In this document: positions 1-64,000 of the stretch, one piece after another
Numbering within the stretch: the stretch's first letter is position 1
How the letters are laid out: each line of letters starts with the position of its first letter
Sequence record: KJ190157
Length of the DNA stretch: 64,000 bases
Origin: Escherichia phage vB_EcoS_FFH_1
Direction: 5' to 3' (one strand)
Made by a program: the position numbers and the translations under genes
The notes under the pieces: generated by a model
What the model saw: only the letters and a program-made list of their open reading frames with translations
Told to the model about the DNA's origin: nothing
Databases searched by the model: none

Positions 1-735
1 TTACGCAACTTTTAATTTCTCGATATATTGTTGCGGGCTGCAACTATATTCTGCGCGTTCTTCCTCGGTCATACTTTCCCAACATAATTGCAGGCGGTCG
101 GCTAGAAACTGATAATCATTATCATCCTCAAGAGATTCATCAATAAAGGTTTCACCTATCAATGTAACCCCAATCGATAGAATATCGTTAACGGCTTGCG
201 CGTCCAGCGTTTTAAATCCGTATGATGCCGCCGCTGATAGCACGCCTTTATGATCATCAATCATTGTAAAATCAGCGTTCGGATATAACTGTTTAAATAA
301 TTCAAAGTAGTAAGATTTATATACAGCGTCTTTACTGTGGTATATTTCGCTAACCTTATCAGCCTCAAAATATTTGTGTAGTGTATCGCGGGAAAACACG
401 CGGATATTACTATCACCACGACCGCGCACTCCTTGTTTACGCAAATAATAATAGTCCGACTTGCTCATCAGTCGAGCGGTGCAAATAATGTTTAGCGTAT
501 TAACATCATTCATACATTGGCGCATATATGTAACAAGCGGCAATAAAGTATCTTGCATTATTAAATCATGTTTGCAGGCTTCATTTTTATACTTATTTAA
601 ATCTAAATTGCCCTCGCTATCAAAGCAAGGCGCTACACGATGGAAAGAGTTAATGATAGTGCCGTCCAGATCCCAAATCATGACGCGGGAAATATGCGGG
701 AAATTACGGGTAATATTCGTTTTAACTTGATTCAT
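1..735 (-). CDS. dmp: 5'-deoxyribonucleotidase (HAD-like), pre-early
   Basis: 244 aa ORF; N-terminal HAD motif I (WDLDGT); position left of A1/A2 as in T5. Confidence 0.75.
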   Translation of the reverse strand: MNQVKTNITRNFPHISRVMIWDLDGTIINSFHRVAPCFDSEGNLDLNKYKNEACKHDLIMQDTLLPLVTYMRQCMNDVNTLNIICTARLMSKSDYYYLRKQGVRGRGDSNIRVFSRDTLHKYFEADKVSEIYHSKDAVYKSYYFELFKQLYPNADFTMIDDHKGVLSAAASYGFKTLDAQAVNDILSIGVTLIGETFIDESLEDDNDYQFLADRLQLCWESMTEEERAEYSCSPQQYIEKLKVA

Positions 736-767
736 TTTGTTACGTTCTCCATTTAAGGGATTAGATT

Positions 768-799
768 AATTCAGCATTGCCCGCTATTTATAAGCGGGC
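768..799 (-). terminator. hairpin terminator candidate
   Basis: TTGCCCGCT...AGCGGGCAA stem with A/T-rich flank. Confidence 0.5.
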
Positions 800-815
800 A
801 ATAATAAATCAACTA

Positions 816-1211
816 TTAAAGACCATAAGCCAACGCATCAGCGATAAAACTAATATCCTCGCCAGATACGCTGGAACGAATCCCCGCGCAGGTGTATACC
901 TTTGCGCTCGCTAGTTGGTCATCAAGGCAAGCGGGGCAAGGAGCGACAACTGCAAAGGCTAGGCCGGATTTTACGGCGTCGATGATAATCGTTTCTTGTT
1001 TCACCGTGTCAACATAAACGCCTTTTGCTTTAATATGGCTGGTTAGTTTGCCCTGCGTATAGGCAAAGGTAGTAACCTGCAAAGCGTCATTGAAATCTAA
1101 CAATTCATCAATAACGTGCCCCGCCTCGACGTGGTAACGCTCACCATTAGAATAAACTAGAACAATAGAAGACTGAGCGCGGTCGAATGGGATACGGTTA
1201 GATTTAGCCAT
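816..1211 (-). CDS. hypothetical protein
   Basis: 131 aa ORF, same strand as neighbours, hairpin terminator downstream. Confidence 0.5.
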   Translation of the reverse strand: MAKSNRIPFDRAQSSIVLVYSNGERYHVEAGHVIDELLDFNDALQVTTFAYTQGKLTSHIKAKGVYVDTVKQETIIIDAVKSGLAFAVVAPCPACLDDQLASAKVYTCAGIRSSVSGEDISFIADALAYGL

Positions 1212-1249
1212 GTTTATAACTCCAGTTAGTTTAATAAAGGGTATTTAAT

Positions 1250-1507
1250 TTACTTGATAATAATCTGCATTTGATACGGCGTTAATTCACCATTTACGGG
1301 TAAATTATTATCGCTTAGCCACTCATAAAAAGCGTCATCATCGTCAAAAGGGACAATATCATTATCACGATAATCGACCGTAATAATCCCATCCGTATTA
1401 GTTTTGGCGGCTAGGATAGGCCCGAAGCTGTAAACTTTATCGGATTCCATTTCATCCGGTGAAATAAATGCTTTTTCGTCTAATGTTTTGGGTAATGTAA
1501 CTTTCAT
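1250..1507 (-). CDS. hypothetical protein
   Basis: 85 aa acidic ORF between A1 and upstream gene. Confidence 0.45.
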   Translation of the reverse strand: MKVTLPKTLDEKAFISPDEMESDKVYSFGPILAAKTNTDGIITVDYRDNDIVPFDDDDAFYEWLSDNNLPVNGELTPYQMQIIIK

Positions 1508-1564
1508 TCTAATTTAGCTCCTATAGTAGCGGCTATATTTCAAGCCGCTAGGGTAATAATTTAA

Positions 1565-3229
1565 TTATGCAAAGAATTTACCGTTTTTAAAGTCAATCAA
1601 AGTGCGCTGACCGTTTGCATAGGTAATTAAATGCGTTTGCGTCCAGCTTGACGCGCCAACGTTGTAACCCATGTCCAGACTACCAGCCACGCCAGCGGTA
1701 TATACGCCACCGTAAATGCTGGCGGTATGGGTATGCCCCGTGTTTAACTTGCCCAATTTCTTAAATTGTTTAGGATTGCCACGGCTGCCGTTAATGCCGT
1801 TGTGACCGTGTACACCACATTCAATGCCTGCAATCTTGAAAGATTGATCAGTGGTTAGGAAAATGGCGTTAAACTCACAACCTGCAACCTTGCGCAAAGC
1901 ATAATCCAGCACGTTAAACGTTTCGTCGTGTTCACCGATTGCCGCGTAAATTGCAGCATTCAGGCGGTGATATAACTCGGCGTTTGCTGGATCGTCTTTA
2001 ATGTTAGCATTTCGATCATCAAGCCAACGGGATAACGCCAGATCGTGGTTTGATTCAACAATGATCGTTTGACTAAAATCACGTTCCATCGATTCCAGCA
2101 CGCGCCCAGTATCGATTAAGTCATCCAGAACTTTATCACGTCCGGCGGCGTACTGTTTTGCTAGGAATACACCGGATGCACGGTTATGATGATTGCGCGA
2201 TGTAAAATCATGCACGTCATGCACAAACTGATATTTTGGTTTAAGAATATCAAGCAAGCTATTTTCGCCATCCCATGACGCAGCGGCGCATTCTTCATCT
2301 AATTTTTCAGCGTGGATGTCGCCATATTGTAAACCTAAAACGTGCCCCGTTGTTTCATAGCATCCGGCAGGAGTAGCGCAAACATTCAGATCATAAAACA
2401 CGCCGCTTTCGTCCATTGTTTCAAGCTGGCGAACAAAAAATTCCCCGTCCTCATCGAACTCAACAATCAGCGCACCGAAATTATGCAGCGCCTCGGCCTT
2501 TTGTCCTGCTTTCTGCTGAATGTAATTTTTGAGCGTTGCCGTTCCGGTTGAATACATGCGGCGCACAATTTCACCTTTTAAAGCTGGCACGCTTTCGGCG
2601 GTGATTTTAGCCGCTCCAATTGCCAGACCTTCCAGATTAAGCGCGGTTGCAGTTTCAGCGAATCCAGAAAGCGGATAATCTGCGGTTGGCAAAACATTAA
2701 TTTCAGCCATGAAAGCAAAACGGCGGTTATTTAAAAACACGTTTTTGCTGCAAATATATTTATCAAATGCGGAATCATATTTGATTCCGTCTGCACCTTC
2801 TCCATTCTGGAAGCCGTTTTTATTATAAATATACTTAGAAACAAGCAAATCAGCGCCGATATATTTAGCAAATTGCTCCAGTGAGGCTAAAAAGTTTTTA
2901 TGCGGGAAAGTATTGTTCTGAATCGATGTAATAATAAAGCGTTTACCTTGTTTTACTTCCCATTGCTCAACCGTGCTAGAAACAATCCCCGCCGCTTCTG
3001 GGCGCTCATCGTTTTTAATGGCTTTTGCTACTTTCGCCGCTTTCGGTTTCGCTGGTTTATTTGCTTCCAGCCAATCACAAATAGCGGTGGAATGTTTTGG
3101 AGTATCGTAAACCGCTTTTGATATATCGTCGCAGACCTCCAGTTTAGTAGCGCGCAGACGTTTACCGTAGAAATTAAAGTCAGCGGCCATTTTCAGGATA
3201 ACGGTTTGTTTTTCTGCGGAAATAATCAT
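1565..3229 (-). CDS. A1: pre-early protein A1-like, calcineurin-like metallophosphoesterase
   Basis: 554 aa; motifs GDIHAE, GHNGINGSRGN, GHTHT typical of Mre11/SbcD-type phosphoesterases; size and position match T5 A1. Confidence 0.7.
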   Translation of the reverse strand: MIISAEKQTVILKMAADFNFYGKRLRATKLEVCDDISKAVYDTPKHSTAICDWLEANKPAKPKAAKVAKAIKNDERPEAAGIVSSTVEQWEVKQGKRFIITSIQNNTFPHKNFLASLEQFAKYIGADLLVSKYIYNKNGFQNGEGADGIKYDSAFDKYICSKNVFLNNRRFAFMAEINVLPTADYPLSGFAETATALNLEGLAIGAAKITAESVPALKGEIVRRMYSTGTATLKNYIQQKAGQKAEALHNFGALIVEFDEDGEFFVRQLETMDESGVFYDLNVCATPAGCYETTGHVLGLQYGDIHAEKLDEECAAASWDGENSLLDILKPKYQFVHDVHDFTSRNHHNRASGVFLAKQYAAGRDKVLDDLIDTGRVLESMERDFSQTIIVESNHDLALSRWLDDRNANIKDDPANAELYHRLNAAIYAAIGEHDETFNVLDYALRKVAGCEFNAIFLTTDQSFKIAGIECGVHGHNGINGSRGNPKQFKKLGKLNTGHTHTASIYGGVYTAGVAGSLDMGYNVGASSWTQTHLITYANGQRTLIDFKNGKFFA

Positions 3230-3319
3230 ATTAATAAAACTCCATTAAAGGGACTAGGTTAATAATGGCAATATTGCCAAATATAACGCCTCGAATAATA
3301 GGCGTTATAATTTGCAACA

Positions 3320-3517
3320 TTAGTTTAAAGGCATAAGGCTAGAACTAACACCACAAGCAACAGCGGCAATAAAACAAATCAGACCTAAACGTTTTGCTAG
3401 TTTAGATTTACGTTTAAAATAATATGAATCTAAATCATTTTGAAAATAAGCGAACAATAACGAGGCCGCCATAATAAACAAGCCTAGAATTAATGATTCA
3501 GTAGGAAAGAAAATCAT
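3320..3517 (-). CDS. small membrane protein
   Basis: 65 aa, two hydrophobic helices. Confidence 0.4.
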   Translation of the reverse strand: MIFFPTESLILGLFIMAASLLFAYFQNDLDSYYFKRKSKLAKRLGLICFIAAVACGVSSSLMPLN

Positions 3518-3607
3518 TTTTAAAACTCCTGATTTAAGGGAAGAAAATAACTATCGCTAAACAGTTATATTATTGCCCCCTCACTAGAAGGGGGCAAGGT
3601 ATAACTA

Positions 3608-4015
3608 TTATTCGCCTGCGGCTTGTTTCACTTCATCGGCAACGCCCAGCAATTGCGCTACCGCATCCAGCGTTTCAAGTTTTGCGCTTTCCAGACTTGC
3701 CAGATCATCAGCGTCTTTGATAATGCCGGAATCAATAGCGTGTTTAGCGATAACGCGCACATAGTGAGCTTTACGCACAGAGCTACCGCCGCCAACTTTA
3801 CGCGGCTTATCGCTTTTTTGATAGGCTTTTGCGCTGGTCAATTTTGACCGAACGGATACTGGAGAAGCCGCGCCCACTGCTTTTGCAATCTCTTTCAGGC
3901 CGTCGCTATTTGCAAAATCTAAACCGTTTTCGTTGATTAACTGCTGGTACATAGAAACAGCTTTCTGAGTGTTTTCTTCATTCCATGCGAATTTTGCGGT
4001 TTTAGCGTTAGTCAT
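3608..4015 (-). CDS. A2: pre-early protein A2-like (putative DNA-binding)
   Basis: 135 aa ORF immediately downstream-left of A1; basic C-terminal half. Confidence 0.55.
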   Translation of the reverse strand: MTNAKTAKFAWNEENTQKAVSMYQQLINENGLDFANSDGLKEIAKAVGAASPVSVRSKLTSAKAYQKSDKPRKVGGGSSVRKAHYVRVIAKHAIDSGIIKDADDLASLESAKLETLDAVAQLLGVADEVKQAAGE

Positions 4016-4116
4016 GATAAAAACTCCTATTAGTTTAATTTAAGGGATTAGATTAACATAATGTTAATCGTTATATACCCCGAACTACTGGGGTATATAA
4101 AGTTAACACTATAAAC

Positions 4117-4368
4117 TTATGCTACAGCTTCCCATTTTTCGTTACGCTGGACAACCTTTACAACGTCGCCGGATTTAACGCGAACGCTAAAAACGGTTTT
4201 ACCGTTGTTACTACGTTCCGTTTCAGCGTATACCGCGTCGATTGTATCAAATGGCATAAGCGCCGCGCCTTTAATGCGTTCGGCCTTTCCGGTTAATTCA
4301 TCCGTTTTAGTAACGAAAGGAATAAAAACGGATTGACCAATTTTAGGCGTGGTAATAACGTTTTGCAT
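4117..4368 (-). CDS. hypothetical protein
   Basis: 83 aa ORF. Confidence 0.45.
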   Translation of the reverse strand: MQNVITTPKIGQSVFIPFVTKTDELTGKAERIKGAALMPFDTIDAVYAETERSNNGKTVFSVRVKSGDVVKVVQRNEKWEAVA

Positions 4369-4404
4369 AGTATAAACTCCAAGTTATTTAGGGGATTGTT
4401 CCGC

Positions 4405-4433
4405 ATTACCTGCTAGAAAGTAGCAGGTAATAA
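4405..4433. terminator. 10-bp perfect hairpin
   Basis: TTACCTGCTA-GAAAG-TAGCAGGTAA. Confidence 0.5.
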
Positions 4434-4564
4434 GTAACAATCCGCTCGCCAATATAATCAATTTAAAGAACTCCACGCAGGCCGCTATATCCCAGTTAGG
4501 GGGCGGGGCACATTATGGTAAGTGCCGACCGTCAAATTTTATCAAGTTATCGCTCTTATCGAAC

Positions 4565-4589
4565 TGGGTACATCTTAAAGCCTATCGGC
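4565..4589. repeat. 25-bp perfect inverted repeat, left arm
   Basis: TGGGTACATCTTAAAGCCTATCGGC; exact reverse complement at 4833-4857. Confidence 0.85.
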
Positions 4590-4596
4590 TAGGGTG

Positions 4597-4800
4597 TCAA
4601 ACAATTTTTTGCAGTTTTTTATGATTTTCTTTTAAGTCAATCATAATATTGCGCCAGATCATTTCCAGACCTTGCTGGCGGCCTTTCTTGTACTGCGTGA
4701 ATCTATATCTTACGGATTGTTGAGCTACTGTCAACAATTTTTTAGTAGTAACATCTAATTTTTTAGCTGGTTTACCAGTGATCAAAAGCGTTTGTTTCAT
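4597..4800 (-). CDS. small basic protein enclosed by 25-bp inverted repeats
   Basis: 67 aa Lys/Arg/Gln-rich ORF; perfect IR arms at 4565-4589 and 4833-4857. Confidence 0.4.
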   Translation of the reverse strand: MKQTLLITGKPAKKLDVTTKKLLTVAQQSVRYRFTQYKKGRQQGLEMIWRNIMIDLKENHKKLQKIV

Positions 4801-4832
4801 ATCGTCGATTCCTTATAATAGATAAGTTTACC

Positions 4833-4857
4833 GCCGATAGGCTTTAAGATGTACCCA
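4833..4857. repeat. 25-bp perfect inverted repeat, right arm
   Basis: GCCGATAGGCTTTAAGATGTACCCA. Confidence 0.85.
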
Positions 4858-5298
4858 ATTTTTAAAGAGCGTGGCGGTAAACTTCCCGCCGTGTAGTTCG
4901 TCATTGCCGCCCTACGTGATAAATAATAGCAAATACCAAAAATGGCGCAACCTTATTTTTGTAAAGAAACGTAAAGACAAGTGCCACCGGACACCGTGCG
5001 GCAATTGCCTAAGTTTAAAGGAAACGGGCGCGAATACCATAAAACCCAGCGGGTTGGCAAGTAATTTTTTCATTTATATTTGCCTTGCCCTACTTGACAA
5101 AACTTAAAAAGCTCGTGGTAGCGATAAACGAGGGTAGGCAATGCAATGGCATGGCTAAAACTTTCATCGCGTTCTAGGGCGTTTTAGGCCGCTTATTTTC
5201 GAATTAACAAATCATTAACAACCGCAAAATTGAAAAATAGTTGGAAAAGGTCTTGACTTTTAAAAATCAAGACCAAATGACTTAATTTAGTAAATAAA

Positions 5299-5817
5299 TT
5301 AATTGACAATTCCAAATTCAGCTTTTTTAGTTTCAAGCCATAATAGTAACTCTTGTAAATCATAACCAGACTTACTAACACGTTTGTTAGTAATAGGATT
5401 CTTAATTTGAGCAGTCAAATAGTCACGCCCGTAACTATCACGGGGGCGAACTTTATTAACGTAAATGTTTCTAGGGATACCATTAGCACGCTTACAGTTT
5501 TCATACTCACTAGGAGTACGATTATAATTATTCTGCGAACTATCAACCGCGCGAAGATTCCAGATGTTATTATTACGTGGGTTACGATCAATATGATCAA
5601 TCATTAGCTCGCTATCTATACCCCCATTCATTATACAAAAGATAATTCTGTGCACTTTGAATTGTCCCATATCTAATAATTCAACTTGCCAATAATTACC
5701 ATTTAAACCACCTGCGACGGCGTGATCTTCCCGCCAACGTAAAAATGATAACGCTGTTTCATCATAATAAAAGTAACTATTAAAAAGATCATAATCTATA
5801 TCTTTATACTTAGGCAT
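5299..5817 (-). CDS. HNH homing endonuclease
   Basis: 172 aa; HNH motif IDHIDRNPRNNNIWNLRAV plus AP2-like C-terminal DNA-binding region. Confidence 0.7.
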   Translation of the reverse strand: MPKYKDIDYDLFNSYFYYDETALSFLRWREDHAVAGGLNGNYWQVELLDMGQFKVHRIIFCIMNGGIDSELMIDHIDRNPRNNNIWNLRAVDSSQNNYNRTPSEYENCKRANGIPRNIYVNKVRPRDSYGRDYLTAQIKNPITNKRVSKSGYDLQELLLWLETKKAEFGIVN

Positions 5818-6007
5818 CTAATTGTTTCCTTATGTTATTAATTTAATCTCTATTATATTATATCAAAATAGTTAGCAAGCGAGCTAATGAGTTTTTCAGG
5901 ATTAGTTAGCAGACTCATAATCACGGTAAAATCCTATTAGCCAACTAACTATATTTTACGATATAATAACTTTATAAATTAGTTAGTGAGAAAAACTATC
6001 ATTTAAG

Positions 6008-6114
6008 TTATCCACAGACTTAATCACAGCACAAAATAATTTGACATGATAGGCGGCGATATAAGGACTTTTACACAGACTTATCCACATGTTATCCTAC
6101 TGTATAAATATACA
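6008..6114. repeat. left arm of large imperfect inverted repeat with two DnaA boxes
   Basis: TTATCCACA at 6008-6016 and 6081-6089; palindrome ACTGTATAAATATACAG at 6098-6114; reverse complement recurs at 8951-9058. Confidence 0.8.
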
Positions 6115-6382
6115 AGGTAAAAAGGTAGTGTTAACAACTGCAATCAATTTTAAGCCGCCTAAAACGCTTTCTAACGAGCTAAATGCGGTGGGGTAATATT
6201 AAAGTAAAGCCTCAATGCGTCGCCCTGGTGGCTTCGCCGTGTTTTGCTCTTTATTACACCGCTGCGCGGTTATCATAAAAATAGGCGCTAGGCAAGGAAA
6301 ATAAAAAGGTAAAATAATATTTGCCCCTAGAAAGAAAATACCTTTATCATTCACTCACCGATTAACGAGGGAGGCCGAACAA

Positions 6383-7393
6383 ATGAGGCTATATAAACCA
6401 GATAACGCAACCGTTTTAAAAGGTGCATTGCGCAACCTGCTGGACGGTGGCAAGTCAACCAGCATTAAACATTTTATTAACAAGGCTGAAACTATTCATC
6501 AAAACTTTTTTGATGATTATGACGCCTATGATATGGATAGTTTTCTACCATTATATAAGCAAGGGGCAACGCTAGTTTTATATAATCGGGATTGCCATAT
6601 CTTTACAGGCAGGGGAGCGGGGCCGGATACCGATTTTATTGTTGCGCAGGGTAATAATATTGTTGCGTATCATAGCAATTCAGGCCGTCAATCATTTAAT
6701 ATAAATAGTTTTGAGCTTATTGGGCTTGATCTGATAAATGGACTTTCTAGCATTGAGGGATTTTTAGATGTTATCTGGAAGTATTTACCCGCTGGATGGC
6801 ATAAGCCGGATAACGACGGATCTCAATATACTGGTATAATGGCTTTTGATGGCGATGGTAATTTTTTGTTACCTTCGAAATTATACCCGTATGTTTATAA
6901 TGATCTGATAGAAGAAGCCGGGTTTTCTTTCTGGAAAGATGAAGATCAGATTATTGACAGCGTAGAAAACCATGCTGTAAATTCTAACACTCAAAGCGTT
7001 AACACTCAAACTACTGAAAACAAAGGAAAAAACACCATGACCAAGATCGCTAATATTGTTGCCGCTAATAAATCCGCTGCTGTAAACGCTGCAAAACTGG
7101 AAGCAGGTAAAATTGCATTGACTCAAATTACGAAAGTAGCGGCTAAAAAAGCACCGTTCATGATCAAAGGCTATATTGATACGCCGATTGGTCGGGTAGT
7201 GATTGCCAACCTGCTGAGTGTAGCGGTTGACCAGTACGCCCCAAGTAACCAAAAGGCGAAAGCGGTGGCAGGTGCAGCTATGGAAGCGGCTATGTTAGAA
7301 ATGGTGCAAAGTTTTAACATCGCTGAGATGATTGATGAAATGGTAAAAGGTATTGATATTTCTACTTTTACCACTAGCACCGAAAGCGAGTAA
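6383..7393 (+). CDS. hypothetical protein
   Basis: 336 aa ORF, RBS GAGGGAGG upstream, terminator at 7422-7447. Confidence 0.6.
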   Translation: MRLYKPDNATVLKGALRNLLDGGKSTSIKHFINKAETIHQNFFDDYDAYDMDSFLPLYKQGATLVLYNRDCHIFTGRGAGPDTDFIVAQGNNIVAYHSNSGRQSFNINSFELIGLDLINGLSSIEGFLDVIWKYLPAGWHKPDNDGSQYTGIMAFDGDGNFLLPSKLYPYVYNDLIEEAGFSFWKDEDQIIDSVENHAVNSNTQSVNTQTTENKGKNTMTKIANIVAANKSAAVNAAKLEAGKIALTQITKVAAKKAPFMIKGYIDTPIGRVVIANLLSVAVDQYAPSNQKAKAVAGAAMEAAMLEMVQSFNIAEMIDEMVKGIDISTFTTSTESE

Positions 7394-7421
7394 TAGCTAA
7401 CCTAATGTAAAGTTTTGTAAA

Positions 7422-7447
7422 GGCCGCCTCTTATGGTGGCCTTTTTT
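7422..7447 (+). terminator. rho-independent terminator
   Basis: GGCCGCC...GGTGGCC followed by TTTTTT. Confidence 0.7.
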
Positions 7448-7510
7448 GTTATAATGCCTTTACACCGTTTGAGGACGGTTGAAAATTTTCCCAAAAATTG
7501 GAGGCTTAAA

Positions 7511-7741
7511 ATGGTTGCTTATTCTTCTGCTAGTCATCTGTTCACCGCTCAAGGCTGGGTATCTAACCGCGTTATTATTCACGAAATGGTGCAAGAATAT
7601 GGCATTGCTAAAACATACACTACCATTCAGGCGCTCTATGATAATGATCAAATCGATCAGCAAACGGCGGGCTTTTTGCTGGATACCCTGAAGGCGGAAC
7701 ATTGTACCAAAAAACAAGCCGCTAAAATTGTTTTAATGTAA
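7511..7741 (+). CDS. hypothetical protein
   Basis: start chosen at ATG after GGAGG RBS (table ORF begins 7433); terminator hairpin 7752-7775. Confidence 0.5.
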   Translation: MVAYSSASHLFTAQGWVSNRVIIHEMVQEYGIAKTYTTIQALYDNDQIDQQTAGFLLDTLKAEHCTKKQAAKIVLM

Positions 7742-7781
7742 GTAATAACGGGGCGTTATTTTCGCCCCGCTAACTAGGAGA

Positions 7782-7937
7782 ATGAAAATGGTTATTTTTC
7801 GAGCTATTTTAGCGGGTATCTTGGGCGCTATTTTATCGTTGTTTGCAATAGCTTTCGGTGTTCACGCGGTTATTATTGGCGCGGGTATCGCTGCATTTTC
7901 TTATCTGCTGGGCTGCATGACTAGTAAAGGAGAATAA
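7782..7937 (+). CDS. small hydrophobic peptide
   Basis: 51 aa, AGGAG RBS, Gly/Ala/Ile-rich single TM. Confidence 0.35.
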   Translation: MKMVIFRAILAGILGAILSLFAIAFGVHAVIIGAGIAAFSYLLGCMTSKGE

Positions 7938-7939
7938 AA

Positions 7940-8152
7940 ATGATCCGCAATGTTTCCCTTGCCCGTTCGAAAGGCTTTAAGCTGGTGGATGTTAACACGT
8001 TCGAGCGTGAAGATTGTAAAATCGAATATGTAGCACGTAATAAGAATGCCTTTCGTGTTACAGAAAAGAAATTTGACAAGCGCGGCAACGTGATCGCTGA
8101 AACGGTTAAACACTTTGCCACCTTTTACGCTGCGTTTCGTGGGGTGTTATAA
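7940..8152 (+). CDS. hypothetical protein
   Basis: 70 aa, RBS AAAGGAG. Confidence 0.5.
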   Translation: MIRNVSLARSKGFKLVDVNTFEREDCKIEYVARNKNAFRVTEKKFDKRGNVIAETVKHFATFYAAFRGVL

Positions 8153-8153
8153 A

Positions 8154-8498
8154 ATGGTTATTTATGAGGGCAACCGCTTTGTTGCTAATTGCCGCCCTGC
8201 ATTGCTAGCAAATTACTTAAATCAGCTTTCACCAGCTTATAAGGGCGTTATTAATATTTATGAAGGCAAGGCGCATTATAAAATCAATGCGGTCGTTGCC
8301 CGTGAACTAGCGTTTCAATTTTTGACCTTTGCATCTTGTGACGTTCAGGTCATGGGTGAAGCGTTAATTGCAGAAAATGAAGATGATTTTATTAATATTT
8401 TTCGCAAGATATGCACCGAGCGCCTGATAATGAAAGGCGCTTATATTCAATCCACTGCGGATAGTATTGAAACAGCGTTTCGAAAGGTGGCGCAATGA
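8154..8498 (+). CDS. hypothetical protein
   Basis: internal ATG of table ORF 8115..8498 chosen to avoid overlap. Confidence 0.45.
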   Translation: MVIYEGNRFVANCRPALLANYLNQLSPAYKGVINIYEGKAHYKINAVVARELAFQFLTFASCDVQVMGEALIAENEDDFINIFRKICTERLIMKGAYIQSTADSIETAFRKVAQ

Positions 8499-8698
8499 GC
8501 AATAAAATTGTTGTAACCAAAATCAGTACAATGGTTGATGTTTTTTACGTGCCCGATACGCCGGAAAACCGGCAAGCGGTCGAGCGTGGCGAGTATGATA
8601 AAGTGATTTATGATCACGATGGTTATTATCAGCATTTGGTCGATTCCTATGGGGAAGAGGAAAAGATCACGCATCAATTACCGGAGGATGGTTTATGA
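8495..8698 (+). CDS. hypothetical protein
   Basis: 67 aa, ATGA overlap with upstream gene. Confidence 0.5.
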   Translation: MSNKIVVTKISTMVDVFYVPDTPENRQAVERGEYDKVIYDHDGYYQHLVDSYGEEEKITHQLPEDGL

Positions 8699-8808
8699 AA
8701 CGATGGTTTAATCACTGGTACAAGCGGTTTTTAGTACGCCGTCGCAAATCTAGACATCAAGATGAGTGGCGGGAGTGGGCAAAGCGTAACGGTTGCCCGC
8801 TACTCTGA
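8695..8808 (+). CDS. small basic peptide
   Basis: 37 aa Trp/Arg-rich, ATGA overlap, terminator follows. Confidence 0.3.
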   Translation: MKRWFNHWYKRFLVRRRKSRHQDEWREWAKRNGCPLL

Positions 8809-8812
8809 AAAC

Positions 8813-8837
8813 GACGGGGATTAGCTCCCCGTTTTTC
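8813..8837 (+). terminator. rho-independent terminator
   Basis: ACGGGGA...TCCCCGT followed by TTTTT. Confidence 0.7.
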
Positions 8838-8950
8838 CATGCCTCCAGTTAAATACCCCCTTGTTTAGTATCCCCACCAAAATTAAACGCGTTAGAATGC
8901 GATCTAGGACGTTTTAGCGGTATATTAGAATTATTCACTACATAGGAATA

Positions 8951-9058
8951 CTGTATATTTATACAGTAGGATAAGCTGTGGATAAGTCTGTTAATAACGC
9001 CTCAAAATGGCTAGGATTCTGTCAAGTCAAATCGTGCTGTTAATAAGTCTGTGGATAA
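8951..9058. repeat. right arm of large imperfect inverted repeat with two DnaA boxes
   Basis: TGTGGATAA at 8978-8986 and 9050-9058; palindrome ACTGTATATTTATACAGT at 8951-8968. Confidence 0.8.
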
Positions 9059-9084
9059 CTTAAATAATAGTGTTTCTCACTTCC

Positions 9085-9240
9085 ATTCTTAAATGCAAAT
9101 CATTATCATTCGCATTTCACTTTCTAAATGAGAATCATTTCACTTCTTGAATAGTTCTCATTTCACTTTTTAAATGCGAATTATTATCATTCTCATTTCG
9201 CTTTTTAAATGAGAATAATTATCATTCGCATTCGCATTCA
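9085..9240. repeat. degenerate direct repeats (TTAAATG[A/C]GAAT...ATCATTC units)
   Basis: about five 25-35 bp units with internal dyad symmetry, read directly. Confidence 0.6.
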
Positions 9241-9242
9241 GG

Positions 9243-9275
9243 CGAGCGGGGGCAATTGCCCCCCGCGCTTTTGTG
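9243..9275 (+). terminator. hairpin/terminator
   Basis: GCGGGGGCAATTGCCCCCCGC followed by TTTTG. Confidence 0.55.
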
Positions 9276-9871
9276 CAAATCCGACATTGCTCCACGGGTG
9301 TTACGTGCGGGCATGTATGTGCGAATCCGACAATTTTTGGTAGTGTGCAAATCCGACCCGAAAAATTTTATAGTGTGCAAATCCGACAATGAATTTTCCC
9401 AAAAACTCCAGCAATCCGATGCTGCGCATCAATCCTGTGGAATTAGCTAGAATATGTGCAAATCCGACATGGGTTTATTTGTGCGAATCCGACAAGATTT
9501 TTGTGACTTTGATTGGAGGGCGTGTGATTGTAGGGGTTTGAGGAGAAGATGAGAGAGTGAGAGAAATTTGAGGGAACTGTGAGAGGGGCGCAGGATTGGT
9601 GCGGAGCACCTGATTTGCGGGGATTTTGGAGGAGATGTGAGATAACTTGGGTTAATTTGAGATAGGTGCAGAAAAAGCGAAATTTTATTAGCAAAATGGG
9701 GCAAAATAGCTTGACAAGTGAAAATTTCTGTGGCTCTAAAAACTCAGGCAATCATGGGCCTTCGGCCCGAAATAATGCTACTATTTTCAGGAGAGTAAGA
9801 GTTCCTAAAAACTTAGGCGTTTGTGCAAATCCGACCATAAATTTCTAGAAATGCAGTGTGCAAATCCGACA
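9272..9871. repeat. eight dispersed direct copies of TGTGC(A/G)AATCCGACA
   Basis: copies at 9272, 9318, 9346, 9374, 9455, 9480, 9822, 9857, all in the same orientation. Confidence 0.85.
9505..9665. repeat. polypurine (GA-rich) tract with strong strand asymmetry
   Basis: about 160 bp almost entirely G/A/T on the plus strand with GAG(A)G reiterations. Confidence 0.6.
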
Positions 9872-10334
9872 GTAATTTCTGGAAATGTGTTTTCAAAAAA
9901 TGTCTTCTAGAAATAACCGCCCTCCCTATAACCGCCCTGTATTAACCGCCTATTGCTGGAGTTTCTAGGAACAATGAAAACCGCCTGAGTTGACTGGAGA
10001 AACAGATTTAAAGTTTAATGTAAACTCTAGAGTTAGTGCTCAACTATTCCTAGAAACTTAGGAGTCTACTAGAAAGTGTTGTGCCATCCTAGCAGATGAG
10101 CGGCAACAGGTGTATCATCTTGAACACAGATATTGCCTTTAAATATTTTTATGTATTTTAAAAGTAAATAGTCCCCCATTTCATGTGAGATTTCCTCGTG
10201 GGGCGCGTGAGTATTACGGAAGACTTAGTAATTAGATCTATACTCGTGCTGTCGCAACGTATAGACGTAATACTAAGTGTAATAATCATCGCCCCTAGAG
10301 TTCAAAACAAGAGTTGTTTTTAATCTATGAGATT

Positions 10335-10364
10335 ATTATAACATGTGCCGCAATGAGTTGTCAA
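10335..10364 (-). promoter_or_regulatory. sigma70 promoter pointing into the repeat region
   Basis: minus strand TTGACA, 18 bp, TATAAT; no ORF immediately downstream. Confidence 0.5.
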
Positions 10365-10381
10365 GAAGATTTTGTTAACGT

Positions 10382-10738
10382 TTATACATCTCCTTCGAGA
10401 TTGGTATTGGGATCGTAAATTTTCTTGGCTCCTGTATTTAATAGGAATCGTTCTGCAAGTTGTGGGTGAATATCAAAGAACTCTGTGCATCCTTCGAATC
10501 CCTTTAAATTACAGCGGTATTTCTTAAAGTAGATATGTGCAGCGGCTTCTAGATCTCTAGGATTATGGGTTTCATAGATCCCATACACGTATAAATCGTC
10601 AAAACCACGATAAACTATCTTATCTAAGTTTAGTGTTTGAATCCTATTATGTGGATTCATACTAATACCGATCTTTGTTCTCTTAGGGATCTTCGTCAGA
10701 TCCCTATTTGCAAGAATATATACTTTATATAGTGACAT
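10382..10738 (-). CDS. hypothetical protein (possible GIY-YIG/T5orf172-like)
   Basis: 118 aa; weak resemblance only. Confidence 0.45.
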   Translation of the reverse strand: MSLYKVYILANRDLTKIPKRTKIGISMNPHNRIQTLNLDKIVYRGFDDLYVYGIYETHNPRDLEAAAHIYFKKYRCNLKGFEGCTEFFDIHPQLAERFLLNTGAKKIYDPNTNLEGDV

Positions 10739-11456
10739 TCTTTCTAGCCTTTAGATAGATTCCTTTAGATGCTAGATAAATATACGTAGCAAGGAATGAA
10801 GATGTAGATCCTGTTTCCTCAAGAGTAATAGATCCTTTTGCATAACGCTTAGTTCTAGGAGCCTGGTTAAGCACAAGTGCAGTGAGACTACCTAATCCTA
10901 GCGCATCCATTAAACGTTTGAAGGAGTCCTTTTCATCGTGGATAGCATATAGAATGTAATCTTCCGCTGTAGTTAGTTCTATATCACGATGATGTGCCAC
11001 TGCAATCCGTGCTACTACAGCTCCAATCGTTCTATAAATATCTTCAAACGTAATGCTAGTTTCAAAAGCTAATGCTGGAAGATGATCGAACTTACATTTC
11101 TTAGGTGGGATAAGAAGTTGCTCAGGATACGCTTCTAACGCTTCTCTAGCGGATGTTTCTCTATACGCTGGGAGAGGTTCATCAATAATAACATGAATAT
11201 AGTTTCCCATGTGACCTTTAGCAGTTGGATCTAAAGACTTGAGAAGTTTATTCATATCAACATAAGAGTAAGCAAGGTCAGCTTTTGCAGCTTTGTTATC
11301 GTACTTAATCTTACCACCTTCCCACCTAGCTGGGAACATCTCACAAACAAACATTACTGCATGTTTCTCTTGAGCAGTTAGATCAGAGAAACAGCGATGA
11401 TCAGCCCCCTTAGCGAGGGCTAGAATATTCTTAAATTTTACTGCCAAATCTTTCAT
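10725..11456 (-). CDS. hypothetical protein
   Basis: 243 aa ORF. Confidence 0.55.
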   Translation of the reverse strand: MKDLAVKFKNILALAKGADHRCFSDLTAQEKHAVMFVCEMFPARWEGGKIKYDNKAAKADLAYSYVDMNKLLKSLDPTAKGHMGNYIHVIIDEPLPAYRETSAREALEAYPEQLLIPPKKCKFDHLPALAFETSITFEDIYRTIGAVVARIAVAHHRDIELTTAEDYILYAIHDEKDSFKRLMDALGLGSLTALVLNQAPRTKRYAKGSITLEETGSTSSFLATYIYLASKGIYLKARKNVTI

Positions 11457-12076
11457 TAATTACCCCTCTTATCTTTATTAAGGGCAGCTCCCAACGCCTC
11501 CATAATAACATCTTCTAAACTTCCATGTTTACTAGGATTATTAAAATGAATAGTACAAACAGAACTCCTAGAAACTCCAGCATCCACAGGTGCTACGCTT
11601 CGCATATCAGATTCAAAAGCTTCTTGGGTATGTTTCAACTGTACAGAAGGGCCGTAATCTTCCCCAAACTTATATGACTTCGTACTACTTACCACACCCC
11701 CACAAGGAACATTGTGCATATCCGACATTAATCTTTTATCGGAGTTATTCAGCATTGAGATTGTCCCTGACTGCCACGGATCTCTAATAGTCACTGGAGT
11801 ACTAGGACGGTTCACCTCGGTCTTCACGAGTTTGTACCCCGCATCGATCAGTGCATTAATCAGGTTATCCGCCGGGATGCGAGCCGTACCAAAAATCTTA
11901 CGAGCATCTTCGAGCTTACCTTCAAGATCTTTACATGCTTTAATACTAGTGTGTGCAAAGGTTAGCTTCATAGATTTGAATTGTACAGTAGCAGTTAAAT
12001 CTTTAAAGCTATAATCCCATGTATTCAGTTCATGATCTGGTACTACTTGAATAGATTGTTGTGCATATAAAGTCAT
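11456..12076 (-). CDS. hypothetical protein
   Basis: 206 aa ORF, ATG/stop abutting neighbour. Confidence 0.55.
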   Translation of the reverse strand: MTLYAQQSIQVVPDHELNTWDYSFKDLTATVQFKSMKLTFAHTSIKACKDLEGKLEDARKIFGTARIPADNLINALIDAGYKLVKTEVNRPSTPVTIRDPWQSGTISMLNNSDKRLMSDMHNVPCGGVVSSTKSYKFGEDYGPSVQLKHTQEAFESDMRSVAPVDAGVSRSSVCTIHFNNPSKHGSLEDVIMEALGAALNKDKRGN

Positions 12077-12261
12077 TATTTATTCTCCAGTTTGTCTAAC
12101 AGTTTATGAGCTGCTAGATTATATTGTTTGAGTTCACGATTAAGGATTTGGTTTTCACACTTTAACTCTAAATTCTTATTATTAAGAATATTACAGATTA
12201 GTAGAAGTGCTAGTATAACTAGCAGGGAACCTACGAGCATTAAAAGAAAAAGAGTTTCCAT
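12076..12261 (-). CDS. small membrane protein
   Basis: 61 aa, N-terminal TM. Confidence 0.45.
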   Translation of the reverse strand: METLFLLMLVGSLLVILALLLICNILNNKNLELKCENQILNRELKQYNLAAHKLLDKLENK

Positions 12262-12494
12262 TATTTAATTCCCATGTAACGTTTGAGATACGTGATGAAG
12301 TCTTCTGTTGTATGTTCTACGCTACCCTGAACCACAAACAACTTTAAAGCCTCACGCTGTAATTTAAGAGCAGCTAACTCACCACGTAATTTTGTTATAT
12401 CTTCCGCTAGTTCTCTAGCTCTGCGCATAATAGCAAATGATACAAATGTTACAATAAATAACATAACTGCTAAAATAATTACTATGATCTCCAT
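12261..12494 (-). CDS. small membrane protein
   Basis: 77 aa, N-terminal TM plus coiled coil. Confidence 0.45.
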   Translation of the reverse strand: MEIIVIILAVMLFIVTFVSFAIMRRARELAEDITKLRGELAALKLQREALKLFVVQGSVEHTTEDFITYLKRYMGIK

Positions 12495-12772
12495 ATTAAC
12501 ATCCAGCTTTTATCATATATTTGGGCATGTTCTACTAATTCATTTATTGATGTAGAATTATCGTAGATACCCTCTAGTAAACGTTTTCTGTCAAATTTAT
12601 CAACCAAATACTCTGCGCCATTTATTACTACCCTATACAGCTCTGGAACTAATGGATGCTTGTTCGGTATTGGGCGACTACCTAAGTCTATTTCATTATA
12701 TCCCCACGTTGTTTTAAATAGTTTATTACTAAGTGCTGCTAATGGATTTGACCATACAATATAGCTACTCAC
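12482..12772 (-). CDS. hypothetical protein
   Basis: 96 aa ORF. Confidence 0.5.
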   Translation of the reverse strand: MSSYIVWSNPLAALSNKLFKTTWGYNEIDLGSRPIPNKHPLVPELYRVVINGAEYLVDKFDRKRLLEGIYDNSTSINELVEHAQIYDKSWMLIWRS

Positions 12773-13313
12773 TATTTATCTCCATTCTTAACTTTGAAAA
12801 CTTATTATACCAAATTATATGATTATCGTCAATTACAAATTTATGGTAACATGCTGGTACGGTATAAGTTCCATAATCCGTGACACGCTGCACAACCTTG
12901 TGTGCACACAGTCGACAACCATGCCCCTCTAAATGAGATCTAGCAGTTTGCCAGTAATAGCCATCGTGATCTGGACAATAAATCTCGACTTGTTGCTGCA
13001 TTGTTTTATAGTTTACACGCTCATACCCAAAGAAAGCTCCATGAGCTGCAACAGCTTTCTTGATAAATATAAGGTTTAGTGCTTCTTGCTGGAAGTCGGG
13101 GTGTAGCTGCTTAATCTTAGTCCTATTAATAGATCCATCCGATTTAATGAACCTATTTATTGGAAAGTTGTTAGCTTCCTCGATTAATAATTCATTTACT
13201 TTCTCTCTCATATTAAATAGTCTCACAGTTAAGGTAGAAACATTCGTAAGCATCCCCAGTAAACTCTTTATCCTGCAGTAAACACTTAGCTTGGTCTTCC
13301 GGTACTCCAGCAT
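12765..13313 (-). CDS. hypothetical protein (Cys/His cluster)
   Basis: 182 aa; CPDHDGYYW...HGCRLCAHK; start uncertain because of overlap with 13213..13491. Confidence 0.45.
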   Translation of the reverse strand: MLEYRKTKLSVYCRIKSLLGMLTNVSTLTVRLFNMREKVNELLIEEANNFPINRFIKSDGSINRTKIKQLHPDFQQEALNLIFIKKAVAAHGAFFGYERVNYKTMQQQVEIYCPDHDGYYWQTARSHLEGHGCRLCAHKVVQRVTDYGTYTVPACYHKFVIDDNHIIWYNKFSKLRMEINSE

Positions 13314-13491
13314 CTAATAATTGTTGTTTACTTGGCTTTTCAGCGAACACTTTTACAAAATACTCACCATCCTGATTATACTCATTTATATCTCTAGTAA
13401 GGACATATACTTGCATTTGAAGTTCCTTGAAACACAAAAGGCCAGAACAATTAAGTCCTGGCCCCTTAAAATTAATGAAGTTGTTTACCAC
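13213..13491 (-). CDS. hypothetical protein
   Basis: 92 aa ORF. Confidence 0.4.
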   Translation of the reverse strand: MVNNFINFKGPGLNCSGLLCFKELQMQVYVLTRDINEYNQDGEYFVKVFAEKPSKQQLLDAGVPEDQAKCLLQDKEFTGDAYECFYLNCETI

Positions 13492-13909
13492 TTCTTAACA
13501 TAGTGGCCGTTTCCATAAGACCTAGCGTAGTATCACGCTTATTGATCTGTTTACCAAGTTCATCAGTACGTTTACTGATGTAAGCATTAATAGCCATATT
13601 CATAGCTGTAGCGAGATCTTCTTTGGTTATCTCTTCATCGTCTAAGGCTAATTTAGCCAAAGAATCAAATGTGCTAGAGAGTCCTATAAGATCTGAGGTT
13701 TCTCCAGCCAGAATAGGATTAATATTATCTACTGTTACTTCTAGCATGGAGTTAACAATATCTTCGCCGTCTATTAGGCCAGATTCAATATTACTCTCCC
13801 ACTCCTTCATCTGCTCCAGCAATGGATTTTTCTTTTCTGTCATGGTAGAGGTTTCCTGTATCTGTGGGTAAGAAGGATGATTGTGTCTTAGGAGGATGTT
13901 GCTTAGCAA
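13472..13909 (-). CDS. hypothetical protein
   Basis: 145 aa acidic ORF. Confidence 0.5.
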   Translation of the reverse strand: MLSNILLRHNHPSYPQIQETSTMTEKKNPLLEQMKEWESNIESGLIDGEDIVNSMLEVTVDNINPILAGETSDLIGLSSTFDSLAKLALDDEEITKEDLATAMNMAINAYISKRTDELGKQINKRDTTLGLMETATMLRSGKQLH

Positions 13910-14252
13910 TCCAGTTAAGAATCAGCACGCGACAAGGAACAATATCAGTATTGTACCAGAAATCATGAACCCATTGACGAGCATCCTCAAACTTACCAAA
14001 TTTATATGCTTTCTTAAACAATTCAAACCCAAAACAATCTGGTGTAAAGTCTACTTCACGATATTGAACTACTTTAGAACCAGTTAGGTCTTGGATCGCT
14101 GCATTAATTTCTGTATGCGAGAATTTTGTTTCGTGAAACTTATTAAAGAATCGGTAGTTGAAGCGTCCGTTCGTTTCGACAAACAACTGGATGAAGAGAT
14201 CGTTAAATTGGTTATCAAACCAGTAATTCTGTATTTGTTGTAATGCTGTCAT
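13791..14252 (-). CDS. hypothetical protein
   Basis: 153 aa ORF. Confidence 0.5.
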   Translation of the reverse strand: MTALQQIQNYWFDNQFNDLFIQLFVETNGRFNYRFFNKFHETKFSHTEINAAIQDLTGSKVVQYREVDFTPDCFGFELFKKAYKFGKFEDARQWVHDFWYNTDIVPCRVLILNWIAKQHPPKTQSSFLPTDTGNLYHDRKEKSIAGADEGVGE

Positions 14253-14449
14253 TTACGAACTCCGTTAATTGCCACGATGATGCCTTCGTACATAAAAGGA
14301 AGTAGTTCAGAAGTGTAGAAGATATTTTCCGTTATTCCTAGATGTCGAAAAAGTATATTAAATAATGTTGTTAGAAACACAATCTGAGGCAGTAATATAA
14401 AATACTCAGTTACAATCTTTGGTGCTTGATAAACAAGACGTTTTATCAT
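14249..14449 (-). CDS. small membrane protein
   Basis: 66 aa. Confidence 0.4.
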   Translation of the reverse strand: MIKRLVYQAPKIVTEYFILLPQIVFLTTLFNILFRHLGITENIFYTSELLPFMYEGIIVAINGVRK

Positions 14450-14548
14450 TGTTTTTAAGTCTCCTTATTACTTTGGCCTGCTCCACAATAATGAAAACTG
14501 CGAGCACTAATAGTGCTATTAGCCCCGCAGTAATTGGTACTAAATCAA

Positions 14549-14926
14549 TCATGGGAGACGCCATACGTAATTAGCTGTCTGTAGAACCTTAGGTGTGTCA
14601 TCATGATACATTACTACAGACTTTGGTGAATAGCTATCAGCTAGCTCTTTACGAATCATCTTACATTCTTCACCAGTATCGATATTTTTAACTATCACTT
14701 TCATATTAAGAGGTGTTAATACAGAAAGCGGTTTCCAGAAGTCCTCAATCTCAATTCCTACCTTTTTCTCGATTACCATGAGGACTTCTAGTGTATCATC
14801 TGGAATACTAATATTATTATTCACAAACTGTAATATCTCATGTAAGGTATTTAATTCATTAAAATTAAGCTTCATCTTTAAGAATATCCTCAACCATATC
14901 ACAGGACTGTTGCAATTCGTCAGCAA
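14549..14926 (-). CDS. hypothetical protein
   Basis: 125 aa. Confidence 0.5.
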   Translation of the reverse strand: MLTNCNSPVIWLRIFLKMKLNFNELNTLHEILQFVNNNISIPDDTLEVLMVIEKKVGIEIEDFWKPLSVLTPLNMKVIVKNIDTGEECKMIRKELADSYSPKSVVMYHDDTPKVLQTANYVWRLP

Positions 14927-15110
14927 TGCGCTTAATATCGGTCTTCGTCACTCTACCGATTAACATCACCAGTAACATAGAAAGTATAATAAGTGGGACT
15001 GGAATAACAAATAAAGCTACCTTAACAACATTCTTTGGCGTCCATGTGTGGTACTTGGTAACCAGTACACCAACCACAATTAGATAAAACGCTAGAATAA
15101 ACATCATCAT
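14865..15110 (-). CDS. membrane protein
   Basis: 81 aa, two TM helices. Confidence 0.45.
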   Translation of the reverse strand: MMMFILAFYLIVVGVLVTKYHTWTPKNVVKVALFVIPVPLIILSMLLVMLIGRVTKTDIKRIADELQQSCDMVEDILKDEA

Positions 15111-15388
15111 TTTTTAATCTCCGTAATTATCTGTGCACGCATTACTTTATTAGGTAATTTTGTATTCCCAGCTATTGCTTCAATATTATTTAGTTTTTCT
15201 TTTAGAATATCTGAGCGTCTCTGTGCTAGTTCAATATCTTGTTCTTGTTCTATTAAGCGGCAGTGAAGTCCACTATTAGTAGTAAGCATACTCTCTATAT
15301 TTTTTCGCATGCTTACAATACCAATAATCCCGCCAATCGCTACTAGTGTCATAAGCACTAGCAATCCAATGAGAATTTCAGTTAACAT
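15107..15388 (-). CDS. membrane protein
   Basis: 93 aa, N-terminal TM. Confidence 0.45.
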   Translation of the reverse strand: MLTEILIGLLVLMTLVAIGGIIGIVSMRKNIESMLTTNSGLHCRLIEQEQDIELAQRRSDILKEKLNNIEAIAGNTKLPNKVMRAQIITEIKK

Positions 15389-15551
15389 TAAATGCCCCTA
15401 CATTTTTCGTTATTTGGCGTTACTTTGCAAATCTCTACGTTTAGCTCATGAAGAGACTTGTCTACTTCAGTTAAGCGTATGTTAAGAGAAACCATATTAT
15501 ATATTAGTATTCCTATAAGGAATGACAGTATTGAAATTGATACTCTTTCCA

Positions 15552-15821
15552 CTATTTCTTACCTTTCAGTTGCTTAACTTCACGCTCAAAAGATGCTGCA
15601 CGACGTTCGGCAGTCGCTTGATGCTCTTTAGCAAAACGTGCTTCCTGTTTTGCAAGGTTGAATGCCATAGCATTCTTATTCAGAGAATCATACATCTTTT
15701 TCATTGCCGGAATAGACATCTTCATGAGCTGACCCTCAAAACCCTGCATGTCGAGGAGAATTGCCAGAACGTTAGCCATTTCATTTTTAGTCATGTTTTC
15801 CATTAGAATTTCCTCTCTCAT
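15552..15821 (-). CDS. hypothetical protein
   Basis: 89 aa; canonical promoter at 15836-15864. Confidence 0.5.
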   Translation of the reverse strand: MREEILMENMTKNEMANVLAILLDMQGFEGQLMKMSIPAMKKMYDSLNKNAMAFNLAKQEARFAKEHQATAERRAASFEREVKQLKGKK

Positions 15822-15835
15822 TAATTTATGAACTT

Positions 15836-15864
15836 ATTATACAGAATTTTAAGGCTTAAAGCAA
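15836..15864 (-). promoter_or_regulatory. T5-type early sigma70 promoter
   Basis: TTGCTT, 17 bp, TATAAT on minus strand. Confidence 0.7.
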
Positions 15865-15881
15865 CTGAATTTTTTAATTAC

Positions 15882-16313
15882 TTACCAATCATTAACAACG
15901 CCGGAGAACTCAGAAGCAAAAACTTTTTCAAATTTCTCTGTAATTTCAGGATGATCTTTGCAGATCAGCTCAATGCATGCTTCTGGAGTCATTCCTTCAT
16001 CTTCAGGATCACCATAGTATTTATCCCAAAGATCATCGGGGATGATGTGCTCCGCCAAATCTTGGAAAGAGATTAGCTGATAACGTTCTGCTTCCTCGGG
16101 GATAAGGATTTCACAAAGATCTTTATCTATATCGCTACGATAATCCGCAATTAATAGGGCATTGCAAGCATGACACTCCCAAACCATCAAGCGTTCAGAA
16201 ATAGGATTAGACTTATCCTGAACGTAAGACTGAAACAGGGTTCGGAAAGTTGCCTTAACTTGTTCAAACTTATCTGCTGCTGCGAAAACTAGAGCTTTAT
16301 CAACTTTGTTCAT
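15882..16313 (-). CDS. hypothetical protein
   Basis: 143 aa; canonical promoter at 16344-16372. Confidence 0.55.
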   Translation of the reverse strand: MNKVDKALVFAAADKFEQVKATFRTLFQSYVQDKSNPISERLMVWECHACNALLIADYRSDIDKDLCEILIPEEAERYQLISFQDLAEHIIPDDLWDKYYGDPEDEGMTPEACIELICKDHPEITEKFEKVFASEFSGVVNDW

Positions 16314-16343
16314 TTTGATTCCTTCTCATCAATTTATAAAGTA

Positions 16344-16372
16344 ATTATACAGAAACTTAAGCATTTTAGCAA
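16344..16372 (-). promoter_or_regulatory. T5-type early sigma70 promoter
   Basis: TTGCTA, 17 bp, TATAAT. Confidence 0.7.
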
Positions 16373-16480
16373 ATAAAACTTTTAGTTAAAATGCCTAATC
16401 CTGTGCCAATAGCAATACAAATGATTATAAGTATTGCTACTGTTTGTATGATTCGTTTAATAATAGCCTCAGCTATATAC

Positions 16481-17071
16481 TTAGACATTTATATCTCCAC
16501 GCAATACGGCAGCTACATCTTCCCCTATTTGTAATACTTCGCCGGTAGTACAATTAACTACTCTATCATAGCTAGTAAACTTACCAGATACAATATCCTC
16601 CAGTGGGATTGGAGTTTTACTCATTTCAAATGAGACATTAATATAACGTGGATCACGTAGAGAAGTAGTATGTACATGCCCGTGAATATTTAGTTTGCCA
16701 CGAAGTTCATTAGGGTGCAAAGGGCAGTGAGATAGCCAAAACTTTTTGCCGCCTCCAGTCTGTTTACCTAGAGCCTGGATATCGTCATAAACTTCCGCTA
16801 AATCCCTGATGCTCAGTCCTTGACGTTCCGCATCATGATTACCCATAATAAGTTGATTAGGGACATTGTGGATAACCGACTTTAATTTGGTTAGACCTTC
16901 ACGACCTACTGCAATATCTCCTAGCAAAATAAGTTTTGTTCGTTTACCAATATGTTTAGACAAAGTATCTAGAATATACTCATCGTGCTCTTTCATGTTC
17001 TTAAACCACGGACGGAAACGTAACGCTCCAGGGTGGTCTAGATGCAAGTCTGACCAGAATTTAACTTTCAT
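16481..17071 (-). CDS. metallophosphoesterase
   Basis: 196 aa; motifs DLHLDH, GDIAVGREG, GNHDAE, HGHVHT. Confidence 0.7.
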   Translation of the reverse strand: MKVKFWSDLHLDHPGALRFRPWFKNMKEHDEYILDTLSKHIGKRTKLILLGDIAVGREGLTKLKSVIHNVPNQLIMGNHDAERQGLSIRDLAEVYDDIQALGKQTGGGKKFWLSHCPLHPNELRGKLNIHGHVHTTSLRDPRYINVSFEMSKTPIPLEDIVSGKFTSYDRVVNCTTGEVLQIGEDVAAVLRGDINV

Positions 17072-17360
17072 TACTCTTTTCCTTATTCTGTATTAAACTA
17101 TCAACCCAAGAGGTTAACACTTTGGTTTTAAACTCCTCGGGAGTCTCTCCTTCCTTAAGATCTACCTCATTAAGGTAGGTAGTAAGCCTTGTTTCTATCT
17201 CTATTTCAGCAGGAGAATTAAAACAAAAATTGACTGCTATTCCAGAATATATTACTCCGGTGTCTCCTTTGACGAAAGCATTAACTAATGCCCTCCAACG
17301 AAGGGCATCAATACGCATTGCTCGTAATTCTTCTTGTACTTCTTTCATTCTATCATTCAT
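17061..17360 (-). CDS. hypothetical protein
   Basis: 99 aa. Confidence 0.5.
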   Translation of the reverse strand: MNDRMKEVQEELRAMRIDALRWRALVNAFVKGDTGVIYSGIAVNFCFNSPAEIEIETRLTTYLNEVDLKEGETPEEFKTKVLTSWVDSLIQNKEKSNES

Positions 17361-18235
17361 TAAAGGATCCTCTGTACACCACAGCTATCTTCTCGAAGCG
17401 TGGTAAATGTTGTGATTTTCCCCGTTTCATCATTAACTTGCGCAACCGTCAACTGCCCGTTGAAAACACCGCCAGTATCTAGGTAAACACGATTCTGGTA
17501 TAAAATAGGGTAAGGTACTCCAGTATGTCCGTGAAACACGAAATCTACTCCATTAACTGGAGGTACTTCTACCATGTATTTCTCTTTAAACCCTGCATAA
17601 CGCTGGAAATATGAGTGTTCTTCACCATTTTTAGATAAGTGAAAACCTATTTCTTGGATTACATCTCGATCCCATAAGTATGGCTCAACATGGTATCCAG
17701 GATGATCATGTGGGTCTTCCTTAGCTGCTTCTACTTGTGCAATAAGGTTATCCCATACTGGGGTTTCTACTTCGTTACCACATTCTTTGTACGTAAAAGG
17801 TACACCACCATGAACAACACCATACTTCTGGCCACGATGTTTAACAGTTAGGAACACTGGCATTTTTTCAGCCATGTCTTCGGCAATATTTTTAATGGTA
17901 TCTGCATCTAGTTCATTCATGGCCCACATACCACCGTTATACATCCAGTTAGCCCAATCTCCCACAATCATAAATTGGTCATGATTACCACGGACACTGA
18001 TAAAGCGTGGATTATACAGGAATTTGGCTAAAACTTGTAGGTTCTGCGTGCCTCGATCAATTAAATCCCCCACGCATACAACGCAGTCTTTCTTGCCGTT
18101 ATAGCCAGCTAATTGTAGTGCATCTTCTAGTAAATCGTTGCATCCATGAATATCACCAACAAAGAATAAGTTAACATCATCCGGTACTACTAGTGTTTTA
18201 TGCACATTAAATTCTTTTTTCATAATTATTCCCAA
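17360..18235 (-). CDS. Ser/Thr protein phosphatase (PPP family)
   Basis: 291 aa; GDIHG, GDLIDRG, GNHDQ motifs. Confidence 0.8.
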   Translation of the reverse strand: MGIIMKKEFNVHKTLVVPDDVNLFFVGDIHGCNDLLEDALQLAGYNGKKDCVVCVGDLIDRGTQNLQVLAKFLYNPRFISVRGNHDQFMIVGDWANWMYNGGMWAMNELDADTIKNIAEDMAEKMPVFLTVKHRGQKYGVVHGGVPFTYKECGNEVETPVWDNLIAQVEAAKEDPHDHPGYHVEPYLWDRDVIQEIGFHLSKNGEEHSYFQRYAGFKEKYMVEVPPVNGVDFVFHGHTGVPYPILYQNRVYLDTGGVFNGQLTVAQVNDETGKITTFTTLREDSCGVQRIL

Positions 18236-18471
18236 ATAACATTTAAAATAGTTGTACCATAATTATTTGATAGTTTGAGAGTATAACCCTCTTTATTGAG
18301 GGCTTTTATAGCTTCATAACTAATTTCGTCACGATTAAGCTGTACAAAAGAACCTCCAATCTCGACAGAAGATACTATCCTCCGCTTAACCCATCTATAC
18401 GTTTTCTTTCGGCTCTTAAGGGACGCGGCTCTATTTATCCTAGCTAAACGTTTTGCTTGTTCCGCTAACAT
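18226..18471 (-). CDS. hypothetical protein
   Basis: 81 aa basic N-terminus. Confidence 0.45.
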   Translation of the reverse strand: MLAEQAKRLARINRAASLKSRKKTYRWVKRRIVSSVEIGGSFVQLNRDEISYEAIKALNKEGYTLKLSNNYGTTILNVIWE

Positions 18472-18475
18472 TTAA

Positions 18476-18910
18476 TTATCTCCAATGGTTAGTATGTTTT
18501 TCAGCCTCTTCATCATTAGGTTCAAATACTACGTGGCAATCTACAGCTTCCCAAAAGGCTTCACGGATTAAGGAGTTTTTAGCTGAAATATCTAACTCTT
18601 CCCACTCTTCTAAAGTCTCTAGGTCTGTATCAACTTCGGTATCACAGCCAACCAAACCCAGAGACACAACAAGAGTAAGACAATCTTCACGTTCTTCGGG
18701 ATAAACCTCAGCATACTCCCAAGCAGCTTCTTCAACATAATATTGTTGTTCCTTTTCTGGAAGTGACTTATACTTTTCTTCTGTAATACCCATCTCAACA
18801 GCGCGAGTACCACAAACTACGTTATTATTAATAATTAGATATGCATAGTTCATTGGAATACCCCTATTTCTTGTAGTGCGTTGATAGCCCCTAGTATGAC
18901 TAGAACCCAT
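18476..18910 (-). CDS. hypothetical protein
   Basis: 144 aa acidic; true start may be the internal MNYAYL. Confidence 0.5.
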   Translation of the reverse strand: MGSSHTRGYQRTTRNRGIPMNYAYLIINNNVVCGTRAVEMGITEEKYKSLPEKEQQYYVEEAAWEYAEVYPEEREDCLTLVVSLGLVGCDTEVDTDLETLEEWEELDISAKNSLIREAFWEAVDCHVVFEPNDEEAEKHTNHWR

Positions 18911-18943
18911 ACGAAGATAGCCTTCCCATCAATTTATATAAGT

Positions 18944-18972
18944 ATTATACCAAAATTTTTAGCAAAAAGCAA
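18944..18972 (-). promoter_or_regulatory. T5-type early sigma70 promoter
   Basis: TTGCTT, 17 bp, TATAAT. Confidence 0.7.
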
Positions 18973-18982
18973 GTAAAATAAA

Positions 18983-19008
18983 AGCCTGATCCGCTAAGAT
19001 CAGGCTTG
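18983..19008 (-). terminator. rho-independent terminator
   Basis: AGCCTGATC...GATCAGGCT, U-rich on minus strand. Confidence 0.65.
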
Positions 19009-19013
19009 GTTTA

Positions 19014-19304
19014 TTAATCCTCTGGATTATCATCCAGGAAATTTTTAATAGCTTCGTGCATAGTTTCTTTACGAAGCTGACGTCCAATCAAAATATGATT
19101 AGCTTCTACTCGACCATTAGGTAAGCGATCCGCTAGAACTACTACAGGAACTTGGCGTACGCCAAATTTCTGCATTAATTCTGTATTATCAGTCTCTTTA
19201 TGGACTTCCAAATTATACTCATTGACTACTTTATCAAATACTGGCTCAAACATTTTGCAAGGATTGCAAGTAGAACCTTTCAATAGATATACTAATTTAC
19301 TCAT
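19014..19304 (-). CDS. thioredoxin/glutaredoxin-like protein
   Basis: 96 aa; CNPC redox motif near N-terminus. Confidence 0.55.
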   Translation of the reverse strand: MSKLVYLLKGSTCNPCKMFEPVFDKVVNEYNLEVHKETDNTELMQKFGVRQVPVVVLADRLPNGRVEANHILIGRQLRKETMHEAIKNFLDDNPED

Positions 19305-19728
19305 AATTATTAATGGCCTCTAAGAAGTTTTTCATAGTTTTTACGGTTGCGGTGCTCAGATCAAGATTTACACCCAAACACTCGGTTAATGCTTCCTGAT
19401 AAGGAGCCTTTAATCTGCCTTCTGGGACTTCTACCTTCTTATATTCTTTATTTTTGACCTTTTTAATCATAGTCTCTAGTACAAGAAGCGGTAATTTAGC
19501 ACCTTCAATATCAGTACCCAAAAGTTCAGTTAAAATTTTATTAAGATCAAGACGAGTTAACTTTTTGCCCTTAGACATAGATGCGCCTACCTTTGTATCA
19601 ATAGATTTTTCCGCTTTCTTTTCGAGCTTTTTGTACTCAGGAGAGTCATGATCACGGAGTGCAATGTTTAGCTCGTAATGTGGTATACGAAAATGTTCCG
19701 CCATTTGAGTGTAGAAACGATCAGACAT
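19297..19728 (-). CDS. hypothetical protein
   Basis: 143 aa. Confidence 0.5.
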   Translation of the reverse strand: MSDRFYTQMAEHFRIPHYELNIALRDHDSPEYKKLEKKAEKSIDTKVGASMSKGKKLTRLDLNKILTELLGTDIEGAKLPLLVLETMIKKVKNKEYKKVEVPEGRLKAPYQEALTECLGVNLDLSTATVKTMKNFLEAINNYE

Positions 19729-19806
19729 AATATATATACCTCTCTTAACTAATTTATGTATATATTATATAATAACTAGGGCTAAAAGTCAACTACTTTT
19801 TTTATC

Positions 19807-20223
19807 TTAATCTACTGCATGTATAAATCTTTTCCTAACTAGATACATAGTTATTGGGTAAATTGAGTACATAAGTATCGGGGAGAAAAGGGTGAAATAC
19901 GCTGTAACTCCCCCAGCTAACATCAAAGGTATTAATGCTAGAGTAAGGGCCATAAGAATCATGCCGAATGAAACAGCCAAAGCTATGGATATAGGATTCT
20001 CTAGTTCCATCCATAACCAACAATATTTCGTATCTCTATGGCAATTGCATTTACAAACGCCGAATGAACCCATAATTATATACTCTAGTCCGTGAATAAC
20101 CTTTATTAATAAGCTATTTCGGGTAGTTAATGCAAGGATAGTAAAGACTATCATTAAAACGAATACTACTAGACTTATTTTCCAGATACCTAGCAGCATC
20201 ATAGTGAATAGTTCTGCAAACAT
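19807..20223 (-). CDS. membrane protein
   Basis: 138 aa, 4 predicted TM helices. Confidence 0.5.
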   Translation of the reverse strand: MFAELFTMMLLGIWKISLVVFVLMIVFTILALTTRNSLLIKVIHGLEYIIMGSFGVCKCNCHRDTKYCWLWMELENPISIALAVSFGMILMALTLALIPLMLAGGVTAYFTLFSPILMYSIYPITMYLVRKRFIHAVD

Positions 20224-20300
20224 GGCTTTCTCCTATCTTCAAAAATTATTAAAGCCCCCTTTGCCTAAAAAGGCGGGAATACCCCCGCCTAAGTTATTAA

Positions 20301-20714
20301 TTAAACTAGTTCGACATGACCGCCATCATAGGTACCACGTTTTATTTCATCGTGATAGTCTCCCGAAGCATTCCAATCAGCACCAAAACGAAGCTTAATG
20401 CCTAGTTCTTTACCAGCTTGTTCAAAAGCCTTTTTAACTGCCCAAAATGCTTCTAAGTCATTCCAATCAATTTTGCCATTAATGTATGGAGCAAAATCAA
20501 GAGCATCCCCAGTAATATGCTTACTTTTACTAGGATCTTTTAAAAATGAAGTACCATTAGCAATATTCTGGGCACTTTGTGCTACTGTACGAATACCCTG
20601 TACGATCGTAAAATCATATGGAGATAATTCTAAAGCTCTACGAGCTACTTTTTGTAGCTCTGGCTTGACGGTAGCTAATTGTTTTTCGCTATTTTTACCA
20701 AATTTAAAACTCAT
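20301..20714 (-). CDS. lys: endolysin, L-alanyl-D-glutamate peptidase (EndoT5-type)
   Basis: 137 aa; sequence matches my recollection of T5 endolysin almost residue for residue; metallopeptidase His/Asp residues (HITGDALDF, GGHVE). Confidence 0.85.
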   Translation of the reverse strand: MSFKFGKNSEKQLATVKPELQKVARRALELSPYDFTIVQGIRTVAQSAQNIANGTSFLKDPSKSKHITGDALDFAPYINGKIDWNDLEAFWAVKKAFEQAGKELGIKLRFGADWNASGDYHDEIKRGTYDGGHVELV

Positions 20715-21367
20715 ATTGATCTACCTAAAGATCTCTGTTGTGGGGAACAGAGCTTTGTTAAATACTCGTTAAATTTCTCAGAATCGGCTGCATCTACAGG
20801 ATTATCTTTCCAAGCAATACCAATATATCCAGCATAGATATTGTTTAGATTGAAATACGGACAAGTGTATATGTAATTAAAAGTAACGTTCTTAAACGCA
20901 GGTATATTTAACCCCATGTATTTATTTACTTTTACACTTAAATCCGATGCGTAGTTAAAGCCGTCTAAGTGACGTCTATATAGCTCAGACGTCTTATTTA
21001 CCGCTTTATCGGCCAAGTCAGCCCTATCTAATTGCGCATTGCTTTCCCATGCAATAATGTTAGAATAATCATTAATGGCATCGGGTTTATACTTGACTAC
21101 AAAAACAGCATCCGCACCCGTTTGGGAAAAAAGCACCATGCTCTTTTCTCTAGCTACGTTAGGAAAATTACTTATCCTTTGAGTTTGAACATCCTGTAGA
21201 ACCGCAGACGTGGAGAAAGTCTTTAAGAATGACATCACCTCACTAGTATTACTAACAAATAAGAAAATAATGACAGCAACTAAGATAGTTAGCAGACGTT
21301 TAAGAAGCGATGCTGGATCTTTCGCTTCTTGGAGCAGTACCGTTAATAATTGTAAGAACTTTTCCAA
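20711..21367 (-). CDS. hol: holin
   Basis: 218 aa, N-terminal TM, immediately upstream of endolysin with start/stop overlap. Confidence 0.6.
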   Translation of the reverse strand: MEKFLQLLTVLLQEAKDPASLLKRLLTILVAVIIFLFVSNTSEVMSFLKTFSTSAVLQDVQTQRISNFPNVAREKSMVLFSQTGADAVFVVKYKPDAINDYSNIIAWESNAQLDRADLADKAVNKTSELYRRHLDGFNYASDLSVKVNKYMGLNIPAFKNVTFNYIYTCPYFNLNNIYAGYIGIAWKDNPVDAADSEKFNEYLTKLCSPQQRSLGRSI

Positions 21368-21490
21368 TTGTAACCTCCTCTAACCAGTACCATTATACTA
21401 ATTTTGGAGGAAAATTACAATGTGTTTTTAAAGATCACTTCTGGAGCATAAAATTTTGTCGTTGTCAAGAAGAATTTTAGATAAAAGAAA

Positions 21491-21515
21491 AGCCAGGGTC
21501 GTTAAACCCTGGCTT
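21491..21515 (-). terminator. rho-independent terminator after ClpP-like gene
   Basis: AGCCAGGG...CCCTGGCT. Confidence 0.65.
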
Positions 21516-21523
21516 AAAATTAC

Positions 21524-22120
21524 TTACTCTTCATTATGCTCCTCGGATTGAGGTAACTGGGCTTTATTATATTGCTCAGATCGATATTTTGCCAAGATTT
21601 CAATACGCTTATGGATTTCTTTGCTATCTAGGTAGATATTTTTGTTGTCTTTTACCATCTCGTCGATTTCGTCTATTGAGAAGAACGGATAGTAGACATC
21701 TAGCATCATATCTTCTACGAACTTGTTGTAAGATTCATAGGCTTTCTTAATTTCTTGACCCTTCTCACAGAATCCGCCAGAGAACGTGTGTCCCATTAGC
21801 GTAGCATGTGGATGTACTACCCATCCATGACAGGATAGGAAAATTGTGCAGTAAGCAGAAGCACTAGGACCAATCAGGTGTCCTATAACTGTTCCACGGC
21901 AATTAGCAATTAAGTTAGATAACTGTGCAGCAGTATCAACATAACCACCCGGACCATTAATCATCAGATTAATTTCGTCGTCCTCATTTGCCTGCATAAG
22001 TACCATTGATAAATCACGGTATTCATCCGGCGGGCCTAACTCTTCATCAAAGAAAAAGGTATACTCGTTAGATTGGCGAATGGAGTGAAACAGATTAGTC
22101 TTTTCTTTTTTATTAGCCAT
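21524..22120 (-). CDS. ClpP-like protease
   Basis: 198 aa; GPSASAYC serine motif and His region resembling ClpP. Confidence 0.65.
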   Translation of the reverse strand: MANKKEKTNLFHSIRQSNEYTFFFDEELGPPDEYRDLSMVLMQANEDDEINLMINGPGGYVDTAAQLSNLIANCRGTVIGHLIGPSASAYCTIFLSCHGWVVHPHATLMGHTFSGGFCEKGQEIKKAYESYNKFVEDMMLDVYYPFFSIDEIDEMVKDNKNIYLDSKEIHKRIEILAKYRSEQYNKAQLPQSEEHNEE

Positions 22121-22132
22121 AGCGATCCTTGA

Positions 22133-22885
22133 TTATCCAACTAGTGGTTCTAGCTCTAAGTCACAGAAGTTATAAACTTCTAGTTTAAGGTTATTGATAC
22201 CATCGAATTTATTAACTAATTCGTGAGTAATATATTTTGCAGGAATACCACTTTCAGATGGATGATCTGATTTAATAGTGAACTTCTGCTCAGCGGGTAC
22301 TACATTTACTATCAAAGAATCCATATCTAAATGGTTTGTTTCTCTGAGTAACTCTCCTTCATTGGGGAATCTAACATCTGTTATTATGGCGACATCTGGG
22401 TCGTCTTTAGCGATGGATTGCTCCAGAATTATGAGCCAAATGCGTTCATGCACCAGCTGCCTTCCTAGCTCTGTCCCTACGAGCTGTAACATTTTTCTCG
22501 GAGAAATAAATAAACTATAAAGTCCGTCTTCTTTATTCTCTGAGATAAGTTGTTGAGGATTAAGATATTTTTCCTCAAAAATAGGCCAAACGTACGAGAA
22601 GTCTTCAAACTTATCGATACCGTACTTAAACCACACATCTCTGGCTCGCTCCAGTTGAGATTGTGTGACCGTAAACCATTGGTCAATCTCTTTTCCCCTG
22701 CGCTCTCCTAAAAACTCTGGAGTTACACCGAGGATTACGGATGCAAGTTCATAAACGGGCTTAGCAAAACTATAACGACGGGATAAACACGTTGGATACG
22801 TGTCATTACACCAATCGATAATTAATTTTGCAACGGTATCTTTTCCCGAACCAGCTTCACCATGTAAACCGACTAATACTGACAT
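22133..22885 (-). CDS. dnk: deoxynucleoside monophosphate kinase
   Basis: 250 aa; P-loop GEAGSGKDT. Confidence 0.7.
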   Translation of the reverse strand: MSVLVGLHGEAGSGKDTVAKLIIDWCNDTYPTCLSRRYSFAKPVYELASVILGVTPEFLGERRGKEIDQWFTVTQSQLERARDVWFKYGIDKFEDFSYVWPIFEEKYLNPQQLISENKEDGLYSLFISPRKMLQLVGTELGRQLVHERIWLIILEQSIAKDDPDVAIITDVRFPNEGELLRETNHLDMDSLIVNVVPAEQKFTIKSDHPSESGIPAKYITHELVNKFDGINNLKLEVYNFCDLELEPLVG

Positions 22886-23238
22886 TAATCTTTCCTATTG
22901 TTAATTGGTGGATAGTAAACTAAGCAACGTTTTTCTTGTAAATCTTGGCGATAGAAGCAAACCATACCAGTCAGTCGTGAAATGTAAGAGTAAACTGCTT
23001 CCTCACATTTTGCTTTTGCATTCCAATCTTTATATGGTACAACAACTACTACGCCATCTTCTCCATTTGTAGCTAATTTCTTTTCAAACTTAAAGTCAAA
23101 GCTACAAGGTTGAAGTTCTTTAGGCCAGTCTACATGAGCTTGCTTTAACTCATGAGATGGCTCTGGTTTTATTTCTTCTGCACAGCCTGTGATTGTGATT
23201 GTGGCTGCGAGCAGTACTCCAAGTTTCCAGTTAAACAC
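22885..23238 (-). CDS. lipoprotein (o-spanin candidate)
   Basis: 117 aa; signal peptide with lipobox ITGC; starts inside the 3' end of the upstream TM/coiled-coil gene. Confidence 0.45.
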   Translation of the reverse strand: MFNWKLGVLLAATITITGCAEEIKPEPSHELKQAHVDWPKELQPCSFDFKFEKKLATNGEDGVVVVVPYKDWNAKAKCEEAVYSYISRLTGMVCFYRQDLQEKRCLVYYPPINNRKD

Positions 23239-23618
23239 GCTAATCTTTCCTCGAACTCTTTATTCTGCTTTTTAGCAATTAATGTAACCAATCCAGGCTT
23301 TGCAGCGATAACATCTTGGCGACTAAGAGCTTTATCTAGCTGCTTAATCTTTTTGTCTAGATCTGCTTGAGATACATTATTCAGTGTAAAATATTGATTC
23401 ATTCGAGTCTCCCGAAGTTCGCTCTCAGCTTTCACCTTATTAAGGGAAGTCTCTAGAGAAGAAATCTTTTTAGTAGCTACCGCAAGATCTCCCGCTAAAG
23501 TCTCCACTTTATCTACTAAGTGATAAGTACCGAATCCGATGCCTATCGCTAGACCTGCTCCCAGGATATACCACTTACCGTGCCATATTCCTGAAAGAAG
23601 TTTTTGTATCAAATCCAT
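23169..23618 (-). CDS. TM plus coiled-coil protein (i-spanin candidate)
   Basis: 149 aa; N-terminal TM, long coiled coil. Confidence 0.45.
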   Translation of the reverse strand: MDLIQKLLSGIWHGKWYILGAGLAIGIGFGTYHLVDKVETLAGDLAVATKKISSLETSLNKVKAESELRETRMNQYFTLNNVSQADLDKKIKQLDKALSRQDVIAAKPGLVTLIAKKQNKEFEERLACLTGNLEYCSQPQSQSQAVQKK

Positions 23619-24273
23619 GTGCTGCTAACCTGTCTTTATCTGATACTTTAATCATATCAGGCTCACCAGTTCCTAGTACACCGAAGATATACTGTTCGAG
23701 AACTTGGTGTAAACGGTATAAGTTACTTTCAATTTCCTGCCACGGAATACCTGACTGATGGAAACGAATGTTAGTCTGAATCACGAAGTTACGAACATCA
23801 TCGTTATCGTTCTTTTTAATACCTTTCACATATGCAATCGGTACACGCAGTTCGGATAAGATACGTTCTGCTTTAGGTTTTGCTTCAGCGAGCAGATCAC
23901 GCATTGTTTCACGAACATCTCCACGACTCTTATCCATTAAGTAAGAGCGAGCATGTAATCCCATCTCTTCCATTTTATCAAACATAGTGTCGAGATTAAA
24001 CGTTTTGAAGCTAAATGCTGGATGCCAGCAGTACAGCTCGTGTAACCAGTAAACTTCACCTGCAACAAACAGTGGGTTTACAAAGTATTCGAAGTCGCCA
24101 CGGAAAGATAGTGAACCATCCCGAAATACTTGGCGAGTATGCACAATGTTCTTTTCTGCATCATCAGTTACCTTAACCAGTAGCTCTTCAGTTTTACGCT
24201 CCCAAACACGATCGGGGTCGAACAAACTGTTCTGCAAATCATACACATCGGCGAACTTAGAAATAATCCTCAT
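23575..24273 (-). CDS. hypothetical protein
   Basis: 232 aa; canonical promoter at 24305-24333. Confidence 0.55.
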   Translation of the reverse strand: MRIISKFADVYDLQNSLFDPDRVWERKTEELLVKVTDDAEKNIVHTRQVFRDGSLSFRGDFEYFVNPLFVAGEVYWLHELYCWHPAFSFKTFNLDTMFDKMEEMGLHARSYLMDKSRGDVRETMRDLLAEAKPKAERILSELRVPIAYVKGIKKNDNDDVRNFVIQTNIRFHQSGIPWQEIESNLYRLHQVLEQYIFGVLGTGEPDMIKVSDKDRLAAHGFDTKTSFRNMAR

Positions 24274-24304
24274 ATTTAATCCTCTTGCCTCAATCTATAA
24301 ACAT

Positions 24305-24333
24305 ATTATACAAAAGTTTGGGCATCTAAGCAA
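24305..24333 (-). promoter_or_regulatory. T5-type early sigma70 promoter
   Basis: TTGCTT, 17 bp, TATAAT. Confidence 0.7.
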
Positions 24334-24427
24334 CTAAAATTTTATTATAAAAATAGCCCAGTCGCAAAAGTGCGTGCTGGGCTTTGTCATTATTTGCTTT
24401 TGCTAGTAAGTTGACTTAGTGTCAATC

Positions 24428-24808
24428 TTATGTAATATTAGTTTCTCTAGCTTTGCGTAGTACCCCTGCATTTCTCCATAACTTAATATCGTCTACTGTT
24501 TCTTTATAAGGAGCTATGGTAAAACCTAGTGGGCCAGCACTAAATAACCCTAAGAATCCTATTGCACGCATATAGAACAAGCATTCTTCGCCTGTCATTT
24601 CTTCAACTGCTTTTCTTTGTTTTTCGTTTTCAAACTCGTGCTCCTTGTTATCTATACGAAGGTGTTTAATGAACCATTCAGCAGAATATTCATCTAAGTG
24701 TCTAAGTATAGCTACTGCATACCCAGCGCCAATTAAAAACCAAGTGGTAACAAGAATTAGTATTATAGTCATATAATCTCCAGTTAAGGTCAGCGACCAA
24801 CTCACCAC
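24428..24808 (-). CDS. membrane protein
   Basis: 126 aa. Confidence 0.5.
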   Translation of the reverse strand: MVSWSLTLTGDYMTIILILVTTWFLIGAGYAVAILRHLDEYSAEWFIKHLRIDNKEHEFENEKQRKAVEEMTGEECLFYMRAIGFLGLFSAGPLGFTIAPYKETVDDIKLWRNAGVLRKARETNIT

Positions 24809-24882
24809 TTACCGCACTAAGGGGCACGACTCCCTTATCCGTAACAGTTGCAGGTGACGCAACTCGGTCCTACGCGAGTTCT

Positions 24883-25167
24883 TTAGGTATTCTGCATTTC
24901 AGCTTTAAATTTTTTCATATTACGAGTCTTTCTATAAAAGAAAAACACAGATGTTGGGCCTAGAAGAATATCCACAATAAATATCATAGATCTAGCACAT
25001 CTGAGTAATGTTTTATCATCAAGAGGAGGCAGATCTAACGGTCGAGTTTTATGTATAACGTATAATATTACATCTTTATTCTTAGAAATATACAGATCAT
25101 CAACCAAGCTGTAAATAGCTACTATAGATCCAATGACGAACCAAAGAGCAAATGGAGAGATAATCAT
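24883..25167 (-). CDS. membrane protein
   Basis: 94 aa. Confidence 0.45.
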   Translation of the reverse strand: MIISPFALWFVIGSIVAIYSLVDDLYISKNKDVILYVIHKTRPLDLPPLDDKTLLRCARSMIFIVDILLGPTSVFFFYRKTRNMKKFKAEMQNT

Positions 25168-25460
25168 TTCAGATCCTTTTCATTAATTAGAATATTAGTA
25201 AACAGTGGAATAACCCCTAGACTCATAGCAGGTCCAAACGTATTCATAGCTACCCACAGCTGCATAGTGATCATCCCATCTTTAATCTCTGGATCTTTAT
25301 ATTCTTCGATACGTTTTTTGGCAAAGGCAACTACATCTGGATTATTTTTATTTTCCTGAATATAGTCATGCCAAAACTGGGTATTCTCACTACGTAGGAA
25401 TGTTAAAACATCCTTAGTTGCTGGAATCTGCACTGTGCTATTGATGTTTAGCTTTTTCAC
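25164..25460 (-). CDS. hypothetical protein
   Basis: 98 aa. Confidence 0.5.
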   Translation of the reverse strand: MKKLNINSTVQIPATKDVLTFLRSENTQFWHDYIQENKNNPDVVAFAKKRIEEYKDPEIKDGMITMQLWVAMNTFGPAMSLGVIPLFTNILINEKDLK

Positions 25461-25857
25461 GCTCTTCTCTCCGACGTTTGCATTCTTTCATCATATGAGC
25501 TGCTACAACTTCATGGTAGTAGTCATTAATGTTACCTTCTGGCAAGAAATGCTTAATAGTCTCTAGCTGACAAATAACTCGATGAAGATGGTTATTTGGT
25601 AGACACAATTTTATACCTGCAACAAATCCAGAGAAGCCTGGAACACTGAACATGGGTTGGGCTTCCACTCTACCTTCAGAGTTGATATTAAGATCAATTG
25701 AGATACCCATTTTCATGCTATAAAGCTGGCAATATTCTCCATTACCAGATCTTGACCAAACAGTGAAATCCTCATCAATTTGATCTTGGATTTCTGTAAT
25801 TGCAAATTTAATTCTAGGGTCTAAATTATTCATCTTCACCTTCAAAGTCGCAATCAT
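25438..25857 (-). CDS. hypothetical protein
   Basis: 139 aa. Confidence 0.5.
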   Translation of the reverse strand: MIATLKVKMNNLDPRIKFAITEIQDQIDEDFTVWSRSGNGEYCQLYSMKMGISIDLNINSEGRVEAQPMFSVPGFSGFVAGIKLCLPNNHLHRVICQLETIKHFLPEGNINDYYHEVVAAHMMKECKRRREEREKAKHQ

Positions 25858-26131
25858 AACGACAAGTAAAAGAACTGGAGCTATTAGTACGTTGAGTGGT
25901 TATTTCACCGCGTTTGCTAAGAGTAACGGCTGGAGTAGAGAAGTTTTTATTAGTATATATTTCTACTTTACCATTACGTTCCTTAACATCACGAACTTTA
26001 CCATACTCGGTAATAATGCCGTTCTGTTGGACTTTAACATTACCATTTTTCATAGAAACTTTGGTAGATGCCAGAGAACCGAAACTAACTGTGGAGATCA
26101 TCAGTGCAATAATAAACTTATTCATCTTCAT
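25826..26131 (-). CDS. secreted small protein
   Basis: start moved to MKMNKF after GGAGG RBS (table ORF 25826..26212); signal peptide. Confidence 0.45.
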   Translation of the reverse strand: MKMNKFIIALMISTVSFGSLASTKVSMKNGNVKVQQNGIITEYGKVRDVKERNGKVEIYTNKNFSTPAVTLSKRGEITTQRTNSSSSFTCRYDCDFEGEDE

Positions 26132-26399
26132 CCTCCCCACTACAATCACGACATACATCATAATCGTTGAAAGAACGTTCGTGAGCTTCACACCACCAAG
26201 AACAAGAATCACAGAGAAACATTTCGGTTTTCTCTAGTGCTTGACCTAAAAGATCATCAGCTTCCTCAGCAGTAATCTTCAATCCGCACACATCTGCCAC
26301 ACGTTCTTTAATTAAACGACCTGCTTCGTGATAAGACATACAGGTTCCCACAACATCATGTTCAAGAACATGAACAGCACAGTCTAGACGAGTTTTCAT
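26118..26399 (-). CDS. Cys-rich hypothetical protein
   Basis: 93 aa; CDSCSWWC...CRDCSGEDEDE; promoter at 26430-26458. Confidence 0.5.
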   Translation of the reverse strand: MKTRLDCAVHVLEHDVVGTCMSYHEAGRLIKERVADVCGLKITAEEADDLLGQALEKTEMFLCDSCSWWCEAHERSFNDYDVCRDCSGEDEDE

Positions 26400-26429
26400 T
26401 TCAAACCTCTCTCATCAATTTATAAATAT

Positions 26430-26458
26430 ATTATAGCAAGAAAATAGAGGTTTAGCAA
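26430..26458 (-). promoter_or_regulatory. T5-type early sigma70 promoter
   Basis: TTGCTA, 17 bp, TATAAT. Confidence 0.7.
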
Positions 26459-26475
26459 ATGAATTATTTCAGAAT

Positions 26476-26823
26476 TTAGTCATAGCACCACCATAACCCA
26501 CGCTTACGCATGTCATGATCGCGATTATAATCATAATTTTCTGGATCTTTCATCACGCGGTGGAGTTCTTGACGATTCCCTTGACGAACCATTTTATTAG
26601 AATGCCACTTAACATTCTTACTAATAGAATTCCAGTTATAACCATCCTTTTTCTCATTACGAATGGTTGCTTCCTTCATTTCCTGTTCTACATCATCCCA
26701 GGATTTAGCATAAATAACACGAATCCAGTAGCCATTTTCTTTGATGAAAGAATATTCTTGAGAGAATTGTTCTTTAGACTTCCACCACTGATCACCAGAT
26801 TGTTTACGATAAGTACGGCTCAT
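26476..26823 (-). CDS. hypothetical protein
   Basis: 115 aa, Trp/Lys-rich. Confidence 0.5.
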   Translation of the reverse strand: MSRTYRKQSGDQWWKSKEQFSQEYSFIKENGYWIRVIYAKSWDDVEQEMKEATIRNEKKDGYNWNSISKNVKWHSNKMVRQGNRQELHRVMKDPENYDYNRDHDMRKRGLWWCYD

Positions 26824-26944
26824 ATTACCTCCATTAAGTCTTTTAAATTAACCTAATGTGGATGAATTTTGTTATACATATATTATGTACCTTTATACAG
26901 AAAAACCCCAGACTACTTATTCAATAGCTGGGGTTTGTTATTAA

Positions 26945-27259
26945 TTACAGATCGGGGCGTTCATCTTCGAAACAGCCTGAGCTAATTCCTTCTCCGAATC
27001 CTACAAAGCCATCAAATTCATCATTTGAGATGCCCATAATCATTGCTTCCATTTTCCTAATCTCCGAAATTTTCATGCCTGCTTTACTATTCTTATAATA
27101 TTTGCGAGGGTTCCCGCACATCCAACAAGAACAGATGCAAGGAGTAGTAGTGATAATACCTAACCGCTTAGGGCTTTCTTCATGTGGGAAGACTGTCCAA
27201 TACTTCTTGCGGTTGTTCTTCACACGTTGCCGGTGATGGCGTCTTAATGCTCGATCCAC
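26945..27259 (-). CDS. hypothetical protein
   Basis: 104 aa; basic N-terminus, Cys cluster. Confidence 0.5.
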   Translation of the reverse strand: MDRALRRHHRQRVKNNRKKYWTVFPHEESPKRLGIITTTPCICSCWMCGNPRKYYKNSKAGMKISEIRKMEAMIMGISNDEFDGFVGFGEGISSGCFEDERPDL

Positions 27260-27340
27260 ACATTTCTCCTAAAACTTGGGAGATAAACGGAGTTTGCTCG
27301 ACTACCTTGCGTAGCTGGGAGAAATCGTATCCAAACCCCA

Positions 27341-27709
27341 TTACATCGCCTGAGTAAATGTACGACTAATAACGTCGTTCTGTTGTTCACGAGTCAGTGC
27401 ATTAAATCGAACAGCGTAGCCAGAGACACGGATGGTCAACTGAGGATATTTTTCAGGATGTTTCTGCGCATCCAAAAGCTGATCACGGCTTAACACATTG
27501 ACATTTAGGTGCTGACCACCTTCGATTTGAGGGGCGACTTCCACCTTAACTTCACGGAAGGCTTCGGGATCGAATTGTGGTGTGATACCTTCTAGATCTT
27601 CAACTAGAACTTTCTGTTTAAGTTCACCATTGTCGGAGTATAGCTGAATAATCTGATTTTCATGAACAAGGTTAATTACGCCAGACTTAAGATTTTGATA
27701 TGCTTTCAT
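27341..27709 (-). CDS. grcA: autonomous glycyl-radical cofactor (GrcA/YfiD-like)
   Basis: 122 aa; C-terminal [10 protein letters not shown]...[20 protein letters not shown] is near-identical to the E. coli GrcA glycyl-radical domain as I recall it. Confidence 0.75.
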
Positions 27710-27751
27710 TAGATCTCCCTGATGTTAGAATTTGGCTCAGCTCTTTATTGT

Positions 27752-27946
27752 CTATAGTTTACCACGATATACAGAAACTGTCTTACCAGTTTGGTTCATA
27801 ACGTATGCTACTTCATCTTCTTTTAAGAAGATTGCTTGATCTATTCCAGAAATAGCTATGCTTTTATTTCTGGGATTAAACCCTACGCTTTTACCAACAT
27901 GAATCTGCTCACCACCATCAGTGGACATTATTTTAACTGTTAACAT
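27752..27946 (-). CDS. hypothetical protein
   Basis: 64 aa. Confidence 0.45.
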   Translation of the reverse strand: MLTVKIMSTDGGEQIHVGKSVGFNPRNKSIAISGIDQAIFLKEDEVAYVMNQTGKTVSVYRGKL

Positions 27947-27983
27947 AATTGCTCCTATATTTAGCTATCTCTAGCTCTTTTAA

Positions 27984-28059
27984 TGGTAGTTAGTAGTGGA
28001 TTTGAACCACTGTAGTCGCTCCGTATGAAGGAGGTGCATAACCACTCTGCCAACTAACT
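27984..28059 (-). tRNA. tRNA-Met(CAU) (or Ile2/fMet)
   Basis: hand-traced cloverleaf; T-arm AGTGG-ATTTGAA-CCACT; anticodon loop on plus strand GTATGAA; CCA encoded. Confidence 0.65.
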
Positions 28060-28155
28060 GTTATGTTTTACTAGACTAAGTAAGTATTCTTTATACTCTT
28101 TAGACCAATTAGCTTTTTTAAACTTTCCTGGACGCATAGTCTTAATTCCTAGATT

Positions 28156-28232
28156 TGGTACTCCGGGAGGGATTTAAACCCCCGATCTCTCGGTTATCAG
28201 CCGAGTGCTTTAGATCGCTAAGCTACCGAAGT
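28156..28232 (-). tRNA. tRNA-Ile(GAU)
   Basis: perfect anticodon stem CTCGG/CCGAG, loop TTATCAG. Confidence 0.7.
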
Positions 28233-28247
28233 ATTAGAATATTTACA

Positions 28248-28538
28248 TCATACACTGTCTAAGTAAGAAGTATAATGGAATTTAGCTTCTCCAGTCTTAT
28301 CTACTTCTACCTCAGTTCGTGGTACTTGACGAACCACACCATGAATCATCTTATAGCGAATGCCTTTAGCTGGTTCATGATCTTTTGGGAATACTTGTTT
28401 AACCGTTACTACTTTATATCCTTCACGCGGTGTTAACACTACTACTTGATCACCTTCTTTGATTTTCCAAGAAGATGGAAATTCATAGGTATATCTTTGA
28501 CCACCAGTTTGGAATACTACAGAAAGATAACGTTTCAT
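28248..28538 (-). CDS. hypothetical protein
   Basis: 96 aa; promoter at 28569-28597. Confidence 0.5.
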   Translation of the reverse strand: MKRYLSVVFQTGGQRYTYEFPSSWKIKEGDQVVVLTPREGYKVVTVKQVFPKDHEPAKGIRYKMIHGVVRQVPRTEVEVDKTGEAKFHYTSYLDSV

Positions 28539-28568
28539 TTGGTTTCCCTCTCATTAATTTATATAGAT

Positions 28569-28597
28569 ATTATAACAAGAAATAAGAGAGAAGGCAA
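28569..28597 (-). promoter_or_regulatory. T5-type early sigma70 promoter
   Basis: TTGCCT, 17 bp, TATAAT. Confidence 0.65.
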
Positions 28598-28602
28598 ATG
28601 AA

Positions 28603-28677
28603 TTTTTAAATTTGGTGCTCCCACCAGGAATCGAACCCGGTTCAGATGCTTACAAGGCAACTGCATCGCCAGCAATG
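28603..28677 (-). tRNA. tRNA-Thr(UGU)
   Basis: T-loop AATCGAA, D-stem GCAT/ATGC, loop TTACAAG; one anticodon-stem mismatch. Confidence 0.55.
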
Positions 28678-28854
28678 CTTTAGGAGCGATGATCCCGTTA
28701 TTTCAACGGGATTTCTTTTTCAATAACAGGAGACTTATCAGTCATAACTGTCATTGCCATTTGTTGTAGAAATTCAAAGGTGAAGGCTACACGTTCTTCA
28801 CCAATCTCTACTTCTACACGTTTCTTTTGTTTATCGATCTTGACTTTTAGGTTG

Positions 28855-29076
28855 TCAGCCATCTTCGGGTTCTCGTTGCTGCGCTACTTCTAGCCAGTCT
28901 GGTAGAAGAAACTTTGTACGAAATTCTTCGTAAGTTTCTTTGGGATAAAAGCTAAAACCTCCTTTCTCATCATTCAGGATAACAGAACCGTCAGTTTGTT
29001 CGTATGCTCGGTATGTTTCCCCAATAACAATAACTCGTTTATCAGTACTTTTATTACGAAACTCAAAAACGTGCAT
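28855..29076 (-). CDS. hypothetical protein
   Basis: 73 aa between tRNA genes. Confidence 0.4.
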   Translation of the reverse strand: MHVFEFRNKSTDKRVIVIGETYRAYEQTDGSVILNDEKGGFSFYPKETYEEFRTKFLLPDWLEVAQQREPEDG

Positions 29077-29092
29077 AATGTTCCCTTAAAGT

Positions 29093-29168
29093 TGGAGCGG
29101 CTAGAGGGAATCGAACCCTACTCAGCGAGGCTTGGAAGGCCTGCGACACAACCCGTGTGCTTAACCGC
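29093..29168 (-). tRNA. tRNA-Gly(UCC)
   Basis: T-loop AATCGAA; anticodon loop TTGGAAG. Confidence 0.6.
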
Positions 29169-29176
29169 TTATTGTT

Positions 29177-29254
29177 TGGCAGGGGATATTGGATTTGAAC
29201 CAATGATCTCGACTTCAAAGGCCGAAGCTTTAGACCAGGCTAAGCTAATCCCCA
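29177..29254 (-). tRNA. tRNA-Gln(UUG)
   Basis: perfect T-arm ATTGG-ATTTGAA-CCAAT; loop TTCAAAG. Confidence 0.6.
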
Positions 29255-29260
29255 ACTGTT

Positions 29261-29336
29261 TGGCAGAAGGTAGTGGGTTCGAACCACTGATCGGGGTTTC
29301 AGAGACCCCAGCCTTAACCGACTTGGCTAACCTTCT
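29261..29336 (-). tRNA. tRNA-Gln(CUG)
   Basis: perfect T-arm and anticodon stem GGGGT/ACCCC; loop TTCAGAG. Confidence 0.7.
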
Positions 29337-29520
29337 TCTTAATACTTTTTGGATCTTCTAAACGTTTGCCTTCATGATCTACTCGAATAACTCCGCACCC
29401 TTCGCAAACCACAACTACACCATAACCTTCTTTGACCTCAGCTTCTGTAATCAAACCAGAAAGATCACCAGTATCTCTGCCCCACATATCAATGGAGCAT
29501 TGTTTGCAGAAATCAGCCAT
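29314..29520 (-). CDS. small zinc-ribbon-like protein
   Basis: 68 aa; CKQC...CEGC. Confidence 0.45.
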   Translation of the reverse strand: MADFCKQCSIDMWGRDTGDLSGLITEAEVKEGYGVVVVCEGCGVIRVDHEGKRLEDPKSIKKKVSQVG

Positions 29521-29545
29521 ATTTTATTTCCTATTTAAGTTAATT

Positions 29546-29622
29546 TGGGGTGGCTAGTGGAATTCGAATCCACATAGGCCTGATTCACAATCAGGATCAT
29601 TAACCAATTATGATATAGCCAC
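29546..29622 (-). tRNA. tRNA-His(GUG)
   Basis: perfect T-arm and anticodon stem CCTGA/TCAGG; loop TTCACAA. Confidence 0.7.
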
Positions 29623-29862
29623 AATTGAAAACTCGCAGGGTTAGCGAAACCTTCCTCAATTAGCATGTTCTAGAATACTAATCAAGTTATCTCCTATTGC
29701 ACGCAGCTCAAGACGAGTACGAATTTTCAATTGTGGTGGCTCTCAGAAACTCTTCTACTCTAGCCTTAGCAGCTTACTCCCGAACGCATGTCGGGGAAGT
29801 CTTACTAAGCGCATCAAATAGCACCGTTACACTTTGAGCCATTGATATATCAAGAAGTAGAA

Positions 29863-29993
29863 GGACTTGAACCTTCACGAGATAGACCATTTATCTCAGC
29901 CGCTTTATGAGGTATATTGCAGAGAGTGGATGTTCCCTATAAACCTTTTAGGCAGCCCCGTCTACCGATTCCGGCATACTTCAAGATTTGGAG
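29863..29993 (-). ncRNA. tRNA-like stable RNA candidate (~130 nt)
   Basis: perfect T-arm GAAGG-ACTTGAA-CCTTC at 29870-29886 and 6-bp acceptor pairing 29863-29869 with 29987-29993, but 100-nt interior with no canonical anticodon arm. Confidence 0.35.
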
Positions 29994-29998
29994 GTAGG

Positions 29999-30093
29999 TA
30001 AGGGGATCGAACCCTTACACCGTATCACTACGATCAACCGATTTCAAGTCGGAGTCCAGCGCCAGCCATTGGATTGACCTACCGTATAAATTG
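29999..30093 (-). tRNA. tRNA-Ser(UGA), class II
   Basis: 95 nt with long variable arm; T-arm AAGGG-GATCGAA-CCCTT; loop TTTCAAG. Confidence 0.6.
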
Positions 30094-30105
30094 TTTGGCG
30101 GAAGA

Positions 30106-30196
30106 GGAGAGATTTGAACTCTCAAGCCGTTTTACCAGTCAGCCACTTTCCAAGCGGTTTTCGTCGCCAATTCGATTTGCTCTTCCAATAATAAGA
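30106..30196 (-). tRNA. class II tRNA, probably Ser(GGA)
   Basis: 91 nt; perfect T-arm and 7-bp acceptor; anticodon arm only resolved with mismatches (loop TTTCCAA). Confidence 0.4.
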
Positions 30197-30233
30197 TGAT
30201 GCCTCTATCACACCAGGCAGTTACGCCTCGCTG

Positions 30234-30300
30234 GGATTCGAACCCATTAAAACAGCTCAACCGAGATAGTAGATTTAATTTACTCTGACCATCAAATTTG
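30234..30300 (-). ncRNA. tRNA-like fragment (T-arm only)
   Basis: T-loop GGGATTCGAACCC present but no acceptor partner or anticodon arm found. Confidence 0.25.
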
Positions 30301-30308
30301 GTGCGTGA

Positions 30309-30385
30309 CAAGGGATTCGAACCCTCAAAACCCGACTTCTAAGGACGGTATGTATGCCAATTCCATCAATCACGCGTATTTGGTG
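30309..30385 (-). tRNA. tRNA with UAG anticodon (Leu by anticodon), class I shape
   Basis: 77 nt, short variable region; loop TTCTAAG; discriminator A. Confidence 0.45.
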
Positions 30386-30390
30386 GAGGA

Positions 30391-30469
30391 TAACGAATTC
30401 GAATCGTTCTGATGTCCTCGGTGCAAGCGAGGTGTCCACCCCTAGCAGACCCATCCCCCAAATTCTTTA
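30391..30469 (-). tRNA. tRNA-Ala(UGC)
   Basis: perfect anticodon stem CCTCG/CGAGG, loop GTGCAAG; G3-U70 wobble in acceptor stem. Confidence 0.7.
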
Positions 30470-30571
30470 GTTTACTAAGGCTATTAGCTCGGCGTAACTA
30501 CAGCACCTTCGCTTCGAGCTAATACCTTAGTGAACTATGATGAGGATTTCTCCCCATCAATTTATATAAAT

Positions 30572-30600
30572 ATTATAACAAGAAATTAAGCATTAAGCAA
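30572..30600 (-). promoter_or_regulatory. T5-type promoter driving tRNA block 30469-29999
   Basis: TTGCTT, 17 bp, TATAAT; tRNAs immediately downstream. Confidence 0.7.
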
Positions 30601-30952
30601 GTACATTTTTGCAGATTTCTTGTAGTTCCTTTACATCACGAACGTAAAGGTAGTCTGAACTTCCAGAGTGCATACTTTGCATAAACACACCCTCATCTGG
30701 CGCAGTATCCTTCAAAGTAATTCCTAACCAAAAAGCGGCAAAACGAGGTGTTACCTCACCTTGACTTGCCTTGAATACATCGGCTTCTGTGATCTCCTGA
30801 CCAGTAGAAAGTCCCATATACGGTACGTTCAGATCGATATCTTTGTAGAATTCAGCTAGGTCTTGTTCGAAGTCCCAACCTTTAGAGATAGCGAACTCTA
30901 TTGTTACATGACCGAAATAACCTTGAATCTTGTTTGATAGTTGCATTTGCAA
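30593..30952 (-). CDS. hypothetical protein
   Basis: 119 aa. Confidence 0.5.
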   Translation of the reverse strand: MQMQLSNKIQGYFGHVTIEFAISKGWDFEQDLAEFYKDIDLNVPYMGLSTGQEITEADVFKASQGEVTPRFAAFWLGITLKDTAPDEGVFMQSMHSGSSDYLYVRDVKELQEICKNVLA

Positions 30953-30961
30953 TTCCTTATT

Positions 30962-31035
30962 TTGAGTTAATTGGTACTCGGTGATAGAATCGAACTATCA
31001 CAACCGCCGTGTAAAGACGGGGTTCTCCCATTAAA
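30962..31035 (-). tRNA. tRNA-Val(UAC)
   Basis: perfect T-arm GATAG-AATCGAA-CTATC; loop GTGTAAA. Confidence 0.6.
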
Positions 31036-31178
31036 CTAACCGAGCAAAAGATTTGCTACTAAAAATGCTTCGAACAGAAATTCACAAAATCCCGCTAAAA
31101 ACATACCTATTGTAAAATCGGCAGAAAATACATAGGAATCTTTTATTTTCTGCTTCATTAAGTAAAACCAGATAGTCA

Positions 31179-31496
31179 TTAAAATCTCTCCATTCTAAAG
31201 CCAATGAAGTAAGGTGCATTACACGGAACATGCTTAAGATCTTTAAGAGTAATTTTACGTCCTAAGCGTCGTTCCATACAAGTGAAACATAGAACAATAT
31301 CTTTGGGCTGCCCTTTTCTTATCTGATCCCAGACCCAATCTTCAACCATACACATTTCATGGTATTGTTCACAGTCTCGACAATAATGACACTGATGTTC
31401 TGGTACTTTTTGATTTTTAATACACAGTTCAGTAAAGCGTTTTCCGGCTCTGCCAGACATTTCTGATATTGTTTCTAGAACTTTGTTAATATTCAT
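31179..31496 (-). CDS. Cys-rich hypothetical protein
   Basis: 105 aa; HQCHYCRDCEQYHEMC...CFTCMERR. Confidence 0.5.
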   Translation of the reverse strand: MNINKVLETISEMSGRAGKRFTELCIKNQKVPEHQCHYCRDCEQYHEMCMVEDWVWDQIRKGQPKDIVLCFTCMERRLGRKITLKDLKHVPCNAPYFIGFRMERF

Positions 31497-31513
31497 AACA
31501 AATTCCTTTAAAT

Positions 31514-31592
31514 TGGTAGATCGCCTGGGACTCGAACCCAGAACCTTCCGATTAAAAGTCGGATGCTACTAAACCTATTGAGCTAGCGACCT
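31514..31592 (-). tRNA. tRNA-Lys(UUU)
   Basis: perfect T-arm and anticodon stem TCCGA/TCGGA; loop TTAAAAG. Confidence 0.7.
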
Positions 31593-31781
31593 ATTAGTAG
31601 CCATTATATACTTCTTTAATAGAATGGACTTTTAAGTAAGGATGATTAATCCCAAACTCCGCCATTACTTCTTTTTCATCTTTTCCATAATGTGCAAGTA
31701 AGGATCTTGAGGTATTATTACCTAAACGTTTGTCATTTACTACTAATCGAAATACTTTCATTTCGAAATCCTCTATTAAAA

Positions 31782-31859
31782 TGGAAGCGGGTGCAGGAAT
31801 CGAACCTACCTCTTTCTAGCTTATGAGACTAGCGATCTCTACCAGAGATCTAACCCGCA
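31782..31859 (-). tRNA. tRNA-Met(CAU) (or Ile2)
   Basis: loop TTATGAG; mismatch at acceptor pair 1-72. Confidence 0.55.
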
Positions 31860-31865
31860 ATTGTT

Positions 31866-31941
31866 TGGTCAGTGCGGCAGGACTCGAACCTGCGACCCGA
31901 AGCATCCAAGGCTCCCACGCTACCAACTGCGCTACGCACTG
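31866..31941 (-). tRNA. tRNA-Pro(UGG)
   Basis: perfect T-arm GCAGG-ACTCGAA-CCTGC and acceptor; loop ATCCAAG. Confidence 0.65.
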
Positions 31942-31950
31942 TTAATTCTT

Positions 31951-32148
31951 TTATTGTGGGGGGATATTAATAATTCGTCCATCTACACAATAAACGGTAC
32001 TAGGGATTGTACTGTATATGTAGAAATTCTTTATATTACTCTCTCCGCCACAGAAATTTTTAGCAAATTCATACTCTTTATTAATGGTTGAGTCAAGTTT
32101 AAAACAACCAGTAAGTAGGAATACAGATAGCAATAAAACTTTCTTCAT
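31951..32148 (-). CDS. small lipoprotein
   Basis: 65 aa; lipobox LLTGC; promoter at 32181-32209. Confidence 0.5.
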   Translation of the reverse strand: MKKVLLLSVFLLTGCFKLDSTINKEYEFAKNFCGGESNIKNFYIYSTIPSTVYCVDGRIINIPPQ

Positions 32149-32180
32149 TTTGCTTTCCTTCTCTTCACTTTATAAAATAT

Positions 32181-32209
32181 ATTATACAGAGAATTAAGTA
32201 AAATAGCAA
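32181..32209 (-). promoter_or_regulatory. T5-type early sigma70 promoter
   Basis: TTGCTA, 17 bp, TATAAT. Confidence 0.7.
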
Positions 32210-32358
32210 ATGAATTTTTAATAAATTTACTTATTGTGTAGGCCACCTGGAGGCTATGAACCCCACGGCTGACAAAGAAGTTTGCGAGACTTCTCTTAAA
32301 AGCCAGAATAGACCCGCCGATCTATCGGAACCTACATAATAAGTAAACTTTATAGTGT

Positions 32359-32479
32359 CATTCTAGACAGGACTCGAACCTGTTATCACTTGTGCGGACT
32401 TACGAGAACCATTCTTTCACTCGAATCGAACGAGCTTCTGCCCTAGCCAAGCTGGTTTCCCCATCAACCACGCTAGAAT
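32359..32479 (-). ncRNA. tRNA-like stable RNA candidate (~120 nt)
   Basis: perfect T-arm ACAGG-ACTCGAA-CCTGT at 32367-32383 and perfect 7-bp acceptor pairing 32360-32366 with 32473-32479; long interior. Confidence 0.35.
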
Positions 32480-32601
32480 GTTTGATTGTTTTCAGTGCAA
32501 GAGTCCGAGTCTTGGACACGACCGCTTCGCAAGTACATAGGCAGCTTATCATGAGTCAGCACTTCCGAATTGCTAGCCCCGTGTTCTGCACTGAAATTTT
32601 A

Positions 32602-32949
32602 TTAGTTTAACCGTAAAGTATTATCTACTTCACCATTAATTGTTCGGCATTCCTCTGGGATTGCCGGTGTAGCCTTGTATTCCCACCACTCAGCACCATC
32701 ATATTCCCCACGTTCTAGCCAAGTTCCATCGGCAAACCATACATTACCATAAAGTAATTGTCCACCGTATCCAGAATCATATTCAAAGTCTAGGTTATTA
32801 AGAAACCCCTCAATGTCTTCTTCTGTATAATCTAAAGGTAATACCCAGACTTTTTTGTCCCCATAATACCCAAATTCTATTTTAATACACTTAACTTTAG
32901 AATTGGTATTTTTTAAGGCGAGTAACAGCTCTTCTTTAGCATTACGCAT
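32602..32949 (-). CDS. hypothetical protein
   Basis: 115 aa. Confidence 0.5.
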   Translation of the reverse strand: MRNAKEELLLALKNTNSKVKCIKIEFGYYGDKKVWVLPLDYTEEDIEGFLNNLDFEYDSGYGGQLLYGNVWFADGTWLERGEYDGAEWWEYKATPAIPEECRTINGEVDNTLRLN

Positions 32950-32974
32950 AGTATATTCTCATACTGAATTAAGT

Positions 32975-33051
32975 TGGCGCGACCGATGGGATTTGAACCC
33001 ACATTCTCTCCCGTGACAGGGGAGTACCATTACCAAGCCAGCCCCGGTCGC
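32975..33051 (-). tRNA. tRNA-Asp(GUC)
   Basis: perfect anticodon stem CTCCC/GGGAG, loop GTGACAG; perfect acceptor. Confidence 0.75.
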
Positions 33052-33060
33052 ATAATTCAT

Positions 33061-33246
33061 TTACTCAGCTTTGAGTTTTTCAATAGCTGCATTAAGTTCT
33101 TTAAGAAACTCTTTTCGTACATTAAGACGATTGAGACTTACTAGTATATCGTGTTTAAGTTCTTCGATGTATTTCTTTTCAACTTCAATATTGTTGATAG
33201 TGCTATCACGATGAACTTCTAGCTGCGCAATTACATTCTTGGACAT
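33061..33246 (-). CDS. hypothetical coiled-coil protein
   Basis: 61 aa. Confidence 0.4.
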   Translation of the reverse strand: MSKNVIAQLEVHRDSTINNIEVEKKYIEELKHDILVSLNRLNVRKEFLKELNAAIEKLKAE

Positions 33247-33348
33247 GCTTGTTTCCTCAGTTATTAATGAAAATGGTATCTGTGGCTGAATTCGATGTCA
33301 GCAATGATAGCTGGTTGGCTACCGGTTTACTTAACTCTACACAGAATT

Positions 33349-33431
33349 TGGCGGGCCGTGTAGGATTCGAACCTACGTTGTCTTTCGACATGGATTAACA
33401 GTCCACCGCCAAACCGCTTGGCTAACGACCC
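33349..33431 (-). tRNA. tRNA-Asn(GUU) with extended variable region
   Basis: perfect T-arm GTAGG-ATTCGAA-CCTAC; D-stem GCCA/TGGC; loop TTAACAG; 13-nt variable region. Confidence 0.55.
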
Positions 33432-33583
33432 TAAATTTATATTGCTGACTAGGATTTTCACCTAGACGGAGTTAGCACCGTAGCGTGTAGCGGCATACCT
33501 CTCCAAACCGTGCCTCATCTTTCAATTACGGAGACAGTGTTCCTACGCGTGCCTGAATTGATTCAACAATTCTTCCAGCAAAT

Positions 33584-33659
33584 TGGACGACCGCATGAGA
33601 TTTGAACTCACATAAAAAGGATTTGCAATCCTTCGCCTAAGCCCTTCAGCCAACGGTCG
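33584..33659 (-). tRNA. tRNA-Cys(GCA)
   Basis: perfect anticodon stem AAGGA/TCCTT, loop TTTGCAA. Confidence 0.7.
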
Positions 33660-33707
33660 GTTTATCTTGTTCTGTCATGTTGCTTCTCCAGTTCAATTTA
33701 TGTAATT

Positions 33708-33736
33708 ATTATACAGAACTTTTGGAAACTAAGCAA
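33708..33736 (-). promoter_or_regulatory. T5-type promoter driving tRNA block 33659-32975
   Basis: TTGCTT, 17 bp, TATAAT. Confidence 0.7.
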
Positions 33737-34016
33737 CTACATTTTTTAAGAATTTGATGCCTTTCTTTTTCTTCTTATATTTCCACGTTAATGGATTCTG
33801 TCGATTATGAACGCTTGAGATCTTTGTCTCGTCAAAGTTCTTCAATATCATGTAATCACAGGATAATTGTTCTAGTAGAATGTGATCACCGTCAAAAGCG
33901 TATACATAAGGCTGTTGACTAACACGATAATGATAGACTTTGTTAATTCTACGTTTCAGCGACTTATCAGCGCAGTAAATAAAGAAGTTTTCAGGATGCA
34001 TCAGCAGCTCCTTCAA
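33729..34016 (-). CDS. hypothetical protein
   Basis: 95 aa. Confidence 0.45.
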   Translation of the reverse strand: MKELLMHPENFFIYCADKSLKRRINKVYHYRVSQQPYVYAFDGDHILLEQLSCDYMILKNFDETKISSVHNRQNPLTWKYKKKKKGIKFLKNVVA

Positions 34017-34099
34017 TTTGGTGCACCCTGTTCGTATCGAACGAACCTCTCAAGCTCTTCAGGCAAGCGCTAATCCATCTCAGCTAAAGGTGCAAATTT

Positions 34100-34176
34100 T
34101 GGCAAACCTACTAGGACTCGAACCTAGACCGTACGGTTTTGGAGACCGACATGCTGTCCAGTAACACTCTAGGAAT
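34100..34176 (-). tRNA. tRNA-Trp(CCA)
   Basis: perfect T-arm CTAGG-ACTCGAA-CCTAG; loop TTTGGAG; two acceptor mismatches. Confidence 0.55.
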
Positions 34177-34184
34177 GCAGAAAT

Positions 34185-34261
34185 TGGCGTCCTGTGCGGG
34201 GATCGAACCCGCAAATCCTACCTTGAAAGGGTAGTGACTTTACCAGTTTGTCTAACAGGAC
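34185..34261 (-). tRNA. tRNA-Glu(UUC)
   Basis: perfect T-arm, anticodon stem CTACC/GGTAG and acceptor; loop TTGAAAG. Confidence 0.75.
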
Positions 34262-34268
34262 TTAAATT

Positions 34269-34359
34269 TGGTGTTGGATGATGGAGTCGAACCACCCGAG
34301 ACCCTTCCGAGTCGGCAGATTTACAGTCTGCTTCGCTACCTCTACGATACTAATCCAAC
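34269..34359 (-). tRNA. tRNA-Tyr(GUA), class II
   Basis: 91 nt with long variable arm; perfect anticodon stem GCAGA/TCTGC, loop TTTACAG. Confidence 0.7.
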
Positions 34360-34489
34360 ATATTTAGAAGTATTCAAAAATTCTCATTTAAACACTTTTA
34401 AATATGTTTTCAAATTAGGTAACTATTATACCAAGTTTTAAGGCACTGAGCAAGTCAAATTTTAAAGAACTTGCTCAGTGCTATATTAG

Positions 34490-34765
34490 TTAGTCGAACT
34501 TAGGAGTGACAGTTAAGGAGAACGGAAGTTCGAAAACTTCTTCACCCTCATTACTAACGGTAACTACACGACCTTTAAGTTCAGACATTAAAATATCAAT
34601 ATCAGCTTTTGCATCTGGAGCCATGCCAGCTTCAATACATTTAGCTTTAACCTCCGGTAGAAGATCTACGTTATAGAGATAGAGCCACTCAATCTCACCT
34701 TCCCAGTCTTCCCAGGATTTGCAGATTGCACTTTCAATACCAGTTGCTGCAACACGATTTTGCAT
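34490..34765 (-). CDS. hypothetical protein
   Basis: 91 aa; promoter 34785-34814. Confidence 0.5.
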   Translation of the reverse strand: MQNRVAATGIESAICKSWEDWEGEIEWLYLYNVDLLPEVKAKCIEAGMAPDAKADIDILMSELKGRVVTVSNEGEEVFELPFSLTVTPKFD

Positions 34766-34784
34766 TCGTTAACTCCTTCATCAA

Positions 34785-34814
34785 TTTATACAACTATTAT
34801 ATCAGAAATTTAAA
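34785..34814 (-). promoter_or_regulatory. T5-type early sigma70 promoter
   Basis: TTGCCT, 18 bp, TATAAT. Confidence 0.6.
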
Positions 34815-34855
34815 GCAAAAGGCAAGTACATTTTTAAAAATTCTGTTTGGAGGAG

Positions 34856-35062
34856 CTAAACTCCAGATTCTTCAGCTAAGTCTAGGCTAATAAGAGTTAT
34901 AGCCATAATTGCTGCACCGTGTTCTTTTTCTCCGGTGTTTTTAGCAGAGTCTATAATAGTCTTAATCTGTTCGTAATAGCCTTTTACTTCTTGTTCAATA
35001 CCTGCCTCGGCTATCATGCCTTTAGTCATGATTCGTTGCATAGTAATTTCACGGTTAGCCAT
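34856..35062 (-). CDS. hypothetical protein
   Basis: 68 aa. Confidence 0.4.
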   Translation of the reverse strand: MANREITMQRIMTKGMIAEAGIEQEVKGYYEQIKTIIDSAKNTGEKEHGAAIMAITLISLDLAEESGV

Positions 35063-35238
35063 GATGTTTCTCCAGCTTCATTTTTAATAGTTTACAAATG
35101 AAATCAACGTCTTCATCTGTACCTAGATCTCTATCTTCAAGAGTTGCCTTGAAGTTTTTAGTCAATTCCATGAGGATAACTTCTCTAGAACGACGTGTTG
35201 GCGGAGGTGGATGTCTATACATCTTATTTCCTTAGTTT

Positions 35239-35315
35239 GGTAGGGGTGGTGGGATTCGAACCCACAAAACCTGAATTTTAAGTCCAGTACCTATGCCAAT
35301 TCGATTACACCCCCG
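35239..35315 (-). tRNA. tRNA with UAA anticodon (Leu by anticodon), class I shape
   Basis: 77 nt; perfect T-arm GTGGG-ATTCGAA-CCCAC; loop TTTTAAG; discriminator A. Confidence 0.5.
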
Positions 35316-35321
35316 TGTAGT

Positions 35322-35510
35322 TTAGTCAATTACTTTTGAGGCTTCAAGGTAGTCGATATAGTGTATGTTTTCTACCGTAATCATATAATCTGCCACTTTA
35401 TCCATAGCTTGGGCTTCAGAGGTAGCTCTGGCTAACCTATATCCTTTTTTATATTCATCCGGGTATTCTCTATCTTGGATAAACACAACATAAACTATAT
35501 ATAGATCCAT
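35322..35510 (-). CDS. hypothetical protein
   Basis: 62 aa. Confidence 0.4.
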   Translation of the reverse strand: MDLYIVYVVFIQDREYPDEYKKGYRLARATSEAQAMDKVADYMITVENIHYIDYLEASKVID

Positions 35511-35529
35511 TTGTGACCTCTATTTAATT

Positions 35530-35607
35530 TGGTGGCTCCCCGAGGATTCGAACCTACGTACCTTCCGGTTATGAGCCGGGTGCTCATACCATATGAGCTT
35601 GAGAACC
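35530..35607 (-). tRNA. tRNA-Met(CAU), possibly initiator
   Basis: loop TTATGAG; three consecutive G-C pairs at base of anticodon stem; weak T-stem. Confidence 0.5.
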
Positions 35608-35613
35608 AGAATT

Positions 35614-35702
35614 TGGCGGAAGAAGCGGGAATCGAACCCACAAGGCTATATTTCAAACCGACAGATTAGCAATCTGCTGCAATACCGTTATGCTATTCTT
35701 CC
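35614..35702 (-). tRNA. tRNA-Ser(GCU), class II
   Basis: 89 nt; perfect acceptor; anticodon stem GCAGA/TCTGC; loop TTAGCAA. Confidence 0.6.
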
Positions 35703-35717
35703 GAATTTATAAGATAT

Positions 35718-35746
35718 ATTATATTAGAAATTTAGCTTCATAGCAA
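35718..35746 (-). promoter_or_regulatory. T5-type promoter driving tRNA block 35702-35239
   Basis: TTGCTA, 17 bp, TATAAT. Confidence 0.7.
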
Positions 35747-36242
35747 GAAAATTTTTCAAGTTTTCGGTAGACATCTCATCCACATCTACGGGAGAAACAA
35801 AGCCGTTTAATTTTCTAGCAAATTTTTCACCCGCAGGATCATTGTCCCCAACAGCTACCAATTTAAAAGGTAGTAATTTCAGTTGCTTTAATAACGCTTT
35901 TCCTGGAGAAGAACCCAACATTGCTAGGGCTGGATAACCAGCATTATGTAACGCAACTGCCTTAAATACAGATTCAGCAATCAATACTACTTTTTCATCT
36001 CCATTGAGAGTTTCTAGTCCCCATACACACTGGGTAGTAGAATAAGTAAAGTATTTAGCTTCAAAGGGGCACTTACCATGACCTTTTGGAGCAGAAGGAT
36101 TATAAGTTTGATAGCCCCTCAACATCCCGGAGAAGTCATACAACGGGACTGTTAGCCATCCTTCCGGACTTAACCAGCAATGATATTTATCTGTATCAAA
36201 TCCTCTAGATAAGAGGTGCTGTGTTAGCTCATCAACATTCAT
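35724..36242 (-). CDS. Toprim-domain protein
   Basis: start set at MNVDEL after AAGAGGA RBS; conserved Glu (LIAESVFKA) and VAVGDNDPAGEK (DxD) Toprim signature. Confidence 0.55.
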   Translation of the reverse strand: MNVDELTQHLLSRGFDTDKYHCWLSPEGWLTVPLYDFSGMLRGYQTYNPSAPKGHGKCPFEAKYFTYSTTQCVWGLETLNGDEKVVLIAESVFKAVALHNAGYPALAMLGSSPGKALLKQLKLLPFKLVAVGDNDPAGEKFARKLNGFVSPVDVDEMSTENLKNFLAMKLNF

Positions 36243-36272
36243 ATTTGGTTCCTCTTTCAAATTTATAGATAT

Positions 36273-36301
36273 ATTATACAGAGAATTTAGCATTCAAGCA
36301 A
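36273..36301 (-). promoter_or_regulatory. T5-type early sigma70 promoter
   Basis: TTGCTT, 17 bp, TATAAT. Confidence 0.7.
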
Positions 36302-36417
36302 TCAAATTTTTTAACTTTTTAGAGGAAAATCATAGGGCACTTAAGGATAGCAGATAAGTGGTGAGGACCAAAATTTGTGACCCCACTAAAAATCCTGGGG
36401 CAATTTTTAAAGACCCC

Positions 36418-36446
36418 TTGACATTTTCGCTGGGGTAGTGTAAAGT
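36418..36446 (+). promoter_or_regulatory. candidate sigma70 promoter for the plus-strand Gly/Gln/Cys module
   Basis: TTGACA, 17 bp, TAAAGT (weak -10). Confidence 0.4.
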
Positions 36447-36508
36447 ATATGTTATGGATGAGTGATCAAATAGACACACATTTTCTATATACTAGGAGGT
36501 GTCAAAAA

Positions 36509-37492
36509 ATGACAGAAGAAGTAACTAAGAGTCCTGAGACCGTCGCTAGCGTTGCAGCAGAATTGCACCGTCACGAGGAATCAGATAAGAAAAAGTGGGA
36601 GAAGGTCAGAGCCTACGAAGAAAAACATCGTGAACACGATGATAAAGAAGATGATGATGAACATTGTCATAAATATGGAAAACATAAAATGCAAGAACCA
36701 GTAAACGTATTCACTAGTGGCTTCCCTGGCCTACTGGGTGGTTATCCAGCAAACGCAAGTGCTTTCGGTGGTGAAGGTATGGGACTATTCGGAGCTATCC
36801 TAATCGGTGCTCTATTAACAGGCGGATTCGGTGGTTTCGGTGGATTCGGCGGACGTGGTGTAGTTGGTGAAGGTACCGCAGTTGATGCAGTACTTCAGAA
36901 CCAAGATACCGCTAGTATTCTAGCAGCTATTAACACTACTCGTACAGAAGCTAACCAGGGTACTGGAGCTGTTTTAAGCGCAGTTAACAATGGTTTTAGC
37001 CAGACATCCCAAAACCAGAGCCGTGATACTCAGTCTGTACTGACTACGATCTATGGTACAGGTGCTAATCTGTCTAATCAGATCTGTCAGGAAACTCGCA
37101 ACGTTATTCAGGGTCAGTTCGATCTTTCTCGCCAGATTGATCAATCTTTCGCAGCTAATCAGATAGCTCGTGCACAAGATAAGTTTGATTCTGCACAGAT
37201 CGCTTTCCAGCAGACTTTACAAACTAATAACCAGTTTGCCGCTGTTCAGGCTCAGATGTGTGCTAATCAGAACTCTCTGGAACGTCAGATCGCTGAATGT
37301 TGCTGTGAACTTCAGACTGCGATCGCTGGTGTAACTACTGCGCGTATCCAGGATGAGTTAGATGCATGTCGTCTACGTGAAGCAATCGCTGCGGGTAACG
37401 GTGCTAACGGTCAGGTAATTAATCAAATCGCTGTAAGTCTTGGTGCTATAACTCAGACTCTGGCTGGTCTGCAGGCTAAACTGCCGGCTTAA
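36509..37492 (+). CDS. Gly-rich/Gln-Asn-rich protein of unknown function
   Basis: start at ATG after AGGAGG RBS; charged His/Asp/Lys N-terminus, glycine-zipper hydrophobic segment (GGFGGFGGFGG), Q/N/S/T-rich C-terminus with CCC; E. coli-like codon usage. Confidence 0.6.
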   Translation: MTEEVTKSPETVASVAAELHRHEESDKKKWEKVRAYEEKHREHDDKEDDDEHCHKYGKHKMQEPVNVFTSGFPGLLGGYPANASAFGGEGMGLFGAILIGALLTGGFGGFGGFGGRGVVGEGTAVDAVLQNQDTASILAAINTTRTEANQGTGAVLSAVNNGFSQTSQNQSRDTQSVLTTIYGTGANLSNQICQETRNVIQGQFDLSRQIDQSFAANQIARAQDKFDSAQIAFQQTLQTNNQFAAVQAQMCANQNSLERQIAECCCELQTAIAGVTTARIQDELDACRLREAIAAGNGANGQVINQIAVSLGAITQTLAGLQAKLPA

Positions 37493-37513
37493 TATTAAGG
37501 GGAGGAGCCCATT

Positions 37514-37930
37514 ATGAGTAAATATGGTTTTGTAAATAACGGACTTAATCAAAGTATGGGCTCCCAGCAGCCCCTGCCTGGTCTGGATAACCCCTACTTA
37601 CAACAATTGCAACAGCGTTTAGCAGAAGCGCAACAGATGCAGCAACAACTCCAGCAAAACCCTGGAAGTGTGAGTCCTATGCAAATGATGCAGCAAATGA
37701 GCGGGCAGTCGCAAATGCCTCAACAAATGCAGCAACAGGTGCCTCAGCAGCAAGTTCAGCAACAAACCCAACAACCGCAGGTTTCTGCGGAAGGACAGGC
37801 AGTACTAGCCCTTTTCGAAGACTTCGCAAAGACAGAGGATGGGAAACAGCTTGTATCACTTATGGGTAAGTTTAATAGCTTCTGCCAAAGCCAAGTTGCA
37901 AAAGCTCAAAATGGTGGTAATAACTCCTAA
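37514..37930 (+). CDS. Gln-rich low-complexity protein
   Basis: 138 aa; strong RBS GGGGAGGAG; poly-Q/M tracts. Confidence 0.55.
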   Translation: MSKYGFVNNGLNQSMGSQQPLPGLDNPYLQQLQQRLAEAQQMQQQLQQNPGSVSPMQMMQQMSGQSQMPQQMQQQVPQQQVQQQTQQPQVSAEGQAVLALFEDFAKTEDGKQLVSLMGKFNSFCQSQVAKAQNGGNNS

Positions 37931-37939
37931 GGAGAAATT

Positions 37940-38134
37940 ATGTGTTGCAGAAAACCTGTTTCGTGCTGCCCAATGCCTGTAGCACGTTGTTGCTCTCCAG
38001 CAATGTTTACACAAATACCGGCGTTCAATCCCTTTGCCTTTAAGCCTACTCTTATCCTGCCCCCTAGAGTAGATTTTCAGTCAAGATTGGCCTCCCGTAT
38101 GGGTGGTTGCTGTACACCGAGAGTGTGGTTCTGA
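37940..38134 (+). CDS. small Cys-rich protein
   Basis: 64 aa; paired cysteines (MCC...SCCP...RCCSP...GGCCTP); RBS AAGGAGA; terminator follows. Confidence 0.5.
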   Translation: MCCRKPVSCCPMPVARCCSPAMFTQIPAFNPFAFKPTLILPPRVDFQSRLASRMGGCCTPRVWF

Positions 38135-38148
38135 AGAACCAAACAATA

Positions 38149-38182
38149 AAGCCCCTAGTCGAAAGACTTAGGGGCTTTTCTG
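38149..38182 (+). terminator. terminator ending the plus-strand module
   Basis: AGCCCCTA...TAGGGGCT followed by TTTT; A-rich on the other side. Confidence 0.7.
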
Positions 38183-38192
38183 TATTTAAGAT

Positions 38193-38230
38193 AAAAGAAA
38201 AGCCCTGCGCTCTCCAGGGAACGCAGGGCT
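38193..38230 (-). terminator. terminator after SPFH gene
   Basis: perfect 9-bp stem AGCCCTGCG/CGCAGGGCT, U-rich on minus strand. Confidence 0.7.
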
Positions 38231-38254
38231 TACTTCAGATGTTACATGCGGATA

Positions 38255-39202
38255 TTATTTATTACGCATATCCATGATCATTTGACCATCGTAGCCAGTA
38301 CCTACCACAGTCTGTGGTACACCACCTTGATATTTCTGAGCACGAATCATTTCGACTTCCAGTTGTTTCCAACGAATCATCTCAGGAGTAATGGTACGTT
38401 GCAGTGCGGCGTTAGCTTCAGCTTCTTTCTTAGCTGCGTACAGTTTAGCATCTGCGTCACGTTCATTAGCGATAGCTTGGTTGTTGCGAGCTTCACGATC
38501 TGCTTCTGCTTGTTTAACTTTTTGCTGTGCTTCCTGTTCAACACGAGCTAATTCAGCTTTAGCAGCATTAACCTGTTCTTCACGAACTTTGGTATTCTGT
38601 ACCTGTTCCATGATTACCGGTGGCAAAGTAATATCCTGAAGGAATACCTGCTTAACTGTGTAACCATATGGGCGTGCATACTCTTCAACTTCCTGTTGAA
38701 TTGCAGTTTGCAATTGAGCCTGAATTTTAGCATCAAACAAATCTTGTGCTTTAGGTACAGACTTACCAAACTCACGAATAGTAGACAGTAATTTTTCAGT
38801 TACATATTTGTCTAACGCTTGATCCTGAGTACCTGCGTTAATACGGTTAATTGGTGCCTTAGAACCATCAAACTGCAACATAACAGTCAGGTCAACAGTG
38901 GATTTAAACTTATCCTGGCTAGGAACCTGAAGTTTATCTAATTTTACAGCAATATCTTTTGTACTAAAAGTGTCGAAAGATGCAAATGGGTTTACAAGAT
39001 GGAAACCTGGTAATACTGGGTTAGGATCTACTTTACCCAGAAATGTTTGGGTTTTAACCGTACCATCAGAAACAATAGTATATGAATTAAAGGCTAGAAT
39101 CAAGCCTGCTAAACCAACTACAGCACCAATACCCCAACGTTTAATAGTACGAATTACTTTCTGCTCAGAAGTCAGTTCTTTCATATTTTTAGTATTAAAC
39201 AT
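38255..39202 (-). CDS. SPFH/band-7 (HflC/stomatin-like) membrane protein
   Basis: 315 aa; N-terminal TM, SPFH-like core, Ala/Glu/Gln-rich coiled-coil C-terminus. Confidence 0.65.
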   Translation of the reverse strand: MFNTKNMKELTSEQKVIRTIKRWGIGAVVGLAGLILAFNSYTIVSDGTVKTQTFLGKVDPNPVLPGFHLVNPFASFDTFSTKDIAVKLDKLQVPSQDKFKSTVDLTVMLQFDGSKAPINRINAGTQDQALDKYVTEKLLSTIREFGKSVPKAQDLFDAKIQAQLQTAIQQEVEEYARPYGYTVKQVFLQDITLPPVIMEQVQNTKVREEQVNAAKAELARVEQEAQQKVKQAEADREARNNQAIANERDADAKLYAAKKEAEANAALQRTITPEMIRWKQLEVEMIRAQKYQGGVPQTVVGTGYDGQMIMDMRNK

Positions 39203-39236
39203 ATATTTCCTTTGTTTTAGTTACAGTTAATAAAAT

Positions 39237-39311
39237 TGGCCGAGGTGACAGGATTCGAACCTGCATAAAGGAATTTAGAAGACTCCTGCCTCTCCCTTAG
39301 ACTACACCCCG
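39237..39311 (-). tRNA. tRNA-Arg(UCU)
   Basis: T-arm ACAGG-ATTCGAA-CCTGC; loop TTAGAAG; isolated just upstream of the SPFH gene. Confidence 0.6.
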
Positions 39312-39812
39312 TTTAAATATTTTTAAGAACTCTCGTAAAAACTCTTAAAAATACAGACGATACCGGGAGAGTCATAAGTCTCACTCATTAAGTATTTCAA
39401 GACAAAATACAGTAACGTCTATTATTTTCCAGTTTAAGTCAGGGTGACTTAGTGGTTATGTCCTGCGGTATATTGAGGACTCGGTTAGGCTTGGGGTCAT
39501 GACTTCCCGCCTTTTGCTGCTACTCAACAGGAGTTATCGCGAATTACCTGTGCTATTGTGCACCATTAGTGACATCTCTCATGTCAGCATTTCCCACTTT
39601 GTGGATAGCTTGAAAAACTACTCCGATATGGAGAAAAACTTCACTATCCTAGAATACCTTCTAAAGTTCTTCTTTAGCCTGGACATAGTTAAAGCGTAAT
39701 AAAACTATTCAGCAGACTGGTTGGTTAGTCTGGAACCAACTACCGCGTGGTTTAGGCAGTGCGCAACTAACCTCGGAAGCTTTTACGTTAAAAGCATCAG
39801 TTATCCAGTTCT

Positions 39813-39884
39813 TACCGACCGTAGGATTCGAACCTACATCTTCCACCAGTTACGGCTTGATAATACCAATTATACTAGGACGGC
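39813..39884 (-). ncRNA. tRNA-like element, identity unresolved
   Basis: perfect T-arm GTAGG-ATTCGAA-CCTAC and partial acceptor pairing, no convincing anticodon arm. Confidence 0.3.
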
Positions 39885-40122
39885 AGTGTTACTACATAAG
39901 TGATTTCCACACCCCACTATTTATAAATTAGAGAAGAGTTTAGGGGAGAGGTTTCAGACGCCTCATTTTACACGTTCTAGCCACTAACCGGGATTGCCGC
40001 CCCCTGTGTACTAGTTTTACAACTAACCCACCGACTCTATTCAACGAATCTTAGTGCTCGACGCATCTTACATTAAGACAAGTTCAGCGTAATCGGCTCG
40101 CTGTTCTCTAATTTATGAATAT

Positions 40123-40151
40123 ATTATACAGAATTTATAAGCATTTAGCAA
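40123..40151 (-). promoter_or_regulatory. T5-type early sigma70 promoter
   Basis: TTGCTA, 17 bp, TATAAT; points towards the tRNA-like element, tRNA-Arg and the SPFH gene. Confidence 0.7.
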
Positions 40152-40159
40152 ATAAATTT

Positions 40160-40603
40160 TTAATTAAATTCGCCAGCAATCTGAGCAGCAGTACCACCAT
40201 CGTAACGCCCAGGAAATTCTTCCTTAATCGCTTTCATCAGCATACCTTTTGTAATTCCAGGGTTTAGCTTAACTAATTCTGCAAAGTATTTACGAATCTC
40301 AGTATCAGATAACTGAGGAGGCAGATACTCCTGCAACCACTTATTTAGAATGTATTCATACTGAGCGGACTGCAAGCTATAACTATCAAGATCTTGACCA
40401 TGAAGTTTAGCTTTCATCTGGTTAATGCTTTTTAGTTGAGCTTTGAGATAAGACACAAATTGTTCAGAAGTGATGAAATCTTTATCAATACGCTGAAGAT
40501 CCCCGATTATGGTCTGATAGCTTTTAGCGACTTCTTTATCAGAACCATTAAACTTAGAATCCTGCAAAGCTCTACGCAAAACATCTAAAATATTCTCTTC
40601 CAT
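40160..40603 (-). CDS. GatB/YqeY-like domain protein
   Basis: 147 aa; overall resemblance to YqeY family, recalled not searched. Confidence 0.45.
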   Translation of the reverse strand: MEENILDVLRRALQDSKFNGSDKEVAKSYQTIIGDLQRIDKDFITSEQFVSYLKAQLKSINQMKAKLHGQDLDSYSLQSAQYEYILNKWLQEYLPPQLSDTEIRKYFAELVKLNPGITKGMLMKAIKEEFPGRYDGGTAAQIAGEFN

Positions 40604-40804
40604 TATTTCATTCCTAACGCTTGGTTAAAAGATTGTTCTGTCATAACTGCTGAGACTTTGGCGAAATCAAACTTTTTAGGGTTCGTAGTGATTTCAGCAA
40701 CGTTAGAAGTTTTAACAGTTTTCGTAGTACGAATACCGCGAGTGTTAACACCAATAATTACAACTGATTTCATATTTCGCTTCCTCTCATTAATTTATGG
40801 AAGT

Positions 40805-40833
40805 ATTATACGGAAATTTAAGTATTTAAGCAA
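40805..40833 (-). promoter_or_regulatory. T5-type early sigma70 promoter
   Basis: TTGCTT, 17 bp, TATAAT. Confidence 0.7.
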
Positions 40834-40841
40834 GTAAATTT

Positions 40842-41309
40842 TTAAGTTTTAGTGACAACAGGTTTATAAAACGTATGTCCCTTAATCTTAGTTGTTTTCT
40901 TAAACTTCTTTGTCCAGTAAGGTTTATCTTTACCACTATGGAAGTATAGTGCTCCATATGTAGGATCTTGTGGTAAATCAACGTAGTATATCACTCTAGC
41001 TAAATTCTTAGCGGTTTGCCAAGCCTCATCAGTTTTATCAACTTTTGGTCTCTTAGATACCCAAGAGAACTGGTTAGACTGATATACTACTTTACAGTAG
41101 GAATCTGGGAATTTACCGGAGTTTACACGGTTCTTAGTAACATGTGCAATCGCCGTCATTCCCTTTATGCCCTCACCACGACTTTCGAAATAGATATTTT
41201 TAGCAATGCAATCTATTTCTTTTGCATCGTGCGATGCCTGACTACTAAAGCTGAAGGTAAGGGCAGCTACTAAAAGCAAAGCTGCCTTCATTCTTTTTAC
41301 TCCTGCCAA
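40842..41309 (-). CDS. secreted cell-wall hydrolase (SleB-like)
   Basis: 155 aa; signal peptide; conserved NIYFESRGE...HVTKNRV region. Confidence 0.5.
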   Translation of the reverse strand: MAGVKRMKAALLLVAALTFSFSSQASHDAKEIDCIAKNIYFESRGEGIKGMTAIAHVTKNRVNSGKFPDSYCKVVYQSNQFSWVSKRPKVDKTDEAWQTAKNLARVIYYVDLPQDPTYGALYFHSGKDKPYWTKKFKKTTKIKGHTFYKPVVTKT

Positions 41310-41614
41310 TCATATTCAACACGATTGGGATTTTCTTTATACCCTAAGTCAAGCAAATCATTACGCATAGTTTGCTTAGCTACGGGATTCGAGGTTACTA
41401 GTACCACTTTCTTTGGTCTCTGCCCAAACTCTAAGAGTAAACGAAGAATTTGATAACCTTCCATACCATCTACAGCCAAGTCATTATCCATATAAACGAA
41501 GTGGCCTGTGGTATCAGTTTTATTCAGAAACTTTACAGCGGCTTCTGGGGTTCGAATGATAATGTCCATTCCGTGAAGATTACGCACATCATCAATCAAA
41601 ATATGAAAAGTCAT
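41297..41614 (-). CDS. hypothetical protein
   Basis: 105 aa; promoter 41645-41673. Confidence 0.5.
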   Translation of the reverse strand: MTFHILIDDVRNLHGMDIIIRTPEAAVKFLNKTDTTGHFVYMDNDLAVDGMEGYQILRLLLEFGQRPKKVVLVTSNPVAKQTMRNDLLDLGYKENPNRVEYDWQE

Positions 41615-41644
41615 AATAGCCTCGTTTCATCAATTTAAAAATAT

Positions 41645-41673
41645 ATTATACATATAATGTAGTAGATTAGCAA
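41645..41673 (-). promoter_or_regulatory. T5-type early sigma70 promoter
   Basis: TTGCTA, 17 bp, TATAAT. Confidence 0.7.
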
Positions 41674-42056
41674 ATACATTTTTAAATTGTGAAACTAGTA
41701 AACCGATAAACAGCCTAGAGGCGCCACAGGCCATATCTTATGAGCCATGTACCTTTGATCTAGGGTTTGAATCATCAACGAATACTTTGCATCTTTTAGC
41801 TTTAGAAGTTTAGAAGTTTGAGTTCTTTAAACTTTTCAGCTTTCATACTTAAATGTTGATCTTTGAAGTTGTGTCGATAATATCAACGACGCTTTGTTCT
41901 TACGTGTCAGCTTAAAAGGCTGGTGTAATAAACATAATCTCCAATAGATTATACTTTATAGTATGGTCAGCGGTCTTATTTAACCTCGTATTTCAACCGC
42001 TGCTGCGAGGTAAGATGCTTGGGCTTTCGTCTACCGATTTACTAGCTTTTAAATTA

Positions 42057-42695
42057 TTACTCTACTTCAATGAGGGTAGAGGCGTTAGACTCGGACAGAA
42101 CAAAGTCAACATTTGTTGCAAAGTCCTGGTATTCCTCGTCATGCTGCTTAATCAGCTTCTCCAGTTCCAGCGGATCAATCAAGAATGGAGTATTCTTGAG
42201 TTCCAGCAGGTTGAGCTGCATTTTAACTTCATCTTCGGAAGTTTTCTTATCGCGGGTAGCCATACTATCCTGCAAACGCTCATATTTAGCATCAAACTGT
42301 GCTTTCTGCGTATTAAACTTAACCGTAGCGGCATGGAACTGCTTACGCATGTTAGCCAGCAATTGGGCTTTAAGTTCCATAGAACGCTTAGCTTCAATTG
42401 CTTCCGCAACAGTCATCTTACGAGAGCCAATCTCAACGATTGTTTCCGCATTGCTTTTAATCAGAGCAGCTTTGATACGATCACGCTGGGACATCATATC
42501 CAGCAGAGACTGGAAATCAGTCTTAATACGAGTAGACAGATCAGCTACTTCGATTGCAGCGCCAACTACAACCTGGTTTTTATCCTTACCTTCACCAACA
42601 GCGATCAGAAGCTGTTGTTCAGTAGCTTTACGGATTTTAGCTTCCAGAGATTTGATAGTTGCCAGAGCGCGAGTTTTAGAGATACGAGTAGTCAT
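42057..42695 (-). CDS. coiled-coil protein
   Basis: 212 aa; strand consistent with neighbours and promoter; overlapping plus-strand ORFs treated as shadows. Confidence 0.55.
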   Translation of the reverse strand: MTTRISKTRALATIKSLEAKIRKATEQQLLIAVGEGKDKNQVVVGAAIEVADLSTRIKTDFQSLLDMMSQRDRIKAALIKSNAETIVEIGSRKMTVAEAIEAKRSMELKAQLLANMRKQFHAATVKFNTQKAQFDAKYERLQDSMATRDKKTSEDEVKMQLNLLELKNTPFLIDPLELEKLIKQHDEEYQDFATNVDFVLSESNASTLIEVE

Positions 42696-42748
42696 TATTT
42701 GCTTCCTTATATGAAGTTTGAGATTTGAATTTGTTTAAATTTGGTCTA

Positions 42749-42931
42749 TTACAGACCAATTGCCAGCAGAGTGCGCAGAACAGTATCGTTACTGTTATCA
42801 ATTTTAGGATTAGCACGATTTAGCAGATCAAAGATTTTCTGGATACCTGATTGACGTTCAGCCATACGACGGATACCCAGATTACGAGTAGCTTTCTTAC
42901 CATTTTTACGAACATTTTTAGATACTGGCAT
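42749..42931 (-). CDS. small basic protein
   Basis: 60 aa; promoter 42972-43000. Confidence 0.45.
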   Translation of the reverse strand: MPVSKNVRKNGKKATRNLGIRRMAERQSGIQKIFDLLNRANPKIDNSNDTVLRTLLAIGL

Positions 42932-42971
42932 ATTTGTTTTCCTCTTATTGTTTTCTCAAATTTATGAATAT

Positions 42972-43000
42972 ATTATACAGAATTTTGGGGCCGGAAGCAA
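42972..43000 (-). promoter_or_regulatory. T5-type early sigma70 promoter
   Basis: TTGCTT, 17 bp, TATAAT. Confidence 0.7.
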
Positions 43001-43001
43001 A

Positions 43002-43703
43002 TCAAATTTTCATTTTTTCGATCATAGCTGCAACACAATAGCTTTCAACTAAGGCATCAAATGCAGGATCATGCTTAACCGGATAGATCCCATAACGAAT
43101 AGTGTCCATCTTCTCCATTTTAGCTATTGCCCAGCTAATACCTTCGGTCTCTAGAGCCTTATAACTGTATCCAGCTTGCATCCAGAGATTACGAAGAGAT
43201 CGAACATTGCCCAAATTCCAGAATTTCCACGGAACTACCTCTTCATTGGTTCCAGCATGGAACGTATTTGCAGAGTAGATAGTCATATCAAACTCTGGGC
43301 CATTGCCATAGTACAAAGCATTGTCGCCTAGAGCCAATTCCATAATATTTTGAGCCATAGAGAAGGCAGCATAGTTAGAGCCAAGTTTATTAGTGCAATG
43401 ATGTTTACCATTTTGGAAGGCAATCAGTTTTGGATTACGTTCCTTCATAGCTTCCATAATGTGGATAGCAGACGGGCTATTTTTAGCTTGATCCATCCAG
43501 AATGCTAGAGTAGATGCTGTAACTTTAGCACCAGAATTAAACTGATCTTGCACATCCAAAGTAACAAATACTAGATCAGGGTCTTTATCAATTCCATGCA
43601 TAGCCACAAAAGCGAAAGAAGGCATTGCGATATGAGTAGTACCACAATCTCCTGGAGTTCCTAGAGATTCAATATCTAGCATACCAAATGGTTTTACTTT
43701 CAT
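43002..43703 (-). CDS. DEDDh-type 3'-5' exonuclease
   Basis: 233 aa; Exo I motif MLDIESLG, Exo III motif HDPAFDA. Confidence 0.6.
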   Translation of the reverse strand: MKVKPFGMLDIESLGTPGDCGTTHIAMPSFAFVAMHGIDKDPDLVFVTLDVQDQFNSGAKVTASTLAFWMDQAKNSPSAIHIMEAMKERNPKLIAFQNGKHHCTNKLGSNYAAFSMAQNIMELALGDNALYYGNGPEFDMTIYSANTFHAGTNEEVVPWKFWNLGNVRSLRNLWMQAGYSYKALETEGISWAIAKMEKMDTIRYGIYPVKHDPAFDALVESYCVAAMIEKMKI

Positions 43704-43731
43704 AACTTATCCTTTATTGTGTAGAAAACTA

Positions 43732-43968
43732 TTAAAGAGCTGTCTCTTTAATAGACTCCCACTTCTTGGGGTCTTTAAAACCAGGAAGCATATCCTCACT
43801 GACATCCCAGTTCTCTTCCATAGAGAAGTCGGGCCATTCATTCCAGCTACCTTCCAGCTCTTCATAACAGGTATCCATTACCTCATGACTAGAAAGTCGT
43901 GTATAATCCCTAGCTGACTTATGGGTGCTAGCACGGTTAAAATCATTCTTTGCTACAAAATTACGCAT
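43732..43968 (-). CDS. hypothetical protein
   Basis: 78 aa. Confidence 0.45.
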   Translation of the reverse strand: MRNFVAKNDFNRASTHKSARDYTRLSSHEVMDTCYEELEGSWNEWPDFSMEENWDVSEDMLPGFKDPKKWESIKETAL

Positions 43969-44009
43969 AGTTTCTCCAAATAAGAGGGGCTTTCGCCCCC
44001 TGATTTAAA

Positions 44010-44225
44010 TCACTTGCCCAGCAGTTTAAGGATATTTTCCATAATAGTTTGGGCAGACTTTTCACTCTTGTTAGTTTCAGCCAACTTTAAAGCGAGTTCT
44101 TCCTGCTGTTTCTGAATATCAGCTGCGATTTTTTGATCAGCCTCAATACGAGCTTGAAGCTCATCAGTGATAGTGGTAAAGGAAGCAACGATTTCAGTAA
44201 CAGAACGTGGTTTCTTAGAGAACAT
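44010..44225 (-). CDS. hypothetical coiled-coil protein
   Basis: 71 aa. Confidence 0.45.
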   Translation of the reverse strand: MFSKKPRSVTEIVASFTTITDELQARIEADQKIAADIQKQQEELALKLAETNKSEKSAQTIMENILKLLGK

Positions 44226-44289
44226 AAAAAATATCCTTGATTAGTTAGAGAATTAGTCGATTGTAGGGGCTTTCGCCCCTACTTATCTA

Positions 44290-44805
44290 TTACTTCGCTT
44301 TACGCTTACGAACTGGTTTAGCAGATTTACGAGCAGAATCACCCGTGAACTTAATGCCTACACCGTAACACAGAGCACGAACATTATCTTTACTATACTC
44401 TACGCCAAAGATATTTGGCTTAACAGAACCAAACTGTCCACGAGTATCACGCAATACATCTGCTGTTGGTTTACGCTTCTGGTTAACTGCTTTCTCGTAA
44501 TCTTTCATGGCCATGCCATTACGAGGGAACAATTCTGCTCCAGCATTGAAACTCAGTGCTACTGGAACAGATTTGTGACCATAACCCTGTACATAGGTCA
44601 CAAGGCGGGCTACAGAACGAGTGGCATTCTTAGCCTTCGGCTTTTGACGAATCGGAGCCGGATTATTCAGTGCTTGAGCAGCCTGAGCATCAGTAGGGTG
44701 CTTGCGCAGGTGGCGTTCCAGACGAGCTTTGCGGTTAGCCTCAGTCTGCGGGAAAGTTTTAACTGTAGTAGCTGCTTGAGTTTTTGCGTTTTTCTGCTTA
44801 GCCAT
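44290..44805 (-). CDS. basic protein (possible nucleic-acid binding)
   Basis: 171 aa Lys/Arg-rich; promoter 44844-44872. Confidence 0.5.
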   Translation of the reverse strand: MAKQKNAKTQAATTVKTFPQTEANRKARLERHLRKHPTDAQAAQALNNPAPIRQKPKAKNATRSVARLVTYVQGYGHKSVPVALSFNAGAELFPRNGMAMKDYEKAVNQKRKPTADVLRDTRGQFGSVKPNIFGVEYSKDNVRALCYGVGIKFTGDSARKSAKPVRKRKAK

Positions 44806-44843
44806 TATTTGTTTTCCTTTTTGTTTATCAATTTATGAAGTAT

Positions 44844-44872
44844 ATTATACAAGAATTTGAAGCGTTTAGCAA
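44844..44872 (-). promoter_or_regulatory. T5-type early sigma70 promoter
   Basis: TTGCTA, 17 bp, TATAAT. Confidence 0.7.
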
Positions 44873-44888
44873 ATGAATTTTTTAAAAA

Positions 44889-45167
44889 TTATCTACCAAC
44901 CATCTTGGCTTGTTCTGCATCGGAAACATATTGATACGCTCCTTTATTATACGCTGGAGCAGTACACATTTTCTTACGCTCAATCTCTTCTTGAGCTTTT
45001 CTTTCGCGTTCAGCTAATTCTTCATCCAGATAAACTAAACGTTGTTCTGGAGGAGGTGGAAGACGTGTTTCTGGCTCACCAATATTAGCCTTTCTTATTT
45101 GACGAGGTGATTGTGCACGTTTTCTCAACGGTTTAAATCCTAATGAATTTGAGTTATAAATTCGCAT
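44889..45167 (-). CDS. hypothetical protein
   Basis: 92 aa; promoter 45195-45223. Confidence 0.45.
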   Translation of the reverse strand: MRIYNSNSLGFKPLRKRAQSPRQIRKANIGEPETRLPPPPEQRLVYLDEELAERERKAQEEIERKKMCTAPAYNKGAYQYVSDAEQAKMVGR

Positions 45168-45194
45168 AAAGCCCTCCTCACTTTCAATACGAAT

Positions 45195-45223
45195 ATTATA
45201 CTAAATTAGAGGGCTTTAAGCAA
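45195..45223 (-). promoter_or_regulatory. T5-type early sigma70 promoter
   Basis: TTGCTT, 17 bp, TATAAT. Confidence 0.7.
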
Positions 45224-45243
45224 GAAGATTTTTAATTTATTTA

Positions 45244-45732
45244 TCACATCTCGGCAAGTTCTTGCTCAGTAATAACTGTGTTACACAATGCATCTACAGC
45301 TTCATTACCACTAATACCAGAATGTCCTTTAACCTTAATAAAGGTAGGATTAGTATTATGAAAGTTGATATACTGCTGTGTTAATTTAAATGCTTCCTGC
45401 CAAAGTTCTAGATTAAGAGGAACTTCACCATCTGCTTTCTTCCAGCCTTTCCTTTGCCAAGAAAACATCCAACTTTCCATACCATTTTTGCAATAAGCAG
45501 AGTCAGTATAGATAGCAATTGGTCTATTATCTTTTTTAACAGACCAACGTAGAGCTTCTACAATAGCTGTGAGTTCCATCTCATTATTTGTAGTTTTAGG
45601 ATTATAACCAGATTTAGAACCTAAACGATCGTCGTTATCATCATAGACAATAAAACCCCAAGCACCTGGACCTGGGTTAGACTTACAAGCACCATCTGTG
45701 TAAATGTGGAAAACCGACATTATACCTCCCAA
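45244..45732 (-). CDS. rnhA: ribonuclease H
   Basis: 162 aa; YTDGACKSNPGPGAWG N-terminus and DSAY motif typical of RNase HI. Confidence 0.85.
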   Translation of the reverse strand: MGGIMSVFHIYTDGACKSNPGPGAWGFIVYDDNDDRLGSKSGYNPKTTNNEMELTAIVEALRWSVKKDNRPIAIYTDSAYCKNGMESWMFSWQRKGWKKADGEVPLNLELWQEAFKLTQQYINFHNTNPTFIKVKGHSGISGNEAVDALCNTVITEQELAEM

Positions 45733-46001
45733 CTAATTTTAAGACCCATGTCTACAAAGGCGGCTTCTCGGTAGTATTGTGAGAGATGATACCCCTTATC
45801 CGATAAGGTTTTTAGTACCGATTTAGCTGCTCCTGGCATTTCTCTAGGATTATATAGCCACCTAGCGTAAGGATTATCTCGAATAATTACTTCTGTATTT
45901 CCAGACTTAGCAGCTTCTACAATCTTTTCTTCTATAAACTTTAGAAATGCGGGTACTTCTGTTAATCCTGCAAGTTCTTGGGCTTCTTTGGCTGAAATCA
46001 T
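45720..46001 (-). CDS. hypothetical protein
   Basis: 93 aa; promoter 46027-46055. Confidence 0.5.
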   Translation of the reverse strand: MISAKEAQELAGLTEVPAFLKFIEEKIVEAAKSGNTEVIIRDNPYARWLYNPREMPGAAKSVLKTLSDKGYHLSQYYREAAFVDMGLKISWEV

Positions 46002-46026
46002 TGTATACCTCCAATTTATAAAATAT

Positions 46027-46055
46027 ATTATATTTAAATTTCACTAAATAAGCAA
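46027..46055 (-). promoter_or_regulatory. T5-type early sigma70 promoter
   Basis: TTGCTT, 17 bp, TATAAT. Confidence 0.7.
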
Positions 46056-46096
46056 ATGAAATTTAAATATAATAGCCCCCGAAAGGGCTATTTGAG

Positions 46097-46936
46097 TTAA
46101 GAAGACATCTTAGCTTTAAGAGCTGGGTGAGGATCGTACCCCTCTAAATGGAATGACCAAGCTGCCGTATTATTTTCTAGTAAGTCGTAAAGATCTACAA
46201 ACTCTGGCATTACTAGAGTTGGTAAAGGACGAGGTTTACGTTTTACCTGTTCTTCTACCTGTTCCATGTGGTCATTATAGATATGAGTATCACCGCCACT
46301 AAAGATAAGATAACGAGGTTTTAATCCTGTCAGTTTTGCTAATATATGCGTTAATAAAGCATAACTAGCAATATTGAAAGGTAAACCGAGGAAACAATCC
46401 ACAGAGCGTTGTGTCCATTTAAGATCTAGGTATCCATCGTTACTTACATAGCACTGGAAGCCGTAGTGACAGGGTGGTAATGCCATTTTATCAAGTTCAG
46501 CTACGTTCCATGCAGAAACTAGATGTCTGCGGCCATGAGGATTATTCTTGAGTCCTTCAATAAGTTCTAGAATCTGATCTCGCCCACCAAAGTTGCGCCA
46601 CTGTTTACCATATACTGGTCCTAGATTACCCTTATCATACCCCATACTTATAGCTTGGTCTTCATAATTTGGAGTCCAGATGGTCCACTGTCCTTCGTCA
46701 CGACCAAATGTGAATACACGTAGATCATGGAGATTTGTGGAACCAGACAAGAACCATAAGAGTTCTCCTACTACGGATTTCCAAGCTAGACGTTTGGTAG
46801 TTACAGCCGGGAACCCTTCACGTAGGTCGAACTTAGCATAGGAATCAAAAATTGAAACTGTGCCTGTTCCTGTACGGTCATTACGGGGTTCACCTAGTAA
46901 AATTACATCTGTCAAAATTTTTAAGTATTGTTGCAT
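46097..46936 (-). CDS. thyA: thymidylate synthase
   Basis: 279 aa; active-site LPPCHYGFQCYV and other ThyA blocks. Confidence 0.9.
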   Translation of the reverse strand: MQQYLKILTDVILLGEPRNDRTGTGTVSIFDSYAKFDLREGFPAVTTKRLAWKSVVGELLWFLSGSTNLHDLRVFTFGRDEGQWTIWTPNYEDQAISMGYDKGNLGPVYGKQWRNFGGRDQILELIEGLKNNPHGRRHLVSAWNVAELDKMALPPCHYGFQCYVSNDGYLDLKWTQRSVDCFLGLPFNIASYALLTHILAKLTGLKPRYLIFSGGDTHIYNDHMEQVEEQVKRKPRPLPTLVMPEFVDLYDLLENNTAAWSFHLEGYDPHPALKAKMSS

Positions 46937-47469
46937 TAATAAGTAACCAATTCCTGTACAAATCGCAGGCTGTTATCACTGTTTGCGCCAACTGCATAGA
47001 CTAATCGAGTGGATTCATAGTTATAATCCAGTATCATACTATCTAGGTGTATATCTGCCTCTAGCTTCTGTTCGCTAAAGATTGTAGATACAAAAGCACT
47101 TTCAATATGCCCATGTTGGTACATTTCTAGAAGAAGATTAGCTCCACCTAGAACTACTGTTTGCTGATCTTTTAGAAAAGTAGGTAATGTATCACCTATC
47201 ATTGATATGGGAGTGTAAATATCATGTGTAATATCATCTGGCAGTGGACGATCAGCACGAATAAATAGGTCAGAAGCTCCAATCATACGTTCCCTAACGG
47301 CGTATGGAAGAGCTAAATAAGTACCAGCACCAATGATGATGTTATCTGGATTCAACACGTCCAGTTGAGAATAGAAAGCATTCAGTTCTTCTTTGAAAGA
47401 GCCCCAAGGGAGCTTACCTCGGAGGCCGAACTCCCCATTCGGCCCAACTGCGTACATTGCTGTAATCAT
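46936..47469 (-). CDS. frd: dihydrofolate reductase
   Basis: 177 aa; DHFR-like N-terminus; start/stop coupled with thyA and nrdB. Confidence 0.75.
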   Translation of the reverse strand: MITAMYAVGPNGEFGLRGKLPWGSFKEELNAFYSQLDVLNPDNIIIGAGTYLALPYAVRERMIGASDLFIRADRPLPDDITHDIYTPISMIGDTLPTFLKDQQTVVLGGANLLLEMYQHGHIESAFVSTIFSEQKLEADIHLDSMILDYNYESTRLVYAVGANSDNSLRFVQELVTY

Positions 47470-48611
47470 AAGAAATCTCCAAATTCATTACCCAGATCTT
47501 TCAGAGTATCAGTAGAGGTCTCAGTTACCTGACCTACACGGTAGGCTGCACCAATCTGGATTTCTTGTGGAGCAGGCTGTAGAGAAGTAGTATCCAACCA
47601 GTTCATAATCCACGGAATAGGGTTTTTAGTGATTACTGGTAAGTGACTAGGCCATTCTACACCAATGTGCATAAATGCATTACGCCCTACAAAGTACAAG
47701 TATTCTTCTAGAAGTTCTGCATTCAAACCAATCAGACTACGACCTTTGAAAATGAAATGACCCCATTCAATTTCAGTTTTCAGAGTTTTCAGGAGCTGTG
47801 CTGGTGCTTTAGCCACTGCTTCGTCTACCAGATCTTTGTCAAACTGCTGGAACATAATCTGGATGATTGCTTTGGACATCTGAGTGTGCAGAGCTTCATC
47901 TTTAGCGATTAATTGCAGATTTTTAGCAATACCTTGCAGAATATCGTTCTCTGCTAATGCAAAGGTACATGCAAAGGATGCGTAGAACTGCATTGCTTCC
48001 AGACCGTAGATTGCAAAATAAGCATCTAACAGTTTAGCCTGAGTTTCACGCTTAACTTCAGGGAACTCCGTTTCTGGGTATGTATTGTCACCACGATGAT
48101 CACGTACTGCGATGAAATACTGACCTAACTGGTACAGTTCATCGAATAGTTCAACAGAATCAGCGATGCGTGCGAATGCTTCTTGGTTTTTGGTTACAGA
48201 ATCAATAAATTCTGCTGGATCAGTTAGCACATTACGAATAATATTGCTATAAGCACGACTGTGCAGATCTTCGAAGTAGCTCCACTGCTTGAGCATACCT
48301 TCCAATTCTGGACGACTTACAAGCGGCATAATAGCTGCTTCAGGAGCACGACTGATGAAGGAATCTGTTTGAGTCTGCCATGCTAAGTTCAGGAGTGTAA
48401 TTTCCTGAATTTCTCGTGGGAGATTAGGCCATTGTTTCTTATCTGCTTCCAGACTGATTTCAGTTTCAGTCCAAAATTGAGAGCGTTGCAGAAGTGCCAG
48501 ACGTTCTAGTTCTGGATGTGCTACACGTACATAATCTGCGATACCTAGAGAATCTCCCAGGAAAAGGTCAGCGTTAGTATGATCCCAATTCAGGTTTAGT
48601 AAAGTAGTCAT
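47466..48611 (-). CDS. nrdB: ribonucleotide reductase class Ia beta subunit
   Basis: 381 aa; di-iron ligand motifs and C-terminal acidic tail typical of NrdB. Confidence 0.9.
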   Translation of the reverse strand: MTTLLNLNWDHTNADLFLGDSLGIADYVRVAHPELERLALLQRSQFWTETEISLEADKKQWPNLPREIQEITLLNLAWQTQTDSFISRAPEAAIMPLVSRPELEGMLKQWSYFEDLHSRAYSNIIRNVLTDPAEFIDSVTKNQEAFARIADSVELFDELYQLGQYFIAVRDHRGDNTYPETEFPEVKRETQAKLLDAYFAIYGLEAMQFYASFACTFALAENDILQGIAKNLQLIAKDEALHTQMSKAIIQIMFQQFDKDLVDEAVAKAPAQLLKTLKTEIEWGHFIFKGRSLIGLNAELLEEYLYFVGRNAFMHIGVEWPSHLPVITKNPIPWIMNWLDTTSLQPAPQEIQIGAAYRVGQVTETSTDTLKDLGNEFGDFL

Positions 48612-48642
48612 TGATTTTCCTCTTTCTCACTATTTCAGGAAT

Positions 48643-48671
48643 ATTATAGCAAATCTGGTAGCGATTAGCAA
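48643..48671 (-). promoter_or_regulatory. T5-type promoter upstream of nrdB
   Basis: TTGCTA, 17 bp, TATAAT. Confidence 0.7.
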
Positions 48672-48677
48672 ATAAAA

Positions 48678-49160
48678 TTATAAACTATCAAGCTCCAATA
48701 GTTTAGCATCGCGCCATTCTATAGCATCCTCTAATTCTTTGAATGTTTTAGTATGTTTTACACCTTTTCTAGCAATCTGGACTTGGTAAGATCCGCTTGC
48801 TTTTTGGTGTATATTTTTAATACCTAACTTATTGTCTTTGTGCGCTCCGACATTCTTTCCATTGTTAAATCTATCAGATGCTAATAAATTAATTGCTCTA
48901 TTATCATGACGTATTCTGTTGTCATGGTCTACTTCTTTTGGAATGTATCCATGGGTGATATAGAATGCTAAGATATGTGCATAGTATTTTTTACCCCTTA
49001 CTTGCATTACTATGTATCCTGAACATTTTTCTAGAGAACCTGCTTCTTTGTCAGCAAACTTAGTATTAAAGGATTTATCTTCTCTAGGTCTGTGGGTAAA
49101 GATTCCGGTTTCTGGATTATAGTCAAATAACTCAGCTATTTCTTTGTATTTTTCTTCCAT
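48678..49160 (-). CDS. HNH homing endonuclease
   Basis: 160 aa; HNH motif VDHDNRIRHDNRAINL; inserted between nrdB and nrdA. Confidence 0.75.
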   Translation of the reverse strand: MEEKYKEIAELFDYNPETGIFTHRPREDKSFNTKFADKEAGSLEKCSGYIVMQVRGKKYYAHILAFYITHGYIPKEVDHDNRIRHDNRAINLLASDRFNNGKNVGAHKDNKLGIKNIHQKASGSYQVQIARKGVKHTKTFKELEDAIEWRDAKLLELDSL

Positions 49161-49189
49161 AATCTAAAATTACAGCCGTTATAGGCCTA

Positions 49190-49212
49190 ATAAAAGGGGC
49201 TTTCGCCCCCTT
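49190..49212 (-). terminator. hairpin terminator between nrdA and HNH gene
   Basis: GGGGCTTTCGCCCC flanked by A/T runs. Confidence 0.55.
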
Positions 49213-49217
49213 ATTTA

Positions 49218-51551
49218 TTATAATTGGCAACCACCTGATGCGCATCCAGCAGCAGCTTCCTCTCCTGCACCTCCACCGTTTGCGGTGTTGAAGTTAGCAT
49301 AATAGAAAGTTTTCCACCCGTACTTAACAGCAGTCATGAAATCACGAACTACTACTGGGCCAGGAATAATTTCATTCTCAAACTTGGTGTAGTCGTAGTA
49401 CATATTAGTACTGATAGACTGGCTGAAGAATTTCTGCATAGTTGCTACCCATTTGATCCACTCGATACGATCTACATCATAAGCCAATTTATAGCTCATT
49501 AACGTTTCCCAATCGGTTGCACCTGGAGCAATTGCAATTACTTTATTTACTGCACTACCCTTGATAGATACAATCTTACGTGGTGGTTCGATAGAGTTAG
49601 TAACACCTAACAGAACAGAAGAACTTTCTCCCGGCATCTGAGCAGTCAGAACAGAGTTACGCATACCATATTTCAGAATATCTGCACGTAGAGACTCCCA
49701 ATCCATTTCTAGACCTATGGATACCAGTTCATCAACAGTTTTCTTGTACGTGTCGATTACCAAAATTCCCTTAGATGGTTTAGTACGATCAAACCACTCA
49801 CATGCACCCTGTTCTTTAGCTAGGCGTACAGAGGCTTTATGCAGGAAGTAAGACAGTTTTTCAGCCTCACGGTGAATCCAGTTACGTGCTTCAATACCTT
49901 CATAAGCCAGACCTTCTGCGGCCATTGCACCTGCTGCGTTCATTAGGCCAATACCAACATTACGACGTTTCTTAGCCGTATATTCCATAGTTGGGAACGG
50001 ATAATCCTGAATTTCGATAATTGTATCAATGAATTTCAGAAGGATGTAGCAAGTTTTTTCCCACTCAGCCAGAGATTCCATGCGTCCAAGTACAACACCA
50101 CCTAAGTTACACAGAGATACTTCACCAATATCCTCCGGCTTCATTTGATCAAGCTGCTCTTTTGTCTTATACAGCTCTGTGATATGATGGAACGGGCGTG
50201 TAGGCTGAGTAATCTCAACACAAAGGTTTGTCATACGGATCGGATCAAGGAAATTACCATGACGATTAGACTCCCCAATGTGATGAGCATACATACGTCC
50301 TGTTTCCATTCGGATACGTAGCCAAGTATCTAGGATTTCTTTTGCAGAGACTTTAGGAGCTGCTGGAACTGTTTTTCCTTTGTGGTCGATCTTTGTAAGA
50401 GATGCCACACGTTTCTCCGCTGCCACATAGATTTCTTCAAATTTAGCCTCGTCATCACTATAAAACGCTTCATGAACTTCTGGAGCATAGAAGTATGACA
50501 TTAGCGTAATATCTTCATTTTTCAGATAACGTTTTAACAAAAGATTGTTGAAGCTCAGAGAATAATCCATCTTATCGATTTTATTCTCATCTGTAGCACG
50601 TTGTTGCTTAACCTGCATCAATTGAATGATTTCAGGGTCAAAGTATGGATAAGACACTGTAGCAGAACCACCACGAGTTTGCTGAGTATTGGCCTTTACT
50701 GAGCGGTCAATGTGTCGATAATATGGCAGTTTTCCGGAATGCGGGAATGCCCCATTTCGCACCGGATCAGCAATTGATCTGCTCTCAAGATGATACCCGA
50801 TTCCCGCTCTGGCTGCGACCATTTTGAAGACGATGTGCTCGGCGGTGTCGATTGAATCCAACGTGTCAGTGGAATCCACGAGGCAGCAACTAGCAAATCC
50901 ACGGTCACTAGAGCGCAGACCAACCAGTGGCGGCGTAGGAACGTTGATTTTGTGGAGCGACATTGCGTTGTAGAGGTCGATTGCATCTAGAATTGTCCAG
51001 TTAGGTTGAGATAACATCGCCATTGCCATACCCATGTAGGCAAACTGCGGGGTTTCATAAATTTCACCAGTGGCTATGTTACGACGGGAATACTTATCAA
51101 AGAACTGCTTCAGCCCACCACTAGTAAAAAGACGGTCACGATCATGGTCGATAACCTGATTCAGAGCTTCAAATTGCTCATCGGTAATCCATGCACTCAT
51201 GTCTTCCCATGCACCTACGCTAACCATGTGGTCATGGAAGAAACGTAGAGAAGGTGGTTCGAAGGAGTCATAAAGGCGCTTACGCATTTGCGCAAGACGT
51301 AATTCCTTTGCTGGCACATCGTATGCTGGGTTATCTTTGATAAGACTTTCAGCAGCTTTAATTAATGCGTCCATCAGAGTGTCGGAATCTACAACCCCTT
51401 TAGGTAGAGTTTTTTGAGCAGCCATAGTAATGGCTGACCAACTTACATCAACTGTTTTGCAACCATACTCTGCCCAACCATTGAGTTTTTCAGGAGCAAA
51501 GTCTTCTACAGTACCGTCACGTTTAATTACTTTTTCAATGCGATGGCTCAT
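49218..51551 (-). CDS. nrdA: ribonucleotide reductase class Ia alpha subunit
   Basis: start set at MSHRIEKVIKRDG (ATP-cone) after AGGAAAG RBS, table ORF extends to 51656; C-terminal Cys pair. Confidence 0.9.
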   Translation of the reverse strand: MSHRIEKVIKRDGTVEDFAPEKLNGWAEYGCKTVDVSWSAITMAAQKTLPKGVVDSDTLMDALIKAAESLIKDNPAYDVPAKELRLAQMRKRLYDSFEPPSLRFFHDHMVSVGAWEDMSAWITDEQFEALNQVIDHDRDRLFTSGGLKQFFDKYSRRNIATGEIYETPQFAYMGMAMAMLSQPNWTILDAIDLYNAMSLHKINVPTPPLVGLRSSDRGFASCCLVDSTDTLDSIDTAEHIVFKMVAARAGIGYHLESRSIADPVRNGAFPHSGKLPYYRHIDRSVKANTQQTRGGSATVSYPYFDPEIIQLMQVKQQRATDENKIDKMDYSLSFNNLLLKRYLKNEDITLMSYFYAPEVHEAFYSDDEAKFEEIYVAAEKRVASLTKIDHKGKTVPAAPKVSAKEILDTWLRIRMETGRMYAHHIGESNRHGNFLDPIRMTNLCVEITQPTRPFHHITELYKTKEQLDQMKPEDIGEVSLCNLGGVVLGRMESLAEWEKTCYILLKFIDTIIEIQDYPFPTMEYTAKKRRNVGIGLMNAAGAMAAEGLAYEGIEARNWIHREAEKLSYFLHKASVRLAKEQGACEWFDRTKPSKGILVIDTYKKTVDELVSIGLEMDWESLRADILKYGMRNSVLTAQMPGESSSVLLGVTNSIEPPRKIVSIKGSAVNKVIAIAPGATDWETLMSYKLAYDVDRIEWIKWVATMQKFFSQSISTNMYYDYTKFENEIIPGPVVVRDFMTAVKYGWKTFYYANFNTANGGGAGEEAAAGCASGGCQL

Positions 51552-51692
51552 TTGGCTTTCCTTTTTATAGTTATCAGGATTTAAGGAATATTCTACTTTA
51601 TTATCGGTCATTAGGCAAATAAAATTTTCTGATAGAAAAGGCCCGAGTATTTTCATACCCAGGCCTGTATATTACCAGTCTAGCTTTTTAGC

Positions 51693-51983
51693 TTATTCAA
51701 TTACTTTAGCTCTAGCTACTTCTTTTAATAGAATATCTATAGAGGTGCTCAGCTCATTATAATTGAATGGTTTATTTGGATTTGAGGTTACAATTTTCCA
51801 CGCTAGGGTTGTCTTAGGACTTTCTTCCCCTTCCTTACGTGTAATCATATTAGCAGCACTCAGTGAAGTACGATGTATTTTAGTTTTACGGCTCAGATGA
51901 ACGACGTTTCCCATATTACACCTTCCCCATGTCTTTAAAAATGTCATAGAATGCTTTAGACTCAACAGAACGAACGTTATCAA
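51693..51983 (-). CDS. hypothetical protein
   Basis: 96 aa; overlaps phoH 3' end in another frame. Confidence 0.3.
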   Translation of the reverse strand: MITFVLLSLKHSMTFLKTWGRCNMGNVVHLSRKTKIHRTSLSAANMITRKEGEESPKTTLAWKIVTSNPNKPFNYNELSTSIDILLKEVARAKVIE

Positions 51984-52677
51984 TCAATTCGATCATTGAG
52001 AAGGGGGCATTTTCGTATTTCTCATAGACTTCCATAAGGAGTGCTAGACCTGAGTCACCTTTAATGTCTTTCTGAGCTATATCTCCGCAGATAATTAAAC
52101 GGCAGTCTTGTCCTACACGGGTTAGGAGACAAATCATTGCCTCAACGGAAATATTCTGAGCTTCATCGACAATTACATAGGAGTTGTTGAAAGTTCTGCC
52201 ACGAGCATGTTCGATAGCCAAAAATTTAATTTTCTGACGTTCGACATATCCTTTATATGCATGATCGCCGATGGCCCATTTCATACCATCAGCTATTGGC
52301 TCCAACCAAGGCTCTAGCTTTTCCGCTAGATCACCAGGAAGCATACCAAGAGACTTACCTAGAGGTTCATTAGGACGTACGAGAATCACTTGCTCAATAT
52401 CTGAGTGAATGTCTACTAGTTCCTGAGCTGCAAGAACGGACGGAATAAAGGTTTTACCAGTACCTGGCTCACCGATACCCACAGTCACTGTGTTGTTCTT
52501 GATCATATTGATATATGATTTTTGCTCGCGGTTTTTACCTACTAGGGATTTAGCAACTGGGTTAGCGTAATCATTAGAAAAATCAGCCTGAATTACGTTA
52601 TTCTCATATTTGTTGCCACGCTTTCTTGAACCATTGCGGTTCTCTCTTTTTTGACGTGCTTTTCCCATAAATAACAC
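51916..52677 (-). CDS. phoH: PhoH-like ATPase
   Basis: 253 aa; Walker A GEPGTGKT and PhoH blocks. Confidence 0.85.
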   Translation of the reverse strand: MLFMGKARQKRENRNGSRKRGNKYENNVIQADFSNDYANPVAKSLVGKNREQKSYINMIKNNTVTVGIGEPGTGKTFIPSVLAAQELVDIHSDIEQVILVRPNEPLGKSLGMLPGDLAEKLEPWLEPIADGMKWAIGDHAYKGYVERQKIKFLAIEHARGRTFNNSYVIVDEAQNISVEAMICLLTRVGQDCRLIICGDIAQKDIKGDSGLALLMEVYEKYENAPFSMIELIDNVRSVESKAFYDIFKDMGKV

Positions 52678-52744
52678 TCCTATAGTGTACTTCGCTTCTA
52701 ACAGAGGATCAACAAAGAGATCTTGTTTATCAACTTACAAATAT

Positions 52745-52773
52745 ATTATAACAAGGTTTACAGCAAAAAGCAA
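52745..52773 (-). promoter_or_regulatory. T5-type promoter upstream of phoH (divergent region)
   Basis: TTGCTT, 17 bp, TATAAT. Confidence 0.7.
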
Positions 52774-52965
52774 GTATAATTTTAAATAAACCTATGATAT
52801 TGCTTTTAAGTAAAAAATTTACTTGCTTTTAACGTGAGATGTACGATACTAGATAATCATTTTATATCGCGTGCACGAGTGCGTGATTATACAATTTTTA
52901 ATAGAGGTTGGCAAATAAAATTTTTTGACTCAGATCATGTTACAGAACTTTATAGTAAAATATTA

Positions 52966-52994
52966 TTGACATCCGCCCTCGAATGAGTTATAAT
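52966..52994 (+). promoter_or_regulatory. sigma70 promoter upstream of nrdD
   Basis: TTGACA, 17 bp, TATAAT. Confidence 0.75.
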
Positions 52995-53023
52995 AGTAGT
53001 CTTAGTTAGAGAAGGAGGGTGTA

Positions 53024-54898
53024 ATGAATCGTAATGAAGAACTAAAATATAAAGAAATGCAGGCGTTAATTAGAAACTGCAAAGAGATTATCGAAGGGTC
53101 AGCAGATGAAGAGCTGCTGTTTAATAATGCTAATAAACCCTCAGAACGTTTCCCTACACAAAGGGATATGCTTGCAGGTGAATTGAGTAAGTATCTAATT
53201 CTAGAAGAAATGCCTATCCAGATTCGAAATGCTCATATGATTGGGGATATTCATTTCCACGATGCTGATTATGCTGCATTAGGCATGACTAACTGTTGTC
53301 TGGTAGCTTTGGAAGATATGTTGAAGAATGGTATGAAGGTTGGTAATGCTGAAATTAGCACTCCAAACTCTATCACTACTGCGGCGGCTATTACTGCTCA
53401 GATTATCACTCAGGTTAGCTCCCATCAGTATGGCGGTACTTCTGTAGATCGCCTTGATGAAGTATTAGCCCCTTATGTTCGTAAATCCTATGACAAAAAT
53501 CATGCGTTTGCAAAACGTTGGACTAAGGATGAAGCCAAAGCATCAGTAATGGCTACGGAGATGACTGAAAAAGAAGTCTATGACGCTTGTCAGGGTTTAG
53601 AATATGAAATCAATACCATGTTCAACTCTAATGGTCAGAGTCCATTTATTACCTTTGGTTTTGGTCTAGGAACTTCCTGGGAAGCACGTCTAGTACAGAA
53701 AGCAGTACTGAAAGTACGCATGGATGGTTTAGGTATCAATAAACGTACAGCTATCTTCCCGAAACTGGTATTTGTACTTCGCGATGGCGTAAATATGAAA
53801 CCAGGAGATGTTAATTATGACATCAAGAAGTTAGCTATGAAATGTACTGCTGAACGTATGTATCCAGATTATATCAGCTATGACAAGGTTGTAGAAGTTA
53901 CTGGAGACTATAAAGTTTCTATGGGCTGCCGTTCATTCCTAGCTGCTGCAGAAGATGGTGAAACTGCTGGCCGTAATAACTTAGGTGTTGTTTCTGTAAA
54001 CTTGCCTAGAATTGCTATCGAAGCTGAAGGAAATATTGATCTATTCTTTGATTTGCTTGAGCTACGTGTGGATACAGCGTTAAAAGCATTGGAGTGGAGA
54101 GTTGATCGCTTAAAATACATCCAAGCTAAAGCTGCACCCATCCTCTATATGTCAGGAGCCTTTGGGTTACGCTTGGAGCCTGATGAATATGTATTCGATC
54201 ATTTCTATAACCGTGCTTCTGTATCTCTAGGGTATATTGGTTGCCATGAAATGCTACAGTTCATGTTCGGCAAAGATGTAGACACAATGTCAGAGACCTG
54301 CATCAAGTTTGTTCAGCGTGTATTGCAGTACATGCGAGATAGAGTCGATCAGAAGAAGGAAGAGACTAAGTTAGGTTATAGCCTGTATGCTACACCGTCA
54401 GAGTCCCTATGTGATAGGTTTTGCCGTTTAGACCGTGAATATTTCCCAGAGCATGAAGATATTCTGTCTAAAGGATACTACACTAACTCGCACCACCTTG
54501 ATGTAGAGCGTAAAGTTGCTCCTAACGTGAAATTTGATTATGAATCTAACTTTACGCCTATTGCTTCTGGTGGGTGCATTTCCTATGTAGAACTACCGGA
54601 TATGAAACGATTCCCAGATGCACTGGAATGGGTTATTAATTATGCTGCTAGTAAGGTTCATTACTTCGGTATTAATACCCCAGTGGATTCTTGTGGTAAA
54701 TGTGGATTCTTAGGTGAAACAATAGCATCCGAAGATGGATTCAAGTGCCCTATCTGTGGTAATCATGACCCCGAAACTCTTGAAGTAACTCGTCGAGTTT
54801 GTGGGTATCTTGGAAATCCAGGTGCTCGTCCGTTTAACCCAGGAAAACAACATGAGGTTATGGGCAGGGTGAAACATCAGGATATTCGAGCTAAGTAA
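53024..54898 (+). CDS. nrdD: anaerobic ribonucleoside-triphosphate reductase
   Basis: 624 aa; C-terminal Cys cluster and glycyl-radical motif RVCGYLG; TTGACA/TATAAT promoter and GAAGGAGGG RBS upstream. Confidence 0.9.
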   Translation: MNRNEELKYKEMQALIRNCKEIIEGSADEELLFNNANKPSERFPTQRDMLAGELSKYLILEEMPIQIRNAHMIGDIHFHDADYAALGMTNCCLVALEDMLKNGMKVGNAEISTPNSITTAAAITAQIITQVSSHQYGGTSVDRLDEVLAPYVRKSYDKNHAFAKRWTKDEAKASVMATEMTEKEVYDACQGLEYEINTMFNSNGQSPFITFGFGLGTSWEARLVQKAVLKVRMDGLGINKRTAIFPKLVFVLRDGVNMKPGDVNYDIKKLAMKCTAERMYPDYISYDKVVEVTGDYKVSMGCRSFLAAAEDGETAGRNNLGVVSVNLPRIAIEAEGNIDLFFDLLELRVDTALKALEWRVDRLKYIQAKAAPILYMSGAFGLRLEPDEYVFDHFYNRASVSLGYIGCHEMLQFMFGKDVDTMSETCIKFVQRVLQYMRDRVDQKKEETKLGYSLYATPSESLCDRFCRLDREYFPEHEDILSKGYYTNSHHLDVERKVAPNVKFDYESNFTPIASGGCISYVELPDMKRFPDALEWVINYAASKVHYFGINTPVDSCGKCGFLGETIASEDGFKCPICGNHDPETLEVTRRVCGYLGNPGARPFNPGKQHEVMGRVKHQDIRAK

Positions 54899-54904
54899 GC
54901 TAAT

Positions 54905-54938
54905 CAGCCGGGTTGCTAGTCGACCTGGCTTTTATTTT
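54905..54938 (+). terminator. rho-independent terminator after nrdD
   Basis: imperfect hairpin GCCGGG...CCTGGC followed by TTTTATTTT. Confidence 0.6.
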
Positions 54939-54940
54939 AT

Positions 54941-54969
54941 TTGCTTTCAGCCAAAAATTTATATATAAT
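54941..54969 (+). promoter_or_regulatory. T5-type sigma70 promoter
   Basis: TTGCTT, 17 bp, TATAAT. Confidence 0.7.
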
Positions 54970-54998
54970 AGATTTATAAATTTGAGGAGGTAGGAATT

Positions 54999-55379
54999 AT
55001 GACTTTAAAACCGTATATAGTGGAGTCTACGTGTGGCAGTTTCCACCTGGGTGTGGATGATATTGCTGAGGCTGTCTTTGCTGCCACAGGTGATTACTCT
55101 CATATAGGGGGTGCTGGGTACCCCACCGTTATTGGCGATTGGGTGGAAACAAATCTAGATGTGTCGCCTTATAACCCGTATTGCTTGTTTGATGAAGACA
55201 GAGATGAGGTAAAGTGTAATCTTGAATTTGTGTATAATAGAGTATTAAAAGTATACCAACGTAGTCCCGAGGGGTACGGAGATATTACTTGTAGTATTAA
55301 ACAGTATCTTAAAGATGTATACTCTAGTTTTTCTGACGAAGGCCTAGAAACAGTTGCAGTGGAGTTTAATAATGACTAA
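54999..55379 (+). CDS. hypothetical protein
   Basis: 126 aa; own promoter 54941-54969. Confidence 0.5.
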   Translation: MTLKPYIVESTCGSFHLGVDDIAEAVFAATGDYSHIGGAGYPTVIGDWVETNLDVSPYNPYCLFDEDRDEVKCNLEFVYNRVLKVYQRSPEGYGDITCSIKQYLKDVYSSFSDEGLETVAVEFNND

Positions 55380-55578
55380 GAATGTGAAACACCTTAAATA
55401 TCGCTTAATCTATAACGGACGTATGGAAACAGAAGATCTGGCCCAATTAGCTATTAATTCTAATGAGGTTATGGTGCGTGCGCTAGCAATTGAAAAGTTG
55501 CGTGCTTCTTATGAAAATCGTGTTATGGAACTAGAGGAGAAACTGTATGGACTTCTTGAATCAGAGTCTAAAAAGTAA
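55354..55578 (+). CDS. hypothetical protein
   Basis: 74 aa; start may be internal MTKNVKH. Confidence 0.45.
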   Translation: MQWSLIMTKNVKHLKYRLIYNGRMETEDLAQLAINSNEVMVRALAIEKLRASYENRVMELEEKLYGLLESESKK

Positions 55579-55741
55579 TCCAGAAAACATGCTTATTGAG
55601 CAATGGAACTTTGGTTATAATGCCGGTATAGCTACTTGTATTGCTAGATTGGATATGCTTATTAAGCAAGAAAAGGTACGCCCGGAGGAAGCAATTTTAC
55701 TCCGAAATATTATCGAAGGATTTAAGCAAGGAATCGTATAG
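55547..55741 (+). CDS. hypothetical protein
   Basis: 64 aa. Confidence 0.45.
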   Translation: MDFLNQSLKSNPENMLIEQWNFGYNAGIATCIARLDMLIKQEKVRPEEAILLRNIIEGFKQGIV

Positions 55742-56565
55742 TGCGTAGACTAATTATTATTAGCGGTGCGGGTTTGAGTGTTGAAAGTGGTGTACGAGCT
55801 TTTCGTACTGATACTGCTAGTGGTAAAGCATTGTGGGATGATTATAATCTAGAAGAAGTATGTAATATTCATGCCTTTCGTGGTAATTTTTATCATAAAA
55901 CCCATATGTTTTACAACAAGCGACGTGAAGAGTTAGAAACTGTTGAACCTAACCTTGCGCATCTTCGTATTGGTGAGTGGTATAAGAAATATCCGGGTCA
56001 AGTAGTAAATTTGACTACTAACATTGATGACCTTATTGAGCGTGCTGGTGTTCCACATAATGATATTCTCCACATTCATGGATACTTAAAGGAGGTTGTT
56101 GTAGCTGATAGCTACAATAGTAGTAATAAACGAATTATTGATGTTGGGTATAACTCTATTGACCCAGAGGATTATAAATGGGTTAAACCTAACGTTATCT
56201 TCTTTGGTGAGCATGCTCCAGCATATACAGAAATGTACAATGTTTTTGATGGTATTACCAGTCAAGATATGATCATTGTGGTTGGTTGCTCTAACCAAGT
56301 AATTAACTTCTACTGGGAATTATTTCCTGTTCTTAATTTGACTGCTGCCAAATTAATGGTAGTTAACTACTACGATAGTGCCCTAGCGGCAGAACCAGGC
56401 TATCAAGGTATGACTCGTAGTGAGATGTACCAGTTGGAAGATCGTGGTATTCCTTACTGGAGTAAAGGTGCGGTAGATGCTTTTAGTGACCCTGATTTTA
56501 TTGCTCGTGTGGAAGCCCATTTAGAGGGTAGACCTTACGTGCCAGGGAAACAAATATGTCCATAA
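55741..56565 (+). CDS. Sir2-like (sirtuin family) protein
   Basis: 274 aa, probable GTG start; N-terminal GAGLSVESGVRAFR matches the sirtuin NAD-binding signature. Confidence 0.65.
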   Translation: MRRLIIISGAGLSVESGVRAFRTDTASGKALWDDYNLEEVCNIHAFRGNFYHKTHMFYNKRREELETVEPNLAHLRIGEWYKKYPGQVVNLTTNIDDLIERAGVPHNDILHIHGYLKEVVVADSYNSSNKRIIDVGYNSIDPEDYKWVKPNVIFFGEHAPAYTEMYNVFDGITSQDMIIVVGCSNQVINFYWELFPVLNLTAAKLMVVNYYDSALAAEPGYQGMTRSEMYQLEDRGIPYWSKGAVDAFSDPDFIARVEAHLEGRPYVPGKQICP

Positions 56566-56738
56566 TTAAATCTGTGTATACACACCCTGATGATATATTT
56601 GTATGGGCGGACGGTAGTTGGTGCTATCGCTGTGAACTGTGGGAAATGGACTATAAATCCGATGACTATGGTGTCATATATGTTGATACGGCTGAGTATG
56701 ATACGTTCTTAGAAAGGAACAAAAATGGAAATAAGTAA
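56556..56738 (+). CDS. hypothetical protein
   Basis: 60 aa. Confidence 0.4.
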   Translation: MSIIKSVYTHPDDIFVWADGSWCYRCELWEMDYKSDDYGVIYVDTAEYDTFLERNKNGNK

Positions 56739-57231
56739 TACTCCAATTATTTTTCTAGACATTGATGGGGTGCTCAATTCGAGCATCTCCCACCATCATG
56801 CACCTGATGATGAAAAGATTTTCTTTGGAAGTGACTGGGTTTTCAAACCGCTTCTCAAGGCTTTTCAGGACTTTATTCGTCCTTCTCCGATAATGATTGT
56901 TGGGGTATCCTCATGGTTCTCTGTCAGGAATGAGATGGAGAACGTTCAGATTATGACCGGATTAGGTCTTATCGATCGTTTTCTTGGTACAACGGATTTT
57001 ACTGGTGGTGGGCTATCTAGGGGTAATTCTGTTCTTCGCTTCGTTGAAAAGCATAAGCTCAAACATTGGTGTGTACTGGATGACGCTGGTGCTATGATGT
57101 ATCAGTATCCAACGGTTATAGTCAATGGTAGAACTGGAATAAATCTTCAAGATTTAAAAGCTGTTAGCTATATGCTAGAATTTAGCCCAGATCTTGAAAT
57201 GTGTAAATCCTTACAACAATTTAAGGTGTAA
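56725..57231 (+). CDS. HAD-superfamily hydrolase-like protein
   Basis: 168 aa; HAD motif I IIFLDIDGVLN. Confidence 0.55.
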   Translation: MEISNTPIIFLDIDGVLNSSISHHHAPDDEKIFFGSDWVFKPLLKAFQDFIRPSPIMIVGVSSWFSVRNEMENVQIMTGLGLIDRFLGTTDFTGGGLSRGNSVLRFVEKHKLKHWCVLDDAGAMMYQYPTVIVNGRTGINLQDLKAVSYMLEFSPDLEMCKSLQQFKV

Positions 57232-57233
57232 AT

Positions 57234-57662
57234 ATGTTCAATAATGTATTCTCTAAAGAAGCTAACCCAATTTTGGTTAACTTTTGGCGTACTCTCCCAG
57301 CTAGCCTGTATAATGAGGCTATTAACTCTTTGAAAATATGGTGTGAGAATAACGAAATCTCCTTTGCTTTTAAAGATGATATTGATGAGGCTCCCTGTAT
57401 TGTTTTAATTGTGCAGGTAGAGGAGGGTCTTGAAGAGATTGTGGGCTGGAAAGAGTTAGACGAAATGGGCTTAGTTTTTGCGTTAAATTATAAACTGTTT
57501 ATGCCTGCTAAGCATCGCCTTGTTGTTAACTATAAAACTAGTGAATCTCCTGGTTTTCAGGTTAATGAACGTTATGGTTGGTCTTACTCACCGGAAGAAG
57601 TAAATGAGGGGATTCAGAAACTTCGACGTTTCGGGTATATGATCCCGGGTTTAACTGCTTAA
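57234..57662 (+). CDS. hypothetical protein, paralog A
   Basis: 142 aa; shares blocks with downstream gene. Confidence 0.5.
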   Translation: MFNNVFSKEANPILVNFWRTLPASLYNEAINSLKIWCENNEISFAFKDDIDEAPCIVLIVQVEEGLEEIVGWKELDEMGLVFALNYKLFMPAKHRLVVNYKTSESPGFQVNERYGWSYSPEEVNEGIQKLRRFGYMIPGLTA

Positions 57663-57671
57663 GGAGGCAGG

Positions 57672-58064
57672 ATGGAACAAGTATATTGGCGTCAGATTGA
57701 CCCTAGTTTGGTGAAACGTGCGGAGAAGCTGCTACAACGTTGGTTGGGGGTAAGGCAAGCCTCCTTCTCTTTTCCGGAGCAGCAAACGGATGATCCATGC
57801 ATTGGCGTTTTCCTGTCTGGATATGCCGGGGAATGGGAGATGGATTGGAATGAATTGTCCGCTATGGGTTTAATTGTTGCCCTAAATTTCTCTTTGTTCC
57901 ATCCACGTGGTTTGGCCATATGTCGTGTGCCTGATGACGGTTGTTCGCCCCATCTTTTACAGGTGGAAGATGATATTTGGGAGTACACTCCAGATATTCT
58001 CAAAGAAGCTAAAGAACAATTAAACCGTGTTGGGATTTATGTTCCAGGCCTAAATGATGAATGA
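57672..58064 (+). CDS. hypothetical protein, paralog B
   Basis: 130 aa; RBS AAGGAGG; terminator at 58091-58118. Confidence 0.5.
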   Translation: MEQVYWRQIDPSLVKRAEKLLQRWLGVRQASFSFPEQQTDDPCIGVFLSGYAGEWEMDWNELSAMGLIVALNFSLFHPRGLAICRVPDDGCSPHLLQVEDDIWEYTPDILKEAKEQLNRVGIYVPGLNDE

Positions 58065-58090
58065 TTTTTACTAGCTGAACTCTGATTACC

Positions 58091-58118
58091 GAGTCAAAAT
58101 GACTCGGTTTTATCCGTA
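58091..58118 (+). terminator. rho-independent terminator
   Basis: CCGAGTCA-AAA-TGACTCGG followed by TTTTAT. Confidence 0.7.
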
Positions 58119-58155
58119 CTCAAGACCAATGATAGCACCATCCGGAAAATTTTAC

Positions 58156-58184
58156 TTGCAGGATGCCCAAAATCTTGATATAAT
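58156..58184 (+). promoter_or_regulatory. sigma70 promoter with ~490-nt leader before the 929-aa NTPase gene
   Basis: TTGCAG, 17 bp, TATAAT. Confidence 0.6.
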
Positions 58185-58676
58185 ATTTATATTGAGAGAC
58201 ATTAGTAAAAATTGATTTTGCTAATTTTTCTTGTTTACAATCCGCGATACGGAACAGTTAGGCTGCCCCATTAAGGGTTGTTTTAACTATTACTAGTGTT
58301 TATATTGCATTAGTTAATCTTCAATTAAGTGATCTGTGTACCCTGAATTCGGAAAGGTAAATCCAAACCGTGCATATTTAGCTCGTTATATAGGCAGAGC
58401 TTTATATGGGGGTGCGAACGAAAAGAGCAGCGAATGGCGGCACGTACAGTAGTCACCTACCAATAGGATAGTGAGGACAAATAGAATCGGCTTAGCGGCC
58501 AATGACCTAGGTTCTATTCTGTATATGAGCGAAGAGAGCACAGCACTGAGATATGATAACTTATTCATATTGTTTGATGATAATTGATGTTTACGTAAAT
58601 AGTAGTAATAGTTGTTCTATTCTTTCTGAATAGTCCTAAAGAAAAGATTTCTATTAATCAACACAGGAGTATTGTT

Positions 58677-61466
58677 GTGTTTTCTATCCTCCAAGGTCAC
58701 GCCGGTTTTTCTCGTGATTTAGCAACAGGTATTTGGCGAGAAATCAAAGCGGAAGATTATACCTTTGCCAAACGATTCTCGAAAGAGCATCCAGAAGGTA
58801 AACCAGCTTCTATGCCCTTCAAATTTGATGTAATAGAAGAGCACGACCCACAAAGCCTTGCCGAAATGTTACCACTTATGAGACGTTTAACGTCTGACCC
58901 TCATATCGTTGCGGTACGAGGTCGATGTCTTGCACCTAAAAATAATGTGCGACGTAAGAAAGGTAACTTTAATGTATCCAACCCTAGCAATATTATTGCT
59001 ATGGACGTGGATGGTATCCTAGATACCGGTGGGTATGACAAGTTTAATCTTGTAGGTATGGCTCGCCACATTATTAAGATGTTGAATAGTATTAGTGAGG
59101 ATATGTTTCCTCTTGATGCAGGGTTTATTGCTCATGCATCGTCTTCGGCTGGCCTAAAACCAGGTATCCGAATGCACTTAATGCTAGAATCTAACGTCAA
59201 GGTAACTCAAGGTCAGTTAAAGTTCTTATTTACGTCTATCAATGATAGTAGTAAGCAAAAATTCGGTTTTGATATTGCCGACTTAGCTTATTACTCATCT
59301 GTCCAGCTTCACTATTTTGCCGACCCTTTATTTAGCGATGGTATTGTTGATCCGTTTAAAGCGGAGAGTAAGCCACGTCTGGTATATGTTAAAGGTTCGA
59401 AGGTAAATTTGCCCAATAATCTGGTTGACTATGAAACAACTAGAGGGGAATTTAAGGAAGAGTTTTATTCTTTACTTGATCAAATTAAAGGCAAAAAGAT
59501 TGCTTCTGATAAAGTAGAAGAAACCATCAGCGAATTGGAAGAAGCCGAGGATGGGGTGTACTTGCGTATTATCCCCAAACTCTACCATAGAGCATTAGAG
59601 GATGGTGTTGATTTCGCATGGCTAGAACGCGAGATTAAACCCGCTTTATCTGAATATATTGCAACTAAAGATAACAGTCGTAATATTCAAGATTACTTTA
59701 ATAACGGTCGTAAGCAGGCTCTCAAAGCGTTTGTTAATAATTCTAAACGTGAGATCCCATTAAATCTGAAGGGTGTTCCACTCAAGAAATTAGAAGTGGA
59801 TTCTCCACCAGAAGTTCCGTACCTGAAGATTAACATTGTGCCTCCAAAAGGCCATATAACATTTGTTAAGGCAAGTCTTGGTACTGGTAAGACTACGGCA
59901 GTAACTAAATGGCTGGACGCAGGTGTTCTTCCTGGCAACTTTTTAGCAGTTACAAATACTAGAGCACTGGTATCTTCAAACGCTAAGAAATTTAGCGCAG
60001 GACAATATGATAAGTCTGTAGATATGCTCAACTTTAAACGTGGAGCTATTGATCGTATGTCTACAACTATCCACTCTTTGCATAAGTTCAAAAGTTTTAT
60101 TGGTCAAATAGATACCATTTTTATTGATGAATGTGATGCTGTAATGAATGATCTATTATTCGCACCTGTTGTTAAGCAACGTCGCGAATGTATTCAAGTT
60201 CTACGTGACATCCTCATGACAGCTAAAACTGTAATTCTATCAGATGGTGATATTAGTGCCGAAACTATTGAAGCATATGGTTCTCTAATTGATTTTGATA
60301 AACCAGTAGCATTTTATAATCATCACCGTAAGATGCTGTCAAAAGCTCATGCTTATGAGTTCCCGGATGAATCCAGTATTTGGGTTGCACTTCAGACCTC
60401 TCTAGAGATGGGTGAGAAATCTATCCTAGTATCTGATTGTGGGCCGGATGAACTGAATGAGAAGGGCATGGCATTGCGTCGTAATACGGGTGCGCTAGTT
60501 AAGGAAATCCACTCAAACTCCACTTCAGATGTGGATATTAGACGTATTCTGGATTATACGACTAATGAGTTAATTGATCAACAAATTGACTGCTTATTAT
60601 GTAGTCCATCCGTAACGAGTGGCGTTGATTTCAACTATTTTGATAACGTATTTGTTATTACTAGAACTAGTAATCAAGCGCCAAACATGCGTTTCCAAGC
60701 AATTAGGCGCGACCGTGGTGCTCAGAATATCTATTATTTTATTGATAAATCTACGAGTGGATTCTCCGCAGGTTCTGAACAATATAATATTGATGAGGGT
60801 TGGCTGGAGTTAGCACAGCAATTATACGCACGTCGCAGAGAGCTAGAATCTAGGAACTATACTAGTACTTTACGTTATTACTTGCTTGATCAGGGTGCAA
60901 CTATTGATATTTTCAGTGAAAGTTGGGGAACTATTGAAGGTGCTGGTAAAGAGTACACAGAAGAGCGAATTAAAGCTATTCTACATTCAACTCCTGATTA
61001 TTGTGCTCCACGTCATGCGGATGCGTATGAAGCTAAACTACTTCTTGTCCGCTATTATCATCTTGAGTCTATTAAAGATGTAACAGTTGAGCATGTTGAA
61101 CAATATATCAAAGATAAACCGAATGATCGAGCTGCATTCTTCCATAAGATGCACGAGATGTTCTGGGAAGATATTAAGAAGTGTTCAAATGTGACCATTA
61201 AACCATTCATAGAGGCTCTGAAAGGTAAGAAGAAAGACTTCTTCCTTAAAACAGGTCAGAGTGCTAACCCAAAATATGCTAGAATGTATCTTGGTATGAT
61301 GGGTATTGGTAAGGATATGAACACTGAAAATATTGTAGACTGGTACAGAACCTATTGTAAAATCGAGTGTATGCCAATCCCATATAAGTTTATGACTGAT
61401 GAGGAGAAACATATGCATGATGAAGCAATGGCAGAGCTAGGTGCTAGAAATGACAGTGAAGAATAA
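58677..61466 (+). CDS. large NTPase/helicase-like protein (possible replication origin-binding protein)
   Basis: 929 aa, probable GTG start after AGGAG; Walker A SLGTGKTTAV and Walker B IFIDECDAV. Confidence 0.55.
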   Translation: MFSILQGHAGFSRDLATGIWREIKAEDYTFAKRFSKEHPEGKPASMPFKFDVIEEHDPQSLAEMLPLMRRLTSDPHIVAVRGRCLAPKNNVRRKKGNFNVSNPSNIIAMDVDGILDTGGYDKFNLVGMARHIIKMLNSISEDMFPLDAGFIAHASSSAGLKPGIRMHLMLESNVKVTQGQLKFLFTSINDSSKQKFGFDIADLAYYSSVQLHYFADPLFSDGIVDPFKAESKPRLVYVKGSKVNLPNNLVDYETTRGEFKEEFYSLLDQIKGKKIASDKVEETISELEEAEDGVYLRIIPKLYHRALEDGVDFAWLEREIKPALSEYIATKDNSRNIQDYFNNGRKQALKAFVNNSKREIPLNLKGVPLKKLEVDSPPEVPYLKINIVPPKGHITFVKASLGTGKTTAVTKWLDAGVLPGNFLAVTNTRALVSSNAKKFSAGQYDKSVDMLNFKRGAIDRMSTTIHSLHKFKSFIGQIDTIFIDECDAVMNDLLFAPVVKQRRECIQVLRDILMTAKTVILSDGDISAETIEAYGSLIDFDKPVAFYNHHRKMLSKAHAYEFPDESSIWVALQTSLEMGEKSILVSDCGPDELNEKGMALRRNTGALVKEIHSNSTSDVDIRRILDYTTNELIDQQIDCLLCSPSVTSGVDFNYFDNVFVITRTSNQAPNMRFQAIRRDRGAQNIYYFIDKSTSGFSAGSEQYNIDEGWLELAQQLYARRRELESRNYTSTLRYYLLDQGATIDIFSESWGTIEGAGKEYTEERIKAILHSTPDYCAPRHADAYEAKLLLVRYYHLESIKDVTVEHVEQYIKDKPNDRAAFFHKMHEMFWEDIKKCSNVTIKPFIEALKGKKKDFFLKTGQSANPKYARMYLGMMGIGKDMNTENIVDWYRTYCKIECMPIPYKFMTDEEKHMHDEAMAELGARNDSEE

Positions 61467-61683
61467 AAAATGGGAAACAAGGAAGTTCCCAGTAAAAGAA
61501 CGTAAAGTTCCTGTTTATGATACTTCGGAAAAGCTATGTAGGGTGGTACCGCATAGATTAGCTGGTATCCCTAACATATCCGAATGGTTACTTAAACAAC
61601 GGAAAACAAACGTGTCTCTTCGCATCGGCTTTGAGTTAGATAAAGTCTATGCTGAACTTGCTTCTTTGCTCAAGGAATCGTAA
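61441..61683 (+). CDS. hypothetical protein
   Basis: 80 aa. Confidence 0.4.
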   Translation: MLEMTVKNKKWETRKFPVKERKVPVYDTSEKLCRVVPHRLAGIPNISEWLLKQRKTNVSLRIGFELDKVYAELASLLKES

Positions 61684-61691
61684 AAATTTAT

Positions 61692-61720
61692 TTGCATAGT
61701 TCAAAAAATTTCTGTATAAT
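61692..61720 (+). promoter_or_regulatory. T5-type sigma70 promoter
   Basis: TTGCAT, 17 bp, TATAAT. Confidence 0.7.
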
Positions 61721-61751
61721 AGATTCATAAATTTGAGAGAGGAGTTTAAAT

Positions 61752-62456
61752 ATGGCTGGTTCTCGCAGAAAGAAACATATCCATGAAATCCCGGATGAAG
61801 TCTTTAAAAAAGTTATAGAGCATCTGGAGAACGGTGGTACTAAGAAAGCAGCATGTGAAATGCTTGGCGTATCATCCAACCCAACTATGGAAAGGATGAT
61901 AGAAGAGTGGCAAGATCGCCAAATTCAAGTTGCCGAGATGAAGAAAAAGAAACGTGGCACACTCATTGAAGGCATTGAGTTGGCCAACGTTATTGAACAG
62001 TATCTATCTGGCGATTCTTTTGAAGAGATTGCCGATCGTAATTACCGCTCTGTAGCAATGGTTAAATCTGTTCTGGAACGCTATGGTGCTCTGCTTCGTT
62101 TGAACGATATTGTAGATCCATTGAATCCACCAATTATTCCTGATGATGCTGTAGCAGAAGAATTTGAGGTAGGTGAGCTTGTTTGGGTTCCTGGATACCA
62201 GTGTATCGGTGAAATCAAAAAAGCAATGGATACCCCTGTTGGTTGTTACCGTGTATGGCTTCTATCAGAAGGCAAACAACAGAACGTTCATTATATGAAT
62301 TATGAGTTGGCTTCTGTTAAACATCTGGAAAAGCTAGGGGTTGATGTAAAATCTCTAGGGTATAAGTGGACTCGTGAAGAAGTTATTACGTTGATTAACG
62401 AAGCTGTTAAGGCTGCCTTGAAACTTGATAAAGAAAAAGGAAAACGCCGTGAGTAG
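61752..62456 (+). CDS. putative HTH DNA-binding protein
   Basis: 234 aa; N-terminal helix-turn-helix-like segment (GGTKKAACEMLGVS); promoter 61692-61720. Confidence 0.5.
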   Translation: MAGSRRKKHIHEIPDEVFKKVIEHLENGGTKKAACEMLGVSSNPTMERMIEEWQDRQIQVAEMKKKKRGTLIEGIELANVIEQYLSGDSFEEIADRNYRSVAMVKSVLERYGALLRLNDIVDPLNPPIIPDDAVAEEFEVGELVWVPGYQCIGEIKKAMDTPVGCYRVWLLSEGKQQNVHYMNYELASVKHLEKLGVDVKSLGYKWTREEVITLINEAVKAALKLDKEKGKRRE

Positions 62457-62700
62457 ACTAACTGATTTACTTAAAGATGGGGAAATAAAAACACTATATC
62501 GTAGAAGCTGGGATAACGATAATAACGGCTTAGTGTTACTAACTTTAGATGCTGACTCGGATGTAGCTACTCAGCATACCTGGGTAGCCGGTAACTATCC
62601 ATATAGCGAGGTTGTTTCATTAACAGTATGCGAAGCTATTGCAGATGATTGGGAGGTTGCCAGCATCGAGGATATGCTCGCTGTTGGCCTGGTGGAGTAA
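62425..62700 (+). CDS. hypothetical protein
   Basis: 91 aa; true start possibly GTG near 62449. Confidence 0.4.
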   Translation: MIKKKENAVSRLTDLLKDGEIKTLYRRSWDNDNNGLVLLTLDADSDVATQHTWVAGNYPYSEVVSLTVCEAIADDWEVASIEDMLAVGLVE

Positions 62701-62717
62701 CTACTTAAAAATTTCAG

Positions 62718-62746
62718 TTGCTTAATCCTACAATTCTTGATATAAT
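62718..62746 (+). promoter_or_regulatory. T5-type sigma70 promoter
   Basis: TTGCTT, 17 bp, TATAAT. Confidence 0.7.
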
Positions 62747-62803
62747 ATTCTCATAGTTTGAAAGAACTATTCTGTTTAATTCTTAATTAAGGAAATATAA
62801 AAT

Positions 62804-63214
62804 ATGACTACTCCAACTCAGTGGACTGATGAACTGTTCGAAAAAATGTCTTCCGAATACGTTGCTCGTATGGAGCAATTCCCAGAGGATGAACGTCCGG
62901 GTGTTAGCATGGAAATTGTTAGCGAAATTGCCCAGGAAAACGGTGTAACTCCGAACGGTTTTCGTATGAAGCTGACTAAAGCAGGTTTGTATATTAAGAA
63001 AGCTGCTGGTTCTACTTCTAAATCTAGCGCATCTACTGGAGAAAAAGCTTCTGGTGGTTCTCGTACCTCCAAAGCTCAAGCCCATGCCGACCTTCGCGCA
63101 GCATTCTCTGACGCTGGCTTAGCACCAGATTTTCTGGATGATGCAATTATCGACAAACTGACCGGTAAAGCGGCTGCTCATCTGGCAGAAGCAATCCGAG
63201 CTATCACTAAGTAA
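62804..63214 (+). CDS. hypothetical protein
   Basis: 136 aa; promoter 62718-62746. Confidence 0.55.
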   Translation: MTTPTQWTDELFEKMSSEYVARMEQFPEDERPGVSMEIVSEIAQENGVTPNGFRMKLTKAGLYIKKAAGSTSKSSASTGEKASGGSRTSKAQAHADLRAAFSDAGLAPDFLDDAIIDKLTGKAAAHLAEAIRAITK

Positions 63215-63250
63215 TTTTTAGATAAATCCACCAACAAAAGGAACACAGTT

Positions 63251-63547
63251 ATGACCAAAGCTGAAATTATCGCACAATGTGAAAAATTTGGTGAGTTTTA
63301 TCTTCATTACGAGAAACTTCGTCAGAAAGGAACCACGTACCTTCAGGGTACGATGGAATTTGATCCAGCCCAAGATAAATATCTGGCTGAGCGTATTAAA
63401 CGTGAACGTATTCGTAAAGCGAAAGATGATGAGATCCTTGTCTTCTCTCGTACTAATGATAGCTTCCGTTTTATTCCTGTTGAGAAAGTCCGTCGTGTGA
63501 CTAGCCTCCAATCAGAGTTAGATCGTGCTTCTCCAGTAGGCCGATAA
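63251..63547 (+). CDS. hypothetical protein
   Basis: 98 aa; terminator 63555-63582. Confidence 0.5.
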   Translation: MTKAEIIAQCEKFGEFYLHYEKLRQKGTTYLQGTMEFDPAQDKYLAERIKRERIRKAKDDEILVFSRTNDSFRFIPVEKVRRVTSLQSELDRASPVGR

Positions 63548-63554
63548 GAAACCA

Positions 63555-63582
63555 ATTAGCCCCTATATGGGGCTTTTTGTGT
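63555..63582 (+). terminator. rho-independent terminator
   Basis: AGCCCC-TATAT-GGGGCT followed by TTTTTG. Confidence 0.7.
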
Positions 63583-63597
63583 ATTTGGGATATGTAA

Positions 63598-63906
63598 ATG
63601 AGCGAACAGGTAAATCAAAACTATGAAGGACACGTTGATGACCAGTCCATCATACTTTGGGAGAAGGAGGGGGAACAAGTAAGATTAACAGTATCGGAAT
63701 TTCGTGGGAATCTATACATGGGTATTCGTTACTGGCTTCTTGATATTAATGATGAATGGTTTCCAACGAAATCTGGCTTCTCTTTTCCTTACACCCTAGA
63801 AACAACATCACAGCTTTTCTACGCGTTTACACAGATTCTTAGTGAATCTGAGGTTTTACATGAGGTACAGAAACGAGCTGAAGAACTCAAAGCCAAGAAT
63901 GCCTAG
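63598..63906 (+). CDS. hypothetical protein
   Basis: 102 aa. Confidence 0.5.
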   Translation: MSEQVNQNYEGHVDDQSIILWEKEGEQVRLTVSEFRGNLYMGIRYWLLDINDEWFPTKSGFSFPYTLETTSQLFYAFTQILSESEVLHEVQKRAEELKAKNA

Positions 63907-63933
63907 TTCTTGGCTTTTTCTTTATAAATGTAT

Positions 63934-63962
63934 TTGCTTTCAACTCAGTTTTGTTATATAAT
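63934..63962 (+). promoter_or_regulatory. T5-type sigma70 promoter (gene truncated at window end)
   Basis: TTGCTT, 17 bp, TATAAT; ATG at 63994. Confidence 0.65.
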
Positions 63963-64000
63963 ATTTATATAAATTGATGAGAGATACAAATAAATGACTA

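What the first reader, a model, noticed from the sequence alone, without database searches (positions are those of the whole stretch)
55741..58064. Sir2-like protein followed by a HAD-like hydrolase and a tandem paralog pair
ORF 55741-56565 begins with the sirtuin NAD-binding signature (GAGLSVESGVRAFR) but, from what I can see, lacks an obvious four-cysteine zinc ribbon. It is followed by a HAD-motif protein (IIFLDIDGVLN) and two adjacent paralogous genes (57234-57662 and 57672-58064, sharing PCI, W.EL..MGL..ALN..LF.P and G...PGL blocks). Sir2 domains act in NAD-consuming bacterial immunity; a phage-borne Sir2 with an adjacent phosphatase-type enzyme could be a counter-defence or NAD-metabolism module, and the duplicated genes suggest recent diversification.
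Basis: partly seen in the sequence, partly recalled or inferred. Interest (0 to 1): 0.55.

Follow-up and report, generated by a model that had tools for sequence, protein, structure and literature searches.

The report
T5 phage sirtuin–phosphatase early operon
This is the known early operon of T5-like phages that encodes a zinc-less sirtuin, a small HAD phosphatase and two copies of an uncharacterised phage protein; comparative genomics had already predicted an RNA-repair role, which has not been tested by experiment.

Summary
The window is a T5-like phage, 94-97% identical to T5/AKFV33. Region 55741-58064 corresponds to T5.102-T5.107.

- **Sirtuin.** PF02146, E=4e-25. The closest solved relative is E. 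coli CobB. All NAD-binding and catalytic residues are present, but the Cys4 zinc ribbon is absent.
- **Small partner.** A conserved 60-aa ORF overlaps the sirtuin stop codon.
- **Phosphatase.** A capless HAD (PF18143 HAD_SAK_2) with all four catalytic motifs.
- **Paralogs.** Two DUF7415 proteins, 32% identical (E=4e-20).

All of these lie in one early transcription unit downstream of nrdD.

The sirtuin is CobB-like, not a defence-type NADase: it has no PADLOC hit. The paralog duplication is old, because both copies have separate orthologues in Klebsiella T5-like phages.

The sirtuin-HAD pairing in T5-like phages (phage SP15) was already described by Iyer et al. 2022. They predicted a Tpt1/KptA-like removal of RNA 2'-phosphate. 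A 58%-identical sirtuin in rV5 sits in an Rnl1-cREC-Sir2 operon, which supports that reading. Against it, T5 encodes no RNA ligase.

New minor points: the small sirtuin partner, the wide distribution of DUF7415, and a HAD homologue next to NARP1-like genes in one phage lineage.

Verdict: already known, function untested, moderate-to-low interest.

The parts
54941..54969 (+). sigma-70 type early promoter (TTGCTT, 17 nt spacer, TATAAT) just after the nrdD terminator
   Evidence: Read directly from the sequence. It lies at the same position as the promoter annotated upstream of T5.100 in NC_005859. The nrdD terminator at 54906-54930 was found by the scan.
54999..55379 (+). 126-aa protein of unknown function (T5.100 homologue)
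   Evidence: phrog_11748, E=3.6e-74. No significant Pfam hit.
55372..55578 (+). about 68-aa protein of unknown function (T5.101 homologue); the likely start is the ATG at 55372 inside the TTG ORF 55354-55578
   Evidence: phrog_5236, E=5e-46, matching residues 8-74 of the listed ORF.
55547..55741 (+). 64-aa protein of unknown function; not annotated in T5 itself but annotated in phage vB_EcoD-Elw
   Evidence: phrog_5827, E=4.6e-31; annotations.
55741..56565 (+). Zinc-less CobB-like sirtuin (T5.102 homologue), 274 aa
   Evidence: PF02146 E=4e-25; CobB 1S5P E=2.7e-18; phrog_2162 E=8e-121. Invariant in 40 clade members: G9, G11, S13, S16, G17, F21, R22, Y58, R61, R62, N71, H74, T92, T93, N94, D96, H113, G114, F154, F155, E157. 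No Cys4 motif. No PADLOC hit.
56556..56738 (+). 60-aa 'WCYR' protein (T5.104 homologue); its start overlaps the sirtuin stop by 10 nt
   Evidence: phrog_5116, E=2.3e-30. The motif D-I-F...G-x-W-C-Y-R is shared with the ORF directly after the sirtuin in T5 (two copies, T5.103 and T5.104), Roth37, L092 and L093 (contexts).
56725..57231 (+). Capless HAD-superfamily phosphatase, HAD_SAK_2 family (T5.105 homologue), 168 aa
57234..57662 (+). DUF7415 paralog A (T5.106 homologue), 142 aa; the degenerate copy
   Evidence: PF24187 E=1.7e-33. It keeps the family Asn but has Met in place of the invariant His and lacks the conserved Gly (A1 and A2 alignments). Orthologue in Roth37.
57672..58064 (+). DUF7415 paralog B (T5.107 homologue), 130 aa; the canonical copy
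58089..58113 (+). intrinsic terminator (CCGAGTCA-AAA-TGACTCGG followed by TTTTAT) that closes the operon
   Evidence: Read from the sequence. It lies 25 nt after the stop codon, exactly where T5 has an annotated terminator after T5.107. The consensus scan did not list it.

Best explanation
The region is a single early transcription unit of a T5-like phage, placed directly downstream of the anaerobic ribonucleotide reductase gene. Its core is a CobB-derived sirtuin that has lost the zinc ribbon, together with a capless HAD phosphatase.

The most likely function is the one already predicted for this neighbourhood: NAD+-dependent healing of RNA ends after host or defence RNases cut tRNA or other RNA.

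**Proposed steps (all inferred).**
1. The sirtuin acts like Tpt1/KptA. A 2'-phosphate oxygen of the RNA attacks C1'' of NAD+ and nicotinamide leaves.
2. The ADP-ribose 2''-OH, activated by His113, attacks the phosphate. This releases RNA with a 2'-OH plus ADP-ribose 1'',2''-cyclic phosphate.
3. The HAD enzyme removes a terminal RNA phosphate, or dephosphorylates the ADP-ribose phosphate by-product.
4. Sealing would have to be done by a host ligase such as RtcB.

**What is shown:** the domain identities, the intact active sites, the operon structure and the conserved linkage of sirtuin and HAD genes. **What is inferred:** substrates and chemistry.

The 60-aa partner ORF and the DUF7415 pair are co-transcribed. 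Their roles are unknown, and the DUF7415 pair may be functionally independent.
For: - **Domain identities and intact catalytic residues:**
- **One operon:** promoter at 54941-54969, overlapping or closely spaced ORFs, terminator at 58089-58113.
- **Linkage of sirtuin and HAD genes in two different gene orders.** Sir2-x-HAD in the window, T5 and Epseptimavirus. HAD-x-Sir2 in four further divergent T5-like contigs, L092, L093, L095 and L100.
- **Close homologues in clear RNA-repair settings.** The rV5 sirtuin, 58% identical, sits in an Rnl1 (PF09511) - cREC (PF20274) - Sir2 operon beside a polynucleotide kinase/phosphatase and a phosphoesterase. The GAP32 sirtuin (43%) lies downstream of a short gene annotated 'RNA ligase' and directly upstream of a Nudix gene. 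Iyer et al. report 2H, Nudix, cREC and PIN next to the sirtuin in jumbo phages.
- **Y58/R61 are invariant.** They align with the YxxR of CobB (FYNARR), which in class III sirtuins binds an anionic acyl group (my knowledge of Sirt5/CobB). That suits an anionic, phosphate-bearing substrate.
- **The HAD has no cap domain.** It is most similar to HADs that act on large or macromolecular substrates. Its Pfam family is defined from RNA-repair proteins.
- **The phage carries 23 tRNA genes.** This fits selective pressure from tRNA-targeting defences.
- **The prediction is published** for phage SP15, whose HAD is 97.6% identical.
Against: - No enzyme in this clade has been assayed. I found no experimental paper on a phage sirtuin of this type.
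- T5 and the window have no detectable RNA ligase, cREC, polynucleotide kinase, 2H or Nudix homologue. tblastn with the rV5, GAP32 and L094 proteins gave no hits, and the T5 annotation lists none. The pathway would therefore be incomplete without host enzymes.
- RtcB-type sealing needs no 2'-phosphate removal (my knowledge).
- The sirtuin keeps nearly every residue of a normal lysine deacylase, including the FFxE loop. Sequence alone cannot exclude a protein substrate.
- All HAD-Sir2 linkages lie within one phage family, so inherited gene order explains part of the signal.
- Klebsiella T5-like phages keep the sirtuin and the DUF7415 pair but lack the HAD.
Confidence: 0.4

Rival explanations
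1. The sirtuin is a genuine protein lysine deacylase, CobB-like and possibly a desuccinylase. It would reprogram host or phage proteins early in infection. The HAD enzyme would be an unrelated or loosely related phosphatase, for example a protein or nucleotide phosphatase.
For: The nearest relatives are CobB and Sirt5-type deacylases. All residues used for deacylation are invariant: GAGxS...SG..FR, YxxR, TTNxD, HG, FFxE. The best structural matches of the HAD include the protein phosphatases SCP1, UBLCP1 and Fcp1.
Against: The zinc-binding module found in characterised deacylase sirtuins is absent across the whole clade. Scores fall far below every NCBIfam CobB equivalog cut-off, e.g. 89.6 against 320 bits. 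Gene contexts of close homologues in other phages are RNA-end processing genes, not protein-modification genes.
Confidence: 0.22
2. The pair handles small NAD+-derived metabolites rather than RNA. The HAD would dephosphorylate ADP-ribose 1''-phosphate or a related ADPR phosphate, as a non-homologous counterpart of the Macro-domain phosphatase Adpp of NARP1-AP. The sirtuin would consume, exchange or transfer ADP-ribose from NAD+ or from an NAD-derived immune signal. The purpose would be to protect the NAD+ pool that the phage's own NAD-dependent DNA ligase needs.
Against: The HAD-NARP1 adjacency comes from one phage lineage only. The window and T5 have no Adps, Namat, NMNAT or NamPT homologue. 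An NAD-consuming sirtuin would work against NAD+ conservation. The Osterman paper does not mention HAD enzymes.
Confidence: 0.15
3. The genes are neighbours by descent only. The DUF7415 pair, and perhaps the small ORFs, are independent early 'accessory' proteins such as host-takeover, anti-defence or nucleotide-metabolism adaptors. They would have no functional tie to the sirtuin or the HAD.
For: The single-domain form of DUF7415 is widespread. It lies directly upstream of a P2 gpA-like replication initiator in 16 of 64 viral contigs. It lies between nrdD and nrdG in Klebsiella T4-like phages and after rnlA in an Aeromonas phage. It is fused to a MazG-like dATP/dGTP pyrophosphohydrolase or to a thymidylate-kinase-like domain in other proteins. 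Four T5-like lineages with HAD and Sir2 have no recognisable DUF7415.
Against: The pair is co-transcribed with the sirtuin, and it is retained beside the sirtuin in Klebsiella T5-like phages that lost the HAD. MazG and nucleotide-kinase genes are also reported next to this sirtuin clade in V5-like phages.
Confidence: 0.18

Closest known systems
Type-3 phage sirtuin neighbourhood of Iyer, Burroughs, Anantharaman and Aravind 2022 (Escherichia phage SP15: sirtuin + 'Swiss-army-knife-like' HAD phosphatase)
   Same: It is the same gene pair in the same phage group. The SP15 HAD is 97.6% identical to the window's. The paper predicts RNA repair with a KptA-like role for the sirtuin.
   Different: Nothing differs in the core pair. 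The paper does not mention the missing zinc ribbon, the 60-aa partner ORF, the DUF7415 pair or the position after nrdD.
E. coli CobB / class III sirtuins (Sirt5)
   Same: Best sequence match (E=2.7e-18). Shared NAD-binding motifs, catalytic His, the N-x-D (NID) motif, the FxE loop and the YxxR motif.
   Different: No Cys4 zinc ribbon. Scores are far below the CobB equivalog cut-offs. There are clade-specific insertions and a C-terminal extension. It is phage-encoded, with RNA-repair neighbours in related phages.
Tpt1/KptA RNA 2'-phosphotransferase
   Same: Proposed functional analogy only: an NAD+-dependent two-step transfer in which a substrate oxygen attacks C1'' and the ribose 2''-OH then attacks the substrate (Iyer et al.; mechanism from my knowledge).
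   Different: The fold is unrelated: Tpt1 belongs to the ADP-ribosyltransferase superfamily. No activity data exist for the phage sirtuin.
Defence sirtuins (ThsA, DSR1/2, Sir2-HerA, pAgo-associated SIR2; the 'SIRim' group)
   Same: Sir2 superfamily and NAD+ use.
   Different: No match to any PADLOC model. It is a single-domain protein without a sensor domain, is encoded by a lytic phage and is closest to housekeeping deacylases.
Adpp, the Macro-domain ADPR-1''-phosphate phosphatase of NARP1-AP (Osterman et al. 2026 preprint)
   Same: A phosphatase gene placed in a NARP1-like operon. HAD_SAK_2 homologues occupy such a position in Kashira-like phages.
   Different: Different fold (HAD, not Macro). 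T5 has no NARP1 genes. The substrate of the HAD enzyme is unknown.
Capless (C0) HAD phosphatases: MDP-1, SCP1/Fcp1, UBLCP1
   Different: Only 13-15% sequence identity. The physiological substrates of those enzymes (phosphoproteins, sugar phosphates) need not carry over.

Membership tests
Sir2/sirtuin superfamily (PF02146) | Rossmann-fold NAD+-binding motif GAGxSxxSGIPxFR and a score above the Pfam gathering threshold | tested here: met
   GAGLSVESGVRAFR is present. 89.2 bits against a cut-off of 24, covering profile positions 1-178 of 180. G9, G11, S13, S16, G17, F21 and R22 are invariant in 40 homologues.
Sir2/sirtuin superfamily (PF02146) | Catalytic His (HG motif) and the N-x-D (NID) motif that binds the nicotinamide ribose | tested here: met
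   H113-G114 aligns with the HG of CobB. T92-T93-N94-I-D96 aligns with TQNID. All are invariant in the clade.
Sir2/sirtuin superfamily (PF02146) | Cys4 zinc-ribbon module in the small domain | tested here: not met
   There are no Cys residues between residues 114 and 149. Clade members have at most two. CobB has its cysteines in the aligned stretch.
CobB / class III sirtuin deacylases | YxxR motif that binds acidic acyl groups | tested here: met
   FYNKRR aligns with CobB FYNARR. Y58 and R61 are invariant. The role of the motif is from my knowledge of Sirt5/CobB.
CobB / class III sirtuin deacylases | Score above the NCBIfam equivalog cut-off for CobB | tested here: not met
   NF040867 scores 89.6 bits against a cut-off of 320. 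NF001753 scores 99.5 against 243.
CobB / class III sirtuin deacylases | NAD+-dependent lysine deacylase activity | not testable with these tools
   Needs an enzyme assay.
Defence-associated Sir2 NADases (ThsA, DSR, Sir2-HerA, SPARSA) | Match to a defence-system Sir2 profile and linkage to a sensor or partner domain | tested here: not met
   No PADLOC hit at E<=0.01. The protein is single-domain, with no HerA, SLOG, TIR or Argonaute neighbour.
HAD superfamily phosphatase, HAD_SAK_2 (PF18143) | Motif I DxD, motif II S/T, motif III basic residue and motif IV acidic pair; HAD Rossmannoid fold | tested here: met
HAD superfamily phosphatase, HAD_SAK_2 (PF18143) | Action on RNA terminal phosphates | not testable with these tools
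   The function is implied only by the family name and by Iyer et al..
Phage sirtuin-centred RNA-repair neighbourhoods (Iyer et al. 2022) | Sirtuin of the distinct phage clade adjacent to an RNA-end processing enzyme (HAD, 2H, cREC, Nudix, Rnl1) | tested here: met
   The HAD lies 160 nt downstream of the sirtuin in the same operon. The clade relationship to the rV5 (58%) and GAP32 (43%) sirtuins is shown. Their contexts are confirmed.
Phage sirtuin-centred RNA-repair neighbourhoods (Iyer et al. 2022) | A phage-encoded RNA ligase to complete the repair | tested here: not met
   No tblastn hit to Rnl1 of rV5 or L094 in the window or in T5 1-90 kb. None is annotated in T5.
DUF7415 (PF24187) | Match to the Pfam model; conserved N...HPxG...GxS core | tested here: met
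   Both paralogs score above the cut-off (115 and 108 bits against 27). Copy B keeps the invariant residues and copy A has lost His and Gly.
NARP1-AP (Adps, Namat, Adpp) | Presence of Adps and Namat genes with an associated ADPR-1''P phosphatase | tested here: not met
   No Adps or Namat homologue in the window or in T5. The adjacency is seen only for HAD homologues in Kashira-like phages.

The most novel reading that the evidence does not exclude
The T5-type sirtuin would be the first sirtuin whose substrate is a nucleic-acid phosphate. It would be a zinc-less, CobB-derived enzyme that removes RNA 2'-phosphates with NAD+, as Tpt1 does, possibly with the 60-aa WCYR protein as a subunit replacing the lost zinc module. 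The stand-alone HAD_SAK_2 enzyme would be an ADP-ribose 1''-phosphate phosphatase. That one activity would explain its two contexts: next to the sirtuin (a Poa1p-like clean-up role) and next to NARP1 (an Adpp-like role against RES-type NAD+ phosphorolysis).
Probability: 0.2. Interest if true: 0.65.

Novelty: already known. Interest (0 to 1): 0.3.

Why it matters
The sirtuin clade occurs in about a thousand sequenced phages: T5-like, rV5-like, phi92-like and jumbo phages. None has been assayed.

If the Tpt1-like prediction is right, sirtuin chemistry would extend from acyl-lysine to RNA phosphates. It would also add an NAD-dependent repair step to the ways phages resist tRNA-cleaving defences. 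This matters for T5, a model phage often used to test defence systems.

If instead the enzyme is a deacylase or an NAD-metabolite enzyme, it would be a new host-takeover or counter-defence tool.

For this scan the finding itself is a correct re-discovery of an annotated, previously discussed module.

Tried and rejected
1. **Defence-type Sir2.** Rejected: no PADLOC hit.
2. **Recent tandem duplication.** Rejected by reciprocal best hits with Roth37.
4. **Internal duplication inside each DUF7415 protein.** The Pfam model hits the N half (6e-16) and the C half (2.4e-14) separately. My profile-profile comparison of the halves gave only 3% probability. This remains unresolved.
5. **Public annotations 'tail protein' and 'tail tube protein' for the DUF7415 genes, and 'Sir2' for the HAD gene.** I reject the 'Sir2' label for the HAD gene because of the Pfam HAD_SAK_2 match. 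The label traces to PHROG 18062, a 92-residue family that covers the HAD C-terminus. The 'tail' labels have no support in the Pfam or PHROG matches.
6. **Search for RNA ligase, cREC, PNK, 2H, Nudix and NARP1/2 genes in the window and T5.** No hits.
7. **NARP3 genes in the window (36-53 kb).** Not found among ten ORFs scanned.
8. **Literature on an assayed phage sirtuin, DUF7415 or HAD_SAK_2.** Nothing found. Burroughs and Aravind 2016 is not held in the library.
9. **Non-coding stretch 58114-58676.** No Rfam match at E<=1, and the fold z-score is -0.1.
Full report
**What the window is.** The 3.7 kb around the finding is 94-97% identical to Escherichia phage T5, AKFV33 and many Salmonella/Escherichia Tequintaviruses. 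447 phage records match. In the T5 reference the region is T5.100-T5.107, between nrdD (T5.099) and the origin-binding helicase-like T5.108. The gene has been annotated 'Sir2-like' in T5 records for years.

**Observation check.**
- ORF 55741-56565 matches Pfam SIR2 almost end to end (E=4e-25). It also matches E. coli CobB (1S5P, E=2.7e-18).
- The CobB alignment places GAGLSVESGVRAFR on the NAD-binding loop, FYNKRR on CobB's FYNARR, TTNID on TQNID, HIHG on the catalytic HMHG and FFGE on WFGE.
- The segment where CobB carries its zinc cysteines has none. The whole protein has three Cys (41, 183, 273). In 40 clade members (49-86% identical) no sequence has more than two Cys in that segment, while all the catalytic positions are invariant.
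- ORF 56725-57231 is a HAD_SAK_2 phosphatase (E=4e-20).
- The two downstream ORFs are 32% identical over 124 residues (E=4e-20). Both belong to DUF7415.

**Operon structure.** A strong terminator follows nrdD at 54906-54930. A TTGCTT-17-TATAAT promoter sits at 54941-54969, followed by a good ribosome-binding site. Eight ORFs follow with small overlaps or gaps. A stem-loop with a T-run at 58089-58113 closes the unit. Promoter and terminator lie exactly where T5 has annotated ones.

**The sirtuin.** It has no hit in PADLOC, so it is not one of the immune NADase sirtuins. It is closest to CobB-type deacylases but scores far below their equivalog cut-offs. The clade is large. tblastn finds it in 999 phage records: T5-like phages, Vequintavirinae (rV5, 58%), SSE121/EspYZU14-like phages (60-61%), Stephanstirmvirinae (51%), Erwinia phages, and jumbo phages such as GAP32 and Vibrio phages (about 41-43%).

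**The 60-aa partner.** The ORF directly after the sirtuin shares the motif D-I-F...G-x-W-C-Y-R in the window, T5 (two tandem copies, T5.103 and T5.104), Klebsiella phage Roth37 and the metagenomic T5-like contigs L092 and L093. It travels with the sirtuin even where the order of the other genes changes. Its function is unknown.

**The DUF7415 pair.**
- *Age of the duplication.* Copy A and copy B each have a separate orthologue in Roth37: A-A 7e-22 and B-B 5e-23, against 5e-6 for A-B within Roth37. The duplication is therefore old.
- *Conserved core.* The C-terminal half of copy B keeps the invariant residues of a widespread single-domain family with consensus IDWNxxSELGLIxRINxEILHPLGLAxxRxPETGxSxGxLVxxDGxWEY. 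Copy A has lost the His and a Gly.
- *Distribution.* An exhaustive profile search found 163 cluster representatives. Most are 60-160 aa proteins. A few are fusions to a MazG-like dATP/dGTP pyrophosphohydrolase (PF04447) or to a thymidylate-kinase-like domain.
- *Genomic contexts of the single-domain form.* It lies between nrdD and nrdG in Klebsiella T4-like phages and after rnlA in an Aeromonas phage. It lies directly upstream of a P2 gpA-like replication initiator in 16 of 64 IMG/VR loci, and a P2-like Aeromonas phage, phiO18P, also carries it.
- *Fold.* The model (pLDDT 87.7) has no significant structural neighbour in the PDB.
- *Internal repeat.* Pfam's model hits both halves of each protein. 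My own profile comparison of the halves does not support a repeat.

**Comparative contexts.** Within T5-like phages the sirtuin and the HAD are linked in two gene orders.

| Lineage | Gene order |
|---|---|
| Window, T5 | nrdD / three small ORFs - Sir2 - WCYR - HAD - DUF7415 A - DUF7415 B |
| L092 | nrdD - HAD - 81 aa - Sir2 - WCYR |
| L093 | nrdD - 79 aa - HAD - 117 aa - 108 aa - Sir2 - 59 aa |
| L095, L100 | PhoH / HAD - about 118 aa - Sir2 - small ORF |
| Klebsiella phage Roth37 | nrdD - small ORF - Sir2 - WCYR - DUF7415 A - DUF7415 B (no HAD) |

- *Outside the family.* The rV5 sirtuin sits in an Rnl1 - cREC - Sir2 operon next to a polynucleotide kinase/phosphatase and a phosphoesterase. 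The GAP32 sirtuin lies downstream of a short gene annotated 'RNA ligase' and directly upstream of a Nudix gene, close to NMNAT, NamPT and PhoH.
- *HAD next to NARP1-like genes.* In three ~145-152 kb phages (Kashira, L094, L099) a HAD_SAK_2 homologue heads an operon that continues with PRPP-synthetase-like and NAPRTase-like genes; a small ORF separates them in L094 and L099. This looks like NARP1.
- *Mosaic evolution.* Between Tequintavirus and Epseptimavirus the HAD is about 90% identical and DUF7415 B is 71%, but the sirtuin is only about 51%, less than to the rV5 sirtuin. This suggests the sirtuin gene has been exchanged between phage groups.

[quoted passage not shown] They propose that the sirtuin acts like KptA to remove 2'-phosphates. 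They add that the associated enzymes either resolve the cyclic phosphate or process the ADPr>P product. SP15 is a T5-like phage whose HAD is 97.6% identical to the window's. The core of the finding is therefore already in print as a computational prediction.

I found no experimental study of this sirtuin clade, of HAD_SAK_2 or of DUF7415. Osterman et al. (2026 preprint) show that some NARP1 operons include a Macro-domain ADPR-1''-phosphate phosphatase that counters RES-type NAD+ phosphorolysis. They do not mention HAD enzymes.

**Mechanism.** I rank the RNA-repair model first (0.4).
- *For.* Close homologues sit in unambiguous RNA-repair operons. The HAD family and its capless architecture fit macromolecular ends. 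The YxxR motif for anionic groups is invariant. Sirtuin chemistry (substrate oxygen attacks C1'', then the ribose 2''-OH attacks the substrate) maps directly onto the Tpt1 reaction. The phage's 23 tRNA genes fit pressure from tRNA-targeting defences.
- *Against.* T5 and the window have no RNA ligase, cREC, PNK, 2H or Nudix. The sirtuin still looks like a competent deacylase. All Sir2-HAD links lie within one phage family.
- *Rivals.* A CobB-like protein deacylase (0.22). An NAD/ADPR-metabolite module with the HAD as an ADPR-phosphate phosphatase (0.15). The NARP1 adjacency supports this last rival, but the adjacency comes from one lineage and T5 has no NARP genes. T5 does encode an NAD-dependent DNA ligase. 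For the DUF7415 pair in particular, simple synteny without a functional tie is also possible (0.18).

**Verdict.** The module is already known and annotated, and its sirtuin-HAD linkage has been published with a functional prediction. What this analysis adds is modest:
- the clade-wide loss of the zinc ribbon with retention of the YxxR motif;
- the conserved 60-aa sirtuin partner;
- the old age and asymmetric decay of the DUF7415 pair, and the wide distribution of its core domain;
- a HAD-NARP1 adjacency suggesting an ADPR-phosphate substrate.

Interest is moderate to low unless experiments confirm a sirtuin that acts on RNA.

Noticed in passing
window 27987-39884, minus strand: Twenty-three tRNA genes (Rfam RF00005, 32.6-65.5 bits) form the T5 tRNA cluster. 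This is relevant background for any RNA-repair or tRNA-defence reading.
   Followed up: partly
window 58114-58676: About 560 nt with no ORF lie between the operon terminator and the 929-aa origin-binding/helicase-like gene (58677-61466). The stretch has promoter-like hexamers. The same position in the T5-like contig L092 (9789-11252) is about 1.4 kb with no ORF longer than 87 codons. No Rfam match at E<=1, and the RNA fold z-score is -0.1.
   Followed up: partly
L001 5802-6308 (T5.105) and L002 3750-4580; public records: Mis-annotations are spreading in public records. The HAD gene is labelled 'Sir2 (NAD-dependent deacetylase)' in RefSeq T5 and many relatives. This traces to PHROG 18062, a 92-residue family covering the HAD C-terminus. 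The DUF7415 genes are labelled 'tail protein' or 'tail tube protein', labels that the Pfam and PHROG matches do not support.
   Followed up: yes
window 55741-56565 compared with Epseptimavirus and rV5-like phages: Mosaic evolution. Between Tequintavirus and Epseptimavirus (e.g. phage bobsandoy) the HAD is about 90% identical and DUF7415 B is 71%, but the sirtuin is only about 51%. The sirtuins of rV5-, SSE121- and EspYZU14-like myoviruses are 58-61% identical. This suggests horizontal exchange of the sirtuin gene.
   Followed up: partly
L006 5001-8221; L094 7001-10519; L099 6001-9569: In three ~145-152 kb phages (Serratia phage Kashira and two metagenomic contigs) a HAD_SAK_2 homologue heads an operon with PRPP-synthetase-like and NAPRTase-like genes, which looks like NARP1. 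It is transcribed divergently from a gene cluster ending in a DNA ligase; in L094 that cluster also holds Rnl1, an AAA_33 kinase-like gene and a Metallophos phosphoesterase. The HAD might play the role that the Macro-domain Adpp has in NARP1-AP.
   Followed up: partly
L003 4980-5213; L004 4995-5228; L012-L091 (e.g. L056 5267-7674): The single-domain DUF7415 protein is a common small early phage gene. It overlaps both nrdD and nrdG in Klebsiella T4-like phages. It follows rnlA in Aeromonas phage AsFcp_2. It lies directly upstream of a P2 gpA-like rolling-circle initiator in 16 of 64 viral contigs. Rare fusions to MazG-like (PF04447) and thymidylate-kinase-like domains exist (P0092, P0094, P0095).
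   Followed up: partly
window 51916-52677 (minus strand) and L092, L093, L095, L100, L011: A PhoH-like ATPase gene is transcribed divergently from the nrdD/Sir2 side in every T5-like contig examined. In the four metagenomic contigs a small DUF7430 gene follows it. In jumbo phage GAP32 a PhoH gene lies just downstream of Sir2-Nudix. This may be a recurring PhoH-sirtuin association.
   Followed up: no
window 55547-55741 and 56556-56738 compared with L001 5457-5815: Small-gene turnover within the operon. The window has one WCYR gene where T5 has two tandem paralogs (T5.103 and T5.104). It also has an extra 64-aa ORF (phrog_5827) upstream of the sirtuin that is not annotated in T5.
   Followed up: yes

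What the first reader, a model, noticed from the sequence alone, without database searches (positions are those of the whole stretch)
58119..58676. Unusually long, GC-richer untranslated leader upstream of the 929-aa Walker A/B NTPase gene
A consensus promoter (58156-58184) lies about 490 nt upstream of the GTG start of the large helicase-like gene. The interval contains no credible ORF and is noticeably less AT-rich than typical intergenic sequence here. Candidate functions are a structured regulatory leader, a small RNA, or a replication origin bound by the adjacent protein.
Basis: inference. Interest (0 to 1): 0.4.

Follow-up and report, generated by a model that had tools for sequence, protein, structure and literature searches.

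The report
Large structured RNA before T5 helicase
The 490-base gap in front of the replication helicase gene of this T5-like phage encodes a large, elaborately folded RNA that related phages keep in shape through matching mutations, that matches no RNA family in Rfam 15 and no paper in the library I could search, and whose function is still unknown.

Summary
The window is the left half of a T5-like phage genome (Demerecviridae). A conserved early promoter (-35 58156-58161, -10 58179-58184) is followed by about 490 nt without a conserved ORF, up to the GTG (58677) of the 929-aa protein. That protein is the T5 "D2" bipolar helicase, annotated as replication origin binding protein. Only the core of the gap is GC-richer (0.45-0.48); the whole gap is 0.36.

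The gap encodes a multi-domain structured RNA on the + strand:
- a 5' hairpin;
- a hairpin carrying an invariant loop (M1);
- a ~40-bp long-range helix closing a ~250-nt core;
- a three-way junction tipped by an invariant GGCU-UAGC-GGCC hairpin (M2);
- a 3' hairpin.

Compensatory changes support the helices within each lineage. Alignment-free arm-swap tests support them across up to seven lineages (Escherichia/Salmonella types A and B, Klebsiella, two Pectobacterium phages, Providencia, Proteus). G·U pairs and folding energies point to the sense strand.

No Rfam 15 family matches, and I found no literature description. There are no iterons and no terminator before the gene in this window. Function is unproven. 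My best guess is an RNA that works with, or regulates, the adjacent primase-helicase initiator. An RNA-primed origin and an unrelated trans-acting RNA remain open.

The parts
58088..58113 (+). Hairpin (ACCGAGTCA / TGACTCGGT) plus T-run: terminator of the upstream DUF7415 operon and 5' boundary of the unit
   Evidence: Read. The homologous T5 site is annotated as a putative rho-independent terminator. The scan did not flag it because the T-run is short.
58143..58184 (+). Early promoter: A/T-rich upstream tract, -35 TTGCAG 58156-58161, 17-nt spacer with extended -10 TG, -10 TATAAT 58179-58184. Transcription is expected to start near 58190-58192.
   Evidence: A promoter lies at the same relative position in all related loci, with a different sequence in the AKFV33 type.
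58194..58232 (+). H1: 5'-terminal hairpin (GAGAGAC-AUUAGUAAAA / UUUUGCUAAU-UUUUCUU)
   Evidence: Different sequences keep pairing in the Pectobacterium and Klebsiella phages. Swap test 2/120.
58237..58281 (+). H2: hairpin whose loop is motif M1 (AUACGGAACAGUUAGGCUGCCCCAU, 58247-58271)
   Evidence: M1 is conserved in types A and B, Pectobacterium and Klebsiella. The stem covaries (swap test 4/120).
58284..58324 (+). H3, 5' arm of the long-range helix
   Evidence: Pairs with 58574-58614. Inverted repeats I1 and I3. Alifold of types A and B made independently. Cognate duplex -27 to -38 kcal/mol against -7 to -19.5 for non-cognate arms in 5 lineages.
58325..58573 (+). Core domain (GC 0.45-0.48), type A. 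In type-B relatives it is replaced by non-alignable sequence of nearly the same length.
   Evidence: Compensatory pairs at window 58337/58540, 58440/58530 and 58551/58570.
58444..58524 (+). Three-way junction: Pa 58444-58449/58519-58524, Pb 58452-58478, Pc 58480-58488/58510-58518
   Evidence: Compensatory pairs at 58446/58522, 58453/58477, 58481/58517 and 58482/58516. Swap tests: Pc 1/5040, Pa 9/5040 over 7 lineages. The covariance model finds the domain in the Klebsiella, Providencia and Proteus phages.
58489..58500 (+). Motif M2: hairpin GGCU-UAGC-GGCC at the tip of Pc, followed by a 9-nt 3' bulge (58501-58509)
   Evidence: The UUAGCGG core is exact in all enterobacterial, Providencia, Proteus and Aeromonas relatives examined. 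The M2 stem shows a G-C to A-U change in My1. M1 to M2 spacing is fixed at 238-242 nt in the 29 leaders that carry both exact motifs (232 nt in My1, whose M2 differs). Single copy in the window.
58574..58614 (+). H3, 3' arm of the long-range helix
58617..58633 (+). 3' hairpin (CUAUUC-UUUCU-GAAUAG), with no T-run
   Evidence: Klebsiella (CUAUC/GAUAG) and Pectobacterium (CUUUCC/GGAAAG) phages have different hairpins at this place.
58634..58676 (+). AU-rich spacer and ribosome-binding site (GGAG 58666-58669) of the helicase gene
   Evidence: The spacer varies between types and is exchanged on its own in L029.
58677..61466 (+). 929-aa primase-helicase-like protein. This is the T5 'D2' bipolar helicase, annotated as 'replication origin binding protein'.
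   Evidence: Pfam Herpes_ori_bp at residues 389-533. PDB UL9-type matches on the same stretch. PMC3632103 describes the same domain positions. The N-terminal 390 aa are related to the N-termini of VapE/PriCT-2/DUF5906 proteins.

Best explanation
The interval encodes a previously uncatalogued family of large structured RNA, about 440-490 nt.

Shown:
- Host RNA polymerase has a conserved early promoter here (-10 at 58179-58184).
- The sense transcript can fold into a 5' hairpin, an M1-loop hairpin, a ~40-bp long-range helix enclosing a ~250-nt core with a three-way junction tipped by the invariant M2 hairpin, and a 3' hairpin.
- Selection has maintained these pairings while the sequence changed, in some places completely.
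- In this window nothing separates the RNA from the helicase gene, so the RNA is made as the 5' part of that mRNA.

Inferred mechanism, which I commit to at roughly 0.4:
- The RNA acts as an RNA, not as DNA and not through a peptide.
- The invariant loops M1 and M2 are contact sites for a partner.
- That partner is most likely the primase-helicase initiator encoded immediately downstream, or another early replication protein.
- Binding would either feed back on the protein's synthesis or assemble it into a ribonucleoprotein used at replication initiation.

That the element is a real, selected, sense-strand RNA structure I hold at about 0.9.
For: Conservation and synteny:
- The gap is present in 439 phage records.
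- It always lies directly upstream of the D2 gene, whatever the upstream neighbour is: a DUF7415 gene, an inserted HNH endonuclease, or other genes.
- A promoter is kept at the same place in all lineages, also where its sequence was replaced.

Structure within lineages:
- Type A alone has 152 pairs with 99.9% of cells paired. Seven pairs in six helices changed on both sides, 12 show one-sided wobble changes, and 2 cells are broken. Slid controls give 0-1 pairs.
- Type B has 7 compensatory pairs against 0-1 in controls.
- DU_PP_V and My1 share 59% identical columns. Their common structure has 117 pairs, 30 of them compensatory and none broken, against 2-4 compensatory in controls.

Structure across lineages, alignment-free:
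- Cognate against swapped arms: H3 -32.5 against -11.9 kcal/mol (1/120), Pc 1/5040, Pa 9/5040, H1 2/120, H2 4/120.
- M1 to M2 spacing is fixed at 238-242 nt in the 29 leaders with both exact motifs, although the intervening sequence is not alignable between types A and B; My1, whose M2 differs, has 232 nt.

Strand:
- Sense folds at -127 to -175 kcal/mol against -98 to -146 for the antisense strand.
- The long helix has 3-8 G·U pairs. In five of six lineages the antisense duplex reaches only 38-58% of the sense energy; in My1 it reaches 80% (-25.0 against -31.4).

Not coding.

Link to the protein:
- The RNA core type (A or B) goes together with divergence in residues 1-560 of D2, while the C-terminal 40% is nearly identical.
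- D2 is a biochemically characterised helicase proposed as an initiator (PMC3632103).
- Its N-terminal domain is related to the N-terminal domains of primase-helicase type proteins.
- By analogy only: large structured RNAs encoded directly upstream of a large nucleic-acid enzyme (HEARO/omega RNA with IscB, retron and DRT RNAs with their reverse transcriptases) usually bind that enzyme. This rests on established knowledge and was not tested here.
Against: - There are no expression data and no binding data of any kind.
- The association of RNA type with the D2 N-terminal part is confounded by physical linkage.
- Distant D2 homologues at 33-37% identity have no upstream gap at all (L253-L259, L266), so D2-type proteins can work without such an RNA.
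- Proteus phage 1 has a perfect promoter between the RNA and the gene. Vibrio phage D437, whose upstream region is not detectably homologous, has two terminator-like sites there. So the RNA need not be a leader.
- I found no conserved pairing between the RNA and the ribosome-binding site (by eye, from the alignments and folds).
- The z-score of the single-sequence fold is modest (-2.15).
- All seven type-A compensatory pairs come from one lineage split, so they are seven pairs but few independent events.
- The RNAalifold structures were derived from the same sequences on which the pairs were counted.
Confidence: 0.45

Rival explanations
1. Transcription-primed replication origin. The structured transcript is a pre-primer, as ColE1 RNA II is. 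It would stay hybridised to its template as an R-loop near the AT-rich stretch 58560-58676 and be extended or handed to the primase-helicase D2, which would load there.
For: - The arrangement fits: a strong constitutive early promoter, a ~500-nt structured purine-rich RNA (GC skew +0.14 to +0.21), then a 117-nt stretch at 0.26 GC, then the gene of a primase-helicase type initiator.
- The length is close to that of ColE1 RNA II (about 550 nt, own knowledge).
- The locus lies at about 48% of the T5 genome. An early electron-microscopy study reported internal origins (Bourguignon 1976, cited). That one of them lies near the centre is my recollection only.
Against: - No iterons or other multi-copy repeats.
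- No convincing antisense promoter. The only candidate is a 9/12 match on the - strand at 58209-58180.
- Positive GC skew is general for this region, not special to the gap.
- T5 has its own primase.
- D2 homologues without any upstream gap exist.
Confidence: 0.2
2. A trans-acting non-coding RNA with a role unrelated to D2, for example sequestering a host factor or countering a host defence. It would be co-transcribed with, or processed from, the helicase transcript only for convenience.
For: - A 5'-terminal hairpin sits right at the transcript start in all lineages, as in stable RNAs.
- Proteus phage 1 has its own perfect promoter for the gene after the RNA.
- Vibrio phage D437 has terminator-like sites at the end of its positionally equivalent region.
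- Cassette-like exchange of the core between otherwise similar phages resembles the mosaic turnover seen in host-interaction modules.
- The upstream neighbours include Sir2-like and DUF7415 genes of unknown role.
Against: - Synteny with the D2 gene is strict across subfamilies.
- No + strand terminator or good promoter separates the RNA from the gene in this window or in T5.
- No similarity to any known decoy or regulatory RNA.
Confidence: 0.25
3. A DNA-level element only, such as a cruciform or protein-binding site, with the inverted repeats serving in double-stranded DNA.
For: - Long imperfect inverted repeats flank the core (I1, I3).
- Two invariant boxes, M1 and M2, sit at fixed spacing, as binding sites in an origin might.
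Against: - The helices contain many G·U pairs, which would be mismatches in DNA and on the other strand. In five of six lineages the antisense duplex energy is 38-58% of the sense one; only in My1 is the asymmetry small (80%).
- One-sided changes are almost all wobble-preserving in the sense strand.
- Nested local helices, a three-way junction and hairpins of 4-9 bp covary. Cruciform extrusion does not require any of these.
Confidence: 0.04
4. A neutral spacer or decayed gene remnant whose apparent structure is chance.
For: The single-sequence z-score is only -2.15. Short ORFs are present.
Against: - Conserved over seven lineages with compensatory changes and permutation tests at the attainable minimum.
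- Constant length and motif spacing despite sequence replacement.
- The ORFs are not conserved.
Confidence: 0.02

Closest known systems
GOLLD, ROOL and OLE: large ornate bacterial and phage non-coding RNAs
   Same: Size class (400-800 nt), several domains, invariant loops set in covarying helices, occurrence in phages (GOLLD, ROOL), and function not deducible from sequence.
   Different: No match to their Rfam models, even at E up to 10 for the window and up to 1 for relatives. The genomic context differs: directly upstream of a replication primase-helicase gene and co-transcribed with it, not next to tRNAs. Distribution is restricted to Demerecviridae of Enterobacterales and their near relatives.
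ColE1 RNA II pre-primer, and the promoter-dependent origins of T7 and T4 (oriF/oriG)
   Same: A strong promoter drives a roughly 500-nt transcript next to replication functions. An AT-rich stretch lies downstream. RNA II is likewise a structured RNA whose fold matters.
   Different: No antisense RNA I equivalent, no mapped origin, no iterons. The T7 and T4 origin transcripts are not known to need an elaborate conserved fold. An origin here is unproven.
HEARO/omega RNA of IscB, and retron and DRT non-coding RNAs: structured RNAs encoded just upstream of their partner enzyme
   Same: A large structured RNA lies immediately 5' of, and on the same strand as, a large nucleic-acid enzyme gene. The RNA variant and the enzyme variant travel together.
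   Different: The enzyme is a primase-helicase, not a nuclease or reverse transcriptase. There is no evidence of binding, and no guide-like or template-like segment was identified. Distant homologues of the enzyme lack the RNA.
Autoregulatory structured mRNA leaders: T4 gene 32 and gene 43 operators, ribosomal-protein leaders
   Same: A structured 5' untranslated region of a replication-protein mRNA in a lytic phage.
   Different: Those operators are tens of nucleotides long and overlap the ribosome-binding site. This RNA is about ten times larger, ends about 43 nt before the start codon, and shows no conserved pairing with the ribosome-binding site.

Membership tests
Any Rfam 15 family (including RNase P, tmRNA, 6S, group I/II introns, GOLLD, ROOL, OLE, HEARO, riboswitches) | A covariance-model match at or near the family's gathering score | tested here: not met
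   Whole window at gathering threshold: only tRNAs. Window 57900-58800 at E up to 10: five chance-level hits of 13-19 bits. Nine relatives at E up to 1: nothing on the RNA region.
Structured non-coding RNA or leader (generic criteria) | Base pairs maintained by compensatory substitutions beyond controls | tested here: met
   (type A: 7 pairs against 0-1 in controls). (type B: 7 against 0-1; DU_PP_V/My1: 30 against 2-4). (arm-swap permutation tests at 1/5040 and 1/120).
Structured non-coding RNA or leader (generic criteria) | A promoter in the right orientation, and strand-specific pairing (G·U) | tested here: met
   Promoter conserved in position. The sense strand folds 12-48 kcal/mol better than the antisense strand, and there are 3-8 G·U pairs in the long helix.
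Structured non-coding RNA or leader (generic criteria) | No conserved reading frame | tested here: met
Structured non-coding RNA or leader (generic criteria) | The RNA is actually made and stable in infected cells | not testable with these tools
   No transcript data were available. Literature searches found no T5 transcript map covering it.
Terminator-type riboswitch or attenuator leader | An intrinsic terminator between the structured element and the start codon | tested here: not met
   No + strand terminator-like site in 58185-58676. The 3' hairpin 58617-58633 has no T-run. The positionally equivalent region of Vibrio phage D437 does have such sites.
Translational operator or leader | Conserved sequestration of the ribosome-binding site or start codon | tested here: not met
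   A possible pairing of GCGAUAC with GUAUUGU exists in types A and B, but the Pectobacterium and Klebsiella sequences cannot form it (sequences). No other conserved pairing was seen in the alignments and folds. This was judged by eye.
Iteron-type replication origin | Several direct repeats that serve as initiator binding sites | tested here: not met
   Only two-copy, low-identity direct repeats in 57900-59000.
Iteron-type replication origin | An AT-rich unwinding element next to the initiator gene | tested here: inconclusive
   58560-58676 is 0.26 GC. However, half of it is the 3' arm of helix H3, and AU-rich spacers before genes are common here.
Iteron-type replication origin | Replication starts here, and the initiator binds here | not testable with these tools
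   Published indications conflict: multiple internal origins (Bourguignon 1976, cited) against dominant replication from one end.
ColE1-type RNA II pre-primer | An antisense regulator RNA (RNA I) with its own promoter opposite the 5' end | tested here: inconclusive
   One weak - strand promoter-like site, 58209 to 58180, at 9/12 matches. Its conservation cannot be separated from that of H1.
Small regulatory RNA (sRNA) | 50-300 nt with its own terminator | tested here: not met
   The element spans about 440 nt (58194-58633) and has no terminator in this window.

The most novel reading that the evidence does not exclude
The RNA is a dedicated component of the T5 replication-initiation machinery. 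In one form it is a ribonucleoprotein partner of the AEP-like primase/SF2 helicase D2, with the RNA helping to select or open the initiation site. In the other it is a structured pre-primer whose 3' region forms the R-loop that D2 extends. Either way it would be the first large structured RNA known to be required for DNA replication initiation in a classical lytic coliphage. Its exchangeable core cassette (type A or B) would set specificity together with the N-terminal part of D2.
Probability: 0.15. Interest if true: 0.85.

Novelty: new variant of a known kind. Interest (0 to 1): 0.65.

Why it matters
T5 has been a model phage for about 70 years, and its relatives are among the most frequently sequenced therapeutic and biocontrol phages; the phage collection searched holds over 400 records with this region. 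A ~450-nt RNA with an elaborate, selected fold lies unannotated in front of the proposed replication initiator gene. That points to a missing player in either T5 replication initiation or early gene control, two areas that remain poorly understood. The origin of T5 has never been mapped at sequence level.

The RNA adds a new family to the short list of large structured bacterial and phage RNAs. It is also unusually tractable: the host is E. coli, the phage can be edited, natural type A and type B core cassettes exist, and a 97-nt insertion variant exists. Annotation pipelines currently either leave the gap empty or fill it with spurious small ORFs, as in Vibrio phages Chazly21 and D437.

Tried and rejected
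- **Known RNA family.** Three Rfam 15 scans gave only tRNAs or chance hits. ARAGORN found no tRNA or tmRNA in the gap. A recalled resemblance of M1/M2 to the RNase P CR-IV/V sequence (ACAGAAC...GGCUUA) was dropped because no RNase P model scores.
- **Hidden small gene.** Rejected.
- **Wider distribution by motif scans.** M1-gap-M2 in viral and metagenome contigs returned only T5-like contigs plus one chance hit in a coding region (L072). M1 alone in genome contigs returned only chance hits.
- **MAFFT alignment of the core or junction across lineages.** It does not keep the structural register. I therefore used alignment-free arm-swap tests and an iterated covariance model instead.
- **Covariance model of the three-way junction.** It confirms the Klebsiella, Providencia and Proteus phages. 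It detects type A only weakly (11-12 bits, at the right place) and the Vibrio phages not at all. Homology of the Vibrio upstream regions therefore remains open, although they show their own conserved islands.
- **Alternative pairing through the repeated GTTCTATTCT (58511-58520 and 58614-58623).** The repeat is not kept in the L012 lineage or in type B, so I do not treat it as a switch.
- **Iterons.** None found.
- **Prior description in the literature.** Eight full-text searches found none and one further attempt failed on a too-short term. A survey of candidate structured RNAs in phages does not mention this group. The 1976 origin-mapping paper is not held in the library.
- **Homologues for a structure prediction of the D2 N-terminal domain.** The word-indexed search returned only two fragments. 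I did not run a structure prediction and relied on the exhaustive search plus Pfam scans of distant hits. A profile search against PDB gave only a non-significant GapR-like hint.

Full report
**Context.** The window is the left part of a T5-like phage genome. It holds a cluster of 22-23 tRNA genes on the - strand. The queried stretch is 98% identical to Salmonella phage L6jm and matches 439 Demerecviridae records. The finding lies between a DUF7415 gene (57672-58064) and the 929-aa protein (58677-61466).

Databases call this protein "replication origin binding protein" because residues 389-533 match the herpesvirus UL9 helicase domain. The domain and Walker A positions match those of the T5 "D2" bipolar helicase studied biochemically by Wong, Sayers and Sanders (PMC3632103), who proposed it as an initiator. 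Its N-terminal 390 residues carry invariant DxD, S-x-S-x-G...H and D motifs. Their most distant detectable relatives are the N-termini of VapE-like, PriCT-2 and DUF5906 proteins, which is the primase-helicase architecture. That this is an AEP-type primase domain is my inference.

**The observation.**
- The generic scan misses it because of the -35.
- It fits the T5 early-promoter consensus quoted in the AKFV33 record, and T5 itself has a promoter annotated at the homologous place, preceded by a terminator.
- Every related locus has a promoter at the corresponding distance. The AKFV33 type has an inserted HNH endonuclease gene upstream that brought a different promoter sequence.
- The short ORFs in the gap are not conserved.
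- The GC claim holds only for the core: 0.45-0.48 against 0.36 for the whole gap and 0.393 for the window.

**What it is.** Comparing 31 distinct leaders showed two types among close relatives. Type A includes this window and T5. Type B includes OSYSP, NR01 and others.
- The first ~236 nt are 87-95% identical between the types, and the last ~75 nt are 88-89% identical.
- The central ~300 nt cannot be aligned, yet they have almost the same length.
- More distant phages have further variants: Klebsiella, Pectobacterium DU_PP_V and My1, Providencia, Proteus.
- Two short sequences survive throughout. M1 is ACGGAACAGUnnGGCUGC. M2 is (G)GCUUAGCGGC(C). In the 29 leaders that carry both exact motifs they lie 238-242 nt apart; My1, whose M2 differs, has 232 nt.

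Independent RNAalifold runs on types A and B gave the same architecture: a 5' hairpin (H1), a hairpin presenting M1 (H2), a long-range helix (H3) closing the core, a three-way junction (Pa, Pb, Pc) with M2 as a GGCU-UAGC-GGCC hairpin at the tip of Pc, and a 3' hairpin.

**Tests of the structure.**
1. Type A alone: 152 predicted pairs with 99.9% of cells paired. Seven pairs in six helices changed on both sides, 12 show one-sided wobble changes, and only two cells are broken. Structures slid by 1-3 columns give 0-1 such pairs. All seven come from the split of the L012/L032/L033 lineage, so they are few events.
2. Type B: 7 compensatory pairs against 0-1 in controls. The two Pectobacterium phages share 59% identical columns and a common structure of 117 pairs, with 30 compensatory, 13 one-sided and none broken, against 2-4 in controls.
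3. Alignment-free arm swaps: windows were cut at fixed offsets from M1 and M2. The cognate 5' and 3' arms of H3 form duplexes of -27 to -38 kcal/mol, against -7 to -19.5 for arms taken from different lineages. Permutation tests give H3 1/120, Pc 1/5040, Pa 9/5040, H1 2/120 and H2 4/120.
4. Strand: the sense strand folds 12-48 kcal/mol better than the antisense strand. H3 contains 3-8 G·U pairs, and in five of six lineages its antisense equivalent has 38-58% of the energy (80% in My1). This argues for an RNA made from the conserved promoter and against a DNA cruciform.
5. Covariance model of the junction: a model seeded from DU_PP_V alone found My1, type B and Providencia. Rebuilt from those, it found the Klebsiella phage (21 bits, E 0.002) and Proteus phage 1 (17 bits, E 0.05) at the expected positions, and a candidate in Aeromonas Akh-2 (E 0.25). 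Type A scored only 11-12 bits. Type A, the form in this window and in T5, therefore has the most diverged core.

**Boundaries and transcription unit.** In this window no + strand terminator and no convincing promoter lie between the RNA and the GTG, and T5 has none annotated. The RNA is therefore the 5' part of the helicase mRNA here.

Elsewhere the link is looser:
- Proteus phage 1 has 12/12 consensus promoters both before the RNA and 37 nt before the gene.
- DU_PP_V has a promoter-like site at -97.
- Vibrio phage D437 has two terminator-like sites at the end of its positionally equivalent region, which is not detectably homologous.
- Aeromonas Akh-2 has a hairpin plus T-run, which I read by eye.
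- D2 homologues at 33-37% identity from environmental contigs have no upstream gap at all.
- Vibrio phages have a 600-700-nt non-coding region at the same place, with conserved islands of their own but without M1 or M2.

**How it may work.** None of this is shown. Three facts make the downstream protein the most likely partner:
- the invariant loops M1 and M2 sit in an otherwise freely covarying scaffold;
- the RNA is strictly adjacent to the D2 gene whatever lies upstream;
- the RNA core type goes with divergence in D2 residues 1-560, while the C-terminal 40% is nearly identical.

The RNA could be a feedback binding site on the protein's own mRNA or a ribonucleoprotein component. I hold this at about 0.4, and linkage alone could explain the third fact.

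A ColE1 RNA II-like pre-primer or R-loop origin (0.2) fits the order promoter, structured purine-rich RNA, AT-rich stretch, initiator gene. But there are no iterons, and published recombineering strand bias suggests that T5 replicates mainly from one end.

An unrelated trans-acting RNA (0.25) is favoured by the 5'-terminal hairpin, the separate promoters or terminators in some relatives, and the cassette-like core exchange. DNA-only and chance explanations are disfavoured by the strand asymmetry and the covariation.

**Comparison with known systems and novelty.** No Rfam 15 family matches the window or nine relatives. Full-text searches found no description of an RNA here. Genome records leave the gap empty or place small hypothetical ORFs in it.

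The element belongs to the known kind "large structured RNA of bacteria and phages" but to no known family, and its setting is new: it is the leader of a primase-helicase initiator gene in a classical model phage. The caveat is that subscription-journal literature and unpublished candidate lists could not be checked.

**Verdict.** The "structured leader" reading is right as far as structure and transcription context go. "Small RNA" is wrong on size. "Origin" stays open but is not favoured. Interest is 0.65: this is a well-supported new RNA family at a biologically central locus of a model phage, with its function still to be found.

Noticed in passing
L014 2458-2554, L022 2457-2553, L030 2460-2556 (relatives; absent from the window, where the site would be about 58237): A 97-nt module, 99-100% identical, is inserted between H1 and H2 of the RNA in three phages that carry different core types (A in L030; B in L014 and L022). 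It folds into its own hairpins and ends in a hairpin plus U-run. It looks like a recently spread insertion or an optional extra domain.
   Followed up: partly
window 58677-59846 (residues 1-390 of the 929-aa protein): The N-terminal domain of the 'origin binding'/D2 helicase has invariant DxD (D110, D112), S155/S157/G159...H167 and D202 motifs. Its distant relatives are the N-termini of VapE-like, PriCT-2 and DUF5906 proteins. The protein therefore looks like a primase (AEP-like) fused to an SF2 helicase, which the annotations do not say.
   Followed up: partly
L001 2516-3007 (Escherichia phage AKFV33; corresponds to window ~58065-58184): In AKFV33-type phages a putative HNH homing endonuclease gene is inserted between the DUF7415 gene and the RNA. 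The promoter in front of the RNA has a different sequence but the same position.
   Followed up: partly
L036/L040/L249/L250/L251/L257/L262 upstream of the helicase gene (for example L036 1750-2416); L037 1740-2330; L038 about 620-2240: Vibrio and Aeromonas T5-like phages have 600 to 1600-nt non-coding stretches at the same place. These have a promoter, a 5' hairpin, conserved sequence islands and, in some, terminator-like ends. The Vibrio ones lack M1 and M2. Aeromonas Akh-2 has two CUUAGCGG motifs (near 1195 and 1441). Several records annotate small ORFs there that are probably spurious.
   Followed up: partly
window 58511-58520 and 58614-58623: The 10-mer GTTCTATTCT occurs both as the 3' strand of Pc and as the 5' strand of the 3' hairpin. 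In type A the 5' strand of Pc could therefore pair with either copy. The repeat is not conserved in the L012 lineage or in type B.
   Followed up: yes
window 57234-57662 and 57672-58064: Two adjacent paralogous genes each carry two DUF7415 repeats. They lie just upstream of the RNA and downstream of a Sir2-like gene. Their function is unknown.
   Followed up: no
window 5818-6382, 8699-9255, 9849-10381, 52678-53023: Other ORF-free stretches of 350-565 nt (no ORF of 60 aa or more) lie outside the tRNA region. From memory of the T5 genome layout, those near 8.7-10.4 kb would lie near the end of the left terminal repeat and the injection-stop region. None was examined for structure or repeats.
   Followed up: no
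window 27984-39311, - strand: A cluster of 22 (ARAGORN) to 23 (Rfam) tRNA genes. The two tools disagree on one tRNA-Ala (30381-30459, ARAGORN only) and on 39813-39884 (Rfam only, 35.5 bits).
   Followed up: no
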